This document shows, piece after piece, positions 1 through 41,928 of a stretch of DNA of 41,928 bases. The notes under the pieces are model-generated. The model was not told where the DNA came from. It did not search any database and was given only the letters and a program-made list of their open reading frames with translations. Numbering within the stretch: position 1 is the first letter of the stretch; the number at the start of each line of letters is the position of its first letter. The position numbers were made by a program, and so were the translations under genes. The DNA is from a virus (lineage: Duplodnaviria; Heunggongvirae; Uroviricota; Caudoviricetes), in the IMG/VR virus record IMGVR_UViG_2648501336_000002. The stretch is one strand, 5' to 3'.

Positions 1-819
1 ATGCTTGTTAAATTCAGAATAGATCGAAATACAATTACAAATAACAGCACAATTTTAAACGCTAATGACAATCATTTAATTTACTCAAACCTAAATGACA
101 CAGATATAAACTCAAAAATATTTGACGCTGTAAATGGTGAAATATCAGCAAAGAAACTAGCCGACGAACTATTTCCTGAAAACGAACCACACATTTTTAT
201 ATCTCATAGTAGCAAAGACGTAAATGTAGCAATAAGTCTAGCAAACACTCTTTATGCAAAATATAAGATAACATCTTTCATTGACTCCCAACTTTGGGGA
301 CATATTGACCACGCACTAAAGGAAATGCATAATCGATACTGCAAGATCCCCGGCTCATCTTATTACCACTATGATAAATCTAATAACCTACTATCTCATA
401 TGCACGCCATACTAAGTATGGCTTTAATGAGAGTAATGGATAACGCTGACAGCGTTATATTTATCGAATCCGGCAACTCAATTTACCAATATATGGGAGA
501 TACTACCATTGCTCCCCAAGAAGCAATTGAAAAAACATCTGAAACATTATCTCCATGGATATCCTCTGAGGTGAATTTTGCAAATACCTTAAGATTGAAA
601 GGCCATAAAGATAGAGAACAACCATTAATGGAAAGCACAGATTCATACTCTTTAAACAAGAGTAATATTAAAGCAGACTCCTTACCCAAAATAATACATG
701 AAGTCAACTTAAGTAAATTCATAGAGATAGACAACAAAAAATTCAAAGAGTCTTTATCATTAAATGAAACAAATCCAATAAAAACTTTAGATATGATTTA
801 CCAAATATATGCTCAATAG
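1..819 (+). CDS. TIR-like domain protein (bacterial TIR / ThsB-like); accessory gene, 5' end possibly cut by window edge
   Basis: 272-aa ORF, visibly AT-rich; motif HIFISHSSKD resembles the FISH-type beta-A motif of bacterial TIR domains, with conserved Glu candidates downstream (FIESGN, WISSE). No search run. Confidence 0.45.
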   Translation: MLVKFRIDRNTITNNSTILNANDNHLIYSNLNDTDINSKIFDAVNGEISAKKLADELFPENEPHIFISHSSKDVNVAISLANTLYAKYKITSFIDSQLWGHIDHALKEMHNRYCKIPGSSYYHYDKSNNLLSHMHAILSMALMRVMDNADSVIFIESGNSIYQYMGDTTIAPQEAIEKTSETLSPWISSEVNFANTLRLKGHKDREQPLMESTDSYSLNKSNIKADSLPKIIHEVNLSKFIEIDNKKFKESLSLNETNPIKTLDMIYQIYAQ

Positions 820-847
820 GTAGTTTTTATTTTTAGCATCTAATAAA

Positions 848-879
848 CCGTTGGCACATCATATACAACGTGCCAACGG
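848..879. terminator. 10-bp perfect inverted repeat hairpin after the TIR-like gene (possible bidirectional terminator)
   Basis: CCGTTGGCAC-12 nt-GTGCCAACGG; T-rich flank on the minus strand, weaker on the plus strand. Confidence 0.4.
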
Positions 880-1026
880 AACGAGTCAATTACAATTATT
901 TTATGGCAGGAAAAACTGACGAATCAATATCTGGTTCGGTTGCTGTATCAATACGGTTCAGCAACACCTAATATTTCTTCCATGCCGCCAGCAATGAGGT
1001 CTCCTCTGCCGCCACAATACCCAAAT

Positions 1027-1167
1027 CTACGGCATCCTGAAGCGGTGCAATATGCTCACCCTGATTTTATCTTCAAAAATCCGGTCGCATCCTGCACAGT
1101 TCAACGCATTACGTTGTAGATCGGTATTCTGGTCATTTGTTGATACGCGTACATAGCCAATAAGCAT
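1027..1167 (-). pseudogene. Serine DNA invertase (Gin/Pin/Cin/Hin family) N-terminal remnant, truncated after about 34 conserved codons
   Basis: Minus-strand ATG at 1167 translates to [34 protein letters not shown], a near-exact match to the conserved invertase N-terminus including the catalytic Ser; it then diverges and stops at codon 47 (TAG, 1029..1027). Confidence 0.7.
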
Positions 1168-1193
1168 GGTAGATCTCCCTGACAAAAGCAGGA

Positions 1194-1586
1194 ATGATGC
1201 CATTTGCTCGTTATTTCTGCATTTTCATAAACGTTGGTTTGGGAGAAGCGGCTAAAAGGAATGTAGGGACAGGGGCGAATCAGATACCTGATATGGGTAG
1301 CTTCACGCTTTCTGTTTCAGGTACTGGATATCAAAAATTACCATCAGGTTTTATTCTTCAGTGGGGTTCAATCGGCGCACCAGGCATTGCACAGGATGTG
1401 GTAACCCATTTTCCGATTGCATTTCCAAACCGATGTCTGCGTGTTTTGGTCTCACAAGACTACACACCAGATAGCGGGGCTGTTGGTTATATTGCCTGCG
1501 CAGGTTTTAGTTCCGACCCGGTTAAATTTATATCCAGAGCCGGTACTCCAGGTCTCGGCGCTTCATTTTTAGCGTTAGGCTGTTAA
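1194..1586 (+). CDS. Alternative tail-fibre C-terminal cassette (Sv'-like), promoterless, expressed only after inversion
   Basis: Tail-fibre-tip-like sequence; encodes NVGLGE at the crossover site, matching NLGLGE in the expressed tail-fibre gene. Confidence 0.55.
1222..1247. repeat. hix/gix-like recombination site (right boundary of invertible segment)
   Basis: TTTTCATAAACGTTGGTTTGGGAGAA; 20/26 identical to the reverse complement of the site at 3090..3115, with the AAACnnnGGTTT core typical of Hin/Gin-type crossover sites. Confidence 0.55.
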
Positions 1587-1607
1587 TTTAGCTATATGGA
1601 GTGAAAA

Positions 1608-2048
1608 ATGAATTACATATATTCCGCGACTACAAACTCTTTCTATCCACTGGAAATGAAAGAGGATTACACTCAAGCTGACTCATGGCCAGATGATGCT
1701 GTTGAAGTTGATGAGCAGGTGTATATTGAGTTTTCCGGATTACCGCCGGAAGGAAAAATCCGTATCGCTGGAGAAAATGGTTTTCCTGCATGGTCTGAAA
1801 TTCCACCACCAACACCTGAGGAACAGATTGCTGCAGCCGAACTGGAAAAGCAGCAACTGATTAATCAGGCCAACGATTATATGAACAGTAAACAATGGCC
1901 TGGTAAAGCGGCTATTGGTCGTCTGAAAGGTGAGGAACTGGCGCAATATAATCTGTGGCTGGATTATCTGGACGCACTGGAGCTGGTCGATACTTCCAGT
2001 GCGCCAGATATTGAATGGCCTACGCCTCCGGCAGTTCAGGCCAGATGA
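1608..2048 (+). CDS. Tail fibre assembly protein (alternative copy, U'-like)
   Basis: 146 aa, C-terminal region typical of tail-fibre assembly proteins (DYLDALELVDTSSAPDIEWPTPP); convergent with and overlapping the minus-strand copy. Confidence 0.65.
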   Translation: MNYIYSATTNSFYPLEMKEDYTQADSWPDDAVEVDEQVYIEFSGLPPEGKIRIAGENGFPAWSEIPPPTPEEQIAAAELEKQQLINQANDYMNSKQWPGKAAIGRLKGEELAQYNLWLDYLDALELVDTSSAPDIEWPTPPAVQAR

Positions 2049-2622
2049 CATCCGGCGCGGTGCTGGTATCTGTTGCCGTCACCGCGTCAATGTAATCCAG
2101 CACAGCGTTAAGCCGGGTTGTTTCTGCCTGCGTCAGTTTCCGCCCGGCCTGTAATTTCAGCTGAATCAGACTAATGGAAGCCATTGCTGCATCAATCAGT
2201 GACTGGCGCTGTGCTTCTGCCGCTTCTACTGCGGCACCGTGTTGTGCCTCAGAATCTGTCACCCATTTCTCACCATCCCATTTATCATATGTCGTTAACG
2301 GGACGATAGTGGTTGTATTTTCAGGGTAATCACCCGGAGCTGTGATTTCTTTTGCTTCTCCTGTTTCGGTGCTATAGATAATTTCACCGCGATGGTCTGG
2401 CATATATTCCCATGAGTTTAAATCTACTGAACGGCAGATTGCATAACCAGCCTTATATGTGCCAGGAGCATCTAAACAGGAATATGCCGGGATACCGACA
2501 CCAACGGCAAGATATTCATTTGAAGTGGAAATATATTCCCGTGTTTCACCATCATAGTTATAGACGGTAATATTCCCCGCCTTCGTGGCAATAAGTTCGC
2601 TATTTAATACGGCTTTATCCAT
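2020..2622 (-). CDS. Tail fibre assembly protein (U-like, currently expressed orientation)
   Basis: 200 aa immediately downstream of the tail-fibre gene; C-terminus LDYIDAVTATDTSTAPDVIWPELP parallels the plus-strand copy. Confidence 0.7.
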   Translation of the reverse strand: MDKAVLNSELIATKAGNITVYNYDGETREYISTSNEYLAVGVGIPAYSCLDAPGTYKAGYAICRSVDLNSWEYMPDHRGEIIYSTETGEAKEITAPGDYPENTTTIVPLTTYDKWDGEKWVTDSEAQHGAAVEAAEAQRQSLIDAAMASISLIQLKLQAGRKLTQAETTRLNAVLDYIDAVTATDTSTAPDVIWPELPEA

Positions 2623-3458
2623 TATGCAGCTCTCACGATATAGTTAAATGCAATATTTCGTGGACGGGTTTCGCTCCCACCTGTGTTACCAATACTCCCT
2701 CGTGTATGTAGCGTTGGTGATGGAATCAGAGTTCCTCCGGCATCGGCAGCATCAAGCCCCCGGCCTTGCGTATATGCTCTTCTGAAGATTGTCGCCAGTT
2801 CCCATTCCTCTTTTGAATCATACCCATCGTTGGCAACAACAATATGGCGGTGTTTTTCCAGCATCCCAGTCTGAATGCTCAATAAAGCACGTCCTGCATC
2901 AATACCACGCCCGTCATCCCATCCACGAATAAACTCACCACGGAGATCAGGTAGTTTCCCTGATGGATATGCTGTAGCAAGATGGGGATATTTCACCTTA
3001 TCAAAGGCAGCGCCGTTGCATTTCAGCCAGCCCGTTGGCGGGGTTGCGGAGGGCCACGGAACAGGCACACCAACAGGTAATGCAGAGCCTTCTCCCAAAC
3101 CAAGGTTTTCGAGAGCCGTTTTCACCGTGCCATCCGATTTGATATCACCAAACGGATTCTTGCGGCTCAGGTATTCAACAGCAAACCCCGATCCCAGCAA
3201 TTCAACAAAACCGGGCAGATCACCATTATCAAGCACATCCCGTTGCGTTTTATCACTTACAAACTGGGCCAGAGCTGCAGCAATAAAGCTGGCCTGCCGA
3301 ATAACCTTATTGACTTGCGCACTGGAGGCTTTCCCTGCTGTAAATCCGGATAAAAGCGCGGGCAACGCTTCCCATTCCTCCTGCGATATAACATTGGCAT
3401 TTCGATCCGTTGCAAACGCTTTAAAGTCATTTTTCGCCATCAGAGTAATACTCCCCAT
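2622..3458 (-). CDS. Tail fibre protein (constant N-terminal part plus variable C-terminus)
   Basis: 278 aa following the baseplate genes; contains the crossover site inside the codons for ALENLGLGE. Confidence 0.65.
3090..3115. repeat. hix/gix-like recombination site (left boundary, inside tail-fibre gene)
   Basis: TTCTCCCAAACCAAGGTTTTCGAGAG, an imperfect dyad with the AAACC-nn-GGTTT core. Confidence 0.55.
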
Positions 3459-4120
3459 GCTCCTACATCAAAACCACTGATGAATTCGTTATCCATATCA
3501 AAACCAAAAAATTTTGAGCCTTCCGATGGGGTTTCCACCGAAGGTGTTTCAATGCCACCCGCCCATACCCCGGCGGCTTTTACTGTGAGATACCCCTGTT
3601 TAATTGCCGCAATTAACTCACGCGATACATCTGAAATATCAGTATCAGGAAAGACCCAGACCGATATCGTCATGTCCTGGTTATCGACTATCTGCATTCG
3701 CAGCCCGGATCCTGCTGTTGCAGCGTCAAGAATTGCCGGAAGCGAATCATTCCGTCCATCCCAGTTATTAATCGCAATCTTCGCTTTAAGAATGACACGA
3801 TAAGTTTCATCGCTGAGGTACATGTATCCGGAATCAGGATCGTATGGTCCCTGCCATACCCCCTGATCATATCCAAGCCCGTCGGTATCCCAGCTGAAAT
3901 AGACACCTGAGATAGGCTGGCTGACAACACGGCTACGTCCGATCCACAATCCCAGAATGTCAAGTTGCACACCAACCGCAGAGTCAATATCAAATGCAGT
4001 AATCAGCCCTCTGGTGGCAGCCGCAACATCAATAAGCGGCCGGGTCATCAGATCAACATGCGCAAGAAATTTAGGTTTGGTGGCGTGGTAGTTCGTGATT
4101 AGTTCGGTGTATTTGCTCAT
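3440..4120 (-). CDS. Baseplate/tail protein (Mu gp48-like)
   Basis: 226 aa between the baseplate J-like gene and the tail fibre; synteny with Mu-type baseplate modules. Confidence 0.45.
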
Positions 4121-5316
4121 GACTCCACCGTTATAACGATATTTTCCGGGGTACAGGACGCAGATTCGTTGTATCTGATATCAATGTTTGATGACGACAA
4201 AACCCCCGGGGATTTCCCAATCGTCAGTTCCTGAATATCGTAATAGCGTGCATTCCCGCCACTCACCACGCCAAGATTCGCCGGTGAGTAAATGCGACTT
4301 AAAAGGACCGAATCACCAATCGTCAGACTATTGATATAGTCGGAAATAGCCTGCTGGATCTGCTGCCCTATCTGTGAGGTATAACCCGTAAAAACTTTTA
4401 ATTTAATCAGGGCATAAACAGGCACATCACTGGAACGCGAGAATTTGATTACATGGGGATTGCCGTATTTATCCGGAACCGTAACGGATGTTGTACCGTG
4501 AGTGGCTGTCCCCTGGCCTTTATTCCCTCTGATAGCCTGAGCAATATCCGTTACATCACCGCCATCCACAATTACAGCAACAGAGTGTGGCGGTAACCCG
4601 TTACCGTCCTCCGAACCAGTATCGTTTTCATAGAGTTTGTGGCGGGTTACACCGGTAACATTAGAAACAGCACCATCCAGTGCTTCAAATGGGGTTATTG
4701 ATGGCAACGCAACACTTTGCGACTGGCGGATACGTAACTCAGCGTCAGTTTCTGCCGGAGTGCCCACAGTAGCCGCAGCAGGATTAGTTACCGAAACCCA
4801 GCCACGGGTTGGCGTATTAATTTCAGTGATAGTTCCAGCCAGCGCCGCCACTGCACCACTGACGGAACATGTTGCGGTCACCATCACTGTACCATCCACG
4901 CCGACCACCACTGAAGCAGGCAAACGCCATATCACATTATTACTGTCTTTCACGCTGCCATTAATGATGGTTGTTCCGGCAGTTCCTGTAAGAAGCAAAT
5001 CAACCGTAGAATTCGTCGCGCCTTTACGTGAAATACCATTTATTTTCACGTTACTGGTCAGTGCGGCTCCATAGCCGGTTGCTGGTGAAAAACAGTTGTA
5101 GACAGTTATCGCCATATTATTGGCATCATGAATCGCCAGCGCCATCAGAGCCACCATCTGGCCGTCTTTGCTGTCCGGTTCGAGGTAGGCATCACTGCCA
5201 TAAATCTGCTGAAAATAGCTAATCAGGGTGCTGAGTATCGTCTGATAATCAGGCGCACTGATCCCCTCTGCGGTTACCTTTGCAGATAAACCGAGAGAAT
5301 CAAGGTTCAGAGCCAT
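4117..5316 (-). CDS. Baseplate J-like protein (Mu gp47-like)
   Basis: 399 aa; size and position in a gp45-gp46-gp47-gp48 order. Confidence 0.6.
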   Translation of the reverse strand: MALNLDSLGLSAKVTAEGISAPDYQTILSTLISYFQQIYGSDAYLEPDSKDGQMVALMALAIHDANNMAITVYNCFSPATGYGAALTSNVKINGISRKGATNSTVDLLLTGTAGTTIINGSVKDSNNVIWRLPASVVVGVDGTVMVTATCSVSGAVAALAGTITEINTPTRGWVSVTNPAAATVGTPAETDAELRIRQSQSVALPSITPFEALDGAVSNVTGVTRHKLYENDTGSEDGNGLPPHSVAVIVDGGDVTDIAQAIRGNKGQGTATHGTTSVTVPDKYGNPHVIKFSRSSDVPVYALIKLKVFTGYTSQIGQQIQQAISDYINSLTIGDSVLLSRIYSPANLGVVSGGNARYYDIQELTIGKSPGVLSSSNIDIRYNESASCTPENIVITVES

Positions 5317-5669
5317 TACGCCTCCGATGTAACAGTCGTTATTCCATAGAGAGTGTCGATTTCAGTGGAAAACCTGACACGTCGGGTCGTGGTATCCACC
5401 GTAGTATTGAAAGAGAGGATTGATTTAACGCCCCGCGTTTCGAGGATGCGCTTACGGATCGCCAGGTTGTAGGTTTCCGGCTTCTGCTTACCGAGTACGG
5501 ACTGGATCCACGGAGTCCCCTCGGTGGTGTCGAGAAACCATTGCCCATACCACAATTCGAATCGCGTTTTTACCGCCTGCGCCACGGCCTCCGGTGAGTT
5601 AATCAGCCAGGTGTCATCACCGCTGCCAAAGGTGTAATCGCCATCGGCGTCTTCACGTCTGTATCGCAT
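5316..5669 (-). CDS. Baseplate protein (Mu gp46 / W-like)
   Basis: 117 aa, translationally coupled to neighbours; synteny. Confidence 0.45.
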   Translation of the reverse strand: MRYRREDADGDYTFGSGDDTWLINSPEAVAQAVKTRFELWYGQWFLDTTEGTPWIQSVLGKQKPETYNLAIRKRILETRGVKSILSFNTTVDTTTRRVRFSTEIDTLYGITTVTSEA

Positions 5670-6442
5670 CAGTTTACCCCATCGGTATTGCTTCCACCGC
5701 GCTGAACACCGCCATGAGTGTGCGTATCATCGATTGGCTTGCCGTTAGCCTTAACGCTCCCCAAGAACTCAACAGCACCAGTGATTTTTGAAGCCACACC
5801 AGAAACAACAGACCCCACCATGCCCCCCATCCAGGTTAACAGGCCATGAATGGTTACTTTCTCAGAAAAATCAGCCAGAGGGGCAACCACATCAAGACCA
5901 CCCGGAGCGACAATTTTAATTTTCCTGGTGTCAGGATTAAGCTCAAAATAGGTGCTGCCGTCGTCACTACGCAACTGTGTGGCACTGGTATTAATACCGC
6001 TAATCTTCCTCGCCTGCGACTGGGGACCGACAATACAAAACGCATCCGATAAATCATGCATTCTGTCATCGACCGGCTCCTGTATCCCGCCACTCTGCCA
6101 CCAGAAATCAATACAACGATCGGCAAAAACGACAAGACACTCATCCCCGGCTTTTACCGGAAAAGTCAACGTACAGCCTCCGCCGCGCGGGAATACCACT
6201 GGTACATCCACCAGCAGCGGGTAATTTTTGGTTACGCGGTTGCCGTCGTTGTCGGTTTCAACCGAACGAATAGCAGGCTGCACAACCGCCGTCACCGCGT
6301 CAGGATCGAATGACTGAACGATGCCAGGCAAAGCGACGCGGATCTGGTTCTTTGTGGTTTCCCGCTCGGATTTGAATGTTTCGGCAAGGTCGCCGCTGCG
6401 GGTCTGGTCAGATACTGCCATTTTGTAGGCTCCAGAAAGCAA
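5669..6442 (-). CDS. Baseplate assembly / spike protein (Mu gp45 / V-like)
   Basis: 257 aa in the track, using a TTG at 6442; a more likely start is ATG at 6421 (MAVSDQT) with a GGAG Shine-Dalgarno upstream. Confidence 0.55.
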   Translation of the reverse strand: MLSGAYKMAVSDQTRSGDLAETFKSERETTKNQIRVALPGIVQSFDPDAVTAVVQPAIRSVETDNDGNRVTKNYPLLVDVPVVFPRGGGCTLTFPVKAGDECLVVFADRCIDFWWQSGGIQEPVDDRMHDLSDAFCIVGPQSQARKISGINTSATQLRSDDGSTYFELNPDTRKIKIVAPGGLDVVAPLADFSEKVTIHGLLTWMGGMVGSVVSGVASKITGAVEFLGSVKANGKPIDDTHTHGGVQRGGSNTDGVN

Positions 6443-6465
6443 AAAACCCGCCGGGTGGCGGGTTT
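6438..6465 (-). terminator. Rho-independent terminator after the accessory cassette
   Basis: Minus strand: AAACCCGCC-ACCC-GGCGGGTTT followed by a T-run; sits between the stop of the 131-aa gene (6483) and the baseplate V-like start. Confidence 0.6.
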
Positions 6466-6482
6466 GATAACGTTAATTTTAT

Positions 6483-6878
6483 TCATGAAGCCCTAGCAGA
6501 CTTTAGCTGTTCCCAGCGCTCAAAATAGAGTTCAGCAGCCTCGATTGCATCCTGTCCCATCTCTTTCGAAACAGTCACATTCGTCAGATCATAGTCAGCT
6601 TCGTTTCTAGCATCCCGCCACTGGCGAAGTACGAAAGCCAGGGATTTCAGTGTATTTGTCGGGTATGGCTCTGATTTGCACTCTGATGGCGTTGACATAT
6701 AACCCACAGTATTTTTGTGATGCTCATGGGTAAAATGCGGTATGGCAGTAAGTGAGCTAATAGACTCATGTAACATACTGTAATACGCCCTTGAAATAGC
6801 GCTTCGAAATCCACTCTCAATATTTTCAGACAGACATAATCGAGCGGTATCGAGAATCTGATTGCTAGTTACCGACAT
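6483..6878 (-). CDS. Small hypothetical protein, possibly HEPN-like helical fold
   Basis: 131 aa, mostly helical; RAYYSMLH and a C-terminal RDARNEADY segment loosely resemble HEPN helices and an Rx4-6H-type motif with Tyr in place of His. Overlaps the upstream gene by 14 nt. Confidence 0.4.
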   Translation of the reverse strand: MSVTSNQILDTARLCLSENIESGFRSAISRAYYSMLHESISSLTAIPHFTHEHHKNTVGYMSTPSECKSEPYPTNTLKSLAFVLRQWRDARNEADYDLTNVTVSKEMGQDAIEAAELYFERWEQLKSARAS

Positions 6879-7638
6879 GGTAGCTCACCCCCGTATGCAA
6901 CTGACGCGGAGAGGTAAATCTAGCTAACAGGGAACAATCATCCAGTTTAGATTCAGCACAGACTCTATCAGCCAAATCGAAATTCATTTTGGCAATAGTT
7001 TTAGGCTCAAGATTTTTAATATCAACAACATAGCAACCGCTTCCACTAAGCTGAACGAAACCTGTCGTAGCCTTGTATTCACTTAGCAAGCCCCAGATTA
7101 TGGATGCTAAGGTCTGAAACTGTTCCTTCGAGCACTGTGTGGCGCTATAAAAATTATCCATTTCTGCAAGGAGTTCTTCTTTGTGCTTCATAGCATTACT
7201 CCTGCCTTCTGATTCAGAAAGAAGCTTAATGTGCTCTTCCATATAAAATTCTAACTGTTCACGCTCACCGCAACGGTACGCCCAACTGTATGCGTTGTGA
7301 CTAAAAAGTTTTGTCCGATACTTCTTTGCCAGCGGGACATAGACATCCTTGAGTTCATTATAGCTAAATGTATTAATTAAAATGTGATGATAGTGCATTG
7401 CCAACGTTACATCGTTTACTTCCAGGCTTATCCTGAGATAACGTAACGCGCTTTCGATCTTTCCGGTTATTGCATCCAGATAAGATAGTGCAATGTTGGT
7501 AGCAGGCGTTGGAGAGACAGAAAGTTCCTCTCGAATTTTCTTTTCAGTGAAGGGATCTAATCTTTCCCTATCCAATAGAAGCGCATTGAATTGTTCAACA
7601 TATTTTTGCGCTTTTTCTAGTGGGATGCCTGCCGCCAT
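6865..7638 (-). CDS. Hypothetical protein, first gene of the accessory two-gene cassette
   Basis: 257 aa, no motif recognised; lower GC than flanking tail genes; preceded by a promoter-like element. Confidence 0.5.
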   Translation of the reverse strand: MAAGIPLEKAQKYVEQFNALLLDRERLDPFTEKKIREELSVSPTPATNIALSYLDAITGKIESALRYLRISLEVNDVTLAMHYHHILINTFSYNELKDVYVPLAKKYRTKLFSHNAYSWAYRCGEREQLEFYMEEHIKLLSESEGRSNAMKHKEELLAEMDNFYSATQCSKEQFQTLASIIWGLLSEYKATTGFVQLSGSGCYVVDIKNLEPKTIAKMNFDLADRVCAESKLDDCSLLARFTSPRQLHTGVSYHVGN

Positions 7639-7667
7639 GGATTATTTCTCTTACTAAAGGGATTGTG

Positions 7668-7696
7668 ATTGTGAACTTTGAACAATATCTCGTCAA
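7668..7696 (-). promoter_or_regulatory. Candidate sigma70 promoter for the two-gene cassette
   Basis: Minus strand: -35 TTGACG (7696..7691), 17-nt spacer, -10 CACAAT (7673..7668), about 30 nt upstream of the ATG at 7638. Confidence 0.25.
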
Positions 7697-7733
7697 CCTT
7701 AAAGCGCTCATCTCGGAAGATTGACATCAAACT

Positions 7734-8081
7734 TTAGCGTAACGCCTTTTTACAAGGGAATGATCCGATGATTCTAGGCGCATCCATGCTGTTCTGCAGA
7801 AGCTGGACGTTCAGAAAAGCTTTTCCGTTACGCTTCACAAACTCAAAGCCGTAATTGTTGCCATCGCGGGAAGGCATCAGGCCCATGTCGGTTTTAACGT
7901 TGTCCCAGTCATCTTTCTGGCCAAGAAACTTAATTTTCTGAGATGTTACCTGTTCGCCGTTGATTTTCGTCCACCCGTTATCAGATGCATGAAGTCGGTA
8001 TCCTCCGCATTGCAAATCAGCGAAAGCCGATGAGCAGGAAAACAGTAACGAAATTGTCAGAACTAACTTCATACGCTTCAT
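7734..8081 (-). CDS. Small secreted protein (signal peptide), moron-like
   Basis: Likely start at 8081 (MKRMKLVLTISLLFSCSSAFA signal peptide); ATGA start/stop overlap with the upstream baseplate hub gene indicates translational coupling. Confidence 0.5.
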   Translation of the reverse strand: MKRMKLVLTISLLFSCSSAFADLQCGGYRLHASDNGWTKINGEQVTSQKIKFLGQKDDWDNVKTDMGLMPSRDGNNYGFEFVKRNGKAFLNVQLLQNSMDAPRIIGSFPCKKALR

Positions 8082-9145
8082 GAATAAAACCTTTGCTGCG
8101 CTGAGGACGAAAGTAAATCCGCCGCACCACGCGCTTCGCACATCATGTCCATGTACCACGCCTGGCCCCTTGTGTCACCAGTGTACATAATCCCGCGCAC
8201 AATATAAACGCCATCCGTTGCGATGCTGGCAGGCTGCGATGTGGTGCCGCTGAGCGTGATATTTCCGTCCGTGTTCTGGTCGGTGATCTGCCCACCGGCC
8301 ATCGCGATATCGTTGCTCGACAGTGCGGTGCGATATACGGAAGCCTGATCAAGCTGAATGAGCCCGTTAACCCGGATGTTCGGATTAATCAGCGCGCGGA
8401 CGTTTACGCCGTTACCGATAGTCTGCTGCGGCATGCCAATAAGCCCGGTAGCGCTGTTGAGCACAATCGCTTCGTGAACATATTCGTTATTCGCCACCAT
8501 CTGGCGCTGACCGTCCACGAATTGCCATGTTGCGCCACATTGCCCGGCTACGTTATCCATAAGATGCCGCGTCATGCCAAAGAGTACCCGCCCCCGGGGG
8601 AATACAGTAGCAGGCATTTCAGGCGTCAGACCTTCAGTCGCGCCTTTGGCCTCGAAGTCTTTCATCAGCGCGCGATTCACGTCTGCGACCGTATAACCGG
8701 CCGCCAGCGTCTGCGAAGTTATGCTGGTGGCAAAAGCCAGATCCGTATCGGCTGCCTGAATCAGAACGTAAGAATCAATGGGGCTGTCTTTTCCTGTTAC
8801 CGAGTAACGAATTTCGCCGCTGAAAATCATCCCATAGTTGCGGCCATCACTCTGGCCCACATCCGCCGCATCGACTTCCCGCACGGTCCCGACGTCGCTG
8901 GCCGATACCTCCGGCGCGATACCGTCGTAACCCGCAATCAGGCGCACTTTCGAAAACTCCTGCCCGGTGATTCGGTTCACAGTATCTGCCGAGAGGTTAT
9001 AAATTTTGATAGTCCCTACCCGGGACGCGCTGCTGATGTTGAACCAGTCGATCGTAAAGGTGACTTTGAAATCACTTAGCTCAATTCCCTGACCGTTCCC
9101 GTCCACAAGCTGCAGCTCGAAATGTCTCATCCAGTTCTGTGACAT
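8078..9145 (-). CDS. Baseplate hub protein (Mu gp44 / P2 D-like)
   Basis: 355 aa; position between the tape-measure region and the baseplate genes. Confidence 0.5.
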   Translation of the reverse strand: MSQNWMRHFELQLVDGNGQGIELSDFKVTFTIDWFNISSASRVGTIKIYNLSADTVNRITGQEFSKVRLIAGYDGIAPEVSASDVGTVREVDAADVGQSDGRNYGMIFSGEIRYSVTGKDSPIDSYVLIQAADTDLAFATSITSQTLAAGYTVADVNRALMKDFEAKGATEGLTPEMPATVFPRGRVLFGMTRHLMDNVAGQCGATWQFVDGQRQMVANNEYVHEAIVLNSATGLIGMPQQTIGNGVNVRALINPNIRVNGLIQLDQASVYRTALSSNDIAMAGGQITDQNTDGNITLSGTTSQPASIATDGVYIVRGIMYTGDTRGQAWYMDMMCEARGAADLLSSSAQQRFYS

Positions 9146-9147
9146 GC

Positions 9148-9450
9148 TTACTCCGTTGATACCAGTAAATGACTGCGACCGCCCAGGTCAGTTTTCGTGG
9201 GATAATCCTGTGTGTTGTCATCGCAGACCACCAACAGCTTAAAACCAAGCCCCATACAGGCGTACTGCGCCAGCAGATCAGCGCCAGTGACGAGAGGAAT
9301 ACCGGAGATTACCGGCTCTCCTCTGTCGTTCTGCAGGTCCATAATCCAGTAAGGATCTCGCCATATGATGCTAATCCGCCAGGTGGCACCACCCAGGACG
9401 ATGCTGAACTGCTGGTTGTCCGCTGTCAGCGGAATTTCCTGAATTGTCAT
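9148..9450 (-). CDS. Tail protein (hypothetical)
   Basis: 100 aa, tightly packed in the tail operon. Confidence 0.35.
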   Translation of the reverse strand: MTIQEIPLTADNQQFSIVLGGATWRISIIWRDPYWIMDLQNDRGEPVISGIPLVTGADLLAQYACMGLGFKLLVVCDDNTQDYPTKTDLGGRSHLLVSTE

Positions 9451-10037
9451 TAGCCGCCCCCCAGTAATGACGCCACGTTACCCGTGATGCTTTTCAGCAG
9501 TGAAGTATCTGGAGGCTTTGTGGTTTTGTTGCCGCTATTCTGTACCGCCGACGTGCTGGCCCCTTCCTTCATGTTGGTTTTATCCGCGACGGTAATCTGC
9601 TGTGTCCGGGAGATAAGGACCTCCCTCAGGGTGAGGACGGCGGACAGGACGTTTTCGGTTGTCTTGTCCGTCGTCACTTCCAGCGCCCGGATCAACATGT
9701 TGCTGTACAGTCGTTTACCGGTTACCACATCGAAGGGGATACGGCTTTCCTGCAGATCCAGTAGCTCCTGATACGTCTGCTGAGGACTCAGGCCGAGCAG
9801 GCTGGTAGCCGTCAGATTACTGGCAAAATCCAGCAATGCGCCGCCACCGGCGAAACCAACCTCCATCACCACTTCTGACGGTTTTTTATAGGCATGATCA
9901 GCGACAGCGGCCCCGACCTCTACCGGATGCTCTGTTATTTCAAGCATATCTGTATGCTTCTCTGAAATAACAACACTGGGAACAATCATTCCTATTTTTC
10001 TGCTCTGCTGATGAAAAAGTGTAGAGAGAATATCCAC
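9450..10037 (-). CDS. Tail protein (hypothetical, possibly Mu gp43-like)
   Basis: 195 aa immediately downstream of the tape measure. Confidence 0.35.
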   Translation of the reverse strand: MDILSTLFHQQSRKIGMIVPSVVISEKHTDMLEITEHPVEVGAAVADHAYKKPSEVVMEVGFAGGGALLDFASNLTATSLLGLSPQQTYQELLDLQESRIPFDVVTGKRLYSNMLIRALEVTTDKTTENVLSAVLTLREVLISRTQQITVADKTNMKEGASTSAVQNSGNKTTKPPDTSLLKSITGNVASLLGGG

Positions 10038-12046
10038 TAACCCACCCTCACCTGATTACTTCGCATGACCTGAGCATTTGCAGACTGTTGCCGACGTGCA
10101 ACCTCATTACCGACAGCGTGCGGATCTCCGCCACCGTAAATGTGGTAAGTATTTTGCTGGTTAACCTCTGTCATTTTGCCACTAATTCCCGCCACGGCAG
10201 CCTTATTAATCAGCTCTCGAGAATAGATATTTCTTCCATTTTCATGCTGGATAATGCTGCTCATCAATGCTGACATGGTTTGCGGATCTCTCATATTCAG
10301 GGCAGCCCGGGGATCCACTCCCAGTCGTTGCGATACAGCCCTGATATACGCAGTTGTGTTGTTATTATCAGACGCAGGTGCCCAGGTAGAGATAATTTTC
10401 TCCACACTGTTTATTCCCCGTCCGGCGTACAGCATTAACTGACGAGCAAGAGCCCGTAATCCATCAAAGGCAGTTTCAAATCTGGCAAATCGCCCGCCCG
10501 GGCGTTCAAGAGAAGCCCCTGCCTGACCAGCAAAATTAAGGTTTCCCGGATTGTTATTCCGTTCTCCTCGTTTCGTAGCCTGTGCATGTTGTTCTGGCTC
10601 ATCATCACCAAACCAGCCGCGTACCGTCCGGCCCACGCTGCGGGGATCGAATCCCCAGTGCTCTTTAATCCAGTCGGCAGTACTGTTAGCGCTGTCTGTA
10701 ACCATCGGCATCGCTGACGGATTTTCGCTGCCCTGATTAAGTATCTGTTTGCCGATGCTGACGGCATCAGCCCAGCGGCCATCTTTGATAGCGTTGAGCA
10801 GGTCGGCGATCATGTTCAGCATTTTGCTGAATTCGCCCATCTGGTCGATGAATTTGCTGAAATCCCACTTCAGGGACCATGATTTGAGGTCAATATTGAG
10901 CAGTTTCGCCAGCGCTTTCACCAGGTCGTTAACGGTTGTTTTAAGGTCACGAACCATCTTCAGCGCGGCATCGACCTCCGGTTTCCACTTGCCCCAGTCA
11001 ATCAGGCTGTCGCCGCCTTCCTTCCAGGTCTGATAGTCCTCCCACAGGAGGGCAATCCCCGCCGCCAGCGCGGTAATGAGGCCAATCGGCGACATCCAGA
11101 ACGTACTGTTCAGAATGCGCAGCGCAATCGTCAGTGCGCCAAACAGCGAGATCAACTCCCGCGTTTGCTTATCCAGCGATTGCCACCAGGTGATAAGGCC
11201 TGATGTCCCCTCAATCAGTCTGAAGAACAGCCGCCCGATTATATCCCCGAGCGCCAGAATGCCTTTTATGGCTTTCGTCAGAGTCTGCTCGATGCGCGGG
11301 AAGTTGTCCAGGATATGGCGGCGCAGGGTGTCCAGCGACCCCGCAAGTCCACCCGCAAGATTAGAGCCGATTTTGTCACGGGCCATGCCTGCCATCGCGC
11401 TAAACTCACGCAGGGAGGTCATAAATTTGTTGGAGCTTCTGGCCGCCTCGTCAGCATTGAAGCCGATCGCTTTCACCATTTCTGAATACTGAGCGCTGAA
11501 CTGCCCCACTCCGCGACGCATAGCCATCAGGGTATTTTCGTCAATGCCCAGCATCTGCGCATACTGGTTAGCCCGGTAATACGGCATGCTGCTGAGTTTC
11601 TGTCCAACGCCCGTAAAGATAGCGGCCATGTCACGCATGTTACCGCTGGCATCACGGGTCTGTACGCCCAGGCGATTCAGAAAGCCTTCTGCACCGGGAT
11701 TGTTACGAATAAACCGGGAGAGGCTTTCCAGAGAAGATCGCGCAGCGTCCACGCTGCCGCCAACCTGCGAAACCGCATAGCCAATAGACTGAATTCCCTG
11801 GACTGTCGCGCCGGTGCGCTGTGACGCCCAGTAAAGATTATCCAGGCCGGAGGCGATCTTAGCCGTGAAGGCCACCACGGACAGCGCAGCTCCTTCAACA
11901 GCCAGCCCCATTTTGATGACATTTGCAGTTGTACCGGCGAGGACAGAACCGAACTTTTTCGCTCCTGCATCATCCACACTGAAGCCAAGCGAGACGAGGA
12001 AATCTTTAATAGTTTCAGCGTTCATTATCCTCTCTCCATTTCTCAA
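10037..12046 (-). CDS. Tail tape measure protein
   Basis: 669 aa, helical and Ala/Gly-rich with hydrophobic central segments. The track start at 12046 is a TTG; an ATG at 12025 (MNAETIK) is more likely. Confidence 0.7.
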   Translation of the reverse strand: MRNGERIMNAETIKDFLVSLGFSVDDAGAKKFGSVLAGTTANVIKMGLAVEGAALSVVAFTAKIASGLDNLYWASQRTGATVQGIQSIGYAVSQVGGSVDAARSSLESLSRFIRNNPGAEGFLNRLGVQTRDASGNMRDMAAIFTGVGQKLSSMPYYRANQYAQMLGIDENTLMAMRRGVGQFSAQYSEMVKAIGFNADEAARSSNKFMTSLREFSAMAGMARDKIGSNLAGGLAGSLDTLRRHILDNFPRIEQTLTKAIKGILALGDIIGRLFFRLIEGTSGLITWWQSLDKQTRELISLFGALTIALRILNSTFWMSPIGLITALAAGIALLWEDYQTWKEGGDSLIDWGKWKPEVDAALKMVRDLKTTVNDLVKALAKLLNIDLKSWSLKWDFSKFIDQMGEFSKMLNMIADLLNAIKDGRWADAVSIGKQILNQGSENPSAMPMVTDSANSTADWIKEHWGFDPRSVGRTVRGWFGDDEPEQHAQATKRGERNNNPGNLNFAGQAGASLERPGGRFARFETAFDGLRALARQLMLYAGRGINSVEKIISTWAPASDNNNTTAYIRAVSQRLGVDPRAALNMRDPQTMSALMSSIIQHENGRNIYSRELINKAAVAGISGKMTEVNQQNTYHIYGGGDPHAVGNEVARRQQSANAQVMRSNQVRVG

Positions 12047-12202
12047 TGCGTCGCTGGTTATCCGCTTTTACCGCCAGATGGTCATTCAAGAGAGCAATGT
12101 CATACAAATCGACAGAGCCATCTTTAAGTGCTGTATAAGGAATTAACCCGGCGTCAACCGGATTGAGAAGGTAGGACAGCCCGTCCGGCAGGCTGTTAAA
12201 CG

Positions 12203-12655
12203 TCAGCCCTGTTGCAGGCTCTGCGTCGTGCTGGTAAGGGGTGTAGGCAAAAAATTTCCCAGCGAATCGGCGACCACCCGCGCCACCAGCTGCAGCATGA
12301 CCAGCAAGTCAATATCATCAAACATCAGTTCGCCCTGGGTAAATACCGGCACCCATCTGTCCATATGACGCCGCGATACCACCGCAAGACAGGGATGAAT
12401 AATTGCATCGGTGTCATCTTCGGTCAGGGAAGACAGTTCCTCAGCGATACGCGGGAGCATGGTTTCAAACACCGGTTTTAACTGTTCGAATTTCACGGTG
12501 TCGATTTTGCCGTCAGCAGGCAAACGGGAGCGAATACTCCCGAAATCTGACATCATTCCTGCCAGCACCGGCAGAAGTTTGCGGGTCACTTTCAGCTGGT
12601 CAAAAACGCTGAGTTTTGCCGTGCGATATTTCACGCCTTTAATTTCGAATTCCAT
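12203..12655 (-). CDS. Tail assembly chaperone (G-like), with a probable -1 frameshift extension to 12015
   Basis: 150 aa directly upstream of the tape measure; slippery heptamer near its 3' end and an open -1 frame across the 156-nt gap. Confidence 0.6.
   Translation of the reverse strand: MEFEIKGVKYRTAKLSVFDQLKVTRKLLPVLAGMMSDFGSIRSRLPADGKIDTVKFEQLKPVFETMLPRIAEELSSLTEDDTDAIIHPCLAVVSRRHMDRWVPVFTQGELMFDDIDLLVMLQLVARVVADSLGNFLPTPLTSTTQSLQQG
12248..12254 (-). promoter_or_regulatory. Programmed -1 ribosomal frameshift slippery site (T_TTT_TTG)
   Basis: Zero-frame codons AAT TTT TTG; the -1 frame then reads AYTPYQHDAEPATGLTFNSL... for 77 codons to a TGA at 12017..12015. Confidence 0.5.
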
Positions 12656-12658
12656 GCA

Positions 12659-13099
12659 TTAAAACTCCCCGAGAACCTGGTCAATCTTGCCGCAGTCAAA
12701 CACCCACGGCATCGTATTACCGGTTTTAGCGTTGGCGTTATCCGGTTGTTTCTGGAACGCAACACTGCGTGCCGTGATGATGTCGCCGCTGACCTTGTTG
12801 CGGATCACGATAACGTTATTCCCCCATGTGGCAGAAGACTGGCTCTGTGCGTTATACGCCAGCGACAATTTTTTATTTGTCGGTGATGTCTTCAGAAGGT
12901 TAACGGTAATCGTCCCGCTTTTATCTGCATGGAGACTGTGCATCACTTCGCCATCAGCACCGATGGTCATGGTGTTTTTAGGACCGCCCATCGCAACCAC
13001 AATCCCCTCTTCAGAACTTGCAGAACCGTACCCGAGGTCAATCGAACCGGTCGGCCCGGTCAGCGTCGCAGTGACATCCATAAAAGAATAGGTAGACAT
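12659..13099 (-). CDS. Tail tube protein
   Basis: 146 aa between the sheath and the chaperone; contractile-tail synteny. Confidence 0.55.
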   Translation of the reverse strand: MSTYSFMDVTATLTGPTGSIDLGYGSASSEEGIVVAMGGPKNTMTIGADGEVMHSLHADKSGTITVNLLKTSPTNKKLSLAYNAQSQSSATWGNNVIVIRNKVSGDIITARSVAFQKQPDNANAKTGNTMPWVFDCGKIDQVLGEF

Positions 13100-13109
13100 T
13101 CACTTCCCC

Positions 13110-14255
13110 TTAGCGAACAACGTTAATCTGTACGTCAGCGTAATGAACCGCGCCTGCAAGTTTTATTGCAGCCTGAATCACCGGAGCCTTACGGGCTTCA
13201 CGTTCTGATTGTGCCTGTTCATCCAGCGGCTGGGCGTATACGTAATAACCTTTGGGCAGCGTGTCACCTGATGACAACTGACCAAGGTCGCCACCGTTCC
13301 ATACGCCCGGAGCAATCAGTCCATTCTGAACGGCCTGATCCAGTGATTTTTCAACATTTGATAACAGTCGGGTAATACCGGCTTCAGTCTGGGGAACTTT
13401 CGTGGTGCTGGTATAAAGCAGGTTATAGAGGTTGGTCTGCACATAATTCTGTAACCAGTCCAGGCCGTGGCGTTCATCAAAGAAATCGCCGTTAGCCATC
13501 ACTCCCTGCTGGAGGATAGCCGTATCATTCTGGTAGTACACGAATACATTGCAGTTTTTTGCATCAAGTACCGATGCCTGGCTGACGGTCAGTGTTTCAT
13601 ACCCGACACCCGGCTCCTGCTTAAACTTGAGCGTAATCGCGGTATTACTGCCATTGAAATTAACCGTGAATGCCCGGCCAAATGCAGATAACGCAGCGTA
13701 TTTATTACCCGATGAATACTGAATAAAACTGCGTGAATATCCGGCGGTTTTCAGTTTTGATGCCAAATCATCGCTGGATGCAGTCTGCAGGCATTTATCA
13801 TCGCTTGTCGTAATCGCCAGAATACGGCTTACAGAAGAGGATTCGATCGCCGCAGCCACTTTCAGCCAGTCTGCATTCGGAATATCTTCATCGTCTGCAA
13901 TCCCCAGCCCATACCATGAAGTATAATCGAGCATGGCATTCACAGCCTGCTCCAGCGTCTCAGGCGTGGCCTGTTCGCTGTCTCCCTTCGTTTTCACCCA
14001 ACGACCAACAAAAACCTCCTGAGTTTTCGGTGATTGAGAGAAAAACACCTGCGCAGCCTTATATTCTGGTGATTCCACGCCAAAATCTTTTCCAATATCT
14101 TCCGCGGCAGAATAACGGCGAATGCGCTCACTTACCGGAATGATTGTGGACGGGCCGAGAATGAGTAATGCACCAAAATTTCGCCCTGATGCTGCACGCG
14201 GCGACATGATCACATCAACATTAACAACGTTTGATACAGGCAAGCCCTGTGCCAT
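13110..14255 (-). CDS. Tail sheath protein
   Basis: 381 aa upstream of the tube gene; synteny. Confidence 0.55.
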
Positions 14256-14258
14256 AGC

Positions 14259-14825
14259 TTAATCTCCGAAAAAGATGACTGGTGCTTCCACCAGCGATTT
14301 AATACCGTACTCGCGCACAACCTTCCGGCGCAGACGCACCGTCATATCGTAGCGGCGGACCCATTGCTGATTAATAAGTTCAGGGAAGGGAGTCAGACCT
14401 GTGTAATCGCCAAGAGACAGCCCCAACGCATTCAGTGCTGCATTGTTCTGCGGTACAGATATACCGTCACGAAACCGGGACGCATACACCATCCCCGCCG
14501 GTCCATAAAACGAAGCCATACACTCAATCGTTTCATGCCGCCAGAGCTGAGAGCCATCATCGGTCTGTCTGGTGAATGCCGGGCTGTCATCACCTGACCA
14601 TTCGATAACCCCAAACGCACACCAGTTCGTTTCAGCCGGTAGCAGTGGCGGCTGCTCTTTCTGCCAGCGCGGACGAACCATCCCGGCAGACAGACCGGAA
14701 ACGTTACGCATCCACTGGCTTAACAGCCTGTCGAGAGCTTCGTCATAATCCGGATCACCACTGGTTGGTATCAGCCATCCGAGCTCTGTACTGGTGTTAT
14801 TGCTCAACCGGAGTTCCCCCATCAA
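14259..14825 (-). CDS. Head-tail joining / neck protein (hypothetical)
   Basis: 188 aa between head and tail modules. Confidence 0.35.
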   Translation of the reverse strand: MMGELRLSNNTSTELGWLIPTSGDPDYDEALDRLLSQWMRNVSGLSAGMVRPRWQKEQPPLLPAETNWCAFGVIEWSGDDSPAFTRQTDDGSQLWRHETIECMASFYGPAGMVYASRFRDGISVPQNNAALNALGLSLGDYTGLTPFPELINQQWVRRYDMTVRLRRKVVREYGIKSLVEAPVIFFGD

Positions 14826-15186
14826 ACGGCATCAACTCACAATGCGCCTGAACGAATCCGGCCCCATAAGCTGTATACGGGTCGACGAAGGTCACACGAT
14901 AATCACGGCCCTGATACGTCACGATATCGGCATCACGCCCAGTCTGTCCCTGCGTCAGTCGCTCAGTCGTCACAATCAGAATTGCACCGCTGATTACCTG
15001 CCCTGCCTGCATACGGCGGTTTTCCAGAGAGCGATCAACAGTTACGACTCCGGCAAACTGCTTTTTAACTTCACTGTCGCTGCCGATTCCGTCCTCATCC
15101 ACCGTTTGCACACGGCGTGTTACCCACAAATTGAAGTCGCAAAAATCGGGGTCAAAAAGCACATCTGTTACATCAAGAGTCGGCAT
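14797..15186 (-). CDS. Head-tail connector protein (hypothetical)
   Basis: 129 aa; synteny. Confidence 0.35.
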   Translation of the reverse strand: MPTLDVTDVLFDPDFCDFNLWVTRRVQTVDEDGIGSDSEVKKQFAGVVTVDRSLENRRMQAGQVISGAILIVTTERLTQGQTGRDADIVTYQGRDYRVTFVDPYTAYGAGFVQAHCELMPFDGGTPVEQ

Positions 15187-15727
15187 CTTTATCCCTCACA
15201 ATATGGGTAATAGCTCTGCGATATTGCCCGGTATCAATTAATGGTTTCGCCAGTTCGGTTCCCGGAGATTCGCCAGCAGCACGCCGGGCAAGTTCCAGTG
15301 TTGCTCCCTTGCGCCCCCGACGAGCCCGGGCTTCAACAGTACTGTCAGCAAGCGGCGTAAAGCCGGTAATGGTCATGTAACGCCTGACGCCATTAACGGC
15401 CAGCGTTCCGGCACGGTTGAGTGCACTTTCTGCTCCCGCAGCATTACCATCAAGTGCAGCCTGCGCCGCGGTTTTTAGCTGCGGTACCGTCTGCTCTTCT
15501 GCCGATTTAACACCGGGGACCAGGTGAGGTCGTGGCGGGATGTTCTGCTCTGGTGAACCGTATTCGTTGAGGTAACCGATGCCCGCATTACCAAACGGAA
15601 CATCATCCCGCTCGCTGTCTTCCGAAGGGATGCCGACCAGCACATCTTTTTTGGTTAACGACCTGAGCGCATCCAGAATGGCCTTAGCGTTATCCACCCT
15701 CGTTGTTACACCGCTTTTGAAACTCAT
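15173..15727 (-). CDS. Head completion / virion morphogenesis protein (hypothetical)
   Basis: 184 aa; synteny. Confidence 0.35.
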
Positions 15728-16131
15728 AGCTGGCGACCGCCTGCACCGAACATCGTGATCAACTGATAAAATTCAGCGCCATATCGGGTGTTATTCCAGA
15801 AACCTGCATCAGGATTCAGCGTCGCGCTGGTGTCATAACTGACGCTTACCTTATCCACGGACTTTGAGGCCTGAACACCATTGGTTGAACCGCCCGAACC
15901 ACCAGCCAGCATCGCCCGGCTGTCTGCCGCCCAGAGCGTCATGTAGTGCGCAACGAACAACCCGGCAAAGTACGGAAACAACTTTTTGCCGGTGACGTTT
16001 TCGCTCAGCAGTTCATCGGCCAGATTCAGACGAAACTGGATTTGCGCTTCGGGATATTTGGCAGGGTCAGCAAACTGCGGGAAGTCGCGGCGAAAATCAC
16101 TTACCGCTGGCAGACTTTGATTCTTTGGCAT
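15724..16131 (-). CDS. Head-tail connector protein (hypothetical)
   Basis: 135 aa; position after the capsid genes. Confidence 0.4.
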
Positions 16132-16318
16132 TTTTTACCTCGTTACGCGCGTCTGTGGCTTTGCCAACGGATACTTCCGCGTGCGCACGAGTGAACCAGT
16201 GCGTGGCAACGTCTTCCTCCACAGCATGACGGCCTTTAACAAACTCGCGCCGAGAACCGTCGGGAAGCGTGAGCACAAACGGGGTATGTACGTGTATTAC
16301 TGCATCATTTTTTGCCAT
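16097..16318 (-). CDS. Small phage protein (hypothetical)
   Basis: 73 aa ORF between the capsid and connector genes. Confidence 0.3.
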
Positions 16319-16359
16319 CGGGTCATCCTTAATGGCCCCGCCAGGGGGCCATGTGGCTG

Positions 16360-17301
16360 TTAAATGCCATCAACGTACGAAATGGTTTCTTTGTACACTG
16401 GCTCAACCGCACCCAGCTTGCCGTAGTAAGTGACGATCTGATACAGACCGCGATACTGCACCGGCACGCTCTGAAGCGGAACCAGCGGGTAGCGGACGTA
16501 TTTTTTATCGTTGGTGTACGCAACCATGCGATCCTTTTTCCCCACACCACGGCCTTTCAGCCATTTAACCGCGCGGATATTCAGCGGAACACCGTTCTGG
16601 TGATAGCTGATGGTGTTGGTCTGAAGATACGTCAACAGGGACTGGTTACCCGCAGATGAAACGATGATGCTGGACAACAGAGCAAACTGCTCAGGCGGGA
16701 TCAGCAAATCACGCGGAACCACAGAGTAACCGGAAGCGGCCCACGCATCAGACAGCACCTGGTTAATGCTTGCGCGGATTTCGTCCGGTGTTGAGGTTGC
16801 CCACGTTTTGGCAGCGTTGTTGACAGGCACGCCGTCCAGGGTAACAAGGCCTTTCAGGTTTAATGCAGAATCGCCAACATATACCTGTTCATCGTTATCC
16901 ATCTGCCATTTCAGTTGCATACCGTCATACTTCTGCGTATCAATCGGGCGGCCGACCTGCTGAGCAGCCTGCAATTCTATGACCGTCCAGCCAAGTTCCA
17001 TCCCCCACAGGTTCAGCGGGTTACCGGATTTGCCGATATCCACGTTCACGCCAGCAATAGCGGTTGAGTCTTTGCCTACCCAGTTTTTGCCATTCGGATT
17101 TGCACCAGTACCCGCAGCGGCGAAGCTGGTATTCGTCCAGCTGGAAATGTCATCTGCGATGGAGACATCTTCACGCAGTTGGATATCGCGGGTCCAGGTG
17201 TACCCCACCAGTGGCAGGTTCAGCGTCTGGTCGAGTCGCTCCAGCTCCCCGATGAGAAAGGCACCAGAGCTGTCAACGGTTGCCTGATCAAAAGTAATCA
17301 T
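16360..17301 (-). CDS. Major capsid protein
   Basis: 313 aa following scaffold and decoration-like genes; composition typical of capsid proteins. Confidence 0.65.
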   Translation of the reverse strand: MITFDQATVDSSGAFLIGELERLDQTLNLPLVGYTWTRDIQLREDVSIADDISSWTNTSFAAAGTGANPNGKNWVGKDSTAIAGVNVDIGKSGNPLNLWGMELGWTVIELQAAQQVGRPIDTQKYDGMQLKWQMDNDEQVYVGDSALNLKGLVTLDGVPVNNAAKTWATSTPDEIRASINQVLSDAWAASGYSVVPRDLLIPPEQFALLSSIIVSSAGNQSLLTYLQTNTISYHQNGVPLNIRAVKWLKGRGVGKKDRMVAYTNDKKYVRYPLVPLQSVPVQYRGLYQIVTYYGKLGAVEPVYKETISYVDGI

Positions 17302-17312
17302 TCGTCTGTTCC

Positions 17313-17819
17313 TTAAATCTTCCAGGAAATTTCTGCATTGCCGTCAGCATCACCGGCACCTGTGAATTCAGCGTTGGTCAGCACCACGTTTTTGCCACTG
17401 ACTGACGTGGCCATGAATCCACCCAGCGGCACTTTGATGGATTCATCAGTGGAGACGACAACGTATACCGGGTCGCCTTTTTTGATGGTGCTGACATCAA
17501 AATCAGAACCGAGATTAACGGTCACGTAGCCACGCTTCATGGCGTCGCCCGGGAAGTTCTTGCCACTCCCCACCTGGCGAACCATGTCCGGCTGCGAAGT
17601 GGTCGGATAAGGGCGCACGTAGATCCCCTTCACCTTGTCTGCGGTATCACCATCTGCCAGCGGCACGAAAAAACCGTCATCATCGTATTTACCAGCCAGC
17701 CCATAGGCAGCGAAGGCGTTATCGGATTTAAGGACCACCGGTTCGACGGTTAAGTCCTGCGGGCGAGAGACAGCCCCGGCAATGCCAACAGGCATCCGGT
17801 ACAGAAATACATTATTCAT
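17313..17819 (-). CDS. Head structural / decoration-like protein
   Basis: 168 aa immediately upstream of the major capsid gene. Confidence 0.4.
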   Translation of the reverse strand: MNNVFLYRMPVGIAGAVSRPQDLTVEPVVLKSDNAFAAYGLAGKYDDDGFFVPLADGDTADKVKGIYVRPYPTTSQPDMVRQVGSGKNFPGDAMKRGYVTVNLGSDFDVSTIKKGDPVYVVVSTDESIKVPLGGFMATSVSGKNVVLTNAEFTGAGDADGNAEISWKI

Positions 17820-17822
17820 TTT

Positions 17823-19043
17823 TTACCCTTTACGGTTTGCCCAGAATTCAGCGTTTTGTTTGTTCAGGGAAGCGATACTGGTCATGCCCATGTTTGGGCG
17901 CTGTGCATCGCCGGTGGTGGCGCGGGTGTTTCGCCCTTTGGCAATCTCAGACACGGCATTAAACGCCATGTCGACCGATTGTTTCGGCAATTTGCGGATA
18001 TCCGCATCACCGACTATCTGGCGAACCAGCGTTTTGTCAGCAGAAGACAGAACCTCGCGTTTGAACGCGGTCGGTTTCATCTTACGGCTCAGATCGATAC
18101 CCGGAACGATAACTTCAGCACGCCAGGCTGAGTCACCAGTAATCGTGGTTTCCTCTTCATCGTCCTCGCCGTCACCGGTCGGATTATCGTCAGGCTTATT
18201 GTCGTTATCGCCCGTGGCATTTCCGTCCAGCTTAGCCAGCAGGGCTTTCAGTAATGTTTTGAGGTCATCATCACTGTCGCCGGTTGGACCTCCACCCATC
18301 TCTGGTGCTTTGTCCGGTAGTGGTTGCTGCGGGGACAGGTTGATGTTGAGATTAACGCCCTGCGGCAAATCCCCCTCATCTCCTGTAACCGATGCGGGAG
18401 CCGACTCCACCAGTTCGTTCATGGTGTCAGCGTCACCCGTTTTGATGGCCGTGCGCATGCGGGTCCACCAGCTTTTCTTTTGATTTGCCATTGTGTCTCT
18501 GTCTCCAATTGCACAACGATTTCCGGCTCTGCCTTTAGGGACAAGAGCCACATGGTTTCCAGTAATATCGACCTGCTCGGCTTTACCTGGCTCGGTCTGC
18601 TCATACTCCGCGTCATAGCCGCACGACACTTCGCGCAGGCCATCTTCGATAAGCTGAATGGCGCTTTCGTCTTTGACGATAAGGTCAGCCAGCATCAAAT
18701 CAGACTGCTCACCCGTCCCGCGCCGGACATTCTGGAGGTGCCCGACAGCAAGCTCTTTCCAGTTCTCGGGATTTACCAGCCGCACATTCCCGTTTTCATC
18801 TTCAGGATGCAGGATCGTGATGCTCATCCCTTCGAATGAGGCAAGCGTGGCCGGATGGAATACCTGCTCAGGAGAACGTGTGACGACTATTTCACCGAAC
18901 TTATCGGGTTTCAGTTTTGGCAGGTCATCAGCACCATAGAGCTGCTTACCTGTTCGTCCTATCGGCACGTCTTTGCACAGCAACGAGCCGTCAGCCAGCT
19001 GATAGCGGGTTTCCCCCAGCCGGGTATTGAAAAAATATTTCAT
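17823..19043 (-). CDS. Prohead protease / scaffold-like protein
   Basis: 406 aa with a long acidic low-complexity stretch (DNDNKPDDNPTGDGEDDEEE), upstream of the capsid gene. Confidence 0.5.
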   Translation of the reverse strand: MKYFFNTRLGETRYQLADGSLLCKDVPIGRTGKQLYGADDLPKLKPDKFGEIVVTRSPEQVFHPATLASFEGMSITILHPEDENGNVRLVNPENWKELAVGHLQNVRRGTGEQSDLMLADLIVKDESAIQLIEDGLREVSCGYDAEYEQTEPGKAEQVDITGNHVALVPKGRAGNRCAIGDRDTMANQKKSWWTRMRTAIKTGDADTMNELVESAPASVTGDEGDLPQGVNLNINLSPQQPLPDKAPEMGGGPTGDSDDDLKTLLKALLAKLDGNATGDNDNKPDDNPTGDGEDDEEETTITGDSAWRAEVIVPGIDLSRKMKPTAFKREVLSSADKTLVRQIVGDADIRKLPKQSVDMAFNAVSEIAKGRNTRATTGDAQRPNMGMTSIASLNKQNAEFWANRKG

Positions 19044-19057
19044 GTGTTACCTGCGAT

Positions 19058-19831
19058 TCAGGCGGGATAAGAATGGGAGGAGGGAAAAACGATTTCTTTA
19101 TAACAGCGACAATTCGGGAGCTCGCCAGCGTGACCGGTCATGCCATCAAGCGTTGGAGGTTTGCCCCATTCGACAAATTTACCTTCCATTTCCCGATGAG
19201 AATGCCTGACGTCACCATCTTCGGCTGTACGCCAGATATAACCATTCGAACCAATTGACAGCGCACGTGCCTGATCCAGCGCGCCGGTTGCACGTCCAAG
19301 TTCAGTACGGGCAATCAGGTCAGCTCTGGACTTTGCTATATCACCCGATGCTGCAATTTCTTTAGCAAAATGTTCTGCTCTCCCACCGGTCACAACAGCT
19401 TCTATCGCCCGATTCTGGATGTCGTACACCCTGTCAGCCGCCTCGAGGGGGAGCGATTTGATGTACTTGACCTGTTCGGCGATGATGGATTGCATCACCT
19501 GCCCTGGCGGGGCACTGTTTACCAGATTGCGTAGCTCACGGCTGATGGTTTTGCTGTGTTTACGCCACTGCTCATCATTCTTGCGCACAATATCGGCGGT
19601 AAAGTTTTCCGCGACCTTTGTCGCCCAGGGGGTGATGATTTCACTGTAGCGTTCCAGCGCCTCAATAATTTCCGTGATACTGTCATTTGAACCATCGTAG
19701 TGACCATTTACGATGTCCCCGACCGCCCGCGCTATCCTGCGTAGGCTGGTTCGATACCGGATTTCCGCCTGACGGTTCCTGCGGTTCGTCATCAGGTTCG
19801 CCGATGCCGGGCGGCGCTTCATCTTCGGCAT
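19058..19831 (-). CDS. Head morphogenesis protein (Mu F / SPP1 gp7-like)
   Basis: 257 aa after the portal; the track start overlaps the portal gene by about 150 nt, so the true start is probably internal. Confidence 0.6.
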   Translation of the reverse strand: MPKMKRRPASANLMTNRRNRQAEIRYRTSLRRIARAVGDIVNGHYDGSNDSITEIIEALERYSEIITPWATKVAENFTADIVRKNDEQWRKHSKTISRELRNLVNSAPPGQVMQSIIAEQVKYIKSLPLEAADRVYDIQNRAIEAVVTGGRAEHFAKEIAASGDIAKSRADLIARTELGRATGALDQARALSIGSNGYIWRTAEDGDVRHSHREMEGKFVEWGKPPTLDGMTGHAGELPNCRCYKEIVFPSSHSYPA

Positions 19832-21149
19832 TCTCGATGTCCTCGTCGGTAATGGATGCCCCGATGCCGGTTACGTCAGAATTTTCTCGCAAATCAGTCA
19901 TAGCGGCTTTCAGTGTCATCAGACCATCACCCAGCGCTGTACTGATTGCGTTGGTAGTGTTTAACGCCACCGTTGAGCGATCGACATCAGACATTTGCCA
20001 GAGCGGGTTAAACTCAAACGTGAAATCGTCCGGTAGCGGCTTGCCAAGTTCCGAACGATGCATGATGTCCAGTATCCGCCGCACCGGAAGACGTAAACGT
20101 CTCTCCTGCAGCGAGCTTACCCGATCGTAATAGTTGGCAAGGTCTGCATCGCCGGTAGAAAATCCTTTCGGGGACTGTCCGAACAACCGCACCAGTGGGA
20201 TACCAACAGCGCCACTAATCTGTTCTGCAAACTGCGAAAGGATGTCATCCAGACCACTGAAGCTGTACTGATGGGTTTCAAACTTATCCCGCGAGTCCAT
20301 GAGCGTCATGCCTTCATTGCTCTGGAACTGTCGAATCAGGTCGATATTCTTCAGCAACGCTTCATACGCAGGACCACCAAGTGCGATAAGCTCGCGTAGC
20401 TTCTCCACGCTGTAGGTACGCAAATGCGCCTTGTAGACCAGCTGCGCCGCGCCGACAGTAGCGCTATCGAACGCGGTAAGACGATCCCAGATACGCTCTA
20501 CAACCGACATTCCCCATTCGTTCTCGGTCATCTTCTGCTGGAATGGCAGCGTGACGCCATCAAAGCGAATCAGACGACTGTGATGAATGCGCCAGGCAGG
20601 AATTCCCGTTGCTGTGGTCACCACATCGTAAAACTCAGGTTTACCCAGGTCCGGCCCCATATCTTTAATGCGGCGGGTCAGCACTGGGTTAATCATCCAG
20701 CGGTCGAGCGGGAGAATGCCCTTAAACTTGCCTTCTCCAATGGTTTCGAGCCGCAGCGGGGTCATTGGTGCCTGCCCCTCAATCATGATGAAACCCACCG
20801 CGCCGCCATAGAGGCGCGACCATTTCAGCACGTCATTCAGCGCATCCCAGATTTGCAACTCATCCAGTTGTGATTCGAGAATGCCGCGATCTTTTGCATC
20901 AATTTCCGAAGTGATGCGAATGCCTTTGCGGGTCATATCATCTGGGATAGCATCGACCGCTTCGCCGATGATCCAGGACGAACGATAGGACCATTCCACC
21001 AGCATGCGGTTACGACTGGTGAAATTAGCCCGGTAGGTGGATGCTGAGTGCTGGTTAGGTGTCTGCATCCCTACGCGGGCAATAAAATTCTCATAACCAT
21101 CAGCTGTGGCCTGCGCAGTTCGCCGCAGGGCTTGTTTGTTTCGTGCCAT
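19683..21149 (-). CDS. Portal protein
   Basis: 488 aa directly downstream of the large terminase, with an acidic C-terminus. Confidence 0.7.
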   Translation of the reverse strand: MARNKQALRRTAQATADGYENFIARVGMQTPNQHSASTYRANFTSRNRMLVEWSYRSSWIIGEAVDAIPDDMTRKGIRITSEIDAKDRGILESQLDELQIWDALNDVLKWSRLYGGAVGFIMIEGQAPMTPLRLETIGEGKFKGILPLDRWMINPVLTRRIKDMGPDLGKPEFYDVVTTATGIPAWRIHHSRLIRFDGVTLPFQQKMTENEWGMSVVERIWDRLTAFDSATVGAAQLVYKAHLRTYSVEKLRELIALGGPAYEALLKNIDLIRQFQSNEGMTLMDSRDKFETHQYSFSGLDDILSQFAEQISGAVGIPLVRLFGQSPKGFSTGDADLANYYDRVSSLQERRLRLPVRRILDIMHRSELGKPLPDDFTFEFNPLWQMSDVDRSTVALNTTNAISTALGDGLMTLKAAMTDLRENSDVTGIGASITDEDIENAEDEAPPGIGEPDDEPQEPSGGNPVSNQPTQDSAGGRGHRKWSLRWFK

Positions 21150-22771
21150 CAGGCCTGTCTCCCTAGCAGCTCCCAGATGTTCAGGGCTGAATTCATTGGG
21201 GCATAGCTGATCATCACCGAGTCGGCAAGGTTTGGCGACCGGGTTCCATCAGGCTGTTTATCAATAACGATTTTTCCCACACCATTAATGGAATAGGTCG
21301 GCTGCGAAAGCTCGATGATGAGTTTATCTTTGAGTGCCATGCTACTGCTGATTGAGATGATTTCGTCCGGGTTGTAAGCCATACCTTCAACCACGGCGCG
21401 CCAGGTATTCTGAAAAAGTTTACGTAACCGCCACCAGCTCTGGGCTTTGGCGTTAGCGAAGAAGTCCTTGTTCAGACGTGCGGCTTGCCCGTTGTCCCCG
21501 CGAACAGCTTCATCATCCGGATCAAATACCGCGCCACTACCTCGAAACGGTGTGGCAAGTATTGACGGTCGACGCGCAGCGTTACGCAGTTCGTTGATAG
21601 CGCGTGCATCGCCGCGAACGCCAGCGCCCAGCCCGTCCTCGTCAAAGCGAAACTCTTCGAGGTTGTCCTGTTCGCAAAAGCCGAAAACCTTCTCGACGGA
21701 CTGATAAATGTCGCTGCCCACACCGGACCATTCCCGCACATTTTCCAGGAGGAAGCCATGACGGGTGGAAAAGGCATTTTTGTCCCTGCCTTCGTCGGCG
21801 ACATCCATCGCGCCAAGTCGTTTGCCTGTTGGCTGGATACCCAGTTTGATATGCGCATCAACGGCAGCCTGTACCCATTCGGATGGAATCAGAACGCCTT
21901 CCGCTGATGCGCTGTAGTTCAGATCAAGTTCCTGTGCCACCACCACCGGATTATCGATTTTCTCGCATTCCCTGCGATACCACTCTTCATCCTTGCGAGG
22001 ATCATCCCGCCAGTGGAATGTGAATACCGGTATCTTCCCGCCATGACGCTTCTGAGCGAACGGGTTAGCCATGCCGTTAACTGAACTCAGGTCGATACGG
22101 CAACGCGTCGTTTGTGACAACGCCGCATCAATCAGCAGAGGACGCTGAAGGAATGCAGCCTCATCAACCAGATAAAGCGTGGTACGGTCACCACGACCAA
22201 TATTATCGCCAGCCTCGCCTTTGATAACGGCACCAGTTTCAGGAAACTCAACACGCATATATGGCGCGTGCTTCTTCTCACTCCACGAACCGCGAAACTC
22301 TACAGGTAGCGTTTCCACGAACTTGCGTGCCTTCCAGAACAATGCTTTCGGGTCACCAGTGCTGTCGACGTATTCCTCTTTACGGGAGCCGAAACCGATA
22401 ACCATTTCTTTGTTGAAGAGACAAAGCGAGCAGGCCAGTCCGATCGCGGTCCAACTGAGCCCCATTTCACGGGATTTTTCGGTAATACCATTCTCCCGAT
22501 TGCCCCAGCGTTCCATAATCCAGTGGATCCACTCCTCCTGCTTAGGGAAGAGTAAAAACGGAATGGTCACCGGCAGGCCATAATCAATATTACGCGGGTC
22601 CGTTGTCATGCCCCAGTCGATGATGAACTGAGCCGGATTGGTTCGGTAAAACTGCTTCAATACGGGCAATATTTCAGGATTCTGGCGAATGCGCTGTAGG
22701 CGTTCCATCCGCCATTCAAAAACCATCTGGTAATCAGGATGTTTAAAATCGAAGGGGAATGGTAACGGCAT
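21149..22771 (-). CDS. Terminase large subunit
   Basis: 540 aa; ATPase-plus-nuclease architecture and position after the small subunit. Confidence 0.8.
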
Positions 22772-22773
22772 AC

Positions 22774-23346
22774 TTAGCCCATCATTTTTCTATACGCCTC
22801 TGCAGCCTGCTCCGGCGTTAAGTTGGTAATTTCTGTTCTGACGGGTCCTCCATCAGCGCCAGTCACTTCATTTTTGACGTTGTCTTTAAACGCCTGAACA
22901 GAAACATGACGCCCAAGCAACTCAAGGTTTTTAACCTTATCAGGCCACTTAATCTTTTTAAGGATCCCGACCATTTCTCTGTCATCTCCTCGCCCCTCAA
23001 ACATTTCAGCGAGGTTAAATCCACTCAGGTACCGACGCCACGATTCCGGCCACGCAGACAGAGGCTTAATACTTAAATCGTCCTCCAGGATGTCAGCCAC
23101 ATCGAGCCTGTCGATCTCAACCAGTCGCATCAGCACATAATTCGCATCAATGCCCAGTTGATCAATACGCTCCTGCTTTAGCTCGTTAATACGGGCGCGT
23201 ATCTCAGGTTTACCGTATAGTTCAGCCCCCGTAACATGTGCTCGCCTGGAGACGTAGCCTGCGCGAATAGCTGCTTGTGTAGCATTCAGATCGACAAGAA
23301 ACTCGCGACAAAACACCTCGTGTTTTGCTTTCAGCTTCTTAGTCAT
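22774..23346 (-). CDS. Terminase small subunit
   Basis: 190 aa with an N-terminal HTH-like segment, directly upstream of the large subunit. Confidence 0.65.
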
Positions 23347-23407
23347 TTTATTTTCCAGTTATCAGGTCATTATCGAAGCCCCTCCTGGAAGAGCTTCTGT
23401 AATGCTA

Positions 23408-23932
23408 TTACCGGGACTGTTCTATTTGTCGGACACCAGCCAACTGGTTATTCGCCTTCTCGATGGCCGCCAACAGTGGGTTAATCCACAGAACAGCCTG
23501 GCAATATGTCAACGTTCTGGTGGTAGTGGCACGATCACCGGCTGAGTCAATGTCCCCGGAATCGGCGTGCAATGCGCTGGCGCGTAAACGGTTCGCGTAG
23601 TTGAGCAACCCGACAGCAATATCAACAGGAACAGGGAAATCACAGTTCTTTTCACGGAGCAGAACCTCACGGTATTTGATGACTGTCTTCTCGTGACCGA
23701 TGTCGACCAGAGAATTTAATCGGCTTGCGTTTTCTGCTATCTGGTTAAAACGATTGAAGTTTAATGCCTGATTAGCTATCACTTTCCCTTGATATTCAGC
23801 TTCACCTTCCGCTTTATCAGCCCGCAACTTTTCTGCCTGATACTTGCTGTGGTAATGGTTTGCAGACCAGACGAGCGCCCCAAAGGCAGAGAAGAAAAAT
23901 GCCGCGATGACAATCTTATAAGTCAGCTTCAT
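23408..23932 (-). CDS. Rz-like spanin (inner-membrane subunit); embedded Rz1 not verified
   Basis: 174 aa with an N-terminal TM helix, directly after the endolysin. Confidence 0.55.
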   Translation of the reverse strand: MKLTYKIVIAAFFFSAFGALVWSANHYHSKYQAEKLRADKAEGEAEYQGKVIANQALNFNRFNQIAENASRLNSLVDIGHEKTVIKYREVLLREKNCDFPVPVDIAVGLLNYANRLRASALHADSGDIDSAGDRATTTRTLTYCQAVLWINPLLAAIEKANNQLAGVRQIEQSR

Positions 23933-24392
23933 TTACCACCCCACCAGCATCTTTAAACCTGGAAATCAGGTCACCGATTTTATGTTCATACTGACCGTAA
24001 CCTGCACCAGGTAACGACGCCCAGATATTGCTGCAACGGTCGATTGCCTGACGAATATCGCCACGGTCAATCATCGGTAAAGCGCCACGCTCTTTAATCT
24101 GCTGCAGCGCCACAGCGTCCTGACTTTCTGGCGAAAAATCTTTCAGGCCAAGCTGCTTACGGTAGGCATCCCACCAGCGTGAAAGAAGCTGATACCGTCC
24201 TGCGGCTGTTGATTTAAGCTTCGGGTTTAGCGTGACAAGTTTGCGAGGGTGATCGGAGTAATCAGTGAACAACTCACCTCCGACGATAACGTCATAACCG
24301 TGATTACGTGTCGGTTGTCGCCCGTTATCCGTTCCTTCTGACCATGCCACCATATCCAGGAAAGCTTTACGTTGGGAATTTAGTGTCTGCAT
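23916..24392 (-). CDS. R: Endolysin, lambda R-type lytic transglycosylase
   Basis: 158 aa nearly collinear with lambda R as recalled (QRKAFLDMVAWSEGTDNGRQ...GRYQLLSRWWDAYRKQLGLKDFSP). Confidence 0.85.
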   Translation of the reverse strand: MQTLNSQRKAFLDMVAWSEGTDNGRQPTRNHGYDVIVGGELFTDYSDHPRKLVTLNPKLKSTAAGRYQLLSRWWDAYRKQLGLKDFSPESQDAVALQQIKERGALPMIDRGDIRQAIDRCSNIWASLPGAGYGQYEHKIGDLISRFKDAGGVVNEADL

Positions 24393-24395
24393 GAA

Positions 24396-24755
24396 TTACT
24401 CCTTAGAGCCACCAAACTTGTTACCGATTACTCGCATTGCAGCCCCACGAATAGCATCCACACCGATCAGCCCAACACCACCACCAATGGCAACAGAAAG
24501 CGATTTAGGCCATCCAACATACTCAAGAGCGGATGCAAAGGTCAGCGTCAGAGCACCACAGAGCAAAATCTCAAGCGTTTTTCGTTTCCAGCCGCCGCCA
24601 CCGCCAAAATAGGCAATGCGCAAGCCAGCCATAACAATTGACATAACCACTGCGCCCAACGGCGTATCTCCACGCCACCAACTTTGTAAGAGTTCCAGTA
24701 AGTCAGGCCAGGAATGAGGAGCATTGTGCATTTTCATACTTCCCACCTCCGCCAT
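24396..24755 (-). CDS. Holin (S-like), possible dual-start motif
   Basis: 119 aa with TM segments and a charged C-terminus; MAEVGSMKM start region offers alternative Met codons; immediately upstream of the endolysin. Confidence 0.6.
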   Translation of the reverse strand: MAEVGSMKMHNAPHSWPDLLELLQSWWRGDTPLGAVVMSIVMAGLRIAYFGGGGGWKRKTLEILLCGALTLTFASALEYVGWPKSLSVAIGGGVGLIGVDAIRGAAMRVIGNKFGGSKE

Positions 24756-24837
24756 TACGGGGTGTTGTTGAAAGGCGGGCCCTGCGTATACGCCCGTAGG
24801 ATTGGGTTATGAGCCGTCCTTCGGTGGGCCCTGAATA

Positions 24838-24862
24838 CAAAAAAAGTTCGCCATAGCGAACC
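24838..24862 (-). terminator. Rho-independent terminator upstream of the lysis cassette (tR'-like)
   Basis: Minus strand: GTTCGC-TATG-GCGAAC followed by TTTTTTTG, about 85 nt upstream of the holin start and downstream of Q. Confidence 0.45.
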
Positions 24863-25140
24863 TTGTTAAATTTGTTAAAAAAGGAAGTTATTTAACATAA
24901 TGTATGTTATAGGAACCACACGATCACCGCTCGCAATAGATTTGCGATGAAAGGCCTATTTAATCAACTTAAGTGGTCCAGAATGACGAAATTCGAGTGA
25001 ATAAGAGGTGCATAAAAAAGGGCAAAAACTGCATAGCGTTTTTTCGCGACGAAAACCCTGTTTTATTAACTTTTACTGAGAATAGAGCATTAAAAAAGCC
25101 CCAATGATTTGGAGCTCTTCGTTGAGGTCAGAAATTCAAC

Positions 25141-25575
25141 TCATACCAGCGTAGCGCAGTTTTTGCGTAGCGCACTAATACTTTTTTCATCCCTTTGAAT
25201 TTCGACCTCAGGATCCATCTGAAGGCTCACACCCAGCATGCAGAGACACCCCTCAATGAATCCCTCTGCTACCTGCAACTGCTGGCGGATAAATCCTTCA
25301 GAACAGCGACGCCGCCGCCCTATCTCACGTTTGCTTAACCCGTAGACGTAGTACAGCATAATGACGTCCAGTTCCTCAGGCTTACGGACCTGCTGCAGCC
25401 GACAGACGCAAGCATCGATAATCAGGCCATCGTCGTCACAGCAACTCAGCCTGCCAGGCGAGCTGCTGACTACCAGCCCTTTAAATCCCGCCGCTATTGG
25501 AGCCCAGCTCACTGTGGTGTTGCTATCGGCAGCCCATCCACCCCAGCGCTCTAAAACCTGTTGAATATTACGCAT
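25141..25575 (-). CDS. Q: Late-gene antiterminator Q (phage 82/21-type)
   Basis: 144 aa; MRNIQQVLERWGGWAA...CCDDD...YYV pattern matches 82-type Q proteins; located before the late promoter region and lysis genes. Confidence 0.7.
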   Translation of the reverse strand: MRNIQQVLERWGGWAADSNTTVSWAPIAAGFKGLVVSSSPGRLSCCDDDGLIIDACVCRLQQVRKPEELDVIMLYYVYGLSKREIGRRRRCSEGFIRQQLQVAEGFIEGCLCMLGVSLQMDPEVEIQRDEKSISALRKNCATLV

Positions 25576-25639
25576 AGCTCTGACCTCTACGTTTTGCTAC
25601 GAAAAATTTTTCTGAGAACTACGTCTGTTTATCCGTGGG

Positions 25640-25648
25640 TGTGGATAA
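25640..25648 (-). promoter_or_regulatory. Consensus DnaA box (TTATCCACA)
   Basis: Plus strand reads TGTGGATAA; a degenerate inverted partner TTATCCGTG lies at 25629..25637. Confidence 0.4.
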
Positions 25649-25706
25649 CGCAGTTCCGATCCGCATATTGCATGTATCAACATGCAAAAAGTTGCTAATT
25701 CGGAGT

Positions 25707-25893
25707 GGAACCACCTGCCCCCACCTGGAACCACCTTTTCCTAACCTTTCCCTCAATCGACTTATATATATATGGGGTTTCTAGTAGAAAGGCGGTTCCA
25801 GTGGTTCCAGTAGTTCCGCCCCGCTTGCCACAAGGTCTGCAAGGTGGAACCACCTTCTCTTCTAGGTGGTTCCGCGTGGTTCCAGCGGTTCCC
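25707..25893. repeat. Iteron array (GGAACCACC / GGTGGTTCC) with AT-rich spacer: putative phage replication origin
   Basis: Three direct GGAACCACC copies (25707, 25727, 25846) and six GGTTCC-core copies in the opposite orientation in two triplets at 9-10 bp spacing; TATATATATAT at 25764..25774; overlaps the last codons of the primase-helicase gene. Confidence 0.6.
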
Positions 25894-28048
25894 AAACCTT
25901 GCATTTTTTCCCCCCAATTCGCCTTTGGGCACGCTTATACCCGCAATTTTGCAAAACATTACTAATTCGCATTTCTTCGCGTTTTCCGATGCGGTCAGGA
26001 TTTAGCCCAATCGCATCACGCAAAACATCACTTGCGCGTAAAAATTCGCAATTTCGCGGAAGTTCATTAGTCATCAGGTCGGGCGTGTCGAGCCATTTCT
26101 CTACCGTTTCAAGCCAAGCATCCTTGATGGTGTACTGTTCATGGACACTCGCTGCCAGTTGTTCAGCCTCACGGAACTGGATACCCCCCAGACGCTGAAA
26201 CACCTCACGAGCCTCAGCCCAAAGTAAAAGGAGATCTCTTTTTATCGCTTTCACGTCGACTTTCGACACTTCCACGGGGAGCCAGCGACGGTTACCAGTC
26301 TTGTCCGCAAGGAATTCGTCCTCATTAGTGGTACCAACGAACACCAGGCGACGAGGAAACTGGGTGGCGAACTCCCGGTATTTCGGGATCCAGTTTTCGT
26401 GAGTACGCGTCACAAACGCTTTGATTGACTCCAGCTCTTTGGTATTAAGTCCGCGCAGTTCACCAATCTCTGCCACCAGCCGACCACGCATTTTTCGAGC
26501 GAGATCATCGTCTTTTTCGGCAAAAGAGATTTCAGTAAAAAACGCAGGATCAGGGCTCAGTGCCTCCACTCCGGAAGACTTACCGCAGCCCTGCGGACCA
26601 ACGAGGATCGGCACCATATCCGCTTTGATGCCTGGCTCCAGTACTCGCCCCGCCAACGCGGTCCACATGTACATAGACACCGCACGGGTATAAGGCGTGT
26701 CGGCGGTACCGAAGTGCGTATGGTAGAAACATTCGATGCGCGGCACGCCATCCCACTCCAGTCCGTTCAGCCAGGTGATCGCTGAATCGAATGGTTGTTC
26801 ATCGGCTGCAAGTAACACCACATCGCGAATAAGTTCACGGCCAACAGGTTTAAATCCCCGCTTTTCCATCGTGATGCGCAGGCGCGCATAATCCGCATCG
26901 GTGAATGCCCGCCATTGTCCGGATCCTGCCGGGGCAAACATGATTTCGTCGCGGAACTGGTCAAAGCGAATATCGATGTCCACAAAATCAGAGCGTACTA
27001 CTGCTTTGGCTGCATTGCTGATGGTTGCCTCGATACGCCCCCATTTATCACGCTCGAAAGCAGGCAGCGGTAAAGGTTCCGCCACTTCGATGCTGGTCAG
27101 ATCTTCGAAATCGTCGTTGCGGATCCCGATGGCATTCAGGAAATCTCCGTCATCACGATGCGCGCAACTGGCATGCAGGCATTTAAAATGCCCCTGCTCA
27201 AAGCCTGCGGTTCCCGCAGGAAAATAAACTGTGCTTGTTGGATCGCCTCCGCTACTGTGGCCGTCTTCAAACGGACAGCGGATATATCGTTCACCGTTTG
27301 CGCCATCCAGCAGCGTCCAGCCATTGGCATCAAGATATTCAGCTGTATCATCCGTCGCGCCGGGCGTGAATGCTGAACGGTCGCGCATCTTCGTGTTGCC
27401 CGCTTCGGTGGTTACCGACACAGGGAGTTGTTCAGCCAGGCGCTGCCACAGCGTTTCAAGCTGCTCACCTGTAATAGCCGGAGGTTCATCCGGCAAACCA
27501 CCGTCCCATTCAATACGCGCGCCGCTGCTGTGCGTACCACAGGCAACGAACTGCTGCCCGTTCGCCAGCAACTCGATAATGCCCATATCCCCCGCCAGGC
27601 GATGGATACGCTTACGGAAATCACCATCAACGGCCAGCAGATACAGACACTTATTACTGTTTGCTCGCCAGCGTCGCGGCGGCGACTCACCCAGAAGTTG
27701 CACAAGTGTTTTGCGAATATCTGCCTGAATGTCTTCATCTTCGCTATCGCAGTCCAGCGCCAGCCAGCCATGGCCTGTACGCACGCAGATGCCATAATCC
27801 GGTTCATTCGACCAGCGGGCAAAATCATGCTCAGTAACAACATGCCCGGTCCATTGAGCAATACCTGTGACCTGGCGGTCCCGGTTATAGCGACTCGGCG
27901 TCTTACCCAACGCTTTCAATTTACTATCAGGGGATATGGTCGCACTGGGGTTACATACAACTGGGAGAAGATGAGCAGTCCGCCCCAATACCAGGTCGAA
28001 ATGAAACCACTCATCAGGCGTAGCTCCCCATGGTTTGCTATCGGACAT
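25862..28048 (-). CDS. Replication primase-helicase (PrimPol-like N-terminus plus P-loop helicase)
   Basis: 728 aa; acidic LALDCDSEDED motif in the N-terminal half, Walker A VGPQGCGKSS in the C-terminal half; first gene after cro. Confidence 0.7.
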   Translation of the reverse strand: MSDSKPWGATPDEWFHFDLVLGRTAHLLPVVCNPSATISPDSKLKALGKTPSRYNRDRQVTGIAQWTGHVVTEHDFARWSNEPDYGICVRTGHGWLALDCDSEDEDIQADIRKTLVQLLGESPPRRWRANSNKCLYLLAVDGDFRKRIHRLAGDMGIIELLANGQQFVACGTHSSGARIEWDGGLPDEPPAITGEQLETLWQRLAEQLPVSVTTEAGNTKMRDRSAFTPGATDDTAEYLDANGWTLLDGANGERYIRCPFEDGHSSGGDPTSTVYFPAGTAGFEQGHFKCLHASCAHRDDGDFLNAIGIRNDDFEDLTSIEVAEPLPLPAFERDKWGRIEATISNAAKAVVRSDFVDIDIRFDQFRDEIMFAPAGSGQWRAFTDADYARLRITMEKRGFKPVGRELIRDVVLLAADEQPFDSAITWLNGLEWDGVPRIECFYHTHFGTADTPYTRAVSMYMWTALAGRVLEPGIKADMVPILVGPQGCGKSSGVEALSPDPAFFTEISFAEKDDDLARKMRGRLVAEIGELRGLNTKELESIKAFVTRTHENWIPKYREFATQFPRRLVFVGTTNEDEFLADKTGNRRWLPVEVSKVDVKAIKRDLLLLWAEAREVFQRLGGIQFREAEQLAASVHEQYTIKDAWLETVEKWLDTPDLMTNELPRNCEFLRASDVLRDAIGLNPDRIGKREEMRISNVLQNCGYKRAQRRIGGKKCKVWEPLEPRGTT

Positions 28049-28051
28049 GGG

Positions 28052-28252
28052 TTACACCTTTTGTCTAGCTGTCACTTCCTGAAAAAGTTTTTCTATCGCA
28101 CGTACTGTAGAAAAGCGAGGGTCAGAATGAACCCCGGTAAGAAGCCGACTAATAGAAGACTGCTTCACGCCTGCAATTTCGGCAATTTGGTTTTGGGTAT
28201 ACCCTGAATCAATCAAGCTTTTGACCATCTCTTGTGGTGTTAGTCCGGACAT
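28052..28252 (-). CDS. cro: Cro-like HTH regulator
   Basis: 66 aa with HTH (YTQNQIAEIAGVKQSSISRLLTG), divergent from the CI-like gene. Confidence 0.6.
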   Translation of the reverse strand: MSGLTPQEMVKSLIDSGYTQNQIAEIAGVKQSSISRLLTGVHSDPRFSTVRAIEKLFQEVTARQKV

Positions 28253-28392
28253 ATTTAAGTCTCCACTTTCGTCTATAGCGCAATTTATACGAAAACGGAT
28301 TACTCAGCAATACAGCAATTCTATGTCATCCTAGATTAAAATATCCGATAACGCATAATCACCGTCCCTGTATACAACATGGATGAATCCAA
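28253..28392. promoter_or_regulatory. Immunity-region operator/promoter region (OR-like) between divergent cro and cI
   Basis: 140-bp AT-rich intergenic region; contains ATAACGCATAAT (28348..28359), which recurs at the distal promoter at 29167. Confidence 0.5.
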
Positions 28393-29067
28393 ATGATTGA
28401 TACTACCGATATCCTTTCTCAAAACATCAAGTACCTGATGGACAAAGCCAAGATAAGCTCGATAACTGAGCTGGCACGTCGGTTACAGCTGAACCAACCA
28501 ACGCTACACAGGCTGGTATCAGGAGAGGTGAAAGATCCGAAATACGCAACGTTAAAGCAGATCGCCGACTACTTCCACGTGTCACCAATAGACTTGGCAG
28601 AAAGGAGCCTTCAAGAAATGGAGAAAGAGGACGCGACAGGTATAAAAACGTATATTTCTCTTAGGTTTAATAAAGTACCTGTTTTGGGAAACACTCAGCT
28701 AGGCGTTGGAGGACTTTGGAGCGACACCCAATATTCAGTAGGTAGCAGTGATGGTTTCATATACTGGCCGACAAAGGATGAAGATGCATACGCCCTGAAA
28801 TGTGTTGGTGATTCAATGATGCCTAGAATCAAAGAGGGGGAGTTCGTAATCGTCGAACCCAACCACGACTACACTCCTGGTGATGAAGTACTTGTGGTTA
28901 CCCGGGAAGGTGAGGTCATGGTTAAAACCTTCTTGTTCGAACGCGATGGCCTGTTCCATCTAATGTCTGTAAATGAAGATCATCCACCAGTCAGAGTACC
29001 ACGCGAAAACATTGAAAAAATCCATTACGTGGCGGGGATCGCCAAATCCGCGCTACGTATGTACTAA
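28393..29067 (+). CDS. cI: CI-like repressor (HTH plus S24 LexA-type autopeptidase domain)
   Basis: 224 aa; N-terminal HTH and C-terminal GDSM Ser with a downstream Lys (VMVKTF). Confidence 0.8.
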   Translation: MIDTTDILSQNIKYLMDKAKISSITELARRLQLNQPTLHRLVSGEVKDPKYATLKQIADYFHVSPIDLAERSLQEMEKEDATGIKTYISLRFNKVPVLGNTQLGVGGLWSDTQYSVGSSDGFIYWPTKDEDAYALKCVGDSMMPRIKEGEFVIVEPNHDYTPGDEVLVVTREGEVMVKTFLFERDGLFHLMSVNEDHPPVRVPRENIEKIHYVAGIAKSALRMY

Positions 29068-29097
29068 CCTTTACAGTCTGATAACTTACTTCTGATC

Positions 29098-29130
29098 AAA
29101 CCGCTCTCCACAAGGGCGGTTTTCTTATTT
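29098..29130 (+). terminator. Rho-independent terminator after cI
   Basis: AAACCGC-11 nt-GCGGTTT followed by TTTCTTATTT. Confidence 0.55.
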
Positions 29131-29151
29131 GCAAAATAATTCATTTTCGTA

Positions 29152-29180
29152 TTGACACAAAATCCCATAACGCATATAAA
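29152..29180 (+). promoter_or_regulatory. Near-consensus sigma70 promoter overlapped by operator-like motifs (OL/pL-like)
   Basis: TTGACA (29152..29157), 17-nt spacer, TATAAA (29175..29180); the spacer and -10 contain ATAACGCATAT, matching the OR-region motif. Confidence 0.45.
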
Positions 29181-29485
29181 TACGATATCGCATAATTAAT
29201 GCGTTTTTTAATACTGGCTCTTTAACAAACTGAACCGCGTGACAGGTAAGCCGCAGTACTCCTGGCAAAACGAAATAGCACCCGATGGGATCGAGGTAAG
29301 CGCCGAGTCCGTATGCGTACGGTAAGCGTAGAGGACAACACCGCGACAAACTGATAAGTCACGCAAGTTGAAACGCCCCGACGATGGGGCGCTTAGTTCC
29401 TTTTGGGGTGGGGTGAAGATCAGTCCATTGAGTCAATCCGAAGTTCAGCATCTACCACTACACCACCACCAAAGAGAACTGCTAA

Positions 29486-30010
29486 TCATCTGGCAGGTTG
29501 TAACGGTGCAGGAGTTTTGCCACTGACTTCTATATTTCGGGGAAATTTATATTCAGCGGAGCATTTATGACACTTGAGAATTTTATAAGCGGCATTAGAA
29601 GTATGGTATTGAAGTATAGACTTCATACCCGACTCATAGCATGTAGTACAAAGATAATGAGGCTTGAACTCAGGATCGTCAGTAGGCTTCAGTACATAGA
29701 CCACCGTATTGGTAATCGGGTGGTACATTTCATAGTTCATTTTCTCACTATCCCAATCCTGTTTCTTTTCCAGAAGGGATTCGAGTTCAACAATGCGCTG
29801 TTTAGCTTCGTTCAAAAGCTCCGTTAGTGCGAATTGTCCAGTACGCGCATCAATTAGTTTATCAAGTAGATCGATAGTTTTACTTTTAACATTGTAATCC
29901 ACCTGCAACGCATTAACTTCTTTTGCTAAATCAACAGCACCTTTCAAAGCACCACCAGCACTAGTGGCCGCCTCAGTTATACGCCGTACAAGTCCTTTTT
30001 CTTCAGACAT
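29486..30010 (-). CDS. Coiled-coil protein with C-terminal C4 zinc ribbon (hypothetical), convergent with cI
   Basis: 174 aa; helical N-terminus then CTTC...CHKC (CxxC-x22-CxxC); AGAGAGAAT Shine-Dalgarno-like upstream. Confidence 0.5.
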   Translation of the reverse strand: MSEEKGLVRRITEAATSAGGALKGAVDLAKEVNALQVDYNVKSKTIDLLDKLIDARTGQFALTELLNEAKQRIVELESLLEKKQDWDSEKMNYEMYHPITNTVVYVLKPTDDPEFKPHYLCTTCYESGMKSILQYHTSNAAYKILKCHKCSAEYKFPRNIEVSGKTPAPLQPAR

Positions 30011-30030
30011 CTTAATTCTCTCTAAAACTA

Positions 30031-30080
30031 TAGGGGTAAAGAGATATTAGCCGAATTCTCGCTGTAGGGGTACAGAGAGA
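30031..30080. repeat. Direct repeats TAGGGGTA(A/C)AGAGA x2 (candidate regulator-binding sites)
   Basis: Copies at 30031..30044 and 30065..30078, 34 bp centre to centre, in the 5' region of the 174-aa gene. Confidence 0.3.
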
Positions 30081-30149
30081 GCCATCTCGTCTGACGTGGT
30101 TAAAAGCAGGCATTCGCTGACATCCAAGTAATTGCTGTGTGTAGCCTTT

Positions 30150-30176
30150 GCCCGCCTCAAGTGACGGGCTTTTTTA
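30150..30176 (+). terminator. Rho-independent terminator immediately upstream of the early-left genes
   Basis: GCCCG-10 nt-CGGGC followed by TTTTTT. Confidence 0.5.
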
Positions 30177-30234
30177 TGTCTGAAAGCGCACTCGCAACAG
30201 CGTGCTCCCCGATATGAAAAAAGGAATACAACCG

Positions 30235-30384
30235 ATGAAACCTGAATACCTCCATCGACTGACGGGGCGCGATGTTCTCCGTTATCGCCGTAAAAACTTC
30301 GATTTGATGACCGGTCTGGCCGTTGCCACTGCGCTCGGTCTGATCATCACTTTCATTCTCCTTGTAGCGAGGACCACAGTATGA
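30235..30384 (+). CDS. Small membrane protein (49 aa), first gene of the early-left operon
   Basis: ATG at 30235 is preceded by AAGGAA (the track start at 30202 is a GTG); C-terminal TM helix LAVATALGLIITFILLV. Confidence 0.4.
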   Translation: MKPEYLHRLTGRDVLRYRRKNFDLMTGLAVATALGLIITFILLVARTTV

Positions 30385-31283
30385 GTTTAGAAACCAGTCT
30401 CGAACTTAATAATCAACTTCTGGCACAACATAATGCGCTGCTTGAACGTCTTATCCGCACAATGGCATCAGGCATTGTTATGCATCCTGACACGATTTCA
30501 CGAGTGCAGGAATGTCGGGATACAGCAACTGAAACTGAAAATATGTCAGCGGCAATGACACTGGATGATCTGGAGTTCAGCGACGTTATCGCACTGGCTG
30601 GTTTCTACCCGGTAGCCACCCCTATCACAGAAGACATGCTGCAACGTGCTGTTGCCTACCGTGATGCTGAAGGCGATAAACGAGTAGTTCAGATTGATGC
30701 TCTCGACAGCGCATTGCAGGGCGTCAAACGAGCCAGGGCGCTGCTTAAACCTGCTCTCCTGGACCTGTCCCGTAACATCCTTAAGTTCTGGGACGACCTG
30801 CCAACCATCGGCGAGCGACGTGTTTTTGCCGAGCAGCTACTTGATGCACCTGCGGATGGGCGTGATGAAGTTAAGCCGAAAAAGGCCAGTAACAAAGATG
30901 GAGAACGCACGGGGCCGTTTTACGTCAAAAATGTATCCGGCACAGCAGCCAGTGAACTCCACACCTTACGCAAGTTGAACGAGATGCTGAAAAAAGGCCA
31001 TATCGAGATCAACCGTGTTGAGTACCTTCAGCTGCAAGAAGAATTTGCACGCAGAGACGCAGCAAATTCCAGCCAGAATCATGACGCCAAAGATGACCAT
31101 ACAATTGATTTCGCGGCACTACGCAAACAAGCTGAAGGGTTGATCCTCCAGTTAGCAAAAGGGGGTTACCGGGCAGAAGCTATTGCAATTCTGGAAAAAC
31201 AGGGAGCCAGGAAACTTGGTGAAGTAACGGATGAAAATCTCGCTGAAGTAATCACCCTGGCTGAAAAAGCACTGGAGGGTTAA
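30381..31283 (+). CDS. Hypothetical early protein
   Basis: 300 aa, acidic and helical, translationally coupled to neighbours. Confidence 0.45.
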
Positions 31284-31285
31284 TC

Positions 31286-32587
31286 ATGCCAGACGTTCAT
31301 GCACAACTTTCTCCATCATCAGCGCATCGATGGATGCGCTGCCCAGGAAGTCTGGCGCTGGAGGCCACACAACCGGATAAAGAAACAACTTTTGCAATCG
31401 AGGGCACTGCAGCGCACGCGCTTGCTGAAAAAGTTCTACGAAACAGGCAAAGCTACCCGGAACACTACGCCGGATGCAATGTTTCTATGTTTCTCGGCTC
31501 ATACCCCCTTCGCGAAAATCCTGATGATACATCTGGCCCACAGGTGGATGATGAAATGGTCGAAGCCGTTGGCCGGTATGTTGATACGGTCTGGACTCTT
31601 GCACAGAATAATGAACTATTGGTTGAACAACGTGTTGATTTCTCACATATAACGGGTGTGGAAGAATCTTTCGGAACTGCCGACGGCATAATCATTGCTG
31701 GTAGCGAATTACAAATCCACGACCTGAAATATGGCAAAGGCGTCCGCATTGATGCAGAACAAAATGAGCAACTACAACTGTATGCTCTGGGTGCGCTCGA
31801 ACAATTCAGCATGCTGTATGACTTTGAGACTGTAAGATTATTTATTCACCAGCCAAGGCTCAACCACGTTTCAGAATGGTCGTTAACCGTACAGGAACTT
31901 CAGTCTTTCGGTGAACGGGCACTGGAGGCCGCAACCAGTGCGATCCTTGTTCTCAATATTGCTGAATGCGAAGGCATTGAGACACTACCGCTGGAAAACT
32001 TCATACCTGGAGAAAAACAGTGCCGCTTCTGTAAAGCAAAAGCTATTTGCACTGCCCAGAAAATGCAGCATTTACAAACAGCGGCCAGCGATTTTGAAGA
32101 TCTGACAAAGCCTGTCAGCGAAATAATCTCCAATGCCAGCGCACGTGTACCTCTGTTAACCATTGAGCAGCTTGCGGAGATCTATAGCCAGGCCGACTTT
32201 ATTGAATCCTGGCTAAAGGCAGTACGAGACCGGGTTCACAATGAACTCAATGCCGGACATCCGGTACCGGGGTTTAAACTGGTAACAGGAAAACAAGGTA
32301 ACCGGGCCTGGAGTGATGAAGAGGCAGCTCGCGCACTTCTGAAGGACCAGTTCAGGTACAAAACTGAAGAAGTATTCGACTTTAAACTTATTAGCCCCAC
32401 AAAAGCCGAAAAACTTATCAAAAAGGCCAGTCCGCGCCGTTGGTCAAAAGTCGAGGCACTGATAACACGAGCTGATGGTAAACCCACCATCGTTCCCGAG
32501 TCAGACCCACGCCCCGCACTCAATATCAACCCTGTAAATGATTTCGACGACGTATCCGACGATACGCTAACCGCAGACCTCATCTGA
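31286..32587 (+). CDS. PD-(D/E)XK Cas4-like exonuclease (DUF2800-type)
   Basis: 433 aa; IHDLKYGKG nuclease-like motif and a [10 protein letters not shown] cysteine cluster. Confidence 0.55.
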
Positions 32588-32602
32588 TTTAAGGAAATAC
32601 CC

Positions 32603-33151
32603 ATGAAACTGAAGCTGAACAATGTTCGTCTGGCCTTCCCGTCTCTGTTTGAAGCTAAAACTGTAAACGGCGAAGGCGATCCACGTTTCTCCGCAGTATT
32701 TTTAATGTCACCCAAACACCCACAACTGGAAGAAATCCGTAAAGCTATGAAGCAGGTAGCGAAGGAAAAATGGGGAGAGAAGTGGGAGCCCATTTATAAC
32801 CAACTGGAGAAAAAACTCAATCTGTGCCTGCATGATGGTGATGAAAAAGCAGAGTATGAAGGCTTCCCCGGCAATTTCTTCCTGAATGCTGCTAACAAAG
32901 CGCGCCCAGCTGTTCTTGATCGCGATCGTTCGCCACTTATTCAGGCTGATGGACGTCCCTATGCAGGGTGCTATGTAAACGCCGTTATCGATATCTGGGC
33001 ACAGGACAATAATTTCGGTAAACGCATTAATGCCTCACTCGGCGGAGTCCAGTTCCTGCGAGACGGCGATGCATTCGCTGGCGGCGGAGTGGCAAGCGCT
33101 GACGATTTCGACGATATCAGCGAAGGTGCTGATGCTGAAGCACTGATTTAA
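32603..33151 (+). CDS. Phage ssDNA-binding-like protein (DUF2815-type)
   Basis: 182 aa with an acidic C-terminal tail (DDFDDISEGADAEALI); lies between the nuclease and the polymerase. Confidence 0.5.
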   Translation: MKLKLNNVRLAFPSLFEAKTVNGEGDPRFSAVFLMSPKHPQLEEIRKAMKQVAKEKWGEKWEPIYNQLEKKLNLCLHDGDEKAEYEGFPGNFFLNAANKARPAVLDRDRSPLIQADGRPYAGCYVNAVIDIWAQDNNFGKRINASLGGVQFLRDGDAFAGGGVASADDFDDISEGADAEALI

Positions 33152-33166
33152 CCCTACTTCATAGAC

Positions 33167-33185
33167 GCCCGGTTAAATACCGGGC
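33167..33185. terminator. Stem-loop between convergent genes (weak terminator)
   Basis: GCCCGG-TTAAATA-CCGGGC; no strong U-tract on either strand. Confidence 0.3.
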
Positions 33186-33203
33186 TGCTGATTAGGCGTA
33201 TAA

Positions 33204-33833
33204 TCACTCAGGAATCTTAATCTTCCTCAATTCTTTATTTAGTTCACAGATCTTCTTCTTAGACGGGAAAGTATCATACATCCAAAAACCAACAGTCTCT
33301 AAAACTATTGTCATAACCATATACACAAGATAATTTAAAAGGCCTTCATTTTGCCCTATGGAAATAATGCAGATAATAGAAAAAAGGATAAACAGCACAA
33401 AACACAGAAAGGAAAACAGACGACTAATAATAAATAAAAAACCTGAAAAATTAACATTGATGAAAAACACTCCGTTATCTTTCTCTATATAATTCTGAAG
33501 CTTAATCACCTGATTTATATACTGTCTTTTTTCTAATCTATTGCAAATGTAAATAACATCACTTCGGTTATAAGAAGATTGCAATTTCAGCGCATCACGA
33601 ATAATTTTATCATTTATTCTTTTTTCTATGGCACTCTTATCCTCCTTATCCAGATAACGTTCATACTTAACTAAATATAAAATTAACTTCTTGACATATT
33701 TAGGCTCTTTATACTTATAATTAAAAATGATCTTTCTTATCCAGACTCCCATAACAATCAAACATGAAAAAATATATCCAGCTATTTTCTCCAGATGCTC
33801 TGTATGGTCAATCAAGTATTGGATCATATGCAT
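33204..33833 (-). CDS. AT-rich membrane protein (about 3 TM), antisense moron; candidate exclusion / abortive-infection protein
   Basis: 209 aa, strongly AT-rich, Lys/Ile/Tyr-rich; hydrophobic segments near the N-terminus and at about residues 125-170; opposite strand to the flanking replication genes. Confidence 0.5.
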   Translation of the reverse strand: MHMIQYLIDHTEHLEKIAGYIFSCLIVMGVWIRKIIFNYKYKEPKYVKKLILYLVKYERYLDKEDKSAIEKRINDKIIRDALKLQSSYNRSDVIYICNRLEKRQYINQVIKLQNYIEKDNGVFFINVNFSGFLFIISRLFSFLCFVLFILFSIICIISIGQNEGLLNYLVYMVMTIVLETVGFWMYDTFPSKKKICELNKELRKIKIPE

Positions 33834-33879
33834 AATTAATCTTTTAATCAGTTAATAGAATAAAAACCAAGGTAAACAC

Positions 33880-35943
33880 ATGTCCAATATACTATGGGGC
33901 GACCTGGAAACCTATTGCGAAATCCCTATTACGAACGGTACCCATGCGTATGCCGAAGGCGTTGAAGTGATGCTGTTCGCATGGGCTATCAACGACGGGC
34001 CAGTAAACGTATGGGATATCACTGCCGGTGGTGGTATTCCACACGGCTTATACGAAGCAATCGCAGCCCCTGAAACCCTGCTTTATTTTCATAACTCTCA
34101 CTTCGACCGCACCGTCCTGCGTTATGCAATGCCGCGACTGGCACCGCCAGTCGAACGTTGGCGCGACACGATGGTGCAGGCGCTGGCGCACGGTCTCCCG
34201 GGGTCTCTGGGGGAACTCTGCGAAGTACTAGGCGTCCCGCAAGACAAAGCGAAGGACAAAGAAGGTAAAGCGCTGATCCAGCTGTTCTGTAAGCCACGCC
34301 CGAAAAACAGCAAACTGCGCCGGGCCACCAGCAAAACCCACCCGGAAGAATGGCGGCGCTTTGTTGCTTACGCCGGACTGGATATCGAGGCAATGCGCGA
34401 AGTCTATAAACGTCTGCCGAAGTGGAATTATCAGGGGACAGAACTGGCGCTCTGGCATCGTGATCAGCAGATCAATGACCGGGGCGTCTGCATGGACGTG
34501 GAACTCGCACGCGCTGCGATCGACGCGGTAGACCAGGAACAAAAGCGCCTGGCAAAGCGTACACAGGAAATGACTGATGGCGAAGTGCAGGCAGCCACAC
34601 AACGAGACGCGTTGATTAAGCACATTGTTGAATCCTACGGTGTGGAGCTACCAGACATGCAACGCAGTACTCTGGAACGTCGTATTGCCGACCCCGATTT
34701 ACCATCTGCCGTGAAAGAACTGCTGGCTATCCGCCTGCAGGCCAGTACTACCAGCACCAGTAAATACAAGGCACTGATGAAAGGCGTAAGCCACGACGGG
34801 CGCTTACGCGGTACGCTACAGTTCTGCGGGGCGTCACGTACCGGTCGTTGGGCCGGACGGCTATTCCAGCCCCAGAACCTTCCCCGCCCTTCACTAAAAC
34901 AGGAACAAATAGACGAAGGCATCGAAGCACTGAAAGCCGGATGTGCAGACCTGCTGTTTGACAATATCATGGAACTAACCAGTTCAGCGTTACGTGGCTG
35001 CATTATCGCGCCAACAGGCAAAAAGCTGGTGGTAAGTGACTTGTCGAACATTGAAGGCCGTATGCTGGCATGGCTGGCGGGAGAAGAATGGAAACTGAAT
35101 GCATTCAGAGAGTACGACGCCGGAACGGGTCCGGACTTATATAAACTGGCGTATGCAAAAGCTTTCGATATTGCACCAGATGATGTTGATAAACACATGC
35201 GTCAGATCGGTAAAGTCATGGAACTCGGTCTGGGTTATGGAGGAGGTGTATCGGCTTTCATCACTTTTGCTCTGGTTTACGGTCTCGATCTCGACGGGCT
35301 GGCGAACGCCGCACTGCCAAACATTCCCCGCGATGTTATCCGCGAGGCGAAAAGCTGGTACGACGAATCGGTTAAACGTAAATCGACCTACGGGCTTTCT
35401 GAACGGGTATTTATCGCCTGCGACTCACTTAAACGTCTCTGGCGCCGGGCGCATCCCGCGACCTGTGATTTCTGGTACGAACTGGAGTGCACCGTCCGCA
35501 CAGCAATCGCCACACCGCAAAAAACATTGTATTGCGGTTATCTTAAAATCCGCCGCGATGGCGCGTGGCTGCGCATACAGCTACCATCCGGACGCGCTGT
35601 ATGCTACCCGTCTCCGGTTATCGAACAAGGGAATATCACCTACATGGGTGTTAACTCTTATTCGCGTAAATGGCAACGACTCAAAACCTACGGCGGAAAG
35701 CTGGTGGAGAACGTCACCCAGGCGGCCGCCCGCGACGTTCTGGCCGGAAACATGCCGCTTATCGAAGATGCCGGTTACAGCATTGTGCTGACGGTACACG
35801 ACGAGGTGATCACCGAATCACCTGACACAGAAGATTTCAACGATAAAGCGCTTTCCGCGCTTCTCTCCACTAACCCCGAATGGGCGCCAGATATCCCACT
35901 GAACGCTGGCGGTTTTGAGGCGTACCACTACCGTAAGGATTAA
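33880..35943 (+). CDS. DNA polymerase, family A (T7/Pol I-like) with 3'-5' exonuclease domain
   Basis: 687 aa; Exo I-like DLETY; motif A-like SDLSNIEGR; motif B-like [12 protein letters not shown]; motif C VHDEV. Confidence 0.85.
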
Positions 35944-35948
35944 CTCCT

Positions 35949-36164
35949 ATGTCATTTAAATACCGGGACAATCCACTTTATTACAGGGCTGCAAGGGAGG
36001 CTTTGCGACTTGAACAATCCGGCGAATATGACCGGGCAGCGAAGGTCTGGGCAAAAGCCAACCGCGAATCACATCACGAACTGAATCAGGAATGGAGTGA
36101 ACGCAGATCTGATTTTTGCCTGATGCAGAATATGCGTGAAAAGCGTAAGGCGGTCGAAGAATGA
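35949..36164 (+). CDS. Small regulatory protein, possibly PerC-like
   Basis: 71 aa; AREALRLEQSGEYDRAAKVWAKA resembles PerC-family proteins (recollection only). Confidence 0.35.
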   Translation: MSFKYRDNPLYYRAAREALRLEQSGEYDRAAKVWAKANRESHHELNQEWSERRSDFCLMQNMREKRKAVEE

Positions 36165-36460
36165 TCGTTTACGTTGCCGGGCCGATGAGCGGTTACGAGC
36201 AATTTAACCGCCCGGCTTTTCATTCCGCAGCAAAGAGGCTAACGGACAAGGGATATGTTGTGCTTAACCCCGCAACTTTACCCAATGGTTTGACACAGGC
36301 TCAGTATATGGACATCTGCCTCGCAATGCTTCGCTGTGCCGATACGATTTATATGCTCAAAGAGTGGGAGTACTCTGCTGGCGCACGTGCAGAAAACGCG
36401 TTGGCAGAGAAACTGGAATTGAATGTGCTTTTTGAAGAGTGGGATTCAGATGGCCTATGA
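36161..36460 (+). CDS. Nucleoside 2-deoxyribosyltransferase-like protein (DUF4406-type)
   Basis: 99 aa beginning MIVYVAGPMSG. Confidence 0.4.
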   Translation: MIVYVAGPMSGYEQFNRPAFHSAAKRLTDKGYVVLNPATLPNGLTQAQYMDICLAMLRCADTIYMLKEWEYSAGARAENALAEKLELNVLFEEWDSDGL

Positions 36461-36719
36461 ACGTGAAAGCCTTATCGAAAAGCACCTCGTCGCTGAAGTG
36501 AAAAAAGCTGGCGGAGTGGCCTTTAAGTTTGTATCTCCCGGTCACCGCTCGGTACCGGATCGCATTGTCCTGCTACCAGGTGGTCGTATCGTTTTCGTTG
36601 AATGTAAATCTCCCGGCAAGCCACCACGGCCTGACCAATTGCGCGAACATGAACGTCTGCGAAAACTGGGCTTTACCGTAGTGGTGCTGGATAGCAAGAA
36701 CCTAGAGAGGATATTATAA
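36450..36719 (+). CDS. VRR-NUC domain nuclease
   Basis: Likely ATG at 36450 (MAYERESLIEKHL); PD-(D/E)XK-type motif PDRIVLL...VFVECK; precedes the SNF2 helicase as in typical VRR-NUC/SNF2 pairs. Confidence 0.6.
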   Translation: MAYERESLIEKHLVAEVKKAGGVAFKFVSPGHRSVPDRIVLLPGGRIVFVECKSPGKPPRPDQLREHERLRKLGFTVVVLDSKNLERIL

Positions 36720-36723
36720 AAAT

Positions 36724-37293
36724 TTAGTCAATGCCTTTTTGATTGAACTTCTGATTCTCCAGTATGCTTTGCAGCTCAATATTATCATTTGCAGCGGTTT
36801 GTTTATGCTCATGATATTTTTCTTGCGTATAATTTCTTTCTCTTAGTTTCTGTGCGTAATTATTAGAAATAATATCATGACGATCTTGTAATACTTGTTC
36901 AAGTTGACTTTTAAAGTCCTCTATCTTTTCATTAGAAATAACATTTTTGTACTTTTCAATATCACGGCGAAGTTCTTTTTCTTTCTTCTTATTAATGCTT
37001 AATAACTGTCGATTAACGCTACCTAAGGACCATTTAAACCCAATCGACTTTATCCAATGCGCCAGAAACATAGCGCAACTGGGAAGCATTAATAAAAGAA
37101 ATGGCTTTATTGTATTTAAATCAGAACCAATATACGGAAAACGACCGTCCCACGAGGACACCAGTAATGTTAAAAAACCAGTGATGCCACCAGCAGCAAC
37201 ATTAGAAATCAGAGGGACTTTTTCGTAGCTATCAGGTTTAGAAGCGCTACTCAAACGTCCCTCCTTTGACTGATCTTCCAGCACGAATGGCAT
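36724..37293 (-). CDS. Membrane protein with charged coiled-coil C-terminus (third gene of the antisense cassette)
   Basis: 189 aa, AT-rich; two hydrophobic helices (about residues 30-48 and 63-85) then a Lys/Glu-rich helical tail. Confidence 0.45.
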   Translation of the reverse strand: MPFVLEDQSKEGRLSSASKPDSYEKVPLISNVAAGGITGFLTLLVSSWDGRFPYIGSDLNTIKPFLLLMLPSCAMFLAHWIKSIGFKWSLGSVNRQLLSINKKKEKELRRDIEKYKNVISNEKIEDFKSQLEQVLQDRHDIISNNYAQKLRERNYTQEKYHEHKQTAANDNIELQSILENQKFNQKGID

Positions 37294-37495
37294 TCATTGC
37301 AATTTTGTAAAATTCATCATCAGAAGAGACATCAACGACATCGCGACGGACAACTCCTTCTGAGTCAACACATTCAAGAACAAGATGATGTTTAGGCATA
37401 AGCGCAAAGCGTAACCGGTCAAACCCCATCTTAAGAACCCAATATAGTACGGGAAGCAGGCTAAAAAAAGCCAGCCAAAAAGCAAAAGCAATCAT
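37247..37495 (-). CDS. Small membrane protein (second gene of the antisense cassette)
   Basis: 82 aa; N-terminal TM helix IAFAFWLAFFSLLPVLYWVL; overlaps the downstream gene by 47 nt. Confidence 0.4.
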   Translation of the reverse strand: MIAFAFWLAFFSLLPVLYWVLKMGFDRLRFALMPKHHLVLECVDSEGVVRRDVVDVSSDDEFYKIAMNAIRAGRSVKGGTFE

Positions 37496-37518
37496 AGCCC
37501 CCTCCCCATGTGAATCTA

Positions 37519-38397
37519 CTATAAGATGCCGTGTACTTTAACAACTATGTACGTTTTGTCCAGCGAATTCAAGTTCTCACGGACGAGCAAATCAACGCAG
37601 TAAGCATCACTAAAAACACCAGGTTCTCTTCCCGTACTAACACGTTGTAAGAACTCAGTATCTTCTATAGACACGCTGATTGTGTCATCGCCATAGTTGA
37701 CTCGCCAGCCTGTGTTTTTATCCTTATGAATAGTCAAAAATGTGATTAGAGCCTCTTCAATCACCCTTTCAGACAAGGACTGCACTACAGGAACGCGCCT
37801 ATATCTGAACGGTTCAATATTATCTTCGTGCACCTTAATCAGCTCAACCCCCTGTTGAGTTGAAATTTTAAGCGATTCGTATCCTTCCTTTTGCAAAGGA
37901 TTATGAATTAACTTCGATAAGGATTTGCGTATGCTTGGTGAGGCAAGTAAAGGCCGGAAATATGACGGGGCTATAATTTCCTCACCATCATCCATAACTA
38001 TTTTACAGTCTCCTTCCGCTGTTAAAGTCAACCGTTTTATTTGCCTACCATTGATCTGACGAATTAAGTCAATGAGAGTATTTCCTGCTGCGAGTGCAGT
38101 TGTACCTCCAAGCCCAATAATGCTTAATATATTCAAATGGTCAAGTGGATTTTGAATAACATCAATCAAATACTCAAATGAGCCTTCCTTAAAAGGCTCA
38201 ACCTCAACATTAATACACTCACTAGTGCCATTGACAACCAAATTAACTTCTTTAAGCAAGTTGTTTAGTCCATTCAATGACTCAGTTAAAACATCCAAAT
38301 CTATTTTATGATCTGCTAGTGCGGGACCATCATATTTAACAACTAATTTATCAGTAATATTTTCTTCTTGCTGGACATCTGTATAAGCTGAGGTCAT
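37519..38397 (-). CDS. Hypothetical soluble protein (first gene of the antisense cassette)
   Basis: 292 aa, AT-rich, no recognisable catalytic motif; AAGGAA Shine-Dalgarno 7 nt upstream of the ATG at 38397. Confidence 0.5.
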   Translation of the reverse strand: MTSAYTDVQQEENITDKLVVKYDGPALADHKIDLDVLTESLNGLNNLLKEVNLVVNGTSECINVEVEPFKEGSFEYLIDVIQNPLDHLNILSIIGLGGTTALAAGNTLIDLIRQINGRQIKRLTLTAEGDCKIVMDDGEEIIAPSYFRPLLASPSIRKSLSKLIHNPLQKEGYESLKISTQQGVELIKVHEDNIEPFRYRRVPVVQSLSERVIEEALITFLTIHKDKNTGWRVNYGDDTISVSIEDTEFLQRVSTGREPGVFSDAYCVDLLVRENLNSLDKTYIVVKVHGIL

Positions 38398-38464
38398 AAC
38401 TGTTCCTTTCGAAATAAATAATTAAGCTATTACTACATAAGTTCATTCATGGAGATACAATACC

Positions 38465-39862
38465 ATGGACTATGCTATATTTTCACCTCACCCCTACCAA
38501 GATCTCATCATCAATCATCAAATCGACATTATGCGCTGCAACATCTGGGCAGGTATGGGAATGGGTAAAACCGTGGCAACGCTCACTGCGCTGGAAGATC
38601 TTTTTATGGCAGGGGCAGAAACACGCCCCGCACTGGTCCTCGCGCCGCTACGTGTTGCAGCAAACACCTGGCCGGATGAAGCAGTGAAGTGGGGGCATTT
38701 GCGCAATATCGAGGTGCAGCCGATTGTTGGTAATGCCAAAGCGCGCTCTACGGCGCTGGCGAACAGCAACGCAAGCGTGTTCACCATCAACTACGATAAC
38801 CTTGTCTGGCTGGTTGAAGAATTGGGAGAACGATGGCCGTTCGGTATTGTCATTCCAGATGAAAGCACCCGGCTAAAATCCTTCCGGCTGCGAGGTGGTG
38901 GTAAGCGCGCGGCGGCACTGGGCAAAGTGGCGCATAAGTATGTCCGGCGCTGGATAAATCTCACCGGTACGCCAGCACCGAACGGCCTGGTAGATTTGTG
39001 GGGACAATCGTGGTTTGTGGACCAAGGGCAACGTCTCGGGCGCACTTACGGTGCGTTTACCTCACGCTGGTTCAACTCGATACAGTTTCCGGGACAGAGC
39101 TGGACTAAACTGGAGCCTTTTGCTCACTCACAGGGTGAAATACAGCGAGCATTAGCCGATGTGACCCTCTCGCTAGATGCGGCCGACTGGTTCGATATCA
39201 AAGACCCCATCCATAACGTAATCCGCGTGGATATGCCGCCGAAGGCCCGTCAGCAGTATCGTGAAATGGAAAAGGAAATGTTCCTCGAGCTGAATGGCGA
39301 AGGCATCGAAGCACCGAACGCCGCGGCAAAGACACTGAAGTGTCTTCAAATCGCCAGTGGCGCAGTATACACAGACGACACCGGAAGTTGGTCAGAACTG
39401 CATGACACCAAACTACAGGCGCTGGACAGCATACTGACCGAAGCAGCTGGCGCACCTGTGCTGGTTGCTTATCACTGGAAACACGATCTTGAACGCTTGC
39501 TTAAAGCATTCCCTCGCGGTCGTCACCTCGACCAGGATCCACAGACACTGCGCGACTGGAATTCCGGAAAGATTCCTGTTCTCTTTGCACACCCAGCCAG
39601 CGCGGGCCACGGCCTGAACATGCAGGACGGCGGAAATATACTGGTATTTTTCTCACACTGGTGGGACCTGGAGCAATATCAGCAAATTATTGAACGTATC
39701 GGCCCCACCAGGCAGATACAGGCCGGACACAATCGTCCGGTATTTATTCACCACATTATTGCTGCCGACACTATGGACGAAATGGTGATGGAGCGGCGCA
39801 ACTCAAAACGAACAGTGCAGGACATCCTGCTCGATGCCATGAAAAAGAGAGGTATAGCATGA
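38465..39862 (+). CDS. SNF2-family helicase
   Basis: 465 aa; motif I GMGKT, motif II IPDESTR. Confidence 0.8.
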   Translation: MDYAIFSPHPYQDLIINHQIDIMRCNIWAGMGMGKTVATLTALEDLFMAGAETRPALVLAPLRVAANTWPDEAVKWGHLRNIEVQPIVGNAKARSTALANSNASVFTINYDNLVWLVEELGERWPFGIVIPDESTRLKSFRLRGGGKRAAALGKVAHKYVRRWINLTGTPAPNGLVDLWGQSWFVDQGQRLGRTYGAFTSRWFNSIQFPGQSWTKLEPFAHSQGEIQRALADVTLSLDAADWFDIKDPIHNVIRVDMPPKARQQYREMEKEMFLELNGEGIEAPNAAAKTLKCLQIASGAVYTDDTGSWSELHDTKLQALDSILTEAAGAPVLVAYHWKHDLERLLKAFPRGRHLDQDPQTLRDWNSGKIPVLFAHPASAGHGLNMQDGGNILVFFSHWWDLEQYQQIIERIGPTRQIQAGHNRPVFIHHIIAADTMDEMVMERRNSKRTVQDILLDAMKKRGIA

Positions 39863-40059
39863 GCGAGAAACCCGACGATTTACTCACCCCGGATGAAGTA
39901 TGCCAAAAGTTAGGTATTACACAGAAAACGCTATGTGAGTGGAATATTAAGCATCGTCATCGGGCTATCCTGGCACCAATTCGTTTCAGTGCAAAAGTAG
40001 TTCGTTATGAGCGCCGCAATGTCGACGCTTTTATTCAAAAGTGTCGCAGCCGGTATTAA
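39859..40059 (+). CDS. AlpA/excisionase-like small DNA-binding protein
   Basis: 66 aa; LTPDEVCQKLGITQKTLCEW HTH typical of AlpA-type regulators, adjacent to the integrase. Confidence 0.55.
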   Translation: MSEKPDDLLTPDEVCQKLGITQKTLCEWNIKHRHRAILAPIRFSAKVVRYERRNVDAFIQKCRSRY

Positions 40060-41459
40060 CCTCGCCGCCGTAGCAATGCCACCTGCGCAAGTATGCTCCG
40101 CTCGTGAGCCTCGAAAGCTTCGCGCTTTAACGCAATCTCTTCCTGCAAAATCTCATCAGAAAAGTCGTAATGTTCTGCCATCGGGTCATCTGACTTGCTG
40201 GAGTGGTGAAGGCAAAGGAGGCTGATTTCCCTTCGGTCTGATCGGGAATAGCCTCTTTCCTTCATCAAGGCAATAACATTGCTCTTAAGGAATTTACGGC
40301 ACATCGTATTAAATGCACCGTCTTTCCCTTTAACAGTCCCATCATGTTTTATTCCTTTTACAGCCCCATCCGGGCTGTATGTTTTCACTAGCTTATCCAG
40401 TGATCGTTTTGAAAATGGCTGCATTGGATCACGCGGCTGCAAAAATACATAATCCCTGTTGCACTCAGGAACTGAATCACGCCATGCTTTCTGCTCGTCG
40501 ATAATCCGCCGGATCTCCGGCGTTATTGGCAGGCGGAAAGCCTTTTGTGTTTTCATAGCCCCTCGCATGCCGATAACCCCTTCAGGATAAACAATTTCGC
40601 CAGTCTCCTCGTGAACGTAGTCCCAGCGCAGGTTATGGACATTAATCGGACGAACGCCGGTGATGATCATGAAGCGAACAGCATTCTTCTGGTGTACAGA
40701 GGTGCAGGCGGCAACATTGAGCCAGAGCCGGGCGATTGACTCAATATCGGTAAAAAGCCGTGTGGGGGTGGGTTTCTGTACGCGGGAGGAAACATAATCA
40801 TCTGGCAGACTGGCAGCAACATTGCGACCGTTACAAAGAGTAGGTGCGCAGAACTTCCAGAACCGACGGAGCTCGGCAAACAACTCCAGGGCGTTATTGT
40901 TCGAGCGAGTGGCGATCCACTCGTCCAGCACTTCCACCAGCCGATTGTATGTTACGTCGCTGAACACCTCACGCTCGCCGAACGTTGCTTTAATCCGGTC
41001 GATACGCACCCCGTAGGTTGTGAAACTGTCCGGGCTCAGCTTCTGCCGGGCGACTTTGGCTTTGAGGTCATCCCGGTACATTTCCAGCGCTGCATGTACG
41101 GACTCTGCCCGCAAGCCACCGTCAGCCATACCTAGCGCTTTTTCGCGCGCCAGCTGGATAGCGAGCTCCGGCCACTCGCCGAGCTTTTTACCCTTGAGGC
41201 CCATCTTTTTTGGAAACTCGGCGTAAAATGTAACCTTACCGGCTTTGCTGAAATCGATACGGAGATAGTTCTCTTTTTCGTATTTGGAACGGCGAGCCAC
41301 GCCGGAAGCAGCGAGGATGATTTTGGCGGCAGCAACACAGATTTTCATGTGTGCGCTGGTATAGGGGGGTTTACAGGCGTCCCATTTTTCAGATGCGGCT
41401 AAAACATCGTCATTATTGGGGCTATCCGGATTATGTGTTACAGTGCGCGGCATTCTCAA
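40056..41459 (-). CDS. int: Tyrosine integrase (P4-type); true start probably internal
   Basis: 467 aa in the track; N-terminal arm-binding-like region and C-terminal catalytic region with a conserved His/Arg/Tyr context; prophage end next to yfhL. Confidence 0.8.
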   Translation of the reverse strand: MRMPRTVTHNPDSPNNDDVLAASEKWDACKPPYTSAHMKICVAAAKIILAASGVARRSKYEKENYLRIDFSKAGKVTFYAEFPKKMGLKGKKLGEWPELAIQLAREKALGMADGGLRAESVHAALEMYRDDLKAKVARQKLSPDSFTTYGVRIDRIKATFGEREVFSDVTYNRLVEVLDEWIATRSNNNALELFAELRRFWKFCAPTLCNGRNVAASLPDDYVSSRVQKPTPTRLFTDIESIARLWLNVAACTSVHQKNAVRFMIITGVRPINVHNLRWDYVHEETGEIVYPEGVIGMRGAMKTQKAFRLPITPEIRRIIDEQKAWRDSVPECNRDYVFLQPRDPMQPFSKRSLDKLVKTYSPDGAVKGIKHDGTVKGKDGAFNTMCRKFLKSNVIALMKERGYSRSDRREISLLCLHHSSKSDDPMAEHYDFSDEILQEEIALKREAFEAHERSILAQVALLRRRG

Positions 41460-41658
41460 TCCTTATCTGCGTAGGCGCAGAAAACAAGCTCACACATACA
41501 AGTCTTTTCTACGGGACAAAATGCAATGTGTTGCGGTTTTGTGTTGCTGGACTGAGTTTATCAAGGTTAAATACACTGGATCAACATACAGTAAGTTAAT
41601 GACAGTAAAGCATACAAACTCGATACAACTTACTGATTTTAAAATGATTTAACGGTAA

Positions 41659-41928
<270 letters not shown>

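Follow-up and report, generated by a model that had tools for sequence, protein, structure and literature searches.

The window, by which we mean the whole stretch of 41,928 nucleotides that was analysed (IMG/VR virus record IMGVR_UViG_2648501336_000002), opens at its very edge with the start codon of a gene for a TIR-domain protein, which is followed on the opposite strand by the fragment of a tfa pseudogene and the remnant of a serine invertase gene (Table 1). The initial annotation had described an AT-rich reading frame of 272 codons at this position, and its GC content indeed amounts to 29-37%, compared to 45-55% for the adjoining tail genes.

Table 1. Coordinates of the features at the thsB end of the window, with the evidence on which each is placed.
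Feature	Position	Strand	Description	Evidence
thsB	1..819	+	Intact TIR-domain gene, ATG to TAG, 272 aa, assigned to a type V Thoeris operon	
Regions of ThsB			TIR core, residues ~60-200; N-terminal extension, residues 1-60; C-terminal extension, residues 230-272	
FISHSSKD motif	196..219	+	Codons 66-73; beta-A (first strand) of the TIR core	Alignment, AF2 model, profile match
SPWISSE motif	550..570	+	Codons 184-190; alpha-C W-x3-E motif with candidate catalytic Glu190	Alignment, AF2 model
Hairpin	848..879	.	10-bp stem in the spacer between thsB and tfa'; terminator-like on the minus strand	z = -4.4
tfa pseudogene fragment	896..1057	-	C-terminal 53 codons, internal stop	RefSeq annotation of the identical locus, translation
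Pin/Gin-type serine invertase remnant	1063..1167	-	N-terminal 35 codons only	Pfam Resolvase (E = 1.1e-6), annotation, alignment

The comparison of the encoded protein with the PADLOC profiles yielded a match to the ThsB1 model PDLC00430 (E = 7.7e-43) that pairs residues 36-269 of the protein with positions 38-262 of the profile and spans 225 of its 269 positions, and a second ThsB profile of the same collection, PDLC00435, matches with E = 3.9e-26. Judged by these profile matches, the gene product is a TIR-domain protein of the Thoeris ThsB kind, as had been proposed initially. The Pfam profile TIR_2 covers residues 65-97 only (E = 0.02, 15.8 bits) and stays under the 28-bit cut-off, a match to PF13676 is precomputed for several relatives of ThsB, and a search of NCBIfam returned nothing relevant. 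Searches of the PDB sequences with phmmer and with a profile gave weak matches only (E 0.01-0.4) to TIR and SEFIR domains, with one unrelated prefoldin chain among them, and all of these align at the beta-A/alpha-A stretch of the profile. Along the FISHSSKD stretch, this profile matches AbTIR and other bacterial TIR structures. Since the gene begins with the first letter of the window, it had been named as a possible objection that the reading frame might be the 3' portion of a longer, unrelated gene. We rejected this candidate, since thsB is preceded by a separate gene and its homologues are likewise of full length: 43 relatives of ThsB were found in the databases, the close ones of which are 262-287 aa long and can be aligned from residue 1, hence the reading frame is complete.

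The AF2 model of ThsB (pLDDT 77, pTM 0.76) shows the flavodoxin-like TIR fold with its beta-A/alpha-A/beta-B core, which disposes of the further objection that a TIR fold might be missing. Residues 65-68 form the first strand of the TIR core in this model, so that the FISHSSKD motif lies at beta-A, where the initial annotation had placed it. The structures listed for the ThsB fold are the TIR domain of IL-1RAcP (7.8), MyD88 (7.6), SARM1 (7.4), ThsB 6lhy (6.5), SpbK (6.3), BcThsB (6.1) and EcThsB2 (5.5); a Foldseek search of the model against the PDB returned nothing significant. When ThsB, whose cluster comprises 50 member sequences, was aligned with 28 relatives, the residues F66-I67-S68-H69-S70, F93/D95/W99, S160 and T182/S184/W186/E190 proved to be invariant. 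In the model, a strand formed by residues 180-182 is followed by a helix of residues 185-196, which is opened by the SPWISSE motif and holds W186 and E190. The same motif is found as SPWIYHE or SPWIFHE in the validated type V and type IX ThsB sequences. The position and spacing of W-x3-E are those of the catalytic glutamate site of enzymatic plant and bacterial TIR domains. From what is known of these domains, we infer that Glu190 is the candidate catalytic glutamate that the initial annotation had presumed to exist.

A partner gene had been expected upstream of position 1, i.e. outside the window. Positions 1-1060 of the window are present at 99.9% nucleotide identity in the complete E. coli genomes KOr019, P4 and FP4, and in these window-identical genomes a reading frame of 152 codons on the same strand stops 4 nt before the ATG of thsB. 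Its product matches the PADLOC candidate PDC-M50A (E = 3.7e-26) over 127 of 134 profile positions, and all four PDC-M50A models match it; a literature search found no paper describing PDC-M50. The AF2 model of this protein (pLDDT 80) consists of long helices at residues 14-57, 62-98 and 132-151, which contain three hydrophobic stretches of membrane length, and its invariant residues include K18, R31, K40, D79, E86 and R90. On the basis of the model, the partner is predicted to be a ThsF-like three-helix membrane protein, and we refer to its gene as thsF. Pfam assigned no family at threshold to the 152-aa protein or to its 17 close and 30 distant relatives. The profile PF10028 (DUF2270) in particular matches neither the E. 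coli partner nor its close relatives, and 10 of the 30 distant relatives show sub-threshold matches of 11-17 bits (the best one 17.2 against a cut-off of 25), which are confined to profile positions 24-63, i.e. to TM1-TM2. A Pfam label is likewise absent from all of the best 120 of the 3,947 relatives of the partner.

We scanned the genomic neighbourhood of TIR relatives, taking one genome per species and keeping 80 loci, in which the partner was searched for with a profile of the 152-aa protein. These loci span Bacteroidota, Bacillota, Pseudomonadota, Chlorobiota, Spirochaetota, Verrucomicrobiota and others. In 52 of the 80 loci, a homologue of the partner is encoded on the same strand within 300 bp of the TIR gene, with a median gap of 10 nt, upstream of it in 17 cases and downstream in 35, and 8 further loci carry the homologue within 1.6 kb. 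The partner family is also present at loci whose TIR protein shares about 50% identity with the ThsB validated in B. thuringiensis, and across differing prophage backgrounds the pair is found intact but diverged (78% identity at the amino acid level for ThsB and 83% for ThsF). Hence, thsF-thsB is a conserved two-gene module. The best match to the validated B. thuringiensis locus in the plasmid collection was only 53% identical. At one locus of Erwinia tracheiphila (L004), the thsF homologue (1722-2180) and the thsB homologue (3713-4483) are about 1.5 kb apart and the match to ThsB begins only at residue 44, which suggests that the operon has been disrupted by an insertion.

A 38-bp direct repeat that represents the att core is located inside yfhL at positions 41678-41715 of the window, and its second copy is found beside yfhH, about 2.03 kb before position 1 (L001 9935-9972). 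The element is a prophage of E. coli with yfhL as its integration site, and thsF-thsB is AT-rich cargo at its extreme end, inside the att sites. Since the second att copy is found upstream, the prophage reaches beyond the window, the edge of which splits the operon between thsF and thsB. The roughly 2 kb beyond this edge hold thsF, a 215-aa ORF with transmembrane and coiled-coil character and a 113-aa phage ORF; the low-GC island at the prophage end (30-36% GC) measures about 2.5 kb. Both ThsF and ThsB have PHROG families. The AT-rich 215-aa ORF (L001 10511-11158, about 0.85-1.5 kb upstream of position 1 and thus outside the window) shares the low-GC island with the Thoeris pair and encodes an N-terminal hydrophobic helix followed by a coiled-coil-like remainder. 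Searches of Pfam, PADLOC and PHROG found no family for it, and it may act in defence or exclusion separately from the pair. Between about 3460 and 41600, the prophage is of the contractile-tail type with genes for a DNA polymerase, a VapE-type primase and a DEAD-box helicase (annotation of the identical KOr019 locus: L001 15440-25060, L086), and it also contains a lysis cassette, a terminase, head and tail modules and a tyrosine integrase gene next to yfhL. By this annotation, the prophage appears complete.

The prophage end past the tail-fibre module is a hotspot for cargo. At this position, strain QML220601 carries genes for NACHT, FRG and AAA-ATPase+HNH proteins (L084 1-5532) and strain A34 genes for a Mn-catalase and a ferritin-like protein (L085 1-3856). 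In lambdoid prophages at icd (L002/L003 4600-6589), genes annotated as 'AAA family ATPase' and 'retron system putative HNH endonuclease' adjoin thsF-thsB.

Since the partner is a predicted three-helix membrane protein of 152 aa, the pair corresponds to type V Thoeris as catalogued in a recent survey of TIR signalling systems, in which Thoeris types V-XI were defined and type V was described as a TIR protein (ThsB) with a three-TM "DUF2270" effector, ThsF (Yirmiya et al., bioRxiv 10.64898/2025.12.03.692087). In Table S1 of this survey, an entry identical in sequence to the window protein (IMG 2649505888) is assigned to TIR cluster 2734579397 under the label "DUF2270 - Type V"; the effector labels of this table are noisy by the authors' own warning. 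The same cluster also contains the type V ThsB of B. thuringiensis DAR 81934 and the type IX ThsB of B. cereus VD021 (bioRxiv 10.64898/2025.12.03.692087). According to that work, the ThsB of DAR 81934 makes 3'cADPR upon infection, added 3'cADPR is specifically toxic for cells bearing the DAR 81934 type V system with its ThsF, and defence by this system is lowered by the sponge Tad1, while a second validated type V system showed no response to 3'cADPR (bioRxiv 10.64898/2025.12.03.692087). Of the type V systems tested there, the only one from a gammaproteobacterium (V. cholerae) did not protect E. coli, and the set of 30 tested operons did not include the E. coli system of the window (bioRxiv 10.64898/2025.12.03.692087).

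When compared to the DAR 81934 system, the locus shares the two-gene operon, a TIR protein of cluster 2734579397 with both terminal extensions, the FISHSH...SPWI.HE motifs and an adjacent three-helix membrane protein of about 135-150 aa. It differs from it in several respects: ThsB is merely 30% identical to the validated B. thuringiensis protein (BLASTP, E = 2.5e-29), the ThsB of the enterobacterial clade has an insertion of about 10 residues ahead of the catalytic helix, the window operon begins with the effector gene whereas 35 of 52 relatives have it after the TIR gene, the system resides in the prophage of a gammaproteobacterium, and the partner stays below the threshold of Pfam PF10028. 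The type IX ThsB of B. cereus VD021 belongs to the same cluster, is 31% identical to the window protein (BLASTP, E = 2e-31) and makes 3'cADPR, but its partner is the TIR-SLOG protein ThsJ instead of a small membrane protein. Type I (ThsB with the SIR2-SLOG protein ThsA, B. cereus MSX-D12) employs an NADase as effector in contrast to the membrane protein found here, and the window TIR is from another clade with additional N- and C-terminal segments. Type II (ThsB with TM-Macro) and type VII (TIR with SLATT) resemble the locus in that a TIR signal is passed to a membrane-spanning effector; their signals are His-ADPR and canonical cADPR, respectively, and Pfam detects neither a Macro nor a SLATT domain in the window partner. 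The partner is also shared with PADLOC PDC-M50 by its match to PDC-M50A, with PDC-M50 itself being a bioinformatic candidate only.

Taking the gene architecture together, we consider it likely that thsF and thsB form a type V Thoeris system of two genes, in which ThsB senses the infection and generates the signal. Infection by another phage would activate ThsB, the TIR site of which, with Glu190, would convert NAD+ into a cyclic ADP-ribose isomer. The signal would then be bound by oligomeric ThsF in the inner membrane, and ThsF would permeabilise the membrane so that the infection is aborted. What triggers the system, which signal is made, and that ThsF oligomerises and kills at the membrane are all read across in this scheme from the validated B. 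thuringiensis homologue of the same TIR cluster. For the signal itself, a cADPR isomer with 3'cADPR as the likeliest candidate, we would put the chances at about even: since the second type V system does not respond to 3'cADPR and the identity to the B. thuringiensis protein is this low, the signal of the window system is uncertain.

The same divergence leads to another reading, which we regard as unlikely, namely that the enterobacterial prophage clade is not a plain copy of the Bacillus type V. It could use another signal, it could possess a distinct family of three-TM effectors formed by about 3,900 unannotated relatives, or it could act as a superinfection-exclusion module, which the resident prophage itself would have to evade when induced. 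Such a reading could draw on the distance of ThsB from the validated protein, on the clade's own insertion by the catalytic helix and on a partner that falls outside Pfam DUF2270.

The roles of the two proteins might also be reversed, with the TIR protein acting as a toxic, NAD+-depleting NADase effector as in CBASS, Pycsar or SPARTA and the membrane protein serving as its sensor, anchor or regulator. The catalytic glutamate motif would fit plain NAD+ hydrolysis equally, and the authors of the survey caution in general that this may apply to TIR configurations which have not been verified (bioRxiv 10.64898/2025.12.03.692087). Against it stands that ThsB clusters with TIR proteins shown to produce 3'cADPR as a signal, and this cluster membership renders a reversal of roles improbable. 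Furthermore, 3'cADPR alone is toxic to cells bearing the validated type V system, which puts the membrane protein downstream, and the invariant residues K18, R31, K40 and R90 of the partner are predicted to reside in non-membrane helices, consistent with ligand binding.

We find it quite improbable that the pair represents a moron in decay or without a role in defence, such as a remnant that travels with the tfa fragment and has no present function. The cassette does sit among pseudogenes (the tfa fragment and the truncated pin), and the related V. cholerae type V system is inactive in E. coli; however, both reading frames are intact and full length with every family-invariant residue in place, and different prophages have retained the two ORFs in intact though diverged form, with 50 members in the ThsB cluster. 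Finally, the initial annotation had looked to a ThsA-like, SLOG, Macro or SIR2 partner upstream, as in a classical type I/II Thoeris or a CBASS-like system, and the top HMM match is indeed to a PADLOC model named ThsB1, but we give this hardly any credence, because in the window-identical genomes, for which the refutation holds, the 2 kb from position 1 to the att site contain only the 152-aa, 215-aa and 113-aa ORFs, none of which has such a domain, a PADLOC ThsA match or a significant Pfam match (the sole Pfam match has E = 6.8), and past the att site core genes (yfhH, yfhb, tadA) follow.

With type V Thoeris as the preferred reading, the prophage would carry an anti-phage signalling system whose operon is cut in two by the window edge, and the annotation of this prophage should be extended by about 2 kb to the att site. 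Since type V Thoeris has yet to be demonstrated as functional for any proteobacterium, the locus would be a handy native E. coli example of this type. The literature already covers the window protein and its class as well as the mechanism proposed, so that the locus offers nothing new in kind beyond the catalogued system.

The initial annotation had reported the invertase remnant at 1027..1167, directly beside the TIR gene, and had suggested that the insertion which brought the TIR gene deleted most of the invertase gene. A truncated invertase gene is indeed present, but it is confined to 1063..1167, as positions 1027-1062 are a read-through of its frame into non-invertase sequence, and it is separated from thsB by the hairpin and the tfa fragment. 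We aligned four loci around the pin/tfa junction, including those of QML220601, A34 and a lambdoid icd-site prophage. Codon 35 of pin is joined to the 3' fragment of tfa at about 1058-1066 of the window, and homology with the intact pinE of QML220601 starts at about 1067. E. coli A34, with its Mn-catalase and ferritin-like cargo and no Thoeris, is 100% identical to the window over 1000-1057, has one mismatch in 1058-1066 and is 96% identical over 1067-1167, i.e. it possesses the same junction.

The lambdoid icd-site prophages that carry thsF-thsB are 85-86% identical to the window at 780-895, which comprises the gene end and the hairpin, and the homology then fades within the tfa fragment to 68% at 896-923 and 71% at 924-999, with none beyond. 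In these prophages, the thsF-thsB-hairpin-'tfa module occurs without a pin gene at that place. The hairpin is common to them and absent from A34, and it belongs to the Thoeris cargo module, the boundary of which can be placed at about 896-923, some 140-160 bp from the pin/tfa junction. Because the junction is present without Thoeris and the module boundary is distinct from it, the proposed link between the insertion and the truncated invertase is not supported, and we rejected the insertion of Thoeris as the cause of the truncation. Judged from these alignments, the tfa 3' fragment rather looks like a shared recombination arm for the exchange of cargo at the prophage end.

Next to the remnant, inverted repeats at 1229-1248 and 3089-3108 delimit an invertible tail-fibre segment (1229-3108), which is flipped relative to the window in the otherwise 99.9% identical KOr019, P4 and FP4. 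As the invertase in cis has been reduced to 35 codons, this flip must be due either to a Pin/Gin/Cin-type enzyme acting in trans or to an inversion older than the truncation.

Follow-up and report, generated by a model that had tools for sequence, protein, structure and literature searches.

Genomic Context of the Tail Fibre Region

The window (the whole stretch of 41,928 nucleotides that was analysed) covers a myovirus-like prophage of approximately 42 kb, which is located between yfhL and yfhH of E. coli and carries an invertible tail fibre segment at its end. A gene on the plus strand (positions 1..819) encodes a ThsB-like TIR-domain protein of 272 aa. It was assigned by PADLOC (ThsB, 7.7e-43), has a GC content of about 31–37% and gave no match in Pfam. 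This cargo gene is part of the context and not of the switch, and it occupies the place where relatives with an intact pinE at the same locus possess the 3′ part of pin and the DNA downstream of it. A strong hairpin terminator on the minus strand (848..879), consisting of a 14-bp stem followed by a T run, lies between the convergent cargo gene and a fragment of a tail fibre assembly gene.

Tail Fibre Gene and Its C-Terminal Cassettes

Two crossover sites flank a segment of about 1.87 kb, with 1,868 bp between the central dinucleotides. The constant N-terminal part of the tail fibre gene, the equivalent of Sc, lies outside the segment (3104..3458, minus strand) and is the same in both orientations, designated A (that of the window) and B (the opposite). 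The entire reading frame spans 2622..3458 and encodes 278 aa from the upstream ATG at 3458, or 272 aa from the annotated start at 3440 chosen by gene callers. In the window, the constant part is fused to a variable C-terminal cassette of the tail-collar type (2622..3101, minus strand; Pfam Collar PF07484, 2.5e-14), which in the B-form genomes is found as a detached ORF of 172 aa beside the remnant of an invertase gene. The collar-type cassette is accompanied by its own tail fibre assembly chaperone, a TfaE-like protein of 200 aa (2020..2622, minus strand; Pfam Caudo_TAP, 4.1e-32), annotated as tfaE in relatives.

The opposite strand of the segment carries an alternative pair of genes, silent in the orientation of the window. 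It comprises a promoterless gp53-like fibre C-terminal cassette (1236..1586, plus strand; Pfam Gp53-like_C, 1.1e-15) and a chaperone of 146 aa present in the ORF list (1608..2048, plus strand; Pfam Caudo_TAP, 5.9e-38). No promoter-like site was found on the plus strand upstream of the gp53-like cassette. The two chaperone genes are convergent and overlap by 29 nt. Two further ORFs, of 130 aa (ATG at 1194) and 58 aa (1203), were rejected as genes, being reading-frame artefacts of the cassette and of the invertase stub.

In the B-form genomes the gp53-like cassette is fused in frame to the constant part and gives a fibre of 229 aa. Inversion of the segment in silico produced the same 229-aa fusion protein, identical to an annotated protein of E. 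coli KOr019; the original prediction that inversion would exchange the fibre C-terminus and its chaperone in frame thus holds. Both the A form (272 aa) and the B form (229 aa) are open reading frames. The locus has the layout of a tail fibre host-range switch of the Mu S/U–S′/U′ type, with the constant N-terminus outside, two opposed C-termini with Tfa chaperones inside, and an in-frame swap. This also bears out the prediction of an invertible tail fibre segment of the Pin/Gin/Hin type, with two C-terminus-plus-chaperone cassettes inside.

Crossover Sites

The repeat search of the window revealed a 20-nt inverted repeat (1229–1248 and 3089–3108) with 95% complementarity. The left pix-like site of 26 bp, TTTTCATAAACG TT GGTTTGGGAGAA, occupies positions 1222..1247 with the central dinucleotide at 1234–1235. 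The right pix-like site, also of 26 bp, TTCTCCCAAACC AA GGTTTTCGAGAG, occupies positions 3090..3115 with the central dinucleotide at 3102–3103, and reads CTCTCGAAAACC TT GGTTTGGGAGAA as the reverse complement. The top-strand cores, TT on the left and AA on the right, are the same dinucleotide inverted, and both sites show the 12-2-12 architecture. The central TT and the 12-nt inner half are identical in the two 26-mers (14 nt), and 20 of 26 positions match overall. An inverted pair of 26-bp sites sharing an identical 14-bp half had been predicted, with their alignment named as the point to check; both the repeat search and the alignment agree with it.

The assignment of the sites to the cassettes was reversed in that prediction, which placed NLGLGE of the expressed gene on the left and NVGLGE of the promoterless cassette on the right. 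The expressed minus-strand gene (3440/3458 to 2622) crosses the right site, where positions 3090–3115 lie in the codons for NLGLGE. The promoterless cassette, on the plus strand and extending to 1586, crosses the left site, where positions 1222–1247 lie in the codons for NVGLGE.

The core AAACNNNGGTTT occurs five times in the window against 0.39 expected, and the chance expectation of the full right-hand 26-mer is zero. The matches at 12467 and 20631 fall inside unrelated genes; they lack similarity in the flanking half-sites and have incompatible cores, and were rejected as secondary sites. The crossover repeats of the e14 P segment were printed as TTGGTTTGGGAGAAGG / CCTTCTCCCAAACCAA (PMC12529663). 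Positions 3088–3103 at the right site are identical to CCTTCTCCCAAACCAA (16/16), and positions 1234–1249 at the left site match the e14 repeats at 15 of 16 positions. Relatives with an intact pinE have identical crossover sites beside that gene; the left site equals the one in Rb-50 and QML220601 and is collinear with Mu gixR and hixL.

Truncated Invertase Gene

The gene adjacent to the left site is a stub of an invertase gene on the minus strand (1061..1167), comprising pin codons 1–35 plus 2 nt and including the catalytic-serine motif VRVST, as determined by tblastn, alignments with pinE and gin, Pfam and Gin structures. The tblastn search with the intact PinE matched residues 1–35 only (1167–1063, 94% identity, E-value 3e-18) and found no other invertase in the 41.9-kb window. 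The homology of the DNA to intact pinE and Mu gin ends at 1061. The Pfam Resolvase match covers profile positions 2–40 of 145, and the stub aligns to residues 1–36 of the 193 residues of Gin (structures 4m6f/3uj3). What is missing is the remainder of the catalytic domain together with the E-helix and the DNA-binding domain; with 35 of about 185 codons kept and 150 gone, the stub falls far short of a complete serine invertase (about 185–195 aa). Its frame reads through to give a 46-aa peptide ending at 1027.

At nucleotide 107 of pin, the stub is fused to a C-terminal fragment of a tail fibre assembly gene (tfa′; 896..1057, minus strand), a pseudogene with an internal stop that is so annotated in KOr019. 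The stretch 896–1060 was considered as a frameshifted part of the invertase and rejected, since it represents the tfa fragment and tblastn with Pin was negative there. A34 and 2012C-4221 share this junction to the nucleotide, and the pin′::tfa′ junction occurs with three different cargos. In 611R5, an independent truncation of 315 bp was detected. The earlier estimate of about 34 conserved N-terminal codons is close to the actual 35, but "decayed" was not the appropriate word, as the gene suffered one clean cut by the fusion with the tfa fragment and no erosion by point mutations. With the cis invertase cut at nucleotide 107 and the cargo beyond it, the switch is orphaned.

Enhancer Homologue in the Stub

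The stub includes a stretch, GTATCAACAAATGAC ... ATCTACAACGTAATG ... GTGCAGGATGCGACC (1083..1146), homologous to the Fis-dependent recombinational enhancer of hin and gin and collinear with Mu gin and hixL-hin. The hin reference was the authentic hixL-hin locus, retrieved by an exact pattern search and then aligned. The homologous stretch (64 bp, 1146–1083) lies wholly inside the retained 107 nt and is 98% identical to intact pinE; the centre of its proximal end and the left site are about 95 bp apart. The hin enhancer is 65 bp long, is located about 100 bp from hixL and has a central ATTTA/TAATG (PMC3798978). The centre-to-centre distance from the site to the proximal putative Fis motif is 95.5 bp here versus 105.5 bp in hin, and the two G-N13-C motifs, assigned to 1132–1146 and 1083–1097, are offset by 49 nt (start to start) both in the stub and in the authentic hin locus. 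The Fis sites of the enhancer have a published centre-to-centre spacing of 48 bp, and the exact G-N13-C 15-mers may consequently be off by one. Homology is claimed here for the enhancer stretch as a whole and not for exact Fis 15-mers. As judged from the alignments, the original question of whether a Fis enhancer survives in the 5′ region of the invertase can be answered positively, the putative enhancer being complete within 107 nt.

The cut is located 21 nt past the distal putative Fis motif. In diverged lineages with the same junction, the stub is 93.5–96% conserved, versus 69–86% for the abutting tfa fragment. It is conceivable, though we would not favour it, that the stub was kept for its putative cis-acting Fis enhancer and is not random debris; the lineage would then have dropped the invertase for defence cargo while keeping two sites and the enhancer, the least it needs in cis to borrow invertases from prophages or plasmids in the same cell. 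If this is true, host-range switching would be conditional on other mobile elements sharing the cell.

Orientation of the Segment on the Truncated Allele

The orientation of the segment was counted in ten E. coli assemblies sharing both the chromosomal locus and an identical ThsB. Each of the ten has the same prophage with the same stub (positions 1–1248 of the window at 99.9% identity or higher); six have orientation A and four have orientation B. In the complete genomes of KOr019 (CP091665), P4 (CP072688) and FP4, the stub, tfa′ and the ThsB flank are 100% identical to the window over 751 nt, and the segment is inverted relative to it. The window inverted in silico at the central dinucleotide reproduces the locus of E. 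coli P4 over 6,819 nt, save for a single SNP that only the window has. Within the truncated lineage, 0–2 real SNPs separate the A from the B forms in the segment of about 1.88 kb, and none does so in 3.7 kb of baseplate genes. Among 5,426 complete genomes, the closest relatives with intact pin diverge by at least about 1% in the segment, and no near-identical prophage with an intact pin was found.

The outer half-sites of the two crossover sites differ by a G/C asymmetry (1233, 3104), which remains with the flanks in the B forms. This confines the exchange to 1234–1248 / 3089–3103, a stretch of 15 bp that includes the central dinucleotide. The two forms are intermingled in a tree based on 12.8 kb of flanking and prophage sequence, in which L011_A is placed as a sister to L014_B and L015_A as a sister to L013_B. 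Fitch parsimony counted three changes of orientation on this flank tree; the number of independent flips (at least two) is approximate, because the tree is affected by recombination, as indicated by homoplasies. Both orientations thus occur naturally on one truncated allele, with an in-frame swap and an exchange resolved to within 15 bp.

The original prediction had left a choice between an invertase supplied in trans and a locked segment. The occurrence of the same truncated allele in both orientations, in near-identical prophages, argues for the former and against the latter. Near-identical copies in both orientations beside a stub of 35 codons suggest that an enzyme encoded elsewhere still flips the segment. 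We consider it very probable that the locus is an orphan tail fibre host-range switch of the Pin type (Hin/Gin/Cin/Pin), and that a Pin-family invertase whose gene lies elsewhere in the cell continues to flip it.

Alternative Explanations

The loss of 150 of about 185 invertase codons, with no other invertase in the window, would be expected of a fossil whose orientation became fixed and which only ever makes the collar-type fibre; in K-12, the e14 P segment no longer changes its orientation once pinE has been deleted (PMC12529663). At the level of the lineage, such locking is already contradicted by the compared sequences, as near-identical prophages carry the truncated allele in both orientations and are interspersed on the flank tree. 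Moreover, the ORFs of both the silent cassette and its chaperone are intact, with 0–2 SNPs between the forms, and we regard a locked fossil as very improbable. It is slightly less improbable, but still quite unlikely, that no flip took place after the truncation and that homologous recombination, as in transduction for instance, brought the block of stub, tfa′ and cargo into yfhL/yfhH prophages that already differed in orientation through their own intact Pin. Related prophages with an intact pinE do exist at the same locus (Rb-50), cargo is frequently exchanged at the prophage end (three cargos at one pin′::tfa′ junction, and the 315-bp truncation of 611R5), and the host flanks show recombination. 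The recipients, however, would have to be essentially identical to the donor, given the 0–2 SNPs in the segment and none in 3.7 kb of baseplate genes, whereas the nearest intact-pin relatives in the 5,426 complete genomes differ by about 1% or more in the segment and none is near-identical.

The least probable account, to which we give hardly any weight, attributes the inversions to RecA-dependent homologous recombination at short inverted repeats or to assembly artefacts. Any inverted repeat could recombine, and the exchange point is resolved only to 15 bp. Against this, the identity of the repeats is just 15–20 bp, below the usual minimal length for efficient pairing by RecA, and the chaperone genes provide, at their 3′ ends, longer inverted homologies inside the segment that do not match the observed breakpoints. 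These fall at canonical 26-bp pix sites, the same as are cut in e14. The assemblies are complete genomes or contigs of Mb scale, and sequencing reads are longer than a 20-bp repeat. A shufflon (R64 Rci, with multiple 19-bp sfx repeats) was considered and rejected, since there is one site pair only and the sole tyrosine recombinase is the prophage integrase, located 37 kb away.

Proposed Mechanism of Switching

In an orphan switch flipped in trans, the fibre gene would be transcribed on the minus strand from 3440/3458 via its constant N-terminal part into the right site. The cassette behind this site, with its C-terminus and chaperone, would be expressed, and the other would be left promoterless. 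A serine invertase would exchange strands at 1234–35 and 3102–03 and flip the 1,868 bp between them. The flip would replace the collar-type tip and TfaE-like chaperone by the gp53-like tip and 146-aa chaperone, in frame. The phage's own invertase having been cut at nucleotide 107 by the tfa fusion, with defence cargo now beyond it, the flipping enzyme would be a Pin-family invertase from another prophage or a plasmid, acting on the intact sites. This enzyme most likely works with Fis bound to the putative enhancer surviving in the 107-nt stub. The identity of the trans-acting enzyme, the involvement of Fis and the enhancer, and the rate of switching are inferences within this scheme.

Such cross-action has been described: the e14 P segment is inverted by PinQ, PinR and PinE, the Salmonella H segment is a target of Fin, and PinE can act on both Mu G and Salmonella H (PMC12529663). 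Pin-family-like DNA was detected in 86–93% of 5,426 complete E. coli genomes. The chromosomes of KOr019, P4 and FP4 contain no pinR/pinQ-like DNA. Each of them has one additional place similar to the 3′ part of pinE, a candidate identified by a count of matching places only; this place is without the 5′ 65 nt of the stub.

Invertible tail fibre segments belong to textbook biology, and the switch itself is not new. What the locus adds is a full-length prophage in which the invertase was lost in a cargo-swap event and switching was kept, with orientations at about 6:4 among near-identical copies. It seems to provide natural evidence, at genome scale, for such switches running on a shared pool of Pin-family invertases. 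Since an orphan switch appears to be still flipped, a "recombinase pseudogene" beside a fibre gene is not to be taken as a sign that the switch is dead. Both fibre forms should be considered in host-range prediction and prophage typing of the lineage, and, after the 2025 work on PinQ and e14, also with regard to the superinfection effects of flipped fibre proteins. In addition, the lineage can serve as a clean natural substrate when asking whether trans inversion in vivo needs the cis enhancer.

Comparison with Known Invertible Systems

The locus represents a type of system already described, with the e14 P segment as its closest counterpart, here in a state lacking the invertase. It shares with e14 P/PinE the inner half-sites and the layout, in which the constant part of the fibre is followed by a block of two tips with two Tfa chaperones and then by pin. 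As in e14, pix repeats lie within stf-type fibre genes. The segments are of similar but not equal size (1,868 bp here versus 1,797 bp in e14), and the protein encoded by the stub is 94% identical to PinE-type invertases. The cassettes of the window, of the collar and gp53-like types, are unlike those of e14. The e14 P segment can also be inverted by PinQ and PinR, which belong to other prophages, whereas here the dependence on foreign invertases would be total. In addition, e14 is a cryptic remnant of 15 kb, and the prophage described here is 42 kb long and complete-looking, with a full set of virion genes.

The Mu G segment with Gin, and likewise the P1 C segment with Cin, has the collinear order S–U–U′–S′–invertase, and Mu and P1 share with the locus the logic of host-range switching via swapped fibre tips. 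Base by base, the left site and the stub correspond to gixR of Mu and to the gin 5′ end, the two putative Fis sites included. The G segment is nonetheless 3 kb long, with a much longer fibre and an intact, autonomous gin, while the invertase of the window is cut. Unlike Mu, the phage is not transposable and possesses an integrase, a DNA polymerase and a VapE-type primase.

The Salmonella H segment with Hin has the same 26-bp sites of 12-2-12 architecture, and its enhancer lies in the first ~100 nt of the invertase gene, of which a homologous 64 bp appears to be kept here. Hin, however, flips a flagellin promoter, whereas the segment of the window flips coding cassettes and has no invertase present. 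The cross-action of Fin (Fels-2) on the H segment and of PinQ/PinR on e14 P, in which the invertase of one prophage flips another element, corresponds to what is proposed for this locus. The targets of Fin, PinQ and PinR keep their own invertases (Hin, PinE), but the window has lost the cis gene, so that trans action would be obligatory here and not redundant.

Organisation of the tail-fibre region and crossover sites

E. coli KOr019 carries, between yfhL and yfhH, a prophage that matches the window at 99.96% identity across all 41,928 nt; region 1-3,500 corresponds to one prophage end. The KOr019 element has its integrase gene at the far end and further encodes replication proteins, a lysis cassette, a terminase, head proteins, a contractile tail and a baseplate. 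Coming from the baseplate genes, the minus strand carries genes of a DUF2612 wedge protein (4120-3440), a tail fibre (3458/3440-2622, Pfam Collar) and, 3' of it, a TfaE-like chaperone (2622-2020). A gp53-like fibre C-terminus without a start (to 1586) and a second, Caudo_TAP chaperone gene (1608-2048) converge on them from the plus strand, in the same S-U / U'-S' arrangement as in the Mu G segment. The 3' ends of the two chaperone genes overlap by 29 nt (2020-2048), and their conserved C-terminal codons carry a common 18-nt inverted repeat, 83% complementary (1958-1975 / 2084-2101). Internal rearrangement could in principle use this repeat; the natural breakpoint lies elsewhere.

A repeat search of the window revealed a 20-nt inverted repeat with 95% complementarity (1229-1248 / 3089-3108). 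The left 26-mer (1222-1247) reads TTTTCATAAACG-TT-GGTTTGGGAGAA and the right one (3090-3115, reverse complement) reads CTCTCGAAAACC-TT-GGTTTGGGAGAA, the central dinucleotide and the inner half being common to both. The original prediction had placed the sites at these coordinates and ascribed to them an identical 14-bp half, both correctly; the only error found in its account of the sites is a swap of peptide labels, since the expressed gene on the minus strand encodes NLGLGE across the right site, and the silent cassette on the plus strand encodes NVGLGE across the left one. The motif AAACNNNGGTTT occurs five times against 0.39 expected, and the complete 26-mer has no second copy. Alignment with Mu gixR is base for base, and the sites are also similar to Salmonella hixL, fetched for comparison. 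The published repeats of the e14 P segment (PMC12529663) match the inner halves at 16/16 positions (3088-3103) and 15/16 positions (1234-1249).

Truncation of the invertase gene

A tblastn search with the intact PinE of a related prophage matched only residues 1-35 (1167-1063), as expected from the claim that about 34 N-terminal codons were kept, and found no second invertase elsewhere in the 41.9-kb window. DNA homology to intact pinE and Mu gin stops at 1061, and the remaining stub corresponds to residues 1-36 of Gin, whose chains in the PDB have 193 residues. The gene had been described as decayed, but it shows one single cut at nt 107 rather than erosion. At this point pin runs out of frame into roughly the final 54 codons of a tail-fibre-assembly gene, and this fragment, tfa' (1057-896, minus strand), contains an internal stop. 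Beyond it lie a strong terminator (879-848, minus strand) and a convergent ThsB-like TIR gene (1-819, plus strand). E. coli Rb-50 and like relatives have an intact 555-bp pinE in the position of the stub at the same chromosomal locus.

Orientation of the segment in related prophages

Three of the 5,426 complete E. coli genomes (KOr019, P4 and FP4) carry a flank of stub, tfa' and ThsB that is 100% identical to the window's, and in all three the segment is in the orientation opposite to the window's. When public assemblies were searched for the identical ThsB protein, ten more loci came up, each at this chromosomal site and with window 1-1248 at an identity of at least 99.9%; six have the orientation of the window (A) and four the opposite one (B). 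When the window was inverted in silico between 1234|1235 and 3102|3103, it became the E. coli P4 locus across 6,819 nt save one SNP at position 72, which is private to the window. The inverted window encodes a 229-aa fusion identical to the protein annotated in KOr019, in agreement with the predicted in-frame exchange of fibre ends. At one position the outer half-sites are unlike, with G at 1233 and C at the matching position of the right site, and in the B forms this asymmetry remains with the flanks. This places the exchange within 1234-1248 / 3089-3103, a stretch that includes the central dinucleotide.

In a neighbour-joining tree built on 12.8-kb loci the A and B forms are intermingled: L011_A groups with L014_B as its sister, and L015_A likewise with L013_B (suffixes give the orientation of each comparison locus). 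Parsimony gives three orientation changes on this tree, but recombination is evident in the host flanks, and the claim is limited to at least two flips. It might be supposed that the truncated block entered, by recombination, prophages in which the flip had taken place before. This is unlikely, since only 0-2 real SNPs in the segment separate the A from the B forms of the truncated lineage, whereas the nearest intact-pin relatives differ there by ~1% or more. The original prediction left open whether the segment is locked or flipped in trans; the comparative data answer this in favour of flipping in trans, and the orphan switch is very probably powered by invertases from elsewhere in the cell.

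One B-form assembly (L012) shows 97.4% identity at 9089-12464 (window 3089-6464), comprising the constant part of the fibre and baseplate genes, and 99.9% in the stub and cargo. This indicates a mosaic prophage that arose through recombination within the tail module.

Enhancer-like stretch in the stub

The enhancer of hin spans 65 bp, is flanked at either end by a Fis site and is located ~100 bp from hixL; its centre contains AT-rich ATTTA and TAATG tracts (PMC3798978). In the authentic hixL-hin locus it reads ...GTGTCAACAATTGAC...ATTTACAGCGTAATG...GTGCAAATTGTGACC... inside hin codons 7-28, and the collinear stretch of the window (1146-1083) is GTATCAACAAATGAC...ATCTACAACGTAATG...GTGCAGGATGCGACC, identical or nearly so in Mu gin and intact pinE. 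The putative enhancer lies wholly within the kept 107 nt, the cut being 21 nt past it; the proposed check for a surviving Fis-dependent enhancer in the 5' region of the invertase gene is thus positive as far as sequence goes. Measured between centres, the left site and the proximal Fis-like motif are 95.5 bp apart (1139 vs 1234.5), compared with 105.5 bp in the authentic hin locus (L019 3268 vs 3373.5); the difference is one helical turn, which means that helical phasing is preserved. Judged by these similarities, the cis requirements for Fis-activated inversion appear to survive, and the stretch is predicted to bind Fis and to act as an enhancer. When pinE is deleted completely, the e14 P segment becomes locked despite the presence of PinQ and PinR (PMC12529663), which is compatible with a cis requirement, although it is not how the authors read their result. 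Selective retention of the enhancer-bearing stub is less likely than not.

Possible sources of the invertase

The e14 P segment is flipped by PinQ, PinR and PinE, Fin works on the Salmonella H segment, and PinE works on the Mu G and Salmonella H segments (PMC12529663); cross-action inside the Pin invertase family is thus established. Of the complete E. coli genomes, 86-93% contain Pin-family-like DNA, at a median of 2-3 places each. The proposed search for a host invertase was made by counting invertase-like places on the KOr019, P4 and FP4 chromosomes with chimeric queries: no pinR/pinQ-like DNA was found on them, and each has one extra candidate place matching the 3' four-fifths (448 nt) of pinE, with a 5' end dissimilar to the stub.

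History of the truncation and the cargo genes

The pin(nt 107)::tfa' junction is found at the identical nucleotide in the prophages of A34, where the cargo is catalase and ferritin-like genes, and 2012C-4221, where it is appY and ompT. One junction thus occurs in three prophage contexts with three cargos (window 896-1061; L005:4953-5212; L007:3976-4244), in five of the 5,426 complete E. coli genomes. A lambdoid prophage carries a ThsB homologue and the same tfa' fragment behind a fibre gene. Together, these observations indicate that the junction is older than the ThsB cargo, and the tfa' fragment seems to supply the anchoring homology by which cargo is exchanged. Comparison of the lineages that have the junction gives 93.5-96.3% identity for the stub and 69-86% for the abutting tfa', which fits either constraint on the stub or its repeated conversion by intact pin genes. 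The window tfa' itself looks mosaic (924-1059 A34-like at 93%; 1-999 UMB-like at 83%).

Phage vB_EcoM-611R5 (ON470588), of the same prophage family, shows an independent truncation at its yfhH-side end too: what is left is a 315-bp "DNA invertase" (L021:3297-3611), followed by a different cargo, an 846-bp hypothetical gene. It seems that the invertase at this prophage end has been clipped repeatedly, cargo turnover damaging pin.

The window cargo gene (~31-37% GC) matches ThsB in PADLOC (7.7e-43), and its protein has no Pfam match. Its upstream neighbour in KOr019 (L004:43725-44183, outside the window) encodes a 152-aa protein matching the PADLOC candidate-system model PDC-M50A (3.7e-26). The two genes resemble a candidate defence cassette more than canonical ThsA/ThsB Thoeris. 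This pair, at ~84% identity, is also located behind a lambdoid fibre gene and beside a retron in strain UMB200201_11.

Comparison with known inversion systems

By its site sequence, the window system groups with the e14 P segment, and it works alike. It belongs to the wider group of Gin/Cin/Hin/Pin inversion systems, with one defining feature, the resident intact invertase, missing, and is best described as an orphan member running on invertases supplied in trans. Systems of this kind, trans-complementation and the Fis enhancer are long established; the novelty lies in documenting a natural lineage whose prophage, apparently complete, lacks an invertase and yet occurs with its segment in both orientations.

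Follow-up and report, generated by a model that had tools for sequence, protein, structure and literature searches.

Two overlapping genes, encoding a protein of 257 amino acids (aa) and, downstream of it, a 131-aa protein with a HEPN fold, were found among the tail genes of the window, by which we mean the whole 41,928-nucleotide stretch of phage DNA that was analysed (Table 1). The part of the window from 6438 to 8090, for which the match was tested, was 100% identical to the chromosome of E. coli KOr019, and the 41,928-bp interval projected from this match was annotated as a complete prophage flanked by yfhL and yfhH. The prophage contained an integrase, a replication module, the antiterminator Q, lysis genes, head genes and a myovirus tail, with Q encoded upstream of the late operon and on the same strand as it; all late genes, including the two-gene cassette, were on the minus strand of the window. 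Further defence-like cargo, comprising a ThsB-like TIR protein and PDC-S42, was observed in the same prophage.

The tail module was of the SEN34-like (Brunovirus-like) type, with its genes in the order tape-measure/SLT, Dit-like, plug, hub (8078-9145), 115-aa protein, cassette, spike, sheath initiator and baseplate J. A preliminary description of this DNA had placed the cassette between the genes for the baseplate hub and a baseplate V-like protein. The second neighbour was indeed directly adjacent, as the spike gene, annotated in RefSeq as a membrane-puncturing spike protein with its ATG at 6421, but the hub gene was separated from the insert by the conserved gene for the 115-aa protein. This gene, which is low in GC too, was placed outside the insert because it is conserved in all related phages; its homologues were 57-68% identical and occupied the same place in 689R2, YP3 and SEN34.

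The sizes of the two open reading frames (ORFs) and their 14-nt overlap were as originally described, and GC was below that of the tail genes (0.421 for 6469-7746, compared to 0.503 for 3000-6468 and 0.54 for 8082-12000). The intrinsic terminator downstream of the pair consisted of a hairpin with a 9-bp stem (6 G-C pairs) and a 4-nt loop, followed by TTTGCTTTCT, and had a folding energy of -17.9 kcal/mol (z = -2.6). Its distance from the spike start codon, put at ~17 nt in the preliminary description, was about 17-22 nt, with the end of the T-tract about 13 nt away. The terminator was kept after the pair in both myovirus and siphovirus contexts, and likewise after other cargo in 689R2 and SEN34. 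Thus, the strong hairpin said to frame the cassette was found, but since relatives with other cargo have it as well, it belongs to the slot as much as to the cassette.

On the upstream side, the sigma-70-type promoter candidate matched the consensus at 9 of 12 positions, which by itself was at chance level (4 such sites in the region, with 4.2 expected). Among seven diverged copies of the cassette, two of them from Klebsiella siphovirus contexts, the columns conserved upstream of the genes were TTGAC(G/T), a 17-nt spacer and A/A/T of the -10 hexamer, and little else. The -10 hexamer was usually TAGAAT or TAAAAT in the relatives, and the window copy was weak (CACAAT). The promoter reading was supported because both the hexamers and their position were conserved in an otherwise diverged alignment. 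Overall, the cassette combined its own predicted promoter and a terminator with presence or absence between the adjacent genes of relatives and a deviant base composition, which are the hallmarks of a moron, and the initial view of an autonomous unit inside a tail operon was therefore upheld by its anatomy as well as by the comparison with relatives.

Table 1. Positions in the window of the cassette, its signals and the genes that border it.
Feature	Position	Strand	Details
Left boundary gene, 115-aa protein	7734..8081	-	Outside the cassette, after the hub gene; signal-peptide-like N-terminus; phrog_3443
Variable segment	6469..7746	-	Bounded by loss of homology to related phages
Candidate promoter, sigma-70 type	7668..7696	-	TTGACG-17-CACAAT, conserved across copies
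Partner gene, 257 aa	6865..7638	-	
HEPN-fold gene, 131 aa	6483..6878	-	HEPN-T / UPF0332 branch; downstream of partner gene
RNEADY codons	6591..6608	-	Residues 91-96 (R91-N-E-A-D95-Y96); variant of the HEPN Rx4-6H motif
Intrinsic terminator	6434..6465	-	Stem 6465..6444, T-tract to 6434; from scan and fold
Right boundary gene, central spike	5669..6421	-	Outside the cassette; PF18352 N-terminal domain and GpV apex motif; Pfam E 1.6e-44

A cargo slot in SEN34-like phages and the spread of the pair

The comparison with relatives lacking the insert that had been suggested as a check was carried out with blastn. Homology to the window stopped and resumed at 6468 and 7747 in 689R2, at 6464 and 7747 in SEN34, and at 6421 and 7747 in YP3, which set the limits of the cassette at 6469-7746 and revealed other cargo in the same slot. 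In all three phages the flanking genes were retained at 81-95% DNA identity and the two-gene pair was absent. The slot instead held an unrelated 170-aa protein in 689R2, a 138-aa protein with a hydrophobic N-terminal segment in SEN34, and a lone 266-aa protein in YP3 that was a distant homologue of the 257-aa partner without an accompanying HEPN protein. The 170-aa protein of 689R2 carries the string RNNLFH, a lead based on the motif only; no support for a HEPN fold in this protein was obtained from Pfam, PDB or PADLOC.

The pair was seen only in phage accessory slots at the loci examined. A total of 50 of 69 IMG/VR loci had it in the hub/spike slot, and 19 elsewhere. In Klebsiella siphoviruses the genes on either side were those for the tail chaperone and the tape measure, and the promoter and terminator accompanied the pair; diverged pairs were found in other siphovirus tail regions, within a lambda-like tail region, between Q and the lysis genes on the opposite strand, and adjoining an integrase. 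Another diverged pair, in a Vibrio P2-like element, was located between portal/late-control genes and the replication gene A, the interval that holds tin and old in P2. According to Rousset et al. 2022 (PMC9122126), P2-like phages have hotspots in which anti-phage systems are found. The hosts of prophages with the pair included E. coli, Salmonella, Klebsiella, Enterobacter, Yersinia, Rahnella, Aeromonas and Vibrio.

With regard to frequency, at least 80% of the query 6438-8090 was held by 27 of the 122 complete E. coli genomes that matched any part of it, and the exact window proteins were recorded on 414 and 413 contigs. The P0077-type variant of the pair was rare, being present in 2 of 5426 complete E. 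coli genomes; a near-identical member of the same protein cluster was present on at least 1000 Salmonella contigs.

The two genes were strictly associated. A homologue of the partner ended at the HEPN start in 63 of 65 testable IMG/VR loci, and in every lineage examined (HEPN proteins 25-70% identical to the window protein by global alignment) an ORF of 243-262 aa ended at the start of the HEPN gene, with gene junctions of -20 to +26 nt in the 10 lineages other than that of the window. A match to the partner profile was obtained for each of these upstream ORFs, that of the most distant one being weak (E 2e-4 when 12 sequences were searched). One metagenomic locus (L027) appeared to have a truncated partner, from which it might have followed that neutralisation needs no more than the C-terminal domain, but the truncation was found to be a gene-calling artefact, the ORF being full length with a non-ATG start. 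Pairwise identities of the partner and HEPN proteins co-varied (Pearson r 0.92), and whenever another pair was compared with that of the window, the partner had diverged further than the HEPN protein. These genes form a tightly coupled two-gene unit that is inherited together, as is characteristic of toxin-antitoxin (TA) and abortive-infection pairs. The pair is thus an obligate, mobile accessory unit, and it is not conserved among virions as a tail component would be, being absent from 689R2, YP3 and SEN34 and present in other phage types.

Fold and conserved residues of the two proteins

The 131-aa protein of the window gave no Pfam match at E ≤ 1, and none in NCBIfam or PADLOC. It had been singled out as HEPN-like from its helices and its C-terminal RNEADY segment with Tyr where His is usual, and this proposal was borne out at the level of fold and motif. 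The AlphaFold2 (AF2) model (pLDDT 96.3) was an all-alpha bundle of four/five helices that could be superimposed on solved HEPN domains, and the family profile matched PDB entry 9xbd, a 'HEPN domain-containing protein' (E 2e-6), as well as AF0298/UPF0332 (PDB 2hsb; E 1.7e-3). PF05168 was matched by 27 of 61 aligned family members, among them a protein with the same gene architecture (L025) that scored 28.6 bits compared to a cut-off of 22 bits. An exhaustive profile search returned 1487 cluster representatives at E ≤ 1e-3, of which 97 were retained at E ≤ 1e-10.

Eight residues (R25, Y32, Y33, H37, H54, R91, D95 and Y96) were invariant in the 61 family sequences, whose identity goes down to 25%. 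Where the canonical Rx4-6H motif of HEPN proteins has His, all 61 sequences had Tyr (Y96), and the residue two positions after Y96 was Leu98, unlike the acceptor Tyr of type VII systems (RxxxxHxY). The invariant polar residues point to a conserved active or ligand site and, judging from helix order alone, H37, H54 and R91-Y96 would be situated at the same end of the helix bundle. PDB entries 9xbd and 9xbc, for which our literature search found no publication, carry the same RNxxDY motif, with Phe instead of Tyr in 9xbc. In HEPN-T (PF05168), D replaces H in several cases, and His residues conserved elsewhere in the domain possibly contribute to activity (Anantharaman et al. 2013); by sequence, the R91-NEAD-Y96 motif with invariant H37/H54 matches this subset. 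The same branch includes non-catalytic nucleotide or RNA binders, such as sacsin and the C-terminal domains of nucleotidyltransferases (Anantharaman et al. 2013). Because the canonical His is missing and HEPN-T domains can be non-catalytic, an effector role for the 131-aa protein is treated as an assumption in what follows.

The 257-aa protein had no family match in Pfam, NCBIfam or PADLOC, and its sole match was to phrog_17809, of unknown function. Its AF2 model (pLDDT 91.6) comprised ten helices, a beta-beta-alpha-beta unit and a tail, corresponding to a TPR-like helical solenoid at ~6-186, a small alpha/beta domain at ~190-241 and a tail at 246-257. Residues 2-100 were the most variable (entropy 1.5-1.6 bits, compared to 1.0-1.2 elsewhere). 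The tail was predicted to be disordered (pLDDT below 50) and was as conserved as the folded C-terminal domain. Segments that fold upon binding a partner typically combine predicted disorder with conservation, and the tail of the 257-aa protein may fold in this manner. The possibility that this protein is a degenerate MNT was ruled out by the absence of both a GSx10DxD motif and a nucleotidyltransferase (NTase) Pfam match; D205 (in 'YVVDI') was the one Asp conserved in the alignment, where DxD was absent as well, and no gene with a nucleotidyltransferase Pfam match was listed in the inspected loci.

Proposed function and relation to known systems

We favour, at roughly even chances, the interpretation that the pair is a lysogen-expressed, toxin/antitoxin-like anti-phage defence module rather than part of the tail. 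The cassette is a moron, composed of a promoter, two translationally coupled genes and a terminator, that was inserted into a SEN34-like prophage at the cargo slot between the spike gene and the genes for the hub and the 115-aa protein. The effector is predicted to be the 131-aa HEPN-T protein, most likely a toxin that cleaves or binds RNA as a dimer, at a putative site in which R91/D95/Y96 and the invariant His37/His54 stand in for the canonical Rx4-6H. The 257-aa protein would be its dedicated regulator, whose conserved C-terminal domain and tail would keep the HEPN protein inactive and whose more variable TPR-like N-terminal half may sense the trigger, probably a protein of a superinfecting phage. 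Abortive infection or an arrest of growth would be the predicted outcome, protecting the population of lysogens; HepS, RnlAB/LsoAB and HepT/MntA are precedents. In the lysogen, transcription would start at the cassette's own promoter and stop at the terminator, leaving the baseplate genes insulated, and once the lytic cycle is under way late transcription, antiterminated by Q, would continue into the spike gene. Read-through of terminators under the control of Q is established lambdoid biology.

The cassette and the late operon point in the same direction, so the pair could also be expressed late in lytic growth and have a role in the lytic cycle. The pair might be counter-defence or host-takeover cargo that is expressed mainly by read-through of the late operon and serves the phage in lytic growth rather than the immunity of the lysogen, for instance by binding RNA or nucleotides as a non-catalytic HEPN protein or by inhibiting a host system. 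Such a role would suit a cassette embedded in a Q-dependent late operon and a protein that lacks the canonical His in a branch that includes binding-only domains, and the solo partner homologue of YP3, which has no HEPN protein beside it, would fit an 'orphan antidote' against resident HEPN modules. We regard this explanation as rather unlikely, however, because a predicted promoter and a terminator travel with the pair, and because the lambdoid, integrase-adjacent and P2-like copies face away from their phage neighbours or sit at sites of lysogeny-expressed cargo; in addition, eight invariant polar/aromatic residues argue for chemistry and not for passive binding alone. A TA pair devoted to addiction (post-segregational killing), which would only stabilise the prophage with no role against other phages, is quite improbable in our assessment, despite the classic type II layout of an upstream regulator, a small toxin-like protein downstream and overlapping frames, and despite the HEPN toxins known from HepT/MntA and RnlA/RnlB. 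Its restriction to phage accessory slots, including known defence hotspot positions, speaks against this, as does the turnover of slot cargo among close relatives, which is typical of arms-race cargo; moreover, a 257-aa partner with a repeat domain is far larger than a simple labile antitoxin.

That the two proteins are accessory components of the tail or baseplate (structural or assembly factors) is effectively refuted: the only argument for it is position between the hub and spike genes, yet 689R2, YP3 and SEN34 lack the pair while retaining the flanking genes, the pair occurs in siphoviruses, lambdoid lysis regions, integrase-adjacent sites and a P2-like element, and the 131-aa protein has a HEPN fold. 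Going further than the lysogen defence module favoured above, and more tentatively, phrog_17809 and phrog_5176 may constitute a new, widespread phage-borne immune system in which a fast-evolving TPR-like sensor/antidote would control a minimal HEPN-T nuclease whose canonical Rx4-6H site has given way to an R-x3-D-Y/distal-His site, a proposal that we consider possible but less likely than not.

HEPN domains are recurrent effectors of bacterial immunity, and the His-less PF05168/UPF0332 branch is found here in a clean, testable setting, namely a 1.3-kb promoter-to-terminator unit that is strictly paired and mobile between phage types. We know of no demonstrated activity for members of this branch with Asp/Tyr for the catalytic His. 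If the pair protects the lysogen, it would represent a new defence family with a defined non-canonical HEPN active site, and the SEN34-like hub/spike junction would be a cargo hotspot open to mining, as the P2/P4 hotspots were. Should it indeed be a new immune system, a function would for the first time be assigned to the His-less UPF0332 branch other than in MNT pairs, and SEN34-like phages would be seen to have a cargo hotspot within their baseplate operon. If the pair is inert or serves the phage, it would be one more moron of unknown function.

Compared to catalogued systems, no PADLOC system model (PADLOC-DB 2.0.0, 2023) was matched by the window proteins or by four diverged pairs; the one match was a 30-residue partial hit of the Vibrio HEPN protein to 'HEPN_IX' (E 1e-4). 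For both families the only catalogue entries are PHROGs without a known function (phrog_17809 and phrog_5176), and a literature search for a description of the pair, covering HEPN in prophage, defence, TPR, antitoxin and UPF0332 contexts, found none. The closest family is HEPN-T/PF05168 (UPF0332), represented by AF0298 (PDB 2hsb), TT1696, ST0689 and PDB 9xbd. According to Table 1 of Anantharaman et al. 2013, this branch is associated with nucleotidyltransferases, either as a fusion to MNT or as a standalone protein, whereas the invariable neighbour here is a TPR-like protein of 245-280 aa that has no NTase motif, and the genes are phage-borne. In the type VII system HepT/MntA (a DUF86 HEPN protein with an MNT), HepT has the motif R-phi-xxxH-x-Y and is neutralised by MntA (GSx10DxD) through oligo-AMPylation of that Tyr (PMC13000451); in contrast, the present family has no His, has Tyr at the His position, and is accompanied by a partner without an NTase signature.

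RnlA/RnlB and LsoA/LsoB likewise combine a HEPN toxin with a dedicated non-MNT antitoxin, and have anti-T4 activity. RnlA and LsoA, each about 350 aa long and made up of several domains, carry canonical motifs and have their small antitoxin encoded downstream, whereas the HEPN protein described here is a minimal single domain with a large partner upstream. HepS, the single-protein HEPN abortive-infection system of the Salmonella prophage Gifsy-1, both senses and cleaves (PMC13043305); the presumed sensing and effector roles would here be split over two proteins, and the motif is non-canonical. Two DefensePredictor modules of E. coli with a HEPN protein, DS-28 and DS-29, have been validated as defensive, and DS-28 is a two-gene unit with proteins of similar sizes (a 163-aa HEPN nuclease and a 252-aa protein), but its gene order is reversed relative to the cassette and its motif is the canonical RNSVAH. 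Identity with DS-28 or DS-29 was ruled out for both proteins (BLAST E > 0.1 and profile E > 0.1), and the accessions of the window proteins were not found in those DefensePredictor supplement texts that were accessible. Given that it has no PADLOC model, is unrelated to DS-28 and DS-29, and was not met in the literature search, the pair is best placed among the HEPN conflict systems made up of two genes, a known kind to which it adds a new partner and a non-canonical motif. In its anatomy the cassette does not differ from lambdoid morons, which are promoter-gene-terminator units between conserved late genes, with the promoter in the present case being a predicted one.

Cargo and core genes between hub and spike

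In the window, phage vB_EcoM-689R2 and SEN34, an intrinsic terminator precedes the spike gene whatever cargo occupies the slot between hub and spike genes, an arrangement which implies that late tail-gene expression in SEN34-like phages would depend on read-through of this terminator. The alternative cargo protein of 689R2 carries the string RNNLFHGG, which is Rx4H-like, and may be another HEPN occupying this slot; a HEPN fold received no support from Pfam, PDB or PADLOC. In Yersinia phage YP3, the distant homologue of the TPR-like partner protein stands alone, without a HEPN gene, and may be an orphan antidote. The 115-aa gene, which has a 4-nt overlap with the stop codon of the hub gene and encodes an N-terminus (MKRMKLVLTISLLFSC...) resembling a signal peptide or lipobox, was kept directly 3' of the hub in every SEN34-like phage examined and is core, not cargo, despite its low GC content.

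Features of the hub/spike slot and of low-GC regions
Feature	Location	Strand or position	Match or composition
ThsB-like gene, 272 aa	window 1-819	+	Thoeris ThsB (TIR-like) models, PADLOC E 7.7e-43
Intrinsic terminator	window 6434-6465; homologous sites in 689R2 and SEN34	~20 nt upstream of spike start codon	
115-aa gene	window 7734-8081	-	phrog_3443 (unknown function)
209-aa hypothetical gene	window 33207-33836	-	GC 0.34-0.39
Block of three hypothetical genes	window 36727-38400	-	low GC (0.35-0.42)
292-aa product of this block	window 37522-38400	-	PADLOC candidate system PDC-S42, E 6e-40
170-aa cargo protein	689R2 2383-2895	same slot	phrog_19013
266-aa partner homologue	YP3 2450-3250	same slot	weak TPR matches

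Low-GC genes elsewhere in the prophage

The ThsB-like gene lies in a stretch of GC 0.33 immediately beyond the tail-fibre genes and is followed, past the window edge, by two small hypothetical genes and then yfhH of the host; a gene of ThsA size was not seen. The 209-aa gene, which lies next to genes for DNA polymerase and DUF2815 but on the other strand, has no match in Pfam or PADLOC and looks like another moron. The three-gene block is flanked by the replication module on one side and by an SNF2/DEAD helicase and the integrase on the other.

Closest solved structures

The closest solved relative of the HEPN-fold protein was PDB 9xbd, which shares its RNxxDYDL motif. Among the papers searched, none was found on this entry or on a second one, 9xbc. 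Since Phe replaces the Tyr of the motif in 9xbc, this residue is apparently under study by someone.

Follow-up and report, generated by a model that had tools for sequence, protein, structure and literature searches.

The window analysed here, a stretch of 41,928 nucleotides from a virus of the class Caudoviricetes (IMG/VR record IMGVR_UViG_2648501336_000002), carries inside its tail operon a gene for a small protein with an export signal, and the question raised by this locus is what an exported protein does among genes for virion parts. The small gene lies at 7734..8081 on the minus strand, as do all features located below, and comprises 115 codons plus a stop (ATG at 8081, stop codon at 7736-7734). 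The initial annotation had described its ATG as overlapping the TGA of the upstream baseplate hub gene, and the reading frame (8081..7734, 115 aa) bears this out: the ATG (8081-8079) and the hub stop (TGA, 8080-8078) share an ATGA at 8078..8081, an overlap indicative of translational coupling. A Shine-Dalgarno-like AAGG (8090-8093) is located 8 nt upstream of the ATG. The same coding sequence is annotated by PGAP in a 100% identical prophage of E. coli KOr019. With a GC content of 0.47, the gene stands between the hub (0.55) and the downstream cargo genes (0.40-0.44).

The protein is a direct member of the phrog_3443 family (E = 7.9e-55; residues 1-112 aligned to positions 1-112 of the 115-position profile), which it matches in size, signal peptide and post-hub position, and no difference was found. 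An allele at the same genomic position in E. coli RIVM_C029670 is named "STY1065/STY2022 family phage-derived protein" by PGAP. The family is therefore already catalogued, but without characterisation, and a full-text literature search for the STY1065/STY2022 locus tags returned no biology papers. Searching 5.8 billion proteins yielded 401 clusters (90% identity), all of approximately 105-120 aa and from Enterobacterales, under names such as 'hypothetical', 'secreted protein' or 'putative exported protein'. A profile search of 1.84 billion cluster representatives matched only 64 of them, which indicates that the family is narrow. In IMG/VR, 344 viral contigs carry relatives, and among 5,426 complete E. 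coli genomes, 311 match at least part of the region 6400-8200, which spans small gene and cargo. The carriers are SEN34-like temperate myophages of Enterobacterales; all phage records with the gene that were examined are temperate phages or induced prophages, and the hosts comprise insect, plant and environmental Enterobacterales as well as pathogens. Searches of Pfam (E <= 0.1), NCBIfam and PADLOC gave no match for the protein, a profile search against PDB sequences gave none at E <= 10, and an Rfam scan of 6000-9500 returned nothing. The 401 clusters, a dN/dS of 0.09-0.30 in the mature part and a distance between hub stop and small-gene start of -4 to +5 nt in 33 of 41 loci establish that the reading frame is a genuine gene and no chance frame.

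The N-terminus argues for export. Residues 1-21 (MKRMKLVLTISLLFSCSSAFA, encoded at 8019..8081) are followed by DLQCGG and can be divided into a positively charged n-region (MKRMK), a hydrophobic core (LVLTISLLF) and the stretch SCSSAFA, after which D follows and signal peptidase I is predicted to cut. According to sequence rules, this n-region, core and AxA site make up a classical Sec signal peptide. Among full-length homologues, the hydrophobic core is present in 133/133, an AxA-like site just before the conserved cysteine in 132/133 and an N-terminal K or R in 129/133. The classical signal peptide noted at the outset thus holds by these rules, and its three parts are kept across the 133 homologues. 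A lipoprotein processed by signal peptidase II was considered and rejected: measured against [LVI][ASTVI][GAS]C, the window protein reads L-F-S-C16 with F at -2, and a strict lipobox occurs in just 2/133 family members. The LFSC at C16 is merely lipobox-like and unconserved, and close alleles have I, F or V at -1 of the corresponding cysteine.

Lipid-anchored versions of the domain do exist, with true lipoboxes confined to fusion proteins. In fusions of about 290 aa (292 aa; P0135 and P0156), encoded at the same post-hub position, the domain follows an N-terminal domain with a true lipobox, and T or A at +2 suggests anchoring in the outer membrane according to the standard sorting rule. This additional N-terminal domain is found in those fusions only (13 clusters, all without annotation), so the lipoprotein fusion yields no clue to function, and a single-sequence AlphaFold2 model of the 292-aa fusion P0135 was unusable (pLDDT 31.5). 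Besides that, a divergent subfamily consists of single chromosomal genes with signal peptides, outside tail modules and prophages, for example between cls/yciY and yciI, beside fliE or near an Hcp gene. A link to type VI secretion was considered for the last of these sites and discarded; this orphan lies 1.4 kb from the Hcp gene, but its neighbour genes are uninformative. The kept signal peptide and AxA site, the lipobox fusions and the chromosomal orphans with signal peptides all point to a role in the periplasm. It is well supported, as far as sequence can tell, that the small protein is an accessory product exported by Sec to the periplasm and made late, together with the baseplate.

The position of the gene within the tail module is highly conserved. 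Immediately upstream lies the hub gene (8078..9145, 355 aa; phrog_196, E = 9e-88, with a weak match to Pfam E217_GP41), and the baseplate spike gene is located at 5669..6442. The module shows the order of a simple myophage, with tape measure, Dit-like protein, Pam3-gp18-like plug and hub, and then spike, sheath initiator, baseplate J, wedge and fibre. We compared 40 loci from one-genome-per-species contigs and 80 IMG/VR loci; the locus search used the narrower of our alignments (A2). In about 110 of the approximately 120 loci the small gene directly follows the hub; it adjoins the hub in 77/78 IMG/VR loci and in nearly all of the 40 others. Phages of E. coli, Klebsiella, Yersinia, Salmonella and Citrobacter share this arrangement, and one lineage (L009) departs from it, with the small gene between plug and hub. 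In loci free of cargo, the spike comes directly after the small gene.

Phages with more distant homologous hubs (24-38% identity) served as outgroups. Five of the seven, namely Ralstonia PY059YO380, Edwardsiella ZHS, Aaphi23, Salmonella BP63 and Acinetobacter Ab105-1phi, pass straight from hub to spike and lack the small gene. The outgroup Providencia PSTCR3 has a 157-aa signal-peptide gene between plug and hub, and in Burkholderia Magia a 123-aa signal-peptide gene on the opposite strand lies between hub and spike; neither protein showed homology to the small-protein family in a profile comparison. Because a homologous plug-hub-spike baseplate occurs in relatives that have no copy of the small gene, the baseplate does not need it.

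These data bear on whether the protein might be a virion or baseplate-assembly component whose hydrophobic N-terminus stays uncleaved. The fixed position in the baseplate operon and the translational coupling to the hub would suit such a component, as would a divergence that correlates with those of hub and Dit. However, export is indicated by the AxA site, by the conserved pair of mature cysteines and by the lipoprotein fusions, and hubs of 93-97% identity are accompanied by small proteins of just 56-89% identity. Homologous baseplates also occur without the gene, and the hub complex of Pam3 is reported to consist of gp18, gp19 and gp20 only (PMC11633184). A role in the particle is therefore extremely improbable. 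The initial annotation had found a secreted protein in a tail operon unexpected for a virion component, and the conserved export signals, the lipoprotein fusions, the orphans and the homologous baseplates without the gene support an exported, non-virion protein at this place; that it forms no part of the virion is well supported by these comparisons. In the literature, no virion proteome was found for any phage carrying the small gene: the SEN34 paper (PMC5261728) contains none, and the published MMNM virion proteome (PMC11633184) concerns a Jedunavirus, a phage of a different genus that is absent from the phage records with a homologue.

The surroundings of the gene further indicate when it would be expressed. 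In the 95-nt gap after its stop codon lies a sigma-70-like match (TTGACG-17-CACAAT, 7668..7696), a putative promoter recognised by consensus only and at a match count equal to the shuffle expectation. It precedes two low-GC genes that overlap by 14 nt: one for a 257-aa protein (6865..7638; phrog_17809), part of the variable hotspot that separates the small gene from the spike, and one for a 131-aa protein (6483..6878; phrog_5176) with a weak HEPN-like match (PDB 9xbd, E = 0.002). A strong intrinsic-terminator-like hairpin (6444..6465; 9 pairs and a T run) closes the unit. The promoter-like site and the terminator bracket these two downstream genes only, and the pair is a classical moron that starts right after the stop codon of the small gene. 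A consensus scan of the minus strand from 8081 to 9200 revealed no promoter-like site, and no terminator was found after the small gene. Genes for a Q-like antiterminator, holin, endolysin and spanin are located further upstream on the same strand of the window, and a single late transcript that would read through the moron terminator fits this arrangement. A role of the small protein in lysis is unlikely, since the window has genes for a holin, an endolysin and a spanin at another place.

The distance between small gene and spike varies from zero (L051-L055) to approximately 4 kb. DNA similarity between loci stops exactly at the small-gene stop codon, which marks this codon as the beginning of a cargo hotspot. 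Across loci, the cargo includes toxin-antitoxin-like and HEPN-like genes and often envelope genes, and defence systems could be sought in this hotspot, which lies between hub and spike. Small gene and cargo are also enclosed by a perfect inverted repeat of 15 nt; a general mobile or invertible element was considered on this account and discarded, since none of 108 other loci has the repeat.

By definition, a moron is active in the lysogen and has a promoter and a terminator of its own. The small gene itself was rejected as a moron based on its lack of a promoter-like site or terminator of its own, a start that overlaps the hub stop, its near-constant presence and its GC content. The same data speak to the proposal, made in the initial annotation, that the protein could be a lysogenic-conversion factor, i.e. 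a virulence factor produced from the prophage and conferring serum resistance or adhesion. In its favour, the protein is exported and encoded on a prophage, all carrier phages are temperate, and lambda Bor and Lom, exported proteins encoded in or near the late regions of a temperate phage, are precedents. The likeness to such lambda-type morons ends with export and late-region location, and the promoter and terminator at this locus belong to the neighbouring 257-aa/131-aa pair. The small gene is coupled to the hub in the late operon, and the true moron with its promoter-like site begins only downstream of the stop codon of the small gene. Moreover, the gene is present in insect, plant and environmental Enterobacterales besides pathogens, and its product is too short for a membrane-spanning barrel and has no C-terminal aromatic residue. 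The proposal was thus not upheld, and we judge lysogenic conversion very unlikely.

The mature domain (7737..8018) had been described as having roughly 95 residues and four cysteines. Its size agrees with this description (94 residues), but the count does not: the protein has three cysteines, of which C16 falls within the signal peptide and C25 and C110 in the mature part. Exactly two mature cysteines are found in 132/133 homologues, and invariance throughout the whole superfamily is limited to these two cysteines and one leucine. The initial annotation had also suggested structure prediction as a check, and AlphaFold2 with a 39-sequence alignment gave a signal helix followed by eight beta-strands that form an up-and-down barrel (mean pLDDT 82.6). 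In this model, Cys25 (8007-8009) is placed in the first strand and Cys110 (7752-7754) in the last. Because first and last strands close an up-and-down barrel, a disulfide between both residues is a reasonable expectation, and it probably ties the two strands together.

Membrane-spanning strands of outer-membrane beta-barrels have about 10 or more residues, and these proteins end in an aromatic residue. An outer-membrane barrel of the Lom/Ail/OmpX type was rejected for the small protein: its modelled strands are 3-8 residues long, its C-terminus reads FPCKKALR, and the 94-residue mature protein is too short. Foldseek searches of BFVD and PDB gave no significant match for the model. The best matches, all of them weak, were avidins, lipocalin-like and fatty-acid-binding-like barrels and the Cap15 nucleotide receptor, and the predicted barrel appears to have generic resemblances only, with no close or specific structural relative. 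These folds would be compatible with a calycin-like or avidin-like barrel that binds a periplasmic ligand, e.g. a small hydrophobic molecule or an envelope precursor, and serves host physiology with no part in exclusion; the chromosomal orphan copies outside prophages agree with this as well. However, every fold match is weak, and a ligand binder would explain neither why the gene is so strictly coupled to the hub nor the mosaic character of the N-terminal half nor the array of paralogues. We consider this reading unlikely.

As a next aspect, sequence variation is distributed unevenly along the protein, with a variable, mosaic part (residues 22-64) and a conserved part (residues 65-115). Sliding comparison of minus-strand DNA with the window showed 90-98% identity in the hub up to position ~8100, 35-70% in the small gene's 5' half, which encodes the signal peptide and the first strands, 81-100% in its 3' half in several loci and none after its stop codon. 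The 5' half is a mosaic cassette between conserved flanks. At the protein level, the N-terminal half has a mean identity of 0.47 and a pairwise dN/dS of 0.30, compared with 0.65 and 0.09 for the C-terminal half. Both dN/dS values are below 1, for which reason we do not claim positive selection; the N-terminal half is under purifying selection with reduced constraint and is subject to recombination. Several N-terminal allele types coexist within E. coli alone, and recombinants between allele types were observed, for example P0015 and the locus L058, where another N-terminal type is combined with the same C-terminus and the same cargo.

In one Serratia aquatilis prophage, six full copies and one truncated copy are arranged between hub and spike, interrupted by an IS transposase. 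Their N-terminal halves differ, and their C-terminal halves are nearly identical. Each of the 80 IMG/VR loci has one copy, and this array is a single case among approximately 120 loci.

Divergence of the small protein was also compared with that of other tail proteins. It follows the hub (rho 0.54 for the N-terminal and 0.74 for the C-terminal half) and Dit (0.44 and 0.69), and these correlations can be explained by physical linkage. The values for the tail fibre (rho -0.05 to 0.15) and for the lysin domain of the tape measure (0.17-0.29) are low, and they concern two further readings.

The first starts from the C-terminus of the tape measure, where a peptidoglycan-hydrolase domain with an RNNNPGN motif is encoded (10037..10610; PDB 7q47 'Endolysin', E = 6.9e-14; 9vvp Gp29, E = 8e-20). 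This domain is one candidate periplasmic target of the small protein, which might act as a Spackle-like or PliC-like inhibitor whose barrel blocks the hydrolase on an incoming tape measure and thereby stops wall crossing. The presence of the domain, together with the PGAP name lytic transglycosylase for the tape measure, would provide a target, and the phage's own endolysin comes from a different family, so that lysis would be unaffected. The distribution of the gene argues otherwise: it is found alongside two or more types of lysin (SLT in L005; none or a partial match to the window lysin in many loci), and its divergence does not track the lysin domain. In L002, for example, a lysin domain of 98% identity is accompanied by a small protein of just 68%. 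Pfam gave no MliC/PliC match, and the conserved MliC/PliC motifs are absent from the small-protein alignments A2 and A3. Based on the weak correlation with the lysin domain, we rank a dedicated lysin inhibitor lower and hold it to be quite unlikely.

The second reading is a masking of the receptor or envelope ('lytic conversion'), in which an outer-membrane component would be inactivated from the periplasm late in infection, sparing progeny from debris and blocking late superinfection. Late expression alongside the tail genes would match this, and the lipoprotein-fused variants with their suggested outer-membrane anchoring and the envelope proteins often encoded by other hotspot cargo point in the same direction. 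However, most members are soluble, there is no homology to Llp or Cor, and no correlation with the tail fibre was observed. As the N-terminal half does not track the tail-fibre type (rho ~0), receptor masking is likewise ranked lower, and in our estimate it is distinctly improbable.

We tentatively favour a different role: as a late-expressed accessory protein of the periplasm, the product would provide exclusion, or something akin to immunity, at the level of the envelope, although our confidence in this function stays clearly below even. The initial annotation had named a periplasmic exclusion protein as one of its two possibilities, and circumstantial support makes this plausible. Several features underlie this preference: the periplasmic location combined with a fixed link to tail-tip genes; the independent occurrence, in two related phages, of unrelated secreted proteins at this place; and the division into a scaffold half and an exchangeable half, with multiple alleles in one host species and one expansion that resembles an immunity array. 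According to this proposal, the small gene would be transcribed and translated with the hub from the phage late operon, late in the lytic cycle. Its product would be exported by Sec, cleaved by signal peptidase I after AFA and folded in the periplasm into the 94-residue eight-stranded barrel, probably with the Cys25-Cys110 disulfide. The barrel may then bind to an arriving tail tip, at its hub, spike or tape-measure complex, or to a component of the envelope on which penetration depends, and a cell already committed would thereby be safe from puncture or injection by further particles. The C-terminal half could serve as the conserved scaffold, and the variable N-terminal half might determine specificity. 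No homology to known exclusion or defence proteins was found in Pfam, NCBIfam or PADLOC, and the model has no specific structural relative. Speaking against exclusion, a gene expressed only late would protect the producing cell and cannot protect a lysogen; most known prophage exclusion genes act in the lysogen. The purifying selection on the N-terminal half, a divergence in step only with the linked hub and Dit genes, the generic fold matches and the single occurrence of the array weigh against it as well.

The proposed exclusion role invites comparison with known systems. Its closest functional analogy is the T4 protein Spackle (Sp), a small protein with a signal peptide that resides in the periplasm of the infected cell and acts against the tail-tip lysozyme of the superinfecting phage. 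Spackle is helical and is the product of an early gene of a virulent phage, outside the baseplate operon, and we saw no relation to the small protein in sequence or fold. T5 Llp and the Cor proteins of phi80, N15 and T1 are small envelope lipoproteins, encoded beside tail or receptor-binding genes, which block re-infection, protect progeny and are tied to the specific receptor FhuA. The lipoprotein-anchored versions of our domain resemble them, but most small-protein members are soluble and show neither a link to the tail fibre nor homology. HK97 gp15, an accessory envelope protein encoded among tail genes, blocks DNA entry; it resides in the inner membrane, and its own promoter drives expression from the prophage, whereas no promoter-like site was found for the hub-coupled small gene. 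The periplasmic lysozyme inhibitors PliC/MliC and periplasmic immunity proteins of type VI secretion (e.g. BtaiB) are also among the closest known systems. If exclusion is correct, the small protein would differ from Spackle, Llp/Cor and HK97 gp15 in fold, in its late, hub-coupled expression and in its modular specificity.

A more far-reaching possibility, which we regard as doubtful, is that the protein is the first of a new family of periplasmic proteins that exclude phages by acting on their tail tips. In such a family, a disulfide-closed mini-barrel, encoded beside the hub gene, would carry an exchangeable N-terminal half that chooses the contractile tails to be blocked, and copies could be stacked in arrays. 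If this is true, stacked copies as in Serratia aquatilis would broaden protection and form a phage counterpart of type VI secretion immunity arrays. Should penetration indeed be blocked from the periplasm, a new fold and a late, hub-coupled arrangement would be added to the few envelope-level exclusion mechanisms. It would then help to explain which contractile-tailed phages infect cells that carry or produce these common prophages, and would bear on phage therapy against Klebsiella, E. coli and Salmonella.

In the SEN34-like prophages, the junction between the baseplate hub and baseplate spike genes represents a sharp hotspot for cargo genes (boundary at window position 7734; compared loci L002–L004, L012, L018–L057 and L066–L145). 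Similarity between the loci ends exactly at the stop codon of the small gene encoding the signal-peptide-bearing, predicted beta-barrel protein, and is followed by 0 to ~4 kb of unrelated cargo. Among this cargo we found HEPN-like gene pairs (window and L028) and, judging from the appearance of the sequences, a putative Phd/Doc-like pair in L047; proteins with a signal peptide or membrane localization are frequent (L018, L030, L032, L041 and Salmonella phage SEN34). In Serratia aquatilis (NZ_CP173186.1; L040, 9458–14346), the hub–spike interval contains a tandem array of small-protein paralogues, six of full length and one truncated, which is interrupted by an IS transposase gene on the opposite strand (12325–13533). 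The C-terminal halves of these paralogues are nearly identical, while their N-terminal halves diverge.

The barrel domain also occurs in other architectures and genomic contexts. Lipoprotein versions of 292 aa, which like the small gene follow the hub gene, were found in L005 (6001–6879), L006 and L007; here, a novel N-terminal domain of ~190 aa carrying a lipobox is joined to the barrel domain. This N-terminal domain is restricted to the lipoprotein fusions (13 clusters). In addition, a divergent subfamily with the motif VRTSQSQIRIRGxYDCE is encoded by lone chromosomal genes beyond tail modules (L013, 7001–7357; L014, 7001–7339; L015, 7001–7402; L011, 6001–6342). Its sites are the interval separating cls/yciY from yciI, a position adjacent to fliE and to a prophage remnant, and a position upstream of an Hcp gene of type VI secretion, at a distance of 1.4 kb. 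For SEN34 (L004, 2434–2775), the deposited start of the small gene is an internal methionine giving a product of 77 aa; a full-length ORF including the signal peptide exists in this phage (tblastn, query residues 1–113). Among outgroup phages with distantly homologous hubs, cysteine-containing signal-peptide proteins adjoin the hub gene in Providencia phage PSTCR3 (157 aa; L059, 1963–2436, plus strand) and Burkholderia phage Magia (123 aa; L061, 3457–3828, minus strand), and neither showed homology to the small-protein family.

Elsewhere in the tail module, the C-terminal part of the window's tape measure protein is a peptidoglycan-hydrolase domain (10037–10610, minus strand) that contains an RNNNPGN motif and shares homology with PDB 7q47 ('Endolysin') and with the N-terminal end of Gp29 (9vvp). 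The phage's own endolysin (23916–24392) is unrelated to this domain, and the C-terminal lysin differs in related prophages, being a Pfam SLT domain in L005. The spike protein (5669–6442) carries an N-terminal PF18352 domain.

In the window, the small gene and both cargo genes are enclosed by a perfect 15-nt inverted repeat, TTTTATTCATGAAGC, with arms at 6477–6491 and 8075–8089. By estimate, ~0.002 such pairs per 2 kb would be expected by chance. Since the full 15 nt occur solely in the window allele, L072 and L073 having 12 nt, and 108 other loci lack the repeat, it probably reflects either a past recombination event or two TCATGA stop contexts that happen to coincide.

The window's cargo, which separates the small gene from the spike gene, is organized as a classical moron on the minus strand (6444–7696), delimited by a sigma-70-like site upstream (7696–7668) and a strong terminator-like hairpin downstream (6465–6444), with a GC content of 0.40–0.44 compared to 0.55 in the flanking tail genes. 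Its first gene (257 aa, 6865–7638) belongs to phrog_17809, and the overlapping second gene (131 aa, 6483–6878) encodes a protein with weak HEPN similarity (PDB 9xbd, E = 0.002). A PADLOC search gave no match for the moron; this gene pair may constitute an undescribed two-gene defence or toxin–antitoxin module.

Follow-up and report, generated by a model that had tools for sequence, protein, structure and literature searches.

The closest proven analogue of the locus described here is the Rep-ori system of the SaPI and PICI elements. SaPI Reps bind iterons through a C-terminal winged-helix domain; the iterons, 6 to 12 in number, follow rep directly on its 3′ side and point in opposite directions about an AT-rich centre (PMC9371898). 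In Escherichia coli, the PICI EcCICFT073 has a rep-ori segment that drives plasmid replication, and autonomous replication by the gene together with its origin has been demonstrated for EcCICFT073 and for SaPIs (PMC6092414).

Our locus lies in a stretch of 41,928 bp (the window, meaning the whole of the DNA that was analysed) that encodes portal, protease, major head, tail sheath, tape measure, baseplate and tail-fibre proteins, the terminase subunits TerS and TerL, lysis functions and an integrase. The prophage also encodes PolA, an SSB-like protein, a nuclease and an SNF2 helicase. Its early and late control genes (CI, Cro and Q) are arranged as in lambda, and between cI and Q lie just Cro and a primase-helicase. 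An earlier note on this DNA had read the repeats at the end of the primase-helicase gene as an iteron origin adjoining the gene of its own initiator, a reading now supported by the conserved architecture, by concerted switching of the iterons and by protein homology to a proven self-loading initiator-helicase. Judged from sequence and by analogy, positions 25706-25893 are very probably the vegetative origin of a temperate, contractile-tailed E. coli prophage, with the adjacent 728-residue protein as its initiator. The kind of origin is already known (the SaPI/PICI Rep-ori type); the prophage case comes with a clear natural pattern of co-variation between the primase-helicase and the repeats.

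A repeat cluster at the end of the primase-helicase gene

The features of the region, from the gene outward, are these:

25862..28048, − strand: primase-helicase gene, 728 aa (N-terminal AEP Prim-Pol, Cys/His-rich segment, VapE-type SF3 helicase, C-terminal domain)
25865..25893, − strand: A array, three iterons (9-mers at 25866-25874, 25876-25884 and 25885-25893)
25845..25855, + strand: B iteron, TGGAACCACCT, opposite in orientation to the A array
25792..25818, − strand: C array, three iterons (GCGGTTCCA, GTGGTTCCA, GTAGTTCCG) with a 9-bp period, facing the D array over the spacer
25736..25791, no strand: central spacer, candidate DNA-unwinding element, with a TATATATATAT run at 25763-25773 between conserved CGACT and GGGGTT
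25706..25735, + strand: D array, three iterons (TGGAACCACC at 25706-25715, degenerate TGCCCCCACC at 25716-25725, TGGAACCACC at 25726-25735) repeating every 10 bp exactly and directed at the spacer with the TA run
25683..25704, no strand: conserved flank box beyond the D array, TGCAAAAAGTTGCTAATTCGGA; in gene orientation GAAC.TGTAATTT.TTGC
25668..25687, no strand: palindrome TTGCATGT-N4-ACATGCAA, found in the sequence, non-conserved
25629..25648, no strand: inverted repeat TTATCCGTGGGTGTGGATAA holding the sole exact DnaA box; accessory, part of the Q-gene leader

The GGAACC-core repeats are clustered far beyond chance. Eight of the 17 GGAACC hexamers in the window fall within 25707-25892. When up to one mismatch is allowed, TGGAACCAC has 18 matches in the window, a number never attained in whole-window shuffles (mean 8.8). 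Seven of them, including all five exact ones, lie within 25706-25884, where about 0.04 would be expected per 190 bp; the other 11, each with one mismatch, are scattered singly, and there is no exact TGGAACCAC elsewhere in the window. Read site by site, 25706-25893 holds nine good copies and one degenerate copy in both orientations. The C sites occupy 25792-25800, 25801-25809 and 25810-25818, the last reading GGAACT. Since the stop codon is 25862-25864, the A array sits within the last 10 codons of the gene, and the whole array ends 159 bp beyond that stop codon. B and the second A copy form a 10-bp inverted repeat with 8 nt between its arms, which on the transcript strand would fold into a hairpin of about −18 to −21 kcal/mol.

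Much of what the earlier note had described can thus be located exactly: its nine or more GGAACC-core copies in both orientations, its alternating TA stretch (25763-25773) and its overlap with the 3′ end of the gene, where three sites fall in the final 10 codons. It had also seen two triplets at roughly helical-turn spacing. The periods are indeed 9 to 10 bp, but the conserved triplets are those at 25792-25818 and 25706-25735, and the copy at 25885-25893 is confined to some loci of the GGAACC class.

A layout shared by prophages and phages

For comparison we assembled about 100 related loci, 79 of them close relatives. The loci sharing the layout belong to prophages of the Enterobacterales, the Yersinia phages YeP4-6, the APSE phages of aphid symbionts and Caulobacter phages. 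They have one succession downstream of the gene in common: its end carries two or three sites, then come a single inverted site, a set of three at 9-bp intervals, a conserved (TA)n spacer and a further three, inverted, at 10-bp intervals. Put more strictly, and in gene orientation, two A copies (+), B (−), three C copies (+) at 9 bp, a TA-run spacer of about 57 bp and two or three D copies (−) at 10 bp keep constant distances to the stop codon in about 75 of the 79 close relatives. B is kept at +5 to +30, the C triplet has the same offset in nearly all relatives, and the inverted equivalent of the D triplet lies at about +129 to +170 (again in about 75 of 79). The A array has two or three copies, and in one relative (L002) the stop codon falls inside the first of them. 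The layout is kept even where the proteins are only 44-52% identical, in APSE-1 and in Caulobacter phage Jess A. The replication module occurs in 140 of 5426 complete E. coli genomes (about 2.6%), and also in prophages of Salmonella, Enterobacter, Klebsiella, Citrobacter, Serratia, Yersinia and Xenorhabdus. E. coli IAI1 (NC_011741.1) has a copy at 2749387-2749887 that matches positions 25500-26000 with 99.4% identity.

The central spacer, in which the TA run with its conserved flanks reads AACCCC(AT)nAAGTCG in gene orientation, averages 82% identity between loci of different iteron classes. Its TA run is universal among the relatives, with a median of 12 nt, and is non-coding, because its length differs by a TA dinucleotide between L001 and L003. 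Outside the TA run, the AT-richness of the spacer is only moderate. Beyond the D array, the flank-box core TTTTTGC / TTTATTGC is kept in 15 of 15 aligned representatives, YeP4 among them.

Two further elements that the earlier note had counted toward the origin exist as described and fall away on comparison. One is the DnaA box TTATCCACA on the − strand at 25640-25648, the sole exact match in the window; the neighbouring TTATCCGTG, with three mismatches, does not qualify as one. Where the first ORF beyond the origin is a Q gene, 23 of 31 loci have an exact box; where it is some other ORF, none of 47 does. It travels with the Q-gene leader, so conservation rules it out as a core element, and the locus lacks the conserved DnaA box or boxes of a DnaA-assisted iteron origin of the plasmid RepA type. 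The other is the TTGCATG/CATGCAA palindrome at 25668-25687, found in just 14 of the 79 relatives, each of which belongs to the GGAACC class and has a downstream Q gene, and missing in L001 and L002. Conservation rules it out as a functional part as well, and it is probably incidental. An Rfam search of 24700-26200 gave just two chance-level matches, both outside the repeat region.

The primase-helicase and a proposed route to initiation

Two further features belong to the protein itself:

25865..26119, − strand: C-terminal domain, residues 644-728; winged-helix topology (H-H-H-beta-beta) in the AF2 model
25886..25909, − strand: codons of strand 2 of the predicted wing, residues 714-721 (KKCKVWEP), the sole protein segment co-varying with iteron class

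On sequence grounds the helicase is of the SF3, VapE type and homologous to SaPI Rep. Pfam recognizes a VapE-like domain (E 2.4e-60), phmmer aligns residues 393-657 with SaPI1 Rep (PDB code: 7pds; E 7.5e-34) and Foldseek matches the same structure with E 4e-20 over about 450 aligned columns, the chain being 451 residues long. Further Foldseek matches are pRN1 ORF904, NrS-1 and ASFV PrimPol, and the PF09250 Prim-Pol domain is found in homologues. A homologue search gave 1371 sequences. The C-terminal domain is predicted to be a winged helix. The full-length AF2 model has helices at 644-653, 672-680 and 689-701 followed by a hairpin (704-711/714-721), with pLDDT 70-85 for most of the domain; a single-sequence model of the domain alone is poor (pLDDT 56), and its fold search reached a best E of 0.25, several of the weak matches being winged-helix proteins. 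The third helix (689-701) is nearly invariant across iteron classes and, by its position, is the candidate recognition helix.

From these pieces a mechanism can be proposed in which the 728-residue protein would serve as its own initiator. Its winged-helix domain would bind the 9-10 bp iterons, and the facing triplets C (25792-25818) and D (25706-25735) would each recruit helicase to one side of the spacer. The conserved (TA)n spacer would then melt and the helicase would load itself, without a separate loader. Priming would fall to the Prim-Pol domain and elongation to the phage's own family-A polymerase and ssDNA-binding protein, while the A and B sites at the gene end may act as an auxiliary binding cluster.

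Iteron classes and the predicted wing of the primase-helicase

The iterons fall into at least 15 classes, and all copies at a locus switch together. Examples are GGAACCAC, GTACCAAC, GTCCCAAC, GTTACCAC, GTAACCAC, TAGACCACC, TAGACAACC and GCAACCAC. Each class pairs with a five-residue motif in the predicted C-terminal wing of the primase-helicase, and a given motif goes with one iteron class or with two close ones. On backbones 65-73% identical to the window protein, the iterons predicted from the motif were confirmed in four cases: KCKVW with GGAACCAC (twice), MTRIF with GTACCAAC and VLKVW with GTAWCCAC. At its finest the correspondence is one residue against one base, QQRVW being paired with TAGACCACC and QQRVF with TAGACAACC. 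The base before the terminal ACC is C with 14 motifs ending in W and A with seven ending in F, with one exception, APSE-1, which breaks any strict W-with-C, F-with-A rule. Nor is the mapping strictly one-to-one, as VQRVW is paired with both GTAACCAC and GTTACCAC. Taken alone, a conservative sign test, based on three independent contrasts within series, falls short of significance (p = 0.25).

Who else might read the iterons? Identical proteins, or in the case of Q a near-identical one, accompany different iterons, on which ground TerS, Q, Cro and CI are rejected as the binder. Between the window and L001, whose iterons are unlike, TerS is 100% and Q 99.3% identical. One identical Cro occurs with four iteron classes, one identical CI with two classes (in three separate cases) and one identical downstream protein with six. 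Host factors are rejected too, as several iteron classes occur within E. coli alone. In the helicase itself, residues 1-700 reach 99.9% identity between iteron classes. Taken together, the sequences indicate that initiator and iterons form a matched, element-specific pair.

How the match is encoded is a finer question. We infer that residues 715-719, in the second wing strand, are the main source of iteron specificity, with the terminal ACC, which is constant, read by the invariant third helix. The fuller proposal is that two to five residues of wing strand 2 (GK-x-x-[KR]-x-[WF]) set the iteron recognised while the third helix stays constant, and that wing codons and origin together make up a 300-bp specificity cassette moved by recombination; on the sequences compared, we would put the chances of this at about even. 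The pair L014 and L070 hardly differ over 7.4 kb (−6.2 kb to +1.2 kb) save for a 300-bp island of about 100 differences that contains the wing codons and the origin, and that looks like a cassette exchanged by recombination. The window and L001 are likewise near-identical apart from the island from −2.2 kb to +3.3 kb.

The same island lends itself to a different account, in which the locus is an origin all the same, but another phage protein reads the iterons, or specificity lies outside the wing strand, and the wing is associated with them through linkage within a recombining 300-bp cassette. Because the wing codons are 0-45 bp from the iterons, much of the co-inheritance is expected from linkage alone. 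The compactness of the L014/L070 difference, the occurrence of VQRVW with two iteron classes and the behaviour of APSE-1 all suit this account, and in vitro SaPI1 Rep1 discriminated poorly between origins, leading its authors to raise an unidentified specificity factor (PMC9371898). Against it, no other protein co-varies with the iterons, the flanks beyond the island being near-identical in both pairs, and the wing-iteron pairs recur on the 65-73% identical backbones and with a different spacer class (YeP4 versus L040). Loci of the same class, moreover, hold their wing residues though the codons differ, mostly at synonymous sites. We consider this account unlikely, and prefer the primase-helicase as the protein that reads the iterons.

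If the cassette proposal is true, movement of the cassette between otherwise identical phages would have split the replicons into at least 15 specificity groups; competition among prophages that share a host, or satellites exploiting a helper's initiator, may have been the driving force.

Less likely roles: control of transcription, packaging and partition

An array in this position could also be mainly a device of transcriptional control, either an operator or roadblock between the replication gene and Q that times the late genes, or a means of autoregulating the early operon. Early rightward transcription does cross it on the way to Q; the A2-B pair gives a stable transcript hairpin, followed in relatives by a short U run, and P4 has a terminator at the equivalent position. 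Yet the array is equally conserved in the 47 loci whose first ORF is not Q, and in YeP4 and Jess A, which have no Q there. Scans for promoters and terminators found none in 25576-25861 and none in the equivalent region of L002, and facing triplets around a TA run match proven origins, whereas a regulatory logic for them is not obvious. Control as the main function is therefore very improbable in our estimation; the array may have a dual role, as origin and in transcriptional control.

That the array is a packaging site (pac or cos) or a partition site is barely credible: short repeated protein-binding sites are known also from cosB and pac regions and from centromere-like sites, but TerS is identical in the window and L001 despite their differing repeats, the array is 2.3 kb from terS, beyond Q and the lysis genes, the phage encodes an integrase and no partition gene is found among the scanned ORFs.

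Comparison with known systems

The origin that we propose finds its nearest kin in SaPI1 Rep, SaPI5 PriRep and EcCICFT073. There the initiator is a self-loading SF3 helicase of the VapE type, sometimes fused to a primase, with a C-terminal winged helix, and its helicase domain is homologous to that of our protein. The origin is directly 3′ of the gene and two opposite iteron sets flank an AT-rich centre, both of which are found here; as here, too, iteron sequences vary from element to element. The differences lie in the setting and the details. Instead of a 10-15 kb satellite without virion genes of its own, which is what defines a PICI, we have a full prophage of about 40 kb with contractile-tail genes, terminase, DNA polymerase and CI/Cro/Q control. 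Its iterons are 9-10 bp, compared with 5-6 bp, and it has the extra A/B cluster over the gene end.

P4, which the earlier note had taken as its model, proves a more distant parallel. It too combines primase and helicase in one polypeptide, the alpha protein, which binds the origin, and type-1 repeats (crr) lie directly 3′ of the gene. In its ori the type-1 repeats run 3(−), 1(+), 2(−), and an AT-rich stretch separates the (+) repeat from the final two, an arrangement similar to C-B-A in our locus. But the alpha primase is of the DnaG/TOPRIM type, compared with AEP Prim-Pol in our protein, and membership of the P4 family is rejected because BLASTP against P4 alpha detects no similarity (best E 0.68). 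In addition, P4 needs both ori (9086-9809) and crr (4291-4590), about 4.5 kb apart; here a single 190-bp cluster takes the place of two separated cis elements with type-1 repeats.

With lambda the prophage shares iterons that overlap the initiator gene, matched initiator-iteron specificities that differ among phages and an origin transcribed through in the early rightward operon. Lambda has its iterons midway along gene O; the N-terminal domain of the O protein recognises them, and O recruits the host helicase DnaB through P. Our prophage has neither O nor P homologues nor iterons within a gene O; its initiator would itself be both helicase and primase.

Two other groups appear to carry the same unit. 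In the Eru10 type of Stx phage, cI, a single PF09250 Prim-Pol protein and Q stand in the same order (a comparison of gene order and domain); the paper that defines the Eru types classifies gene content only, describes no origin and calls the replication of Eru phages unstudied (PMC8951638). The APSE phages of Hamiltonella defensa have a P3 helicase 72% identical to residues 312-720, followed by the same layout of iterons (GTAACAACC) and TA run. APSE-1 differs in having an additional mirrored outer iteron set, and its record, which lists no origin feature, has a hypothetical ORF (P4) annotated over the origin sequence. In the literature that we searched, which was incomplete in its coverage, neither the APSE phages nor Eru10 had an origin described, and a description may exist elsewhere.

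Our reading would thus assign an origin and a mechanism of initiation to a widespread module, found in prophages of E. coli and other Enterobacterales, in APSE phages and in the Eru10 unit of the same gene order. With at least 15 matched wing-iteron pairs on near-identical backbones, it would also supply a natural series for how the wing of a winged helix reads DNA. Set beside the SaPIs and PICIs, this prophage shows that an origin layout of the 'PICI type' can also occur outside satellites.

A repeat cluster at the end of the primase-helicase gene

The repeats gathered beside the primase-helicase gene are very probably a replication origin of the SaPI/PICI Rep-ori type. The earlier note had described a GGAACC-core cluster in both orientations, with two triplets spaced by about one helical turn, overlapping the 3' end of that gene and accompanied by a TA stretch, a DnaA box and a TTGCATG/CATGCAA palindrome. 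Reading the sites directly bore out each of these elements:

25640-25648: exact DnaA box, single
25668-25687: palindrome TTGCATGT/ACATGCAA
25706-25735, + strand: D array, sites TGGAACCACC, TGCCCCCACC and TGGAACCACC, 10-bp period
25763-25773: TA run
25792-25818, - strand: C array, three sites, 9-bp period
25845-25855, + strand: single B site
25866-25893, - strand: A array, three sites within the final 10 codons of the primase-helicase gene

Of the window's 17 GGAACC hexamers, 8 fall in the cluster, as do all 5 of its exact TGGAACCAC 9-mers. Counting sites with at most 1 mismatch, the window has 18, a total that shuffled windows never attained.

The protein carries a VapE-like domain (Pfam, residues 427-639), and its homologues have an N-terminal PF09250 Prim-Pol domain. 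It matches SaPI1 Rep (PDB 7pds) by phmmer (E 7.5e-34) and, as an AF2 model (pLDDT 71.8), by Foldseek (E 4e-20); further structural matches of the model are ASFV PrimPol, NrS-1, pRN1 ORF904, the poxvirus E5 helicase and AAV Rep68. AF2 places three helices and then a beta hairpin (704-711/714-721) at the C terminus, a predicted winged-helix topology.

A fixed layout with changing repeats

In the first four relatives the arrangement was that of the window but the repeat was another one: E. coli ECONIH2 and TUM1880 carry TGTACCAAC, E. coli B-JRPT-4119 carries TGTTACCAC and Yersinia phage YeP4 carries TAGACAACC. Our comparison set comprised 86 loci drawn from collections of viral and genome sequences, enlarged by 12 loci from exact-protein look-ups and by APSE-1 and Caulobacter phage Jess A. 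In gene orientation, and at almost constant distances from the stop codon, A1 and A2 (+) come first and B (-) next. Some 34 bp further on stand C1-C3 (+, 9-bp period), which a spacer of about 57 bp, AACCCC(AT)nAAGTCG...GGGAAAGGTTAG, separates from D1-D3 (-, 10-bp period); a conserved box, GAAC.TGTAATTT.TTGC, comes last. Relatives at only 44-52% protein identity keep this layout with unrelated iterons (TTCCCCTT, TACTCAACC); APSE-1 and Jess A share the layout too. Where two loci differ in their repeats, the central spacer averages 82% identity, as against 67% for the iteron columns and 58% for the wing codons (the wing being the predicted hairpin); the repeats therefore switch together while the scaffold is retained.

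There are variations on this theme. The TA run ranges from 6 to 18 nt among relatives, and a single TA unit separates two otherwise identical E. coli prophages, L001 (about 3283-3296) and L003. Two Xenorhabdus prophages carry 5-9 perfect tandem 9-bp copies (TGTAACCAA) 0-80 bp past the helicase stop codon, against 2-3 gene-end copies in other loci. Two GGAACC-class loci (L016 and L063) have helicase C-termini 8 residues longer (...PLEPPKREGGSTLQAL), and their entire iteron array lies about 24-33 bp nearer the stop codon than elsewhere. In APSE-1 (NC_000935) the layout, with GTAACAACC iterons, occupies 3300-3610 and includes a further outer iteron set, mirrored, near 3560-3605. A hypothetical ORF annotated as 'P4' (3445-3666) crosses the TA run and iterons and is unlikely to be a gene.

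Repeats and wing change together

The window and L001 proteins are 98% identical, their sole block of differences being the last 13 or so residues, and their iterons differ. Their TerS proteins are 100% and their Q proteins 99.3% identical. Across iteron classes, helicase residues 1-700 reach 99.9% identity; the same Cro is found with four classes, the same downstream protein with six and, in three cases, the same CI with two. Loci L014 and L070 are near-identical across 7.4 kb save for one 300-bp island of about 100 differences, covering the wing codons and the origin. The variable residues sit in the second wing strand of the predicted domain, the third helix being nearly invariant, and iteron class follows a wing motif, GK-x-x-[KR]-x-[WF].

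Wing motifs and the iterons found with them
KCKVW, KSKVW, KCKLW, KCKIW, KRKVW: GGAACCAC
MTRIF: GTACCAAC
KMRIF: GTCCCAAC
KQRIW: GTCCCCAC
LMKVW: GTTACCAC
VQRVW: GTAACCAC, once GTTACCAC
VLKVW: GTA[A/T]CCAC
QIRVW: TAGACCACC
QQRIF: TAGACAACC

For prediction tests, we chose motifs from a protein search whose backbones share just 65-73% identity with the window protein, and inspected the DNA downstream. The predicted pairings were there: KCKVW with GGAACCAC (two cases), MTRIF with GTACCAAC and VLKVW with a GTAACCAC/GTATCCAC mixture. Iterons of sequence TAGACAACC are common to the YeP4 group (QQRIF) and the L040 group (QQRVF), whose central spacers fall into different classes. QQRVW pairs with TAGACCACC and QQRVF with TAGACAACC; one residue change thus accompanies one base change. 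Every iteron can be written as N6-7 then ACC, and the base preceding ACC is C in 14 W-ending classes and A in 7 F-ending classes, the lone exception being APSE-1 (VCRVW with GTAACAACC). Fisher's exact test on classes, which are not independent, gives p = 5e-5; counted conservatively, as three within-series contrasts, the association falls short of significance by itself.

Might the association merely reflect neighbourhood? Since the wing codons lie next to the iterons, physical linkage is still a confounding factor. Within a class, wing residues are almost constant and codons differ mostly at synonymous sites. We would give an even chance to a model that traces at least 15 initiator-iteron specificities to a few wing residues. 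The relatives contribute a natural set of at least 15 matched wing-iteron pairs.

Elements outside the origin core

The DnaA box and palindrome, which the earlier note counted in the cluster, are not part of the origin core. The box travels with the Q-gene leader: 23 of 31 loci with a Q gene as first ORF after the origin have an exact copy, versus 0 of 47 with another ORF; the palindrome is found in only 14 of 79 loci. The window's only exact box lies in an inverted repeat, TTATCCGTGGGTGTGGATAA (25629-25648), which may be a site for DnaA or another dimer affecting read-through into Q. Searches of the primase-helicase/Q gap turned up neither a promoter or terminator nor a match to any known RNA family.

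In the early transcript, the inverted A2-B iteron pair forms a stable hairpin (-18 to -21 kcal/mol; window 25845-25874, L001 3335-3372, L002 3305-3345). A short U run (AUUUUAAC or UUUUUAAC) trails it in most relatives; the window has a different sequence there. P4 has its alpha terminator at the equivalent position.

The host prophage

The window is an E. coli prophage. Two complete E. coli chromosomes carry region 25500-26000 at 100% identity, and 140 of 5426 complete E. coli genomes have a match to it. Genes around the candidate origin are transcribed from the - strand.

25141-25575, - strand: Q antiterminator
286 bp: gap between primase-helicase and Q
25862-28048, - strand: primase-helicase, 728 aa
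28052-28252, - strand: Cro-like HTH protein
28393-29067, + strand: CI-type repressor
31286-32587, right of cI: DUF2800 PD-(D/E)XK nuclease
32603-33151, right of cI: Enc34-type ssDNA-binding protein
33880-35943, right of cI: family-A DNA polymerase
38465-39862, right of cI: SNF2 helicase
40056-41459, right of cI: integrase

Holin, endolysin, spanin, TerS and TerL follow Q, and contractile-tail virion genes occupy 1-23 kb. With virion genes, its own replication proteins and an integrase, this is therefore a complete temperate phage, not a satellite. Its own replication set (30381-39862) lies beside lambda-type CI/Cro/Q control.

Downstream of Q, in the 24756-25140 gap before the holin gene, is a terminator-like - strand hairpin with a T run (AAGGTTCGC-TATG-GCGAACTTT TTTTGT, 24843-24864), a site where the late promoter and first terminator, the target of Q antitermination, would be expected. 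Two patches are low in GC, 1-1000 (33.5%) and 33001-34000 (36.4%), against about 50%. Inside the second, between the SSB and polymerase genes, a 209-aa - strand ORF (33204-33833) has no Pfam match and may be an inserted accessory gene.

Comparison with known systems

The earlier note had likened the locus to P4. An iteron origin beside its initiator gene remains very probable; membership of the P4 family is rejected, the window protein having no detectable sequence similarity to P4 alpha. The likeness to P4 is functional, its crr repeats directly following the alpha gene. The P4 ori type-1 repeats (CTGTTCACC, 9310-9413) run 3(-), 1(+), 2(-), with an AT-rich stretch separating the (+) repeat from the last pair, an arrangement that resembles the window's C-B-A, partly in sequence too. 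The Stx-phage unit 'Eru10' has the same gene order, cI, Prim-Pol protein, Q, and its replication is described as unstudied (PMC8951638).

The closest counterpart is found in satellites. In SaPIs, the Rep helicase is the initiator through its C-terminal winged-helix domain, needing no loader, and 6-12 iterons lie directly downstream of rep, in halves that flank an AT-rich centre in opposite orientations (PMC9371898). In Gram-negative PICIs the origin is laid out in the same way, and a plasmid can replicate from the EcCICFT073 rep-ori segment (PMC6092414). The window locus shows every sequence-level feature of this replicon type, with the winged-helix domain as a prediction, but, unlike the satellites, is housed in a complete prophage. 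A layout that the authors of PMC6092414 called unique to PICIs thus occurs in a complete phage as well.

Follow-up and report, generated by a model that had tools for sequence, protein, structure and literature searches.

The early-left control region of a temperate Escherichia coli prophage was found to carry, at a fixed promoter-proximal position, a consensus boxA followed by a 128-nt folded RNA domain, and this combination occurred independently of phage immunity type and backbone. The domain is a real and conserved RNA family, apparently undescribed. On balance, the boxA and the fold together are best read as a processive antitermination site equivalent to nutL, in which the fold would stand in for boxB and N or would act like put. 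Three forms of phage processive antitermination are known: the N/nut system, Q, and put, which works as RNA alone in HK022 and related phages. If the reading is true, a perfect rrn boxA with a large conserved fold and no recognisable N would be another phage use of the host Nus machinery, and it would provide a compact natural system for what a boxA complex needs to have added in order to beat intrinsic terminators. All coordinates refer to the window, the whole 41,928-nt stretch of DNA that was analysed, and the features are listed in Table 1.

Table 1. Position, strand and basis of the features in and around the early-left leader.
Feature	Position	Strand	Basis or remark
VapE-type primase	25862-28048	-	
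cro-like gene	28052-28252	-	
cI, HTH and S24 peptidase domains	28393-29067	+	
cI transcript terminator (intrinsic)	29098..29122	+	10-bp stem then T-rich tail
pL-like sigma-70 promoter: TTGACA 29152-29157, 17-nt spacer, TATAAA 29175-29180	29152..29180	+	Read from sequence
Operator-like 18-nt repeats in tandem, 29159-76 and 29177-94, covering spacer, -10 and start site	29159..29194		Repeat search
boxA, GCUCUUUAACAA, same as rrn boxA core	29217..29228	+	Sole exact copy in window
boxA-P1 spacer ACUGAACC, invariant GAA	29229..29236	+	Alignments of types
Conserved structured RNA domain, 128 nt	29237..29364	+	Comparative, covariance model
P1, closing helix	29237-43/29358-64	+	Pairs verified on sequence
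P2	29244-48/29257-63	+	Pairs verified on sequence
J2/3, conserved unpaired 16-nt segment GGCAAAACGAAAUAGC	29264..29279	+	Identical in types A-D (partly by design of the search patterns)
P3, hairpin with bulged A 29294	29280-86/29290-97	+	Pairs verified on sequence
P4	29300-03/29326-29	+	Pairs verified on sequence
P5	29309-13/29318-22	+	Pairs verified on sequence
Unpaired AGAGGAC with GAGGA core, 3' of P4	29330..29336	+	Model-based alignment
Variable linker	29337-57	+	
GC-rich hairpin	29375..29391	.	Conserved in types A and B only
174-aa insert gene, phrog_1244	29486..30010	-	Context, outside the element
RprA-like element, ending in strong intrinsic terminator 30150-30176 and T run	30066..30179	+	Rfam RF00034
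First early-left genes: small membrane protein (30214-30384) and 300-aa protein (30381-31283)	30214..31283	+	

Genome context and early-left promoter

The window is an E. coli prophage. Its stretch at 29131-29485 showed 100% identity to IAI1, ETEC H10407, O103:H2 12009 and others, and the insertion site of the prophage in IAI1 lies between yfhH and yfhL. The early module is of the Yersinia phage YeP4 / APSE kind (DUF2800, DUF2815, DNA polymerase A and VapE primase). The early-left operon covers ~11 kb of the + strand and encodes a small membrane protein, a 300-aa protein, DUF2800 and DUF2815 proteins, DNA polymerase A, a TIR protein, a VRR-NUC protein, a helicase and an excisionase-like HTH protein. 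Three reverse-strand inserts are placed in this operon, the 174-aa gene and two further on. A Q-family antiterminator gene sits in the short rightward operon. Equivalents of the cI terminator were also located 3' of cI in L059, L094 and L097, three of the related loci.

A near-consensus promoter past the cI terminator, claimed in an earlier sequence-only reading of this DNA, was recovered as TTGACA-17-TATAAA with 11 of the 12 consensus positions matched, a score that was reached by 3 of 2000 random 90-nt windows taken from these loci. The automatic promoter scan had passed over it solely for demanding T at the last -10 position. Transcription is predicted to start at ~29185-29188. The same reading had noticed that the 10-mer ATAACGCATA is common to the promoter and the cro/cI region; it was indeed present in exactly two copies in the 41.9 kb, at 28348 (cro/cI intergenic) and at 29167 (promoter spacer and -10), both inside 18-nt repeats, and a copy with one mismatch was found at 29185. 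In addition to the tandem pair over the promoter, a third copy of the 18-nt repeat occupied 28340-28357 in the cro/cI intergenic region. The looser motif ATANCGCAWWW had five sites in the window, four of the five in the two control regions (0.84 expected). Because the operator-like repeats are common to the promoter and the cro/cI region, we infer that CI binds and represses the promoter. These shared repeats, together with a layout of cI, terminator, promoter and early operon that recurs in relatives with other operator sequences, give good sequence support to the earlier proposal of a CI-controlled OL/pL-like promoter.

Promoter matches of at least 9/12 within 90 nt upstream of the element were found in 48 of 67 distinct upstream regions (72%) compared with 5% of random windows, and across the 67 regions boxA lay a median of 32 nt past the -10 box. 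The 67 regions formed 28 clusters at 80% identity. Since the same RNA thus follows at least 28 promoter/operator sequence clusters, it is independent of immunity specificity. No + strand promoter of at least 9/12 was found between 29181 and 30385, which leaves the pL-like promoter as the sole strong candidate for the early-left operon.

Distribution and sequence types

The RNA domain was present in >80 phage or prophage contigs and had five sequence types, four plus one divergent form. An initial pattern scan of viral contigs produced 76 loci, and more were obtained from further scans and a protein-anchored search. Type A includes the window and most loci, type B consists of L010, L050, L052 and L163, type C of L006, L017, L026 and L059, and type D of YeP4 and its relatives, which are without P4 and P5. 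The divergent form is L169. Whatever the type, the element stood at the head of a long operon, directly after the repressor gene, the repressor terminator and the promoter. Each stretch of DNA compared had a single copy of the element, and no second boxA or covariance-model match was found in the rightward early operon of the window.

A total of 107 of 5,426 complete E. coli genomes (~2%), including ETEC H10407 and O103:H2 12009, carried the element unannotated, and an RNA overlooked in that share of genomes would merit a family entry and annotation. The species-representative genomes contained two true matches only, in Trabulsiella and Pluralibacter. The plasmid collection showed no match to the element, and the E. 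coli core genome showed no similarity to it.

A consensus boxA near the transcript 5' end

The boxA reads GCTCTTTAACAA. It lies on the sense strand ~30 nt past the predicted transcription start, close to the 5' end of the RNA, and is essentially unpaired in the predicted fold. It had been overlooked in the first reading of the sequence. The stretch GCTCTTTAACA(A) at 29217-29228 fits GYTCTTTAANA, the functional boxA consensus in gamma-proteobacteria (PMC5725501). A consensus boxA at the 5' end of a transcript is where NusB-S10 is known to load, and together with SuhB and the remaining Nus factors it blocks Rho-dependent termination (PMC5725501; PMC3177189). The boxA was unchanged in types A-D, with the surrounding leader of Yersinia phage YeP4 just 72% identical, and this invariance is partly built in, as most loci were retrieved with a boxA-requiring pattern; L092 and the loci retrieved via a protein are free of that bias. 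Two natural variants that surfaced after the search patterns were relaxed, GTTCTTTAACA (L092) and GCTCTTTAAAA (L087), differ at degenerate consensus positions only. Types A-C agreed in the length of the boxA-P1 spacer, and type D had one additional nt.

A folded RNA domain supported by covariation

The helices were first recognised by eye in unaligned sequences of different types. A covariance model was then built from type A alone with the hand-derived structure and searched for the other types, which scored 118-128 bits (B), 85-94 bits (C) and 27-33 bits (D). From a plain all-type MAFFT alignment RNAalifold had recovered almost nothing, the middle of that alignment being wrong, and hand-derived helices, the covariance model and pair counting were used instead. 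Covariation and structure across relatives had been named as a check in the sequence-only reading, and the outcome supported a structured RNA: in the model-based alignment 96.4% of cells were paired compared with 81.7% in shuffles, 0 of 500 shuffles were as good, and 17 of the 28 pairs were altered on both sides, all of these statistics coming from an alignment fitted to the covariance model. Slid-partner controls were 19-38% paired.

The closing helix P1 showed compensatory changes (GCGUGAC/GUCACGC, GCAUGAC/GUCAUGC and GCACUG/CAGUGC), and in P3, the stem sequence of which was different in every type, 7 of 7 pairs covaried with 100% pairing. P2 was the weakest helix (89% paired, one covarying pair), and its region possibly forms other pairings with the GAGGA segment. 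Frequent G-U pairs fit an RNA of the + strand only. Separate single-sequence minimum-energy folds of all four types returned P1 and the bulged-A P3 each time. Folding energy was unremarkable against shuffles (z = +0.65 for 29188-29410 and +0.17 for 29237-29364), and for this reason the structure claim rests on comparative evidence. Pairing of the P2 loop with the variable linker, either as a pseudoknot or as a long alternative helix, was rejected, since by eye the changes among the type A variants were not compensatory.

The identity of J2/3 across types A-D came partly by design, as two search patterns demanded this segment; in L163, a locus retrieved via a protein, it reads GGCAAACUGAAAUAGC. 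The GAGGA segment was AGAGGAC in types A and B, AGAGGAU in type C and UGAGGAG in type D. From the four hairpins listed in the sequence-only reading, 29281-29289 and 29309-29320 persisted with slightly shifted registers in the covarying helices P3 and P5, respectively. The hairpin at 29189-29203 overlaps the second operator-like repeat and was not conserved, and the one at 29375-29391 was restricted to types A and B.

Rfam 15 gave zero matches at gathering score for the window and zero matches at E up to 10 for 29210-29372, and the element in L003, L010, L059 and L094 gave zero matches at E up to 1. No tRNA or tmRNA was found with the corresponding search. Finally, the searchable genome papers of phages YeP4, BZS1 and APSE and a preprint on the Pas sRNA had no mention of the element.

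Leader downstream of the domain

The GC-rich hairpin that follows the domain has TGCAGTGAATTAAT on its + side in most relatives, with no T run, and TTTCAACTT on its - side; in the window the + strand tail is CTTAGTTCCTTTT. It probably terminates leftward transcription coming from reverse-strand inserts; on the + strand it is at most a weak terminator or pause. In vB_EcoM-606R2 a different reverse gene is found in place of the 174-aa gene, and minimal leaders have none.

The RprA-like element matched RF00034 with 45.5 bits (gathering score 70) and E = 4.5e-4, which is not a full-length match at gathering score; only its 3' half, a seed-like segment and the terminator, aligned well and was nearly identical to RF00034. 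In most relatives the RprA-like core motif was kept, ~200-275 nt ahead of the first large early gene. The terminator at 30150-30176, which the earlier reading had placed before the first early-left gene, proved to be the 3' end of this match and is the last barrier ahead of the early-left genes. Between the promoter and the first of these genes there is ~1 kb of untranslated RNA that includes the 174-aa gene in antisense and a C-rich, G-poor stretch at 29850-30050. Since no other promoter of at least 9/12 was found between 29181 and 30385, pL transcripts must cross this untranslated ~1 kb, the terminator and two more reverse genes. Type C leaders enter genes without a predicted terminator for ~1 kb.

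Exchange of leaders among related phages

Type C phages had no protein in common with the window phage except a TIR fragment within the DNA compared, and their order of cI, terminator, promoter, boxA and RNA was unchanged. As far as the data reach, no phage protein travels linked with the RNA. Internal deletions were found in L043, which has lost P5, and in L137, which has lost P2 through P3, and both deletions run between GGTAAGC copies. Serratia phage BZS1 has a type C leader through boxA, followed by a different RNA closed by AGUCACCCAG/CUGGGUGAC. In L170 and L172 the RNA after boxA is another one, with a closing helix of 17 bp, and L094 has a different RNA domain after boxA, with a long-range closing helix.

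Neither boxA nor the RNA was present in at least 26 close relatives, L097 among them, in which an early protein was 99% identical. In L097, the relative inspected in detail, another leader with a 64-aa ORF precedes the same RprA-like terminator. The element is therefore replaceable, as near-identical relatives with the same RprA-like terminator do without boxA and RNA. The exchange of leader cassettes among near-identical phages provides ready-made comparisons.

Comparison with known antitermination systems

The element resembles the lambda nut site in lying promoter-proximal in the early-left transcript, after a cI terminator and an operator-bearing promoter, in having boxA followed by a specific RNA structure at a fixed short spacing, and in the presence of terminators before the early genes. 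It differs in that its boxA is the full rrn consensus, whereas the lambda boxA is the weaker CGCUCUUA, and in that a 128-nt multi-helix domain takes the place of the 15-nt boxB hairpin. The short hairpin with a GNRA-like pentaloop near boxA that marks lambda boxB was not present, boxA being followed by ACUGAACC and then by the 5' strand of P1. Moreover, no N-like gene was found and there was no second (nutR) site in the rightward operon of the window. Leaders of rRNA operons share the same boxA at the start of a long untranslated RNA, directly upstream of the 5' strand of a long-range helix. Unlike them, the present leader belongs to a repressor-controlled phage early operon, has a phage-specific conserved fold and must pass a strong intrinsic terminator.

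The EAR (eps-associated) RNA of Bacillales, for which processive antitermination has been reported with cofactors unknown, is likewise a structured cis-acting RNA of roughly 120-140 nt within a long operon; it is from another phylum and context and is without boxA. Rfam includes the EAR family, and the window matches no Rfam family. The put sites of HK022 are ~70 nt long, with two stem-loops, in two copies and with no boxA (PMC9378689). Like putL and putR, the element is a cis-acting structured RNA just past pL in a temperate coliphage for which no N protein was found, and one that could act on RNA polymerase independently of factors. Unlike put, which works without Nus factors and lies in both early operons, it is 128 nt long with three to five helices inside a closing helix, occurs in a single copy and has a boxA. 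The all-type covariance model gave a best score of 9.2 bits, which is not significant, on HK022 bases 22000-33500 (immunity region), and no boxA was found in that region. The mEpimmI phages, which are Nus-dependent and have the N-like protein Gp17, were set aside as a different phage group.

Proposed mechanism and alternative explanations

Antitermination, Nus binding and the contacts of the folded domain are predictions from the sequence comparisons, and they would combine as follows. In the lysogen, CI on the tandem operators would shut the promoter. Upon induction, transcription would begin at ~29186, and the nascent RNA would expose the consensus boxA at ~+30, after which the 128-nt domain would fold and be closed by P1. 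NusB-S10 would bind boxA and, with NusA, NusG and SuhB, would remain on RNA polymerase; such retention of the Nus complex on the polymerase is established for rrn-type boxA elements. The folded domain would then supply the role played by boxB and N in lambda or by put in HK022, through direct contacts with the elongation complex or as a docking site for an additional factor. A polymerase modified in this way would withstand Rho across the ~1 kb untranslated leader and would pass the terminator at 30150-30176 and the three reverse-oriented inserts, allowing expression of the ~11 kb of early genes. In the older literature, rrn-type boxA complexes are mainly anti-Rho and weak at intrinsic terminators, and the key step would therefore hang on the activity of the folded domain.

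A structured leader or cis-acting antitermination RNA was one of the options offered in the sequence-only reading, and the boxA, the covariation-supported domain and the N-like gene not found in the window favour it. Counting against an antitermination site are the replaceability of the element, the internal deletions in L043 and L137, and the single copy, unlike nut and put, and a phage-encoded partner may lie outside the DNA compared. A bolder version, which is advanced only tentatively, is that boxA and fold form a self-sufficient RNA antiterminator needing no phage protein. By fusing the rrn-type Nus loading site of the host to a put-like or factor-binding fold, it would add a third kind to the phage antitermination RNAs. 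It would also belong to a set of interchangeable leader cassettes, along with other boxA-linked closed RNAs and a small protein, that temperate enterobacterial phages swap at the heads of early operons.

A strict nut site is a rather unlikely explanation. The fold would here be an oversized boxB equivalent for an unrecognised phage-encoded N-like antiterminator, and polymerase would stop at the leader terminator without that protein, creating a timed delayed-early switch. The layout of boxA followed by a specific RNA structure at a fixed spacing is that of nut, and the differing RNA cassettes after boxA in related phages resemble boxB specificity among N proteins. The 64-aa ORF of the boxA-less leaders is placed where lambda has N, between pL and the terminator, and several early proteins are without known function, the downstream proteins of the early-left operon matching families of unknown function only. 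However, the claim of the earlier reading that no N-like antiterminator gene is evident held up, as a search of window ORFs of up to 200 aa for arginine-rich segments matched only spurious overlapping ORFs, and no plausible gene among them had an arginine-rich N-type motif. In addition, in minimal leaders and in type D the stretch from the promoter to the first terminator-like hairpin has no ORF, phages of types A and C share the RNA and not the proteins (apart from the TIR fragment, in the DNA compared), and the same RNA is paired with at least 28 types of promoter and operator.

The boxA-plus-fold antitermination site also has to be weighed against a CI-controlled trans-acting sRNA, which is improbable. 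Such an sRNA would mainly regulate mRNAs of the host or the phage and would extend from the promoter either to the 29375-91 hairpin (~215 nt) or as far as the RprA-like terminator, with boxA serving only for Rho protection. A strong promoter with downstream terminator-like hairpins in types A, B and D would suit it, the terminated product of a minimal leader would finish in the RprA-like seed and terminator, and StxS is a precedent for a terminated phage leader working as an sRNA (PMC7547250). It leaves boxA unexplained, however, as well as the type C leaders with no predicted terminator for ~1 kb, and the 29375-91 hairpin is without a + strand T run in most relatives. Conservation is in helices and junctions and not in an obvious seed beside a terminator, and the early-left operon would be left without another strong promoter. 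The earlier suggestion of an antisense regulator of the 174-aa gene is unlikely, as this gene is a variable reverse-strand insert that is absent or replaced in most RNA-bearing relatives.

Little credence is likewise given to control of elongation by boxA alone. The fold would then be no processive antiterminator but would stabilise the 5' end, serve as a processing site or sense locally, in the manner of an attenuator or riboswitch, at the next hairpin. In rrn, suhB and further loci, boxA by itself is enough for Nus-dependent activity against Rho (PMC5725501), P4 and P5 are dispensable in nature, being missing in type D with P5 also lost in L043, and close relatives live without the element. 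Against this, the domain showed no alternative pairing with the downstream hairpins, no terminator adjoins it in type C, and a pure stabiliser would have no use for an invariant single strand of 16 nt. A specific partner acting with the boxA complex is suggested by the constant distance from boxA to the fold, the invariant GAA of the spacer, the strictly conserved J2/3 and the bulged-A hairpin P3.

Finally, a DNA-level feature (origin iterons or a GGTAAGC protein-binding array) or a coding one (the 46-aa reverse-strand ORF at 29222-29362) is most improbable, because although there are three GGTAAGC copies within 83 nt and phage records annotate a reverse-strand hypothetical protein here, GGTAAGC is missing from types B-D, types C and D have a disrupted reverse ORF, compensatory changes preserve pairs, and many G-U pairs work on + strand RNA only. 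The GGTAAGC repeats of the sequence-only reading are present at 29245, 29295 and 29321 and are not a conserved motif; a functional repeat was rejected, as they are limited to type A, overlap helix ends and junctions and mark deletion end-points. The same reading saw no plausible ORF in this stretch, and accordingly there was no + strand ORF and the 46-aa reverse ORF was open in types A and B only.

Leader RNAs linked to boxA

The same boxA was followed by unrelated RNA domains in Serratia phage BZS1 and in two further loci (L170 and L172), and in all three the domain was closed by a long-range helix, which suggests that boxA-linked leader RNAs form a broader class. Among relatives carrying the type A folded RNA, L043 and L137 showed natural internal deletions with end-points within the GGTAAGC repeats; the L043 deletion removed P5 and that of L137 removed the P2 loop through P3.

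Close relatives whose early protein was 99% identical lacked both boxA and the folded RNA. They comprise L097 (1745-2300), which was inspected as their representative, and at least 25 loci like it, including L096-L132. The leader of L097 is a different one, with a 64-aa ORF (2033-2227) that follows the promoter and precedes the RprA-like terminator, the interval occupied by N in lambda. This ORF had no match in Pfam or PHROG.

Genes and candidate signals of the early-left operon

The element preceding the early-left genes matched RprA (Rfam RF00034) with 45.5 bits (E = 4.5e-4), below the gathering score of 70, and the likeness was confined to its 3' half, consisting of AAUUGCUGUGUGUAGCCUUUGCCC and the terminator. 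In most relatives, with and without the boxA-RNA, the motif was found approximately 200-275 nt 5' of the first large early gene. A pL leader, if terminated, would carry the RprA-like seed at its 3' end, an arrangement that recalls StxS (PMC7547250).

Two other candidate signals lie on the predicted pL transcript. Rho might load at a C-rich, G-poor stretch of untranslated RNA antisense to the 174-aa gene, and a -10-like CATAAT could cause sigma-dependent promoter-proximal pausing. The CATAAT is part of the second operator-like repeat and is peculiar to the immunity type of the window.

Three reverse-strand genes sit inside the early-left operon; phage vB_EcoM-606R2 has a different gene in place of the first. 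The operon also contains a TIR-domain gene, and a fragment 61% identical to it was present at L059 11585-11845. That fragment is found approximately 6 kb 3' of the type C element, in a phage otherwise unrelated to that of the window. Finally, type C, type D and phage BZS1 have in common a conserved hairpin (ACCCUGCCGC ... GCGG.AGGYAUAAAAC) that is directly 5' of the first early gene and may act as a signal for translation or processing.

Coordinates of leader RNAs, genes and signals in the window and related loci
Feature	Location	Strand	Remarks
Leader RNA, BZS1	L094 2516-2642		Closing helix AGUCACCCAG/CUGGGUGAC
Leader RNA	L170 683 to ~870		17-bp closing helix
Leader RNA	L172 from 885		17-bp closing helix
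CATAAT	window 29191-29196	+	Initial transcribed region, ~+5 to +10
Reverse-strand gene 1	window 29486-30010	-	174 aa, phrog_1244
C-rich stretch	window 29850-30050	+	GC skew -0.3 to -0.4
RprA-like element	window 30066-30179	+	
Reverse-strand gene 2	window ~33193-33822	-	
TIR-domain gene	window ~35997-36758	+	
Reverse-strand gene 3	window ~37487-38284	-	
ACCCUGCCGC hairpin	L059 ~6150-6190		Type C
ACCCUGCCGC hairpin	L003 ~5290-5325		Type D
ACCCUGCCGC hairpin	L094 2783-2822		BZS1

Follow-up and report, generated by a model that had tools for sequence, protein, structure and literature searches.

The window, the whole stretch of 41,928 nucleotides analysed here (IMG/VR virus record IMGVR_UViG_2648501336_000002), comprises an entire prophage, with integrase, repressor and cro, a Q-like antiterminator, small and large terminase, portal and a tail module. 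Past the repressor, on the other strand, lie a small HTH cro-like gene and then a VapE-type primase. The early operon runs on the plus strand from 30202 and includes ORFs of 60 and 300 aa and a DUF2800 exonuclease, with a DNA polymerase further along (assigned from the annotation at the homologous position of phage 606R2). Given this starting point, the 174-aa minus-strand ORF that concerns us, hereafter the rip1-like gene, is situated between the repressor and the early genes; it is divergent from the early operon and, since the repressor is on the plus strand, convergent with the repressor. The principal features of the locus are as follows:

28393–29067, plus strand: prophage repressor gene with HTH and Peptidase_S24 domains (Pfam, 5e-18; phrog_4 'transcriptional repressor', 1e-34)
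29374–29391, unstranded: GC-rich hairpin, a candidate (weak) terminator read from the sequence, 95 nt past the rip1 stop codon
29486–30010, minus strand, stop codon included: rip1-like gene with ATG start, 174 aa (ORF list, phmmer, PHROGs, Foldseek)

The convergent arrangement of the ORF and the repressor had been described in the original prediction, and both the ORF list and the HTH/S24 matches confirm it. The extent given there, 29486–30080, requires trimming; coding sequence reaches no further than 30010 and the remainder is noncoding, containing the two upstream direct repeats, which are indeed present but precede the start codon and do not lie in the 5' region of the gene. Nor is the phage strictly lambdoid, as had been supposed, for it combines a VapE-type primase with a DUF2800/DNA-polymerase module, and it has a myovirus-type relative, vB_EcoM-606R2. 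The hairpin at 29374–29391 adjoins the left border of the exchanged cassette described below.

Homology and predicted structure

The window protein matches 'ring interacting pore 1 (Rip1)', chain 9oox_L, among PDB sequences with E=8.4e-45 over residues 3–159 (phmmer). According to its PDB title, 9oox represents the Rip1 of phage HK446 in complex with the small terminase of phage T6, and HK446 gp37, as translated from the GenBank record, is identical to the 9oox chain across the stretch in the phmmer alignment. Identity between the window protein and HK446 Rip1 is 46–48%. Among PHROGs the protein matches phrog_1244 (function unknown, 1.8e-43), and searches of Pfam, NCBIfam and PADLOC returned nothing above threshold for the 174-aa ORF. 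Structure prediction, which had been proposed as a check, leads to the same family; the AlphaFold2 (AF2) model has a mean pLDDT of 79 and its top Foldseek match is 9oox_M (E=3.5e-11, prob 1.0, 46% identity), with a TM of 0.61 (target-normalised) over 123 columns, the next Foldseek matches having E>0.6 and none of them being significant. Against the complexed 9oox chains the superposition of the model is moderate, with TM between 0.48 and 0.61. The earlier statement that no function could be assigned is hence superseded by both the phmmer and the Foldseek match to Rip1. The model comprises three parts:

29900–30010, minus strand: N-terminal amphipathic helices, codons 1–37, the presumed membrane or pore segment (AF2 helices at residues 2–16 and 21–34)
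29735–29899, minus strand: single long helix or stalk, codons 38–92 (AF2 helix 39–92, 54 residues, pLDDT 77–91)
29537–29734, minus strand: beta-rich, four-Cys C-terminal domain, codons 93–158, the presumed ring-binding sensor (pLDDT 80–91; invariant Y93 and Cys)

As a property of its sequence, the protein is most strongly amphipathic at residues 5–26, and the highest 18-residue hydrophobic moment of the whole protein starts at residues 5–9 (muH 0.49, mean H 0.05). Two CxxC motifs occupy residues 121–124 and 147–150 with 22 residues between them, so that the helical N-terminus and the CxxC-x22-CxxC ribbon noted originally are borne out by the AF2 model and the Cys positions.

A profile search shows that the family is large, numbering 2690 cluster representatives (50% identity) at E<=1e-3 and 1084 at E<=1e-10, mostly 140–180 aa in length among the matches listed. 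Y93 and the four cysteines C121, C124, C147 and C150 are invariant in all 40 diverse members compared, L76, W86, Y105, H118, L133 and Q134 hardly vary among them, and in 14 close homologues the four Cys show no variation either. Homologues approximately 30% identical occur in the Mu-like phages of Pseudomonas, namely JBD30 gp30, DMS3, D3112 orf25 and MP38 ORF25 (tblastn, 1e-13 to 5e-14). The JBD30 gene is placed on the opposite strand between ORFs of 166 aa and 550 aa, both annotated 'hypothetical', a position which fits the placement of the original Rip1 gene between the small and large terminase genes, as given in a review of Patel et al. (2026). This Pseudomonas Casadabanvirus type resembles the window protein in family, in Cys pattern and in being encoded against the direction of its neighbours, and differs in standing between two 'hypothetical' ORFs. 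A further relative, hkaP of phage HK620, encodes a divergent member of the Rip1 family, 27% identical (E=2e-11), in which every Cys aligns.

By homology and predicted fold, therefore, the window protein is a divergent new member of a family that is itself already known (Patel et al., Nature 2026). It resembles HK446 Rip1 in length class, N-terminal amphipathic helix, long helix, four Cys and predicted fold, and differs in an extra C-terminal tail of 14 residues. Both are prophage-encoded, opposite the early-left genes, and preceded by the same block of ~100 bp with both repeats. The backbones are distinct, however, the window being a VapE/DUF2800/DNA-polymerase myovirus-type prophage and HK446 a lambdoid one; and, whereas the window rip1 adjoins the repressor, that of HK446 is found between N and cIII. 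What is added here is the presence of rip1 in a non-lambdoid family of E. coli prophages, the swapping of alleles in a single slot, and the identification of the upstream repeats with a sieB/sas control module.

A variable slot and the proposed action of the protein

The flanks of the rip1 slot are 97–98% identical to phage vB_EcoM-606R2, but this similarity stops at 29403 and restarts at 29973; in 606R2 the interval 29404–29972 is replaced by an allele encoding 189 aa that is 44% identical. The junctions of the exchange fall just past the hairpin 3' of rip1 and inside codon 13. Identity between the two alleles is 39% in the C-terminal domain and 57% at the N-terminus, the part that enterobacterial alleles conserve best. 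The window allele itself was present in 27 of 5426 complete E. coli genomes, among them ETEC H10407, O103:H2 12009 and O45:H2, where the 901-bp locus is identical. In other E. coli prophages the same slot contains the 606R2 allele, a small plus-strand gene or no annotated gene. Beyond E. coli, a Providencia prophage that shares this architecture has a 49% allele and an Edwardsiella prophage a 76% identical allele adjoining its repressor, and in HK446 and a Pantoea lambdoid prophage rip1 lies between N and cIII, antisense within the pL operon. These comparison loci came from a scan of viral contigs and from exact-protein look-ups, a scan of genome contigs having returned three loci only. As judged from such comparisons, the slot is one that holds an accessory, diversifying cassette in which alleles are swapped in one place, and its divergent alleles offer natural material for mapping how the trigger specificity of Rip1 changes.

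What is known of Rip1 was taken from two reviews, one meeting report and the PDB title. In the reviews of Patel et al. (Nature 651:1060, 2026), Rip1 is described as a prophage abortive-infection protein that is non-toxic alone. Escapers of Rip1 are reported there to map to the portal in Pseudomonas phages and to the small terminase in E. coli phages, the portal being named in one review as the trigger of the Pseudomonas type. Cryo-EM, as summarised in the same reviews, shows an 11-mer ring of small terminase surrounded by 12 copies of Rip1, with the amphipathic helices of the N-terminus building a pore and the C-terminal half touching the ring; the outcome is liposome leakage and premature lysis.

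By analogy with this published work, the window protein probably acts through the same mechanism. In the lysogen it would be made constitutively and without harm. Late in infection by a foreign phage, a portal or small-terminase ring would be bound by the C-terminal domains of some 12 copies, and this ring-templated assembly would bundle the N-terminal helices into a pore in the inner membrane, the cell dying ahead of the maturation of progeny. Since more than half of the residues differ from those of HK446 Rip1, the range of triggers is probably different. Such a protein would bear on phage host range and on the failure of phage therapy, and the assignment supplies a name and a testable mechanism for a 'hypothetical protein' in the prophages of pathogenic E. 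coli.

An unlikely alternative is that the Rip1 fold is retained with another action, either because the protein sequesters rings and so blocks packaging without forming a pore, or because it senses a different oligomeric phage protein. The 46–48% identity to the characterised Rip1 leaves room for this, as does the concentration of divergence from the same-slot allele in the C-terminal domain, and the family uses at least two triggers in different hosts according to a review of Patel et al. Yet the amphipathic N-terminus, the long helix and all of the family-invariant residues are retained, and conservation of the N-terminus above other parts among enterobacterial alleles argues that the effector portion has been kept.

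The conserved upstream block

The region upstream of the gene contains the following features:

30011–30117, unstranded: conserved sieB-type promoter or sas-like antisense block of ~100 bp, with both repeats inside (locus alignment, blastn, P22 sas alignment)
30028–30044, unstranded: proximal repeat, CTATAGGGGTAAAGAGA on the plus strand and ACCCCTATAG on the gene strand, with CACCCCTACAGT in all aligned loci
30062–30078, unstranded: distal repeat, CTGTAGGGGTACAGAGA on the plus strand, centre of the inverted repeat TCTCTCTGTA-CCCC-TACAGCGAGA
30044–30049, minus strand: candidate -10 hexamer TAATAT of a rip1 promoter, inferred from sequence; T, A, A and T of TAnnAT (T74, A75, A78, T79) are invariant in 18 of 18 aligned loci

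The motif TAGGGGTA(A/C)AGAGA has two copies upstream of rip1, TAGGGGTAAAGAGA at 30031–30044 and TAGGGGTACAGAGA at 30065–30078; these are its only matches in the window, and 100 shuffles gave none. The repeats extend to 17 nt (CTATAGGGGTAAAGAGA and CTGTAGGGGTACAGAGA) with a spacing of 34 nt. In the inverted repeat at the distal copy, seven of nine pairs show changes on both sides, and 84–88% of cells are paired on either strand.

The block abuts the rip1 ATG at 30010 and is kept in 18–21 distinct enterobacterial rip1 loci, with the gene-strand consensus TGCCTG-CTTTTAACCACATCAGGCGAGGTGGTTC-N4-TGTACCCCTACAGCGAGAA-N7-TAnnAT-N8-CACCCCTACAGT-N18-ATG. Between divergent alleles it is better conserved than the coding DNA (85% versus 57%, 75% versus 58%, and 76% versus 61% identity). 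A blastn search recovers the block from 139 phage records, P22, lambda variants, VT1-Sakai and HK620 among them. The gene immediately behind it is sieB in P22, in a lambda variant, in VT1-Sakai and in one phage of Klebsiella; in HK620 the block precedes the rip1-family gene hkaP. Identity with P22 is 82.6% over 85 nt (E=9e-14, blastn), and the window plus strand from 30005 to 30117 aligns throughout to the published sequence of P22 sas RNA (PMC13397905), which is the exact antisense of the block, starts opposite the start codon and contains both CUGUAGGGGU motifs. The block is absent from the 76% identical Edwardsiella homologue and from the Pseudomonas Rip1 type.

The locus therefore resembles the SieB/Esc/sas system of P22 and lambda in its upstream ~100 bp, with both ACCCCTACAG motifs and the antisense RNA region, and lambdoid sieB and rip1 genes occupy the same slot in the same orientation. 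SieB and Rip1 are both expressed from the prophage and both abort the lytic cycle of a superinfecting phage. The proteins are nevertheless unrelated: SieB is a hydrophobic protein of 192 aa with an internal Esc start, the best BLASTP alignment of the window protein with P22 SieB has E=0.09 over eight residues, and no Esc-like internal product of the window gene was evident, there being no conserved internal start in its homologues. A paper linking Rip1 with sieB was not found in the literature searched, outside which the primary Rip1 paper (Patel et al. 2026) lies.

By comparison across phages, the direct repeats are a conserved pair of CUGUAGGGGU/ACCCCTACAG motifs within a sieB-type promoter/sas module and not a private operator, for a sequence that also precedes sieB, whose product is unrelated, cannot be a site specific to the window protein. 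This bears upon a second alternative, in which the window protein is a zinc-ribbon DNA-binding regulator that acts through the direct repeats on its own gene or on the early-left operon. Four cysteines in ribbon-like spacing, two repeats of 14–17 nt immediately upstream, and the location of the distal repeat within an inverted repeat with covarying arms are all compatible with such a role. The same repeats, however, precede the unrelated sieB gene in P22, lambda and Stx phages, the Edwardsiella homologue and the Pseudomonas type exist without the block, the homologous Rip1 domain binds a protein ring, and the protein has no significant match to any DNA-binding family; we consider this reading very improbable. 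Of the two roles originally entertained for a gene in this position, exclusion thus gains from the Rip1 homologue, while regulation loses, the repeats being common to the sieB module.

Various other motif readings were considered by eye and dropped. A LexA box is discounted by the spacing CTGT-N6-ACAG in place of N8, and a sigma-32 -10 by the wrong spacing and by CCCCTA in place of CCCCAT; a candidate DnaA box, TTATCCACA, matches perfectly in some of the loci only, and a sigma-54 site and an IHF site were also rejected.

Candidate promoters and proposed antisense control

If TAATAT is the -10 hexamer, the proximal repeat would take up roughly the first ten nucleotides (+1 to +10) of the predicted mRNA, and the distal repeat would coincide with the -35 region. 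The candidate rip1 promoter has no recognisable -35, and no sigma-70 promoter passed a consensus scan upstream of the rip1 ORF. Two further features lie on the plus strand, on either side of the gene:

29152–29180, plus strand: candidate early-left promoter TTGACA-N17-TATAAA, matching 11 of 12 consensus positions, read from the sequence and pointing antisense through rip1
30130–30175, plus strand, opposite to rip1: RprA-3'-like segment with intrinsic terminator (stem 30150–30169, T-run 30170–30175), from an Rfam RF00034 match

The sequence ATAACGCATA overlaps the candidate early-left promoter; elsewhere it recurs without mismatch at a single place, the cro/repressor intergenic region (28348), and a copy with one mismatch occurs at 29185. 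Given this repetition in the cro/repressor intergenic region, the candidate early-left promoter is probably controlled by the repressor. Hairpins after the promoter may terminate its transcript. A put-like structured RNA in the leader at 29186–29410 is not indicated by folding (z=+0.6).

The P22 sas RNA is processed from the pL transcript. It pairs with sieB mRNA and switches translation from SieB to Esc (Ranade & Poteete 1993, as summarised in PMC12197685 and PMC10883804). The layout of the window mirrors that of HK446, in the order pL, N and anti-rip1. By homology with P22 sieB/sas, rip1 would be transcribed in the lysogen from the sieB-type promoter, with its -10 TAATAT at 30049–30044. When the prophage's own early-left promoter (the candidate at 29152–29180) fires, its transcript would run antisense through rip1, then through the sas-like block, and then to the terminator at 30150–30175, yielding a sas-like RNA whose sequence complements that of rip1 at the leader, the ribosome-binding site and the start codon. 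This RNA would stop new Rip1 synthesis while the resident phage grows, and we propose that, with new synthesis shut off, the phage does not abort its own growth. On this model a sieB-type promoter would drive rip1 in the lysogen, and antisense transcription from the early-left promoter would silence the gene during prophage growth.

Plus-strand transcription during lytic growth, probable from the inferred promoter at 29152–29180, together with an 86-aa plus-strand ORF (29567–29827) that overlaps the gene, might suggest that the 174-aa ORF is a non-coding shadow of a plus-strand transcript or of that ORF, an outcome that the original prediction had named as its refutation; but the minus-strand product has a homologue of known structure and thousands of relatives close to it in length, and its Cys, Trp and Tyr positions are conserved, which leaves this reading scarcely credible.

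Taking the evidence together, we think it likely that the 174-aa ORF is an accessory cassette of an E. coli prophage and codes for an abortive-infection protein of the Rip1 family, with a Rip1-type pore mechanism and sieB-type antisense control. The shared sieB/sas module suggests how a prophage could escape death from a ring-sensing suicide protein that it encodes itself; antisense silencing, if true, would explain how it can live with such a protein, whose targets are conserved rings of virion assembly. A broader reading, plausible but put forward tentatively, is that enterobacterial rip1 captured the sieB promoter/sas switch. On this view the ~100-bp module, with its pair of CUGUAGGGGU motifs, would serve as a portable socket for unrelated abortive-infection cargo (SieB and several Rip1 alleles), which the sas-like RNA of the phage's own early-left transcript would silence in lytic growth. 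In the window, the module would have left the lambdoid phages for another family of prophages, and here the RprA-3'-like terminator comes after it.

Tests of RNA structure treat the two strands of the block alike and give no sign of a strongly structured RNA. RNAalifold consensus energies are weak (-2.9 and -3.7 kcal/mol), single-sequence folding z-scores are -0.05 and -0.36, and a three-hairpin model has 78.1% of cells paired on one strand and 78.6% on the other; covariation and folding tests of the block gave no discrimination between strands, the individual A-C to G-U cases that seemed to favour the plus strand vanishing in the totals.

A preprint on the sRNA Pas has no bearing on this locus. 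The likeness to RprA sRNA resides in a conserved 3' stretch and terminator on the window plus strand at 30130–30175, where the 24 nt before the terminator (30150–30175) resemble the RprA 3' end. The RF00034 score of 45.5 bits (E=9e-5) is below the gathering threshold of 70; the alignment is of high confidence at the 3' end only, and its 5' two-thirds, of low confidence, overlap the sas-like block. The RprA-like terminator segment belongs to the prophage backbone, and is kept in relatives with or without rip1.

Candidate promoter and leader between the repressor gene and rip1

Two features on the plus strand lie between the repressor gene and rip1, which is encoded on the minus strand:

29152-29203, plus strand (lies within): near-consensus promoter, TTGACA-N17-TATAAA, immediately 3' of the repressor gene and directed through rip1
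29245-29333, plus strand: three copies of GGTAAGC(G/C), in the 200-nt leader that runs from the candidate early promoter to rip1

The first of these is likely to be the early-left promoter under repressor control. It is overlapped by ATAACGCATA, the sole other exact copy of which is found in the cro/repressor intergenic region (28348), and a copy with one mismatch occurs at 29185. Directly after the promoter, within 29152-29203 on the same strand, there is a palindromic CGCATAATTAATGCG followed by T6, which could represent an operator or a terminator. The leader is 98% conserved with respect to phage 606R2, and folding of 29186-29410 was no better than that of shuffled sequences (z=+0.6). At least two hairpin terminators precede the early genes and no N-like gene was seen, which together suggest some antitermination device.

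A terminator segment resembling RprA

30130-30175, plus strand: segment resembling the 3' end of RprA, then an intrinsic terminator

The segment is very similar to the RprA sRNA at its conserved 3' end (AATTGCTGTGTGTAGCCTTTGCCC); against the Rfam RprA model (RF00034) it scores 45.5 bits, where the gathering threshold is 70. This stretch is part of the prophage backbone and occurs in relatives without rip1 as well; in approximately 70 further E. coli genomes this 80-bp piece alone is matched. The prophage may here be mimicking processed RprA, or the likeness may reflect just a shared terminator.

Slot occupants and Rip1-family homologues

In related E. coli prophages, small ORFs on the plus strand replace rip1 at the slot:

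L006:2304-2498, plus strand: unannotated 64-aa ORF with CxxC...CxxC, E. coli O55:H7 CB9615
L005:1651-1857, plus strand: annotated 68-aa gene, E. coli F1022

A 76% identical homologue of rip1 occurs without the sieB/sas block in an Edwardsiella ictaluri prophage (L007:2406-4525), where a co-oriented 510-aa gene, faintly matching an ORC/CDC6-like ATPase, lies 62 nt upstream; the two may form a two-gene arrangement. The hkaP gene of phage HK620 (L046:1306-1800), which has long carried the annotation 'putative superinfection exclusion protein', is a divergent Rip1-family member, having 27% identity to the window protein with all four cysteines aligned, and is preceded by the same sas-type block as rip1 in the window. 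Several family members possess a short conserved YDP[FY] motif at the C-terminal end (DYDPYNQ, RYDPFSE, EYDPFNP); carriers were noted in phage 606R2 (L001:4443-5012), JBD30 (L003:2983-3477) and Citrobacter (protein P0005). The motif is absent from HK446 Rip1 and from the protein of the window.

Other genes opposing the replication operon

Three further genes, each assigned to a PHROG family of unknown function, are oriented against the replication operon and are candidates for additional morons or defence cargo of the prophage:

33204-33833, minus strand: phrog_10579
36724-37293, minus strand: phrog_15878
37519-38397, minus strand: phrog_3243
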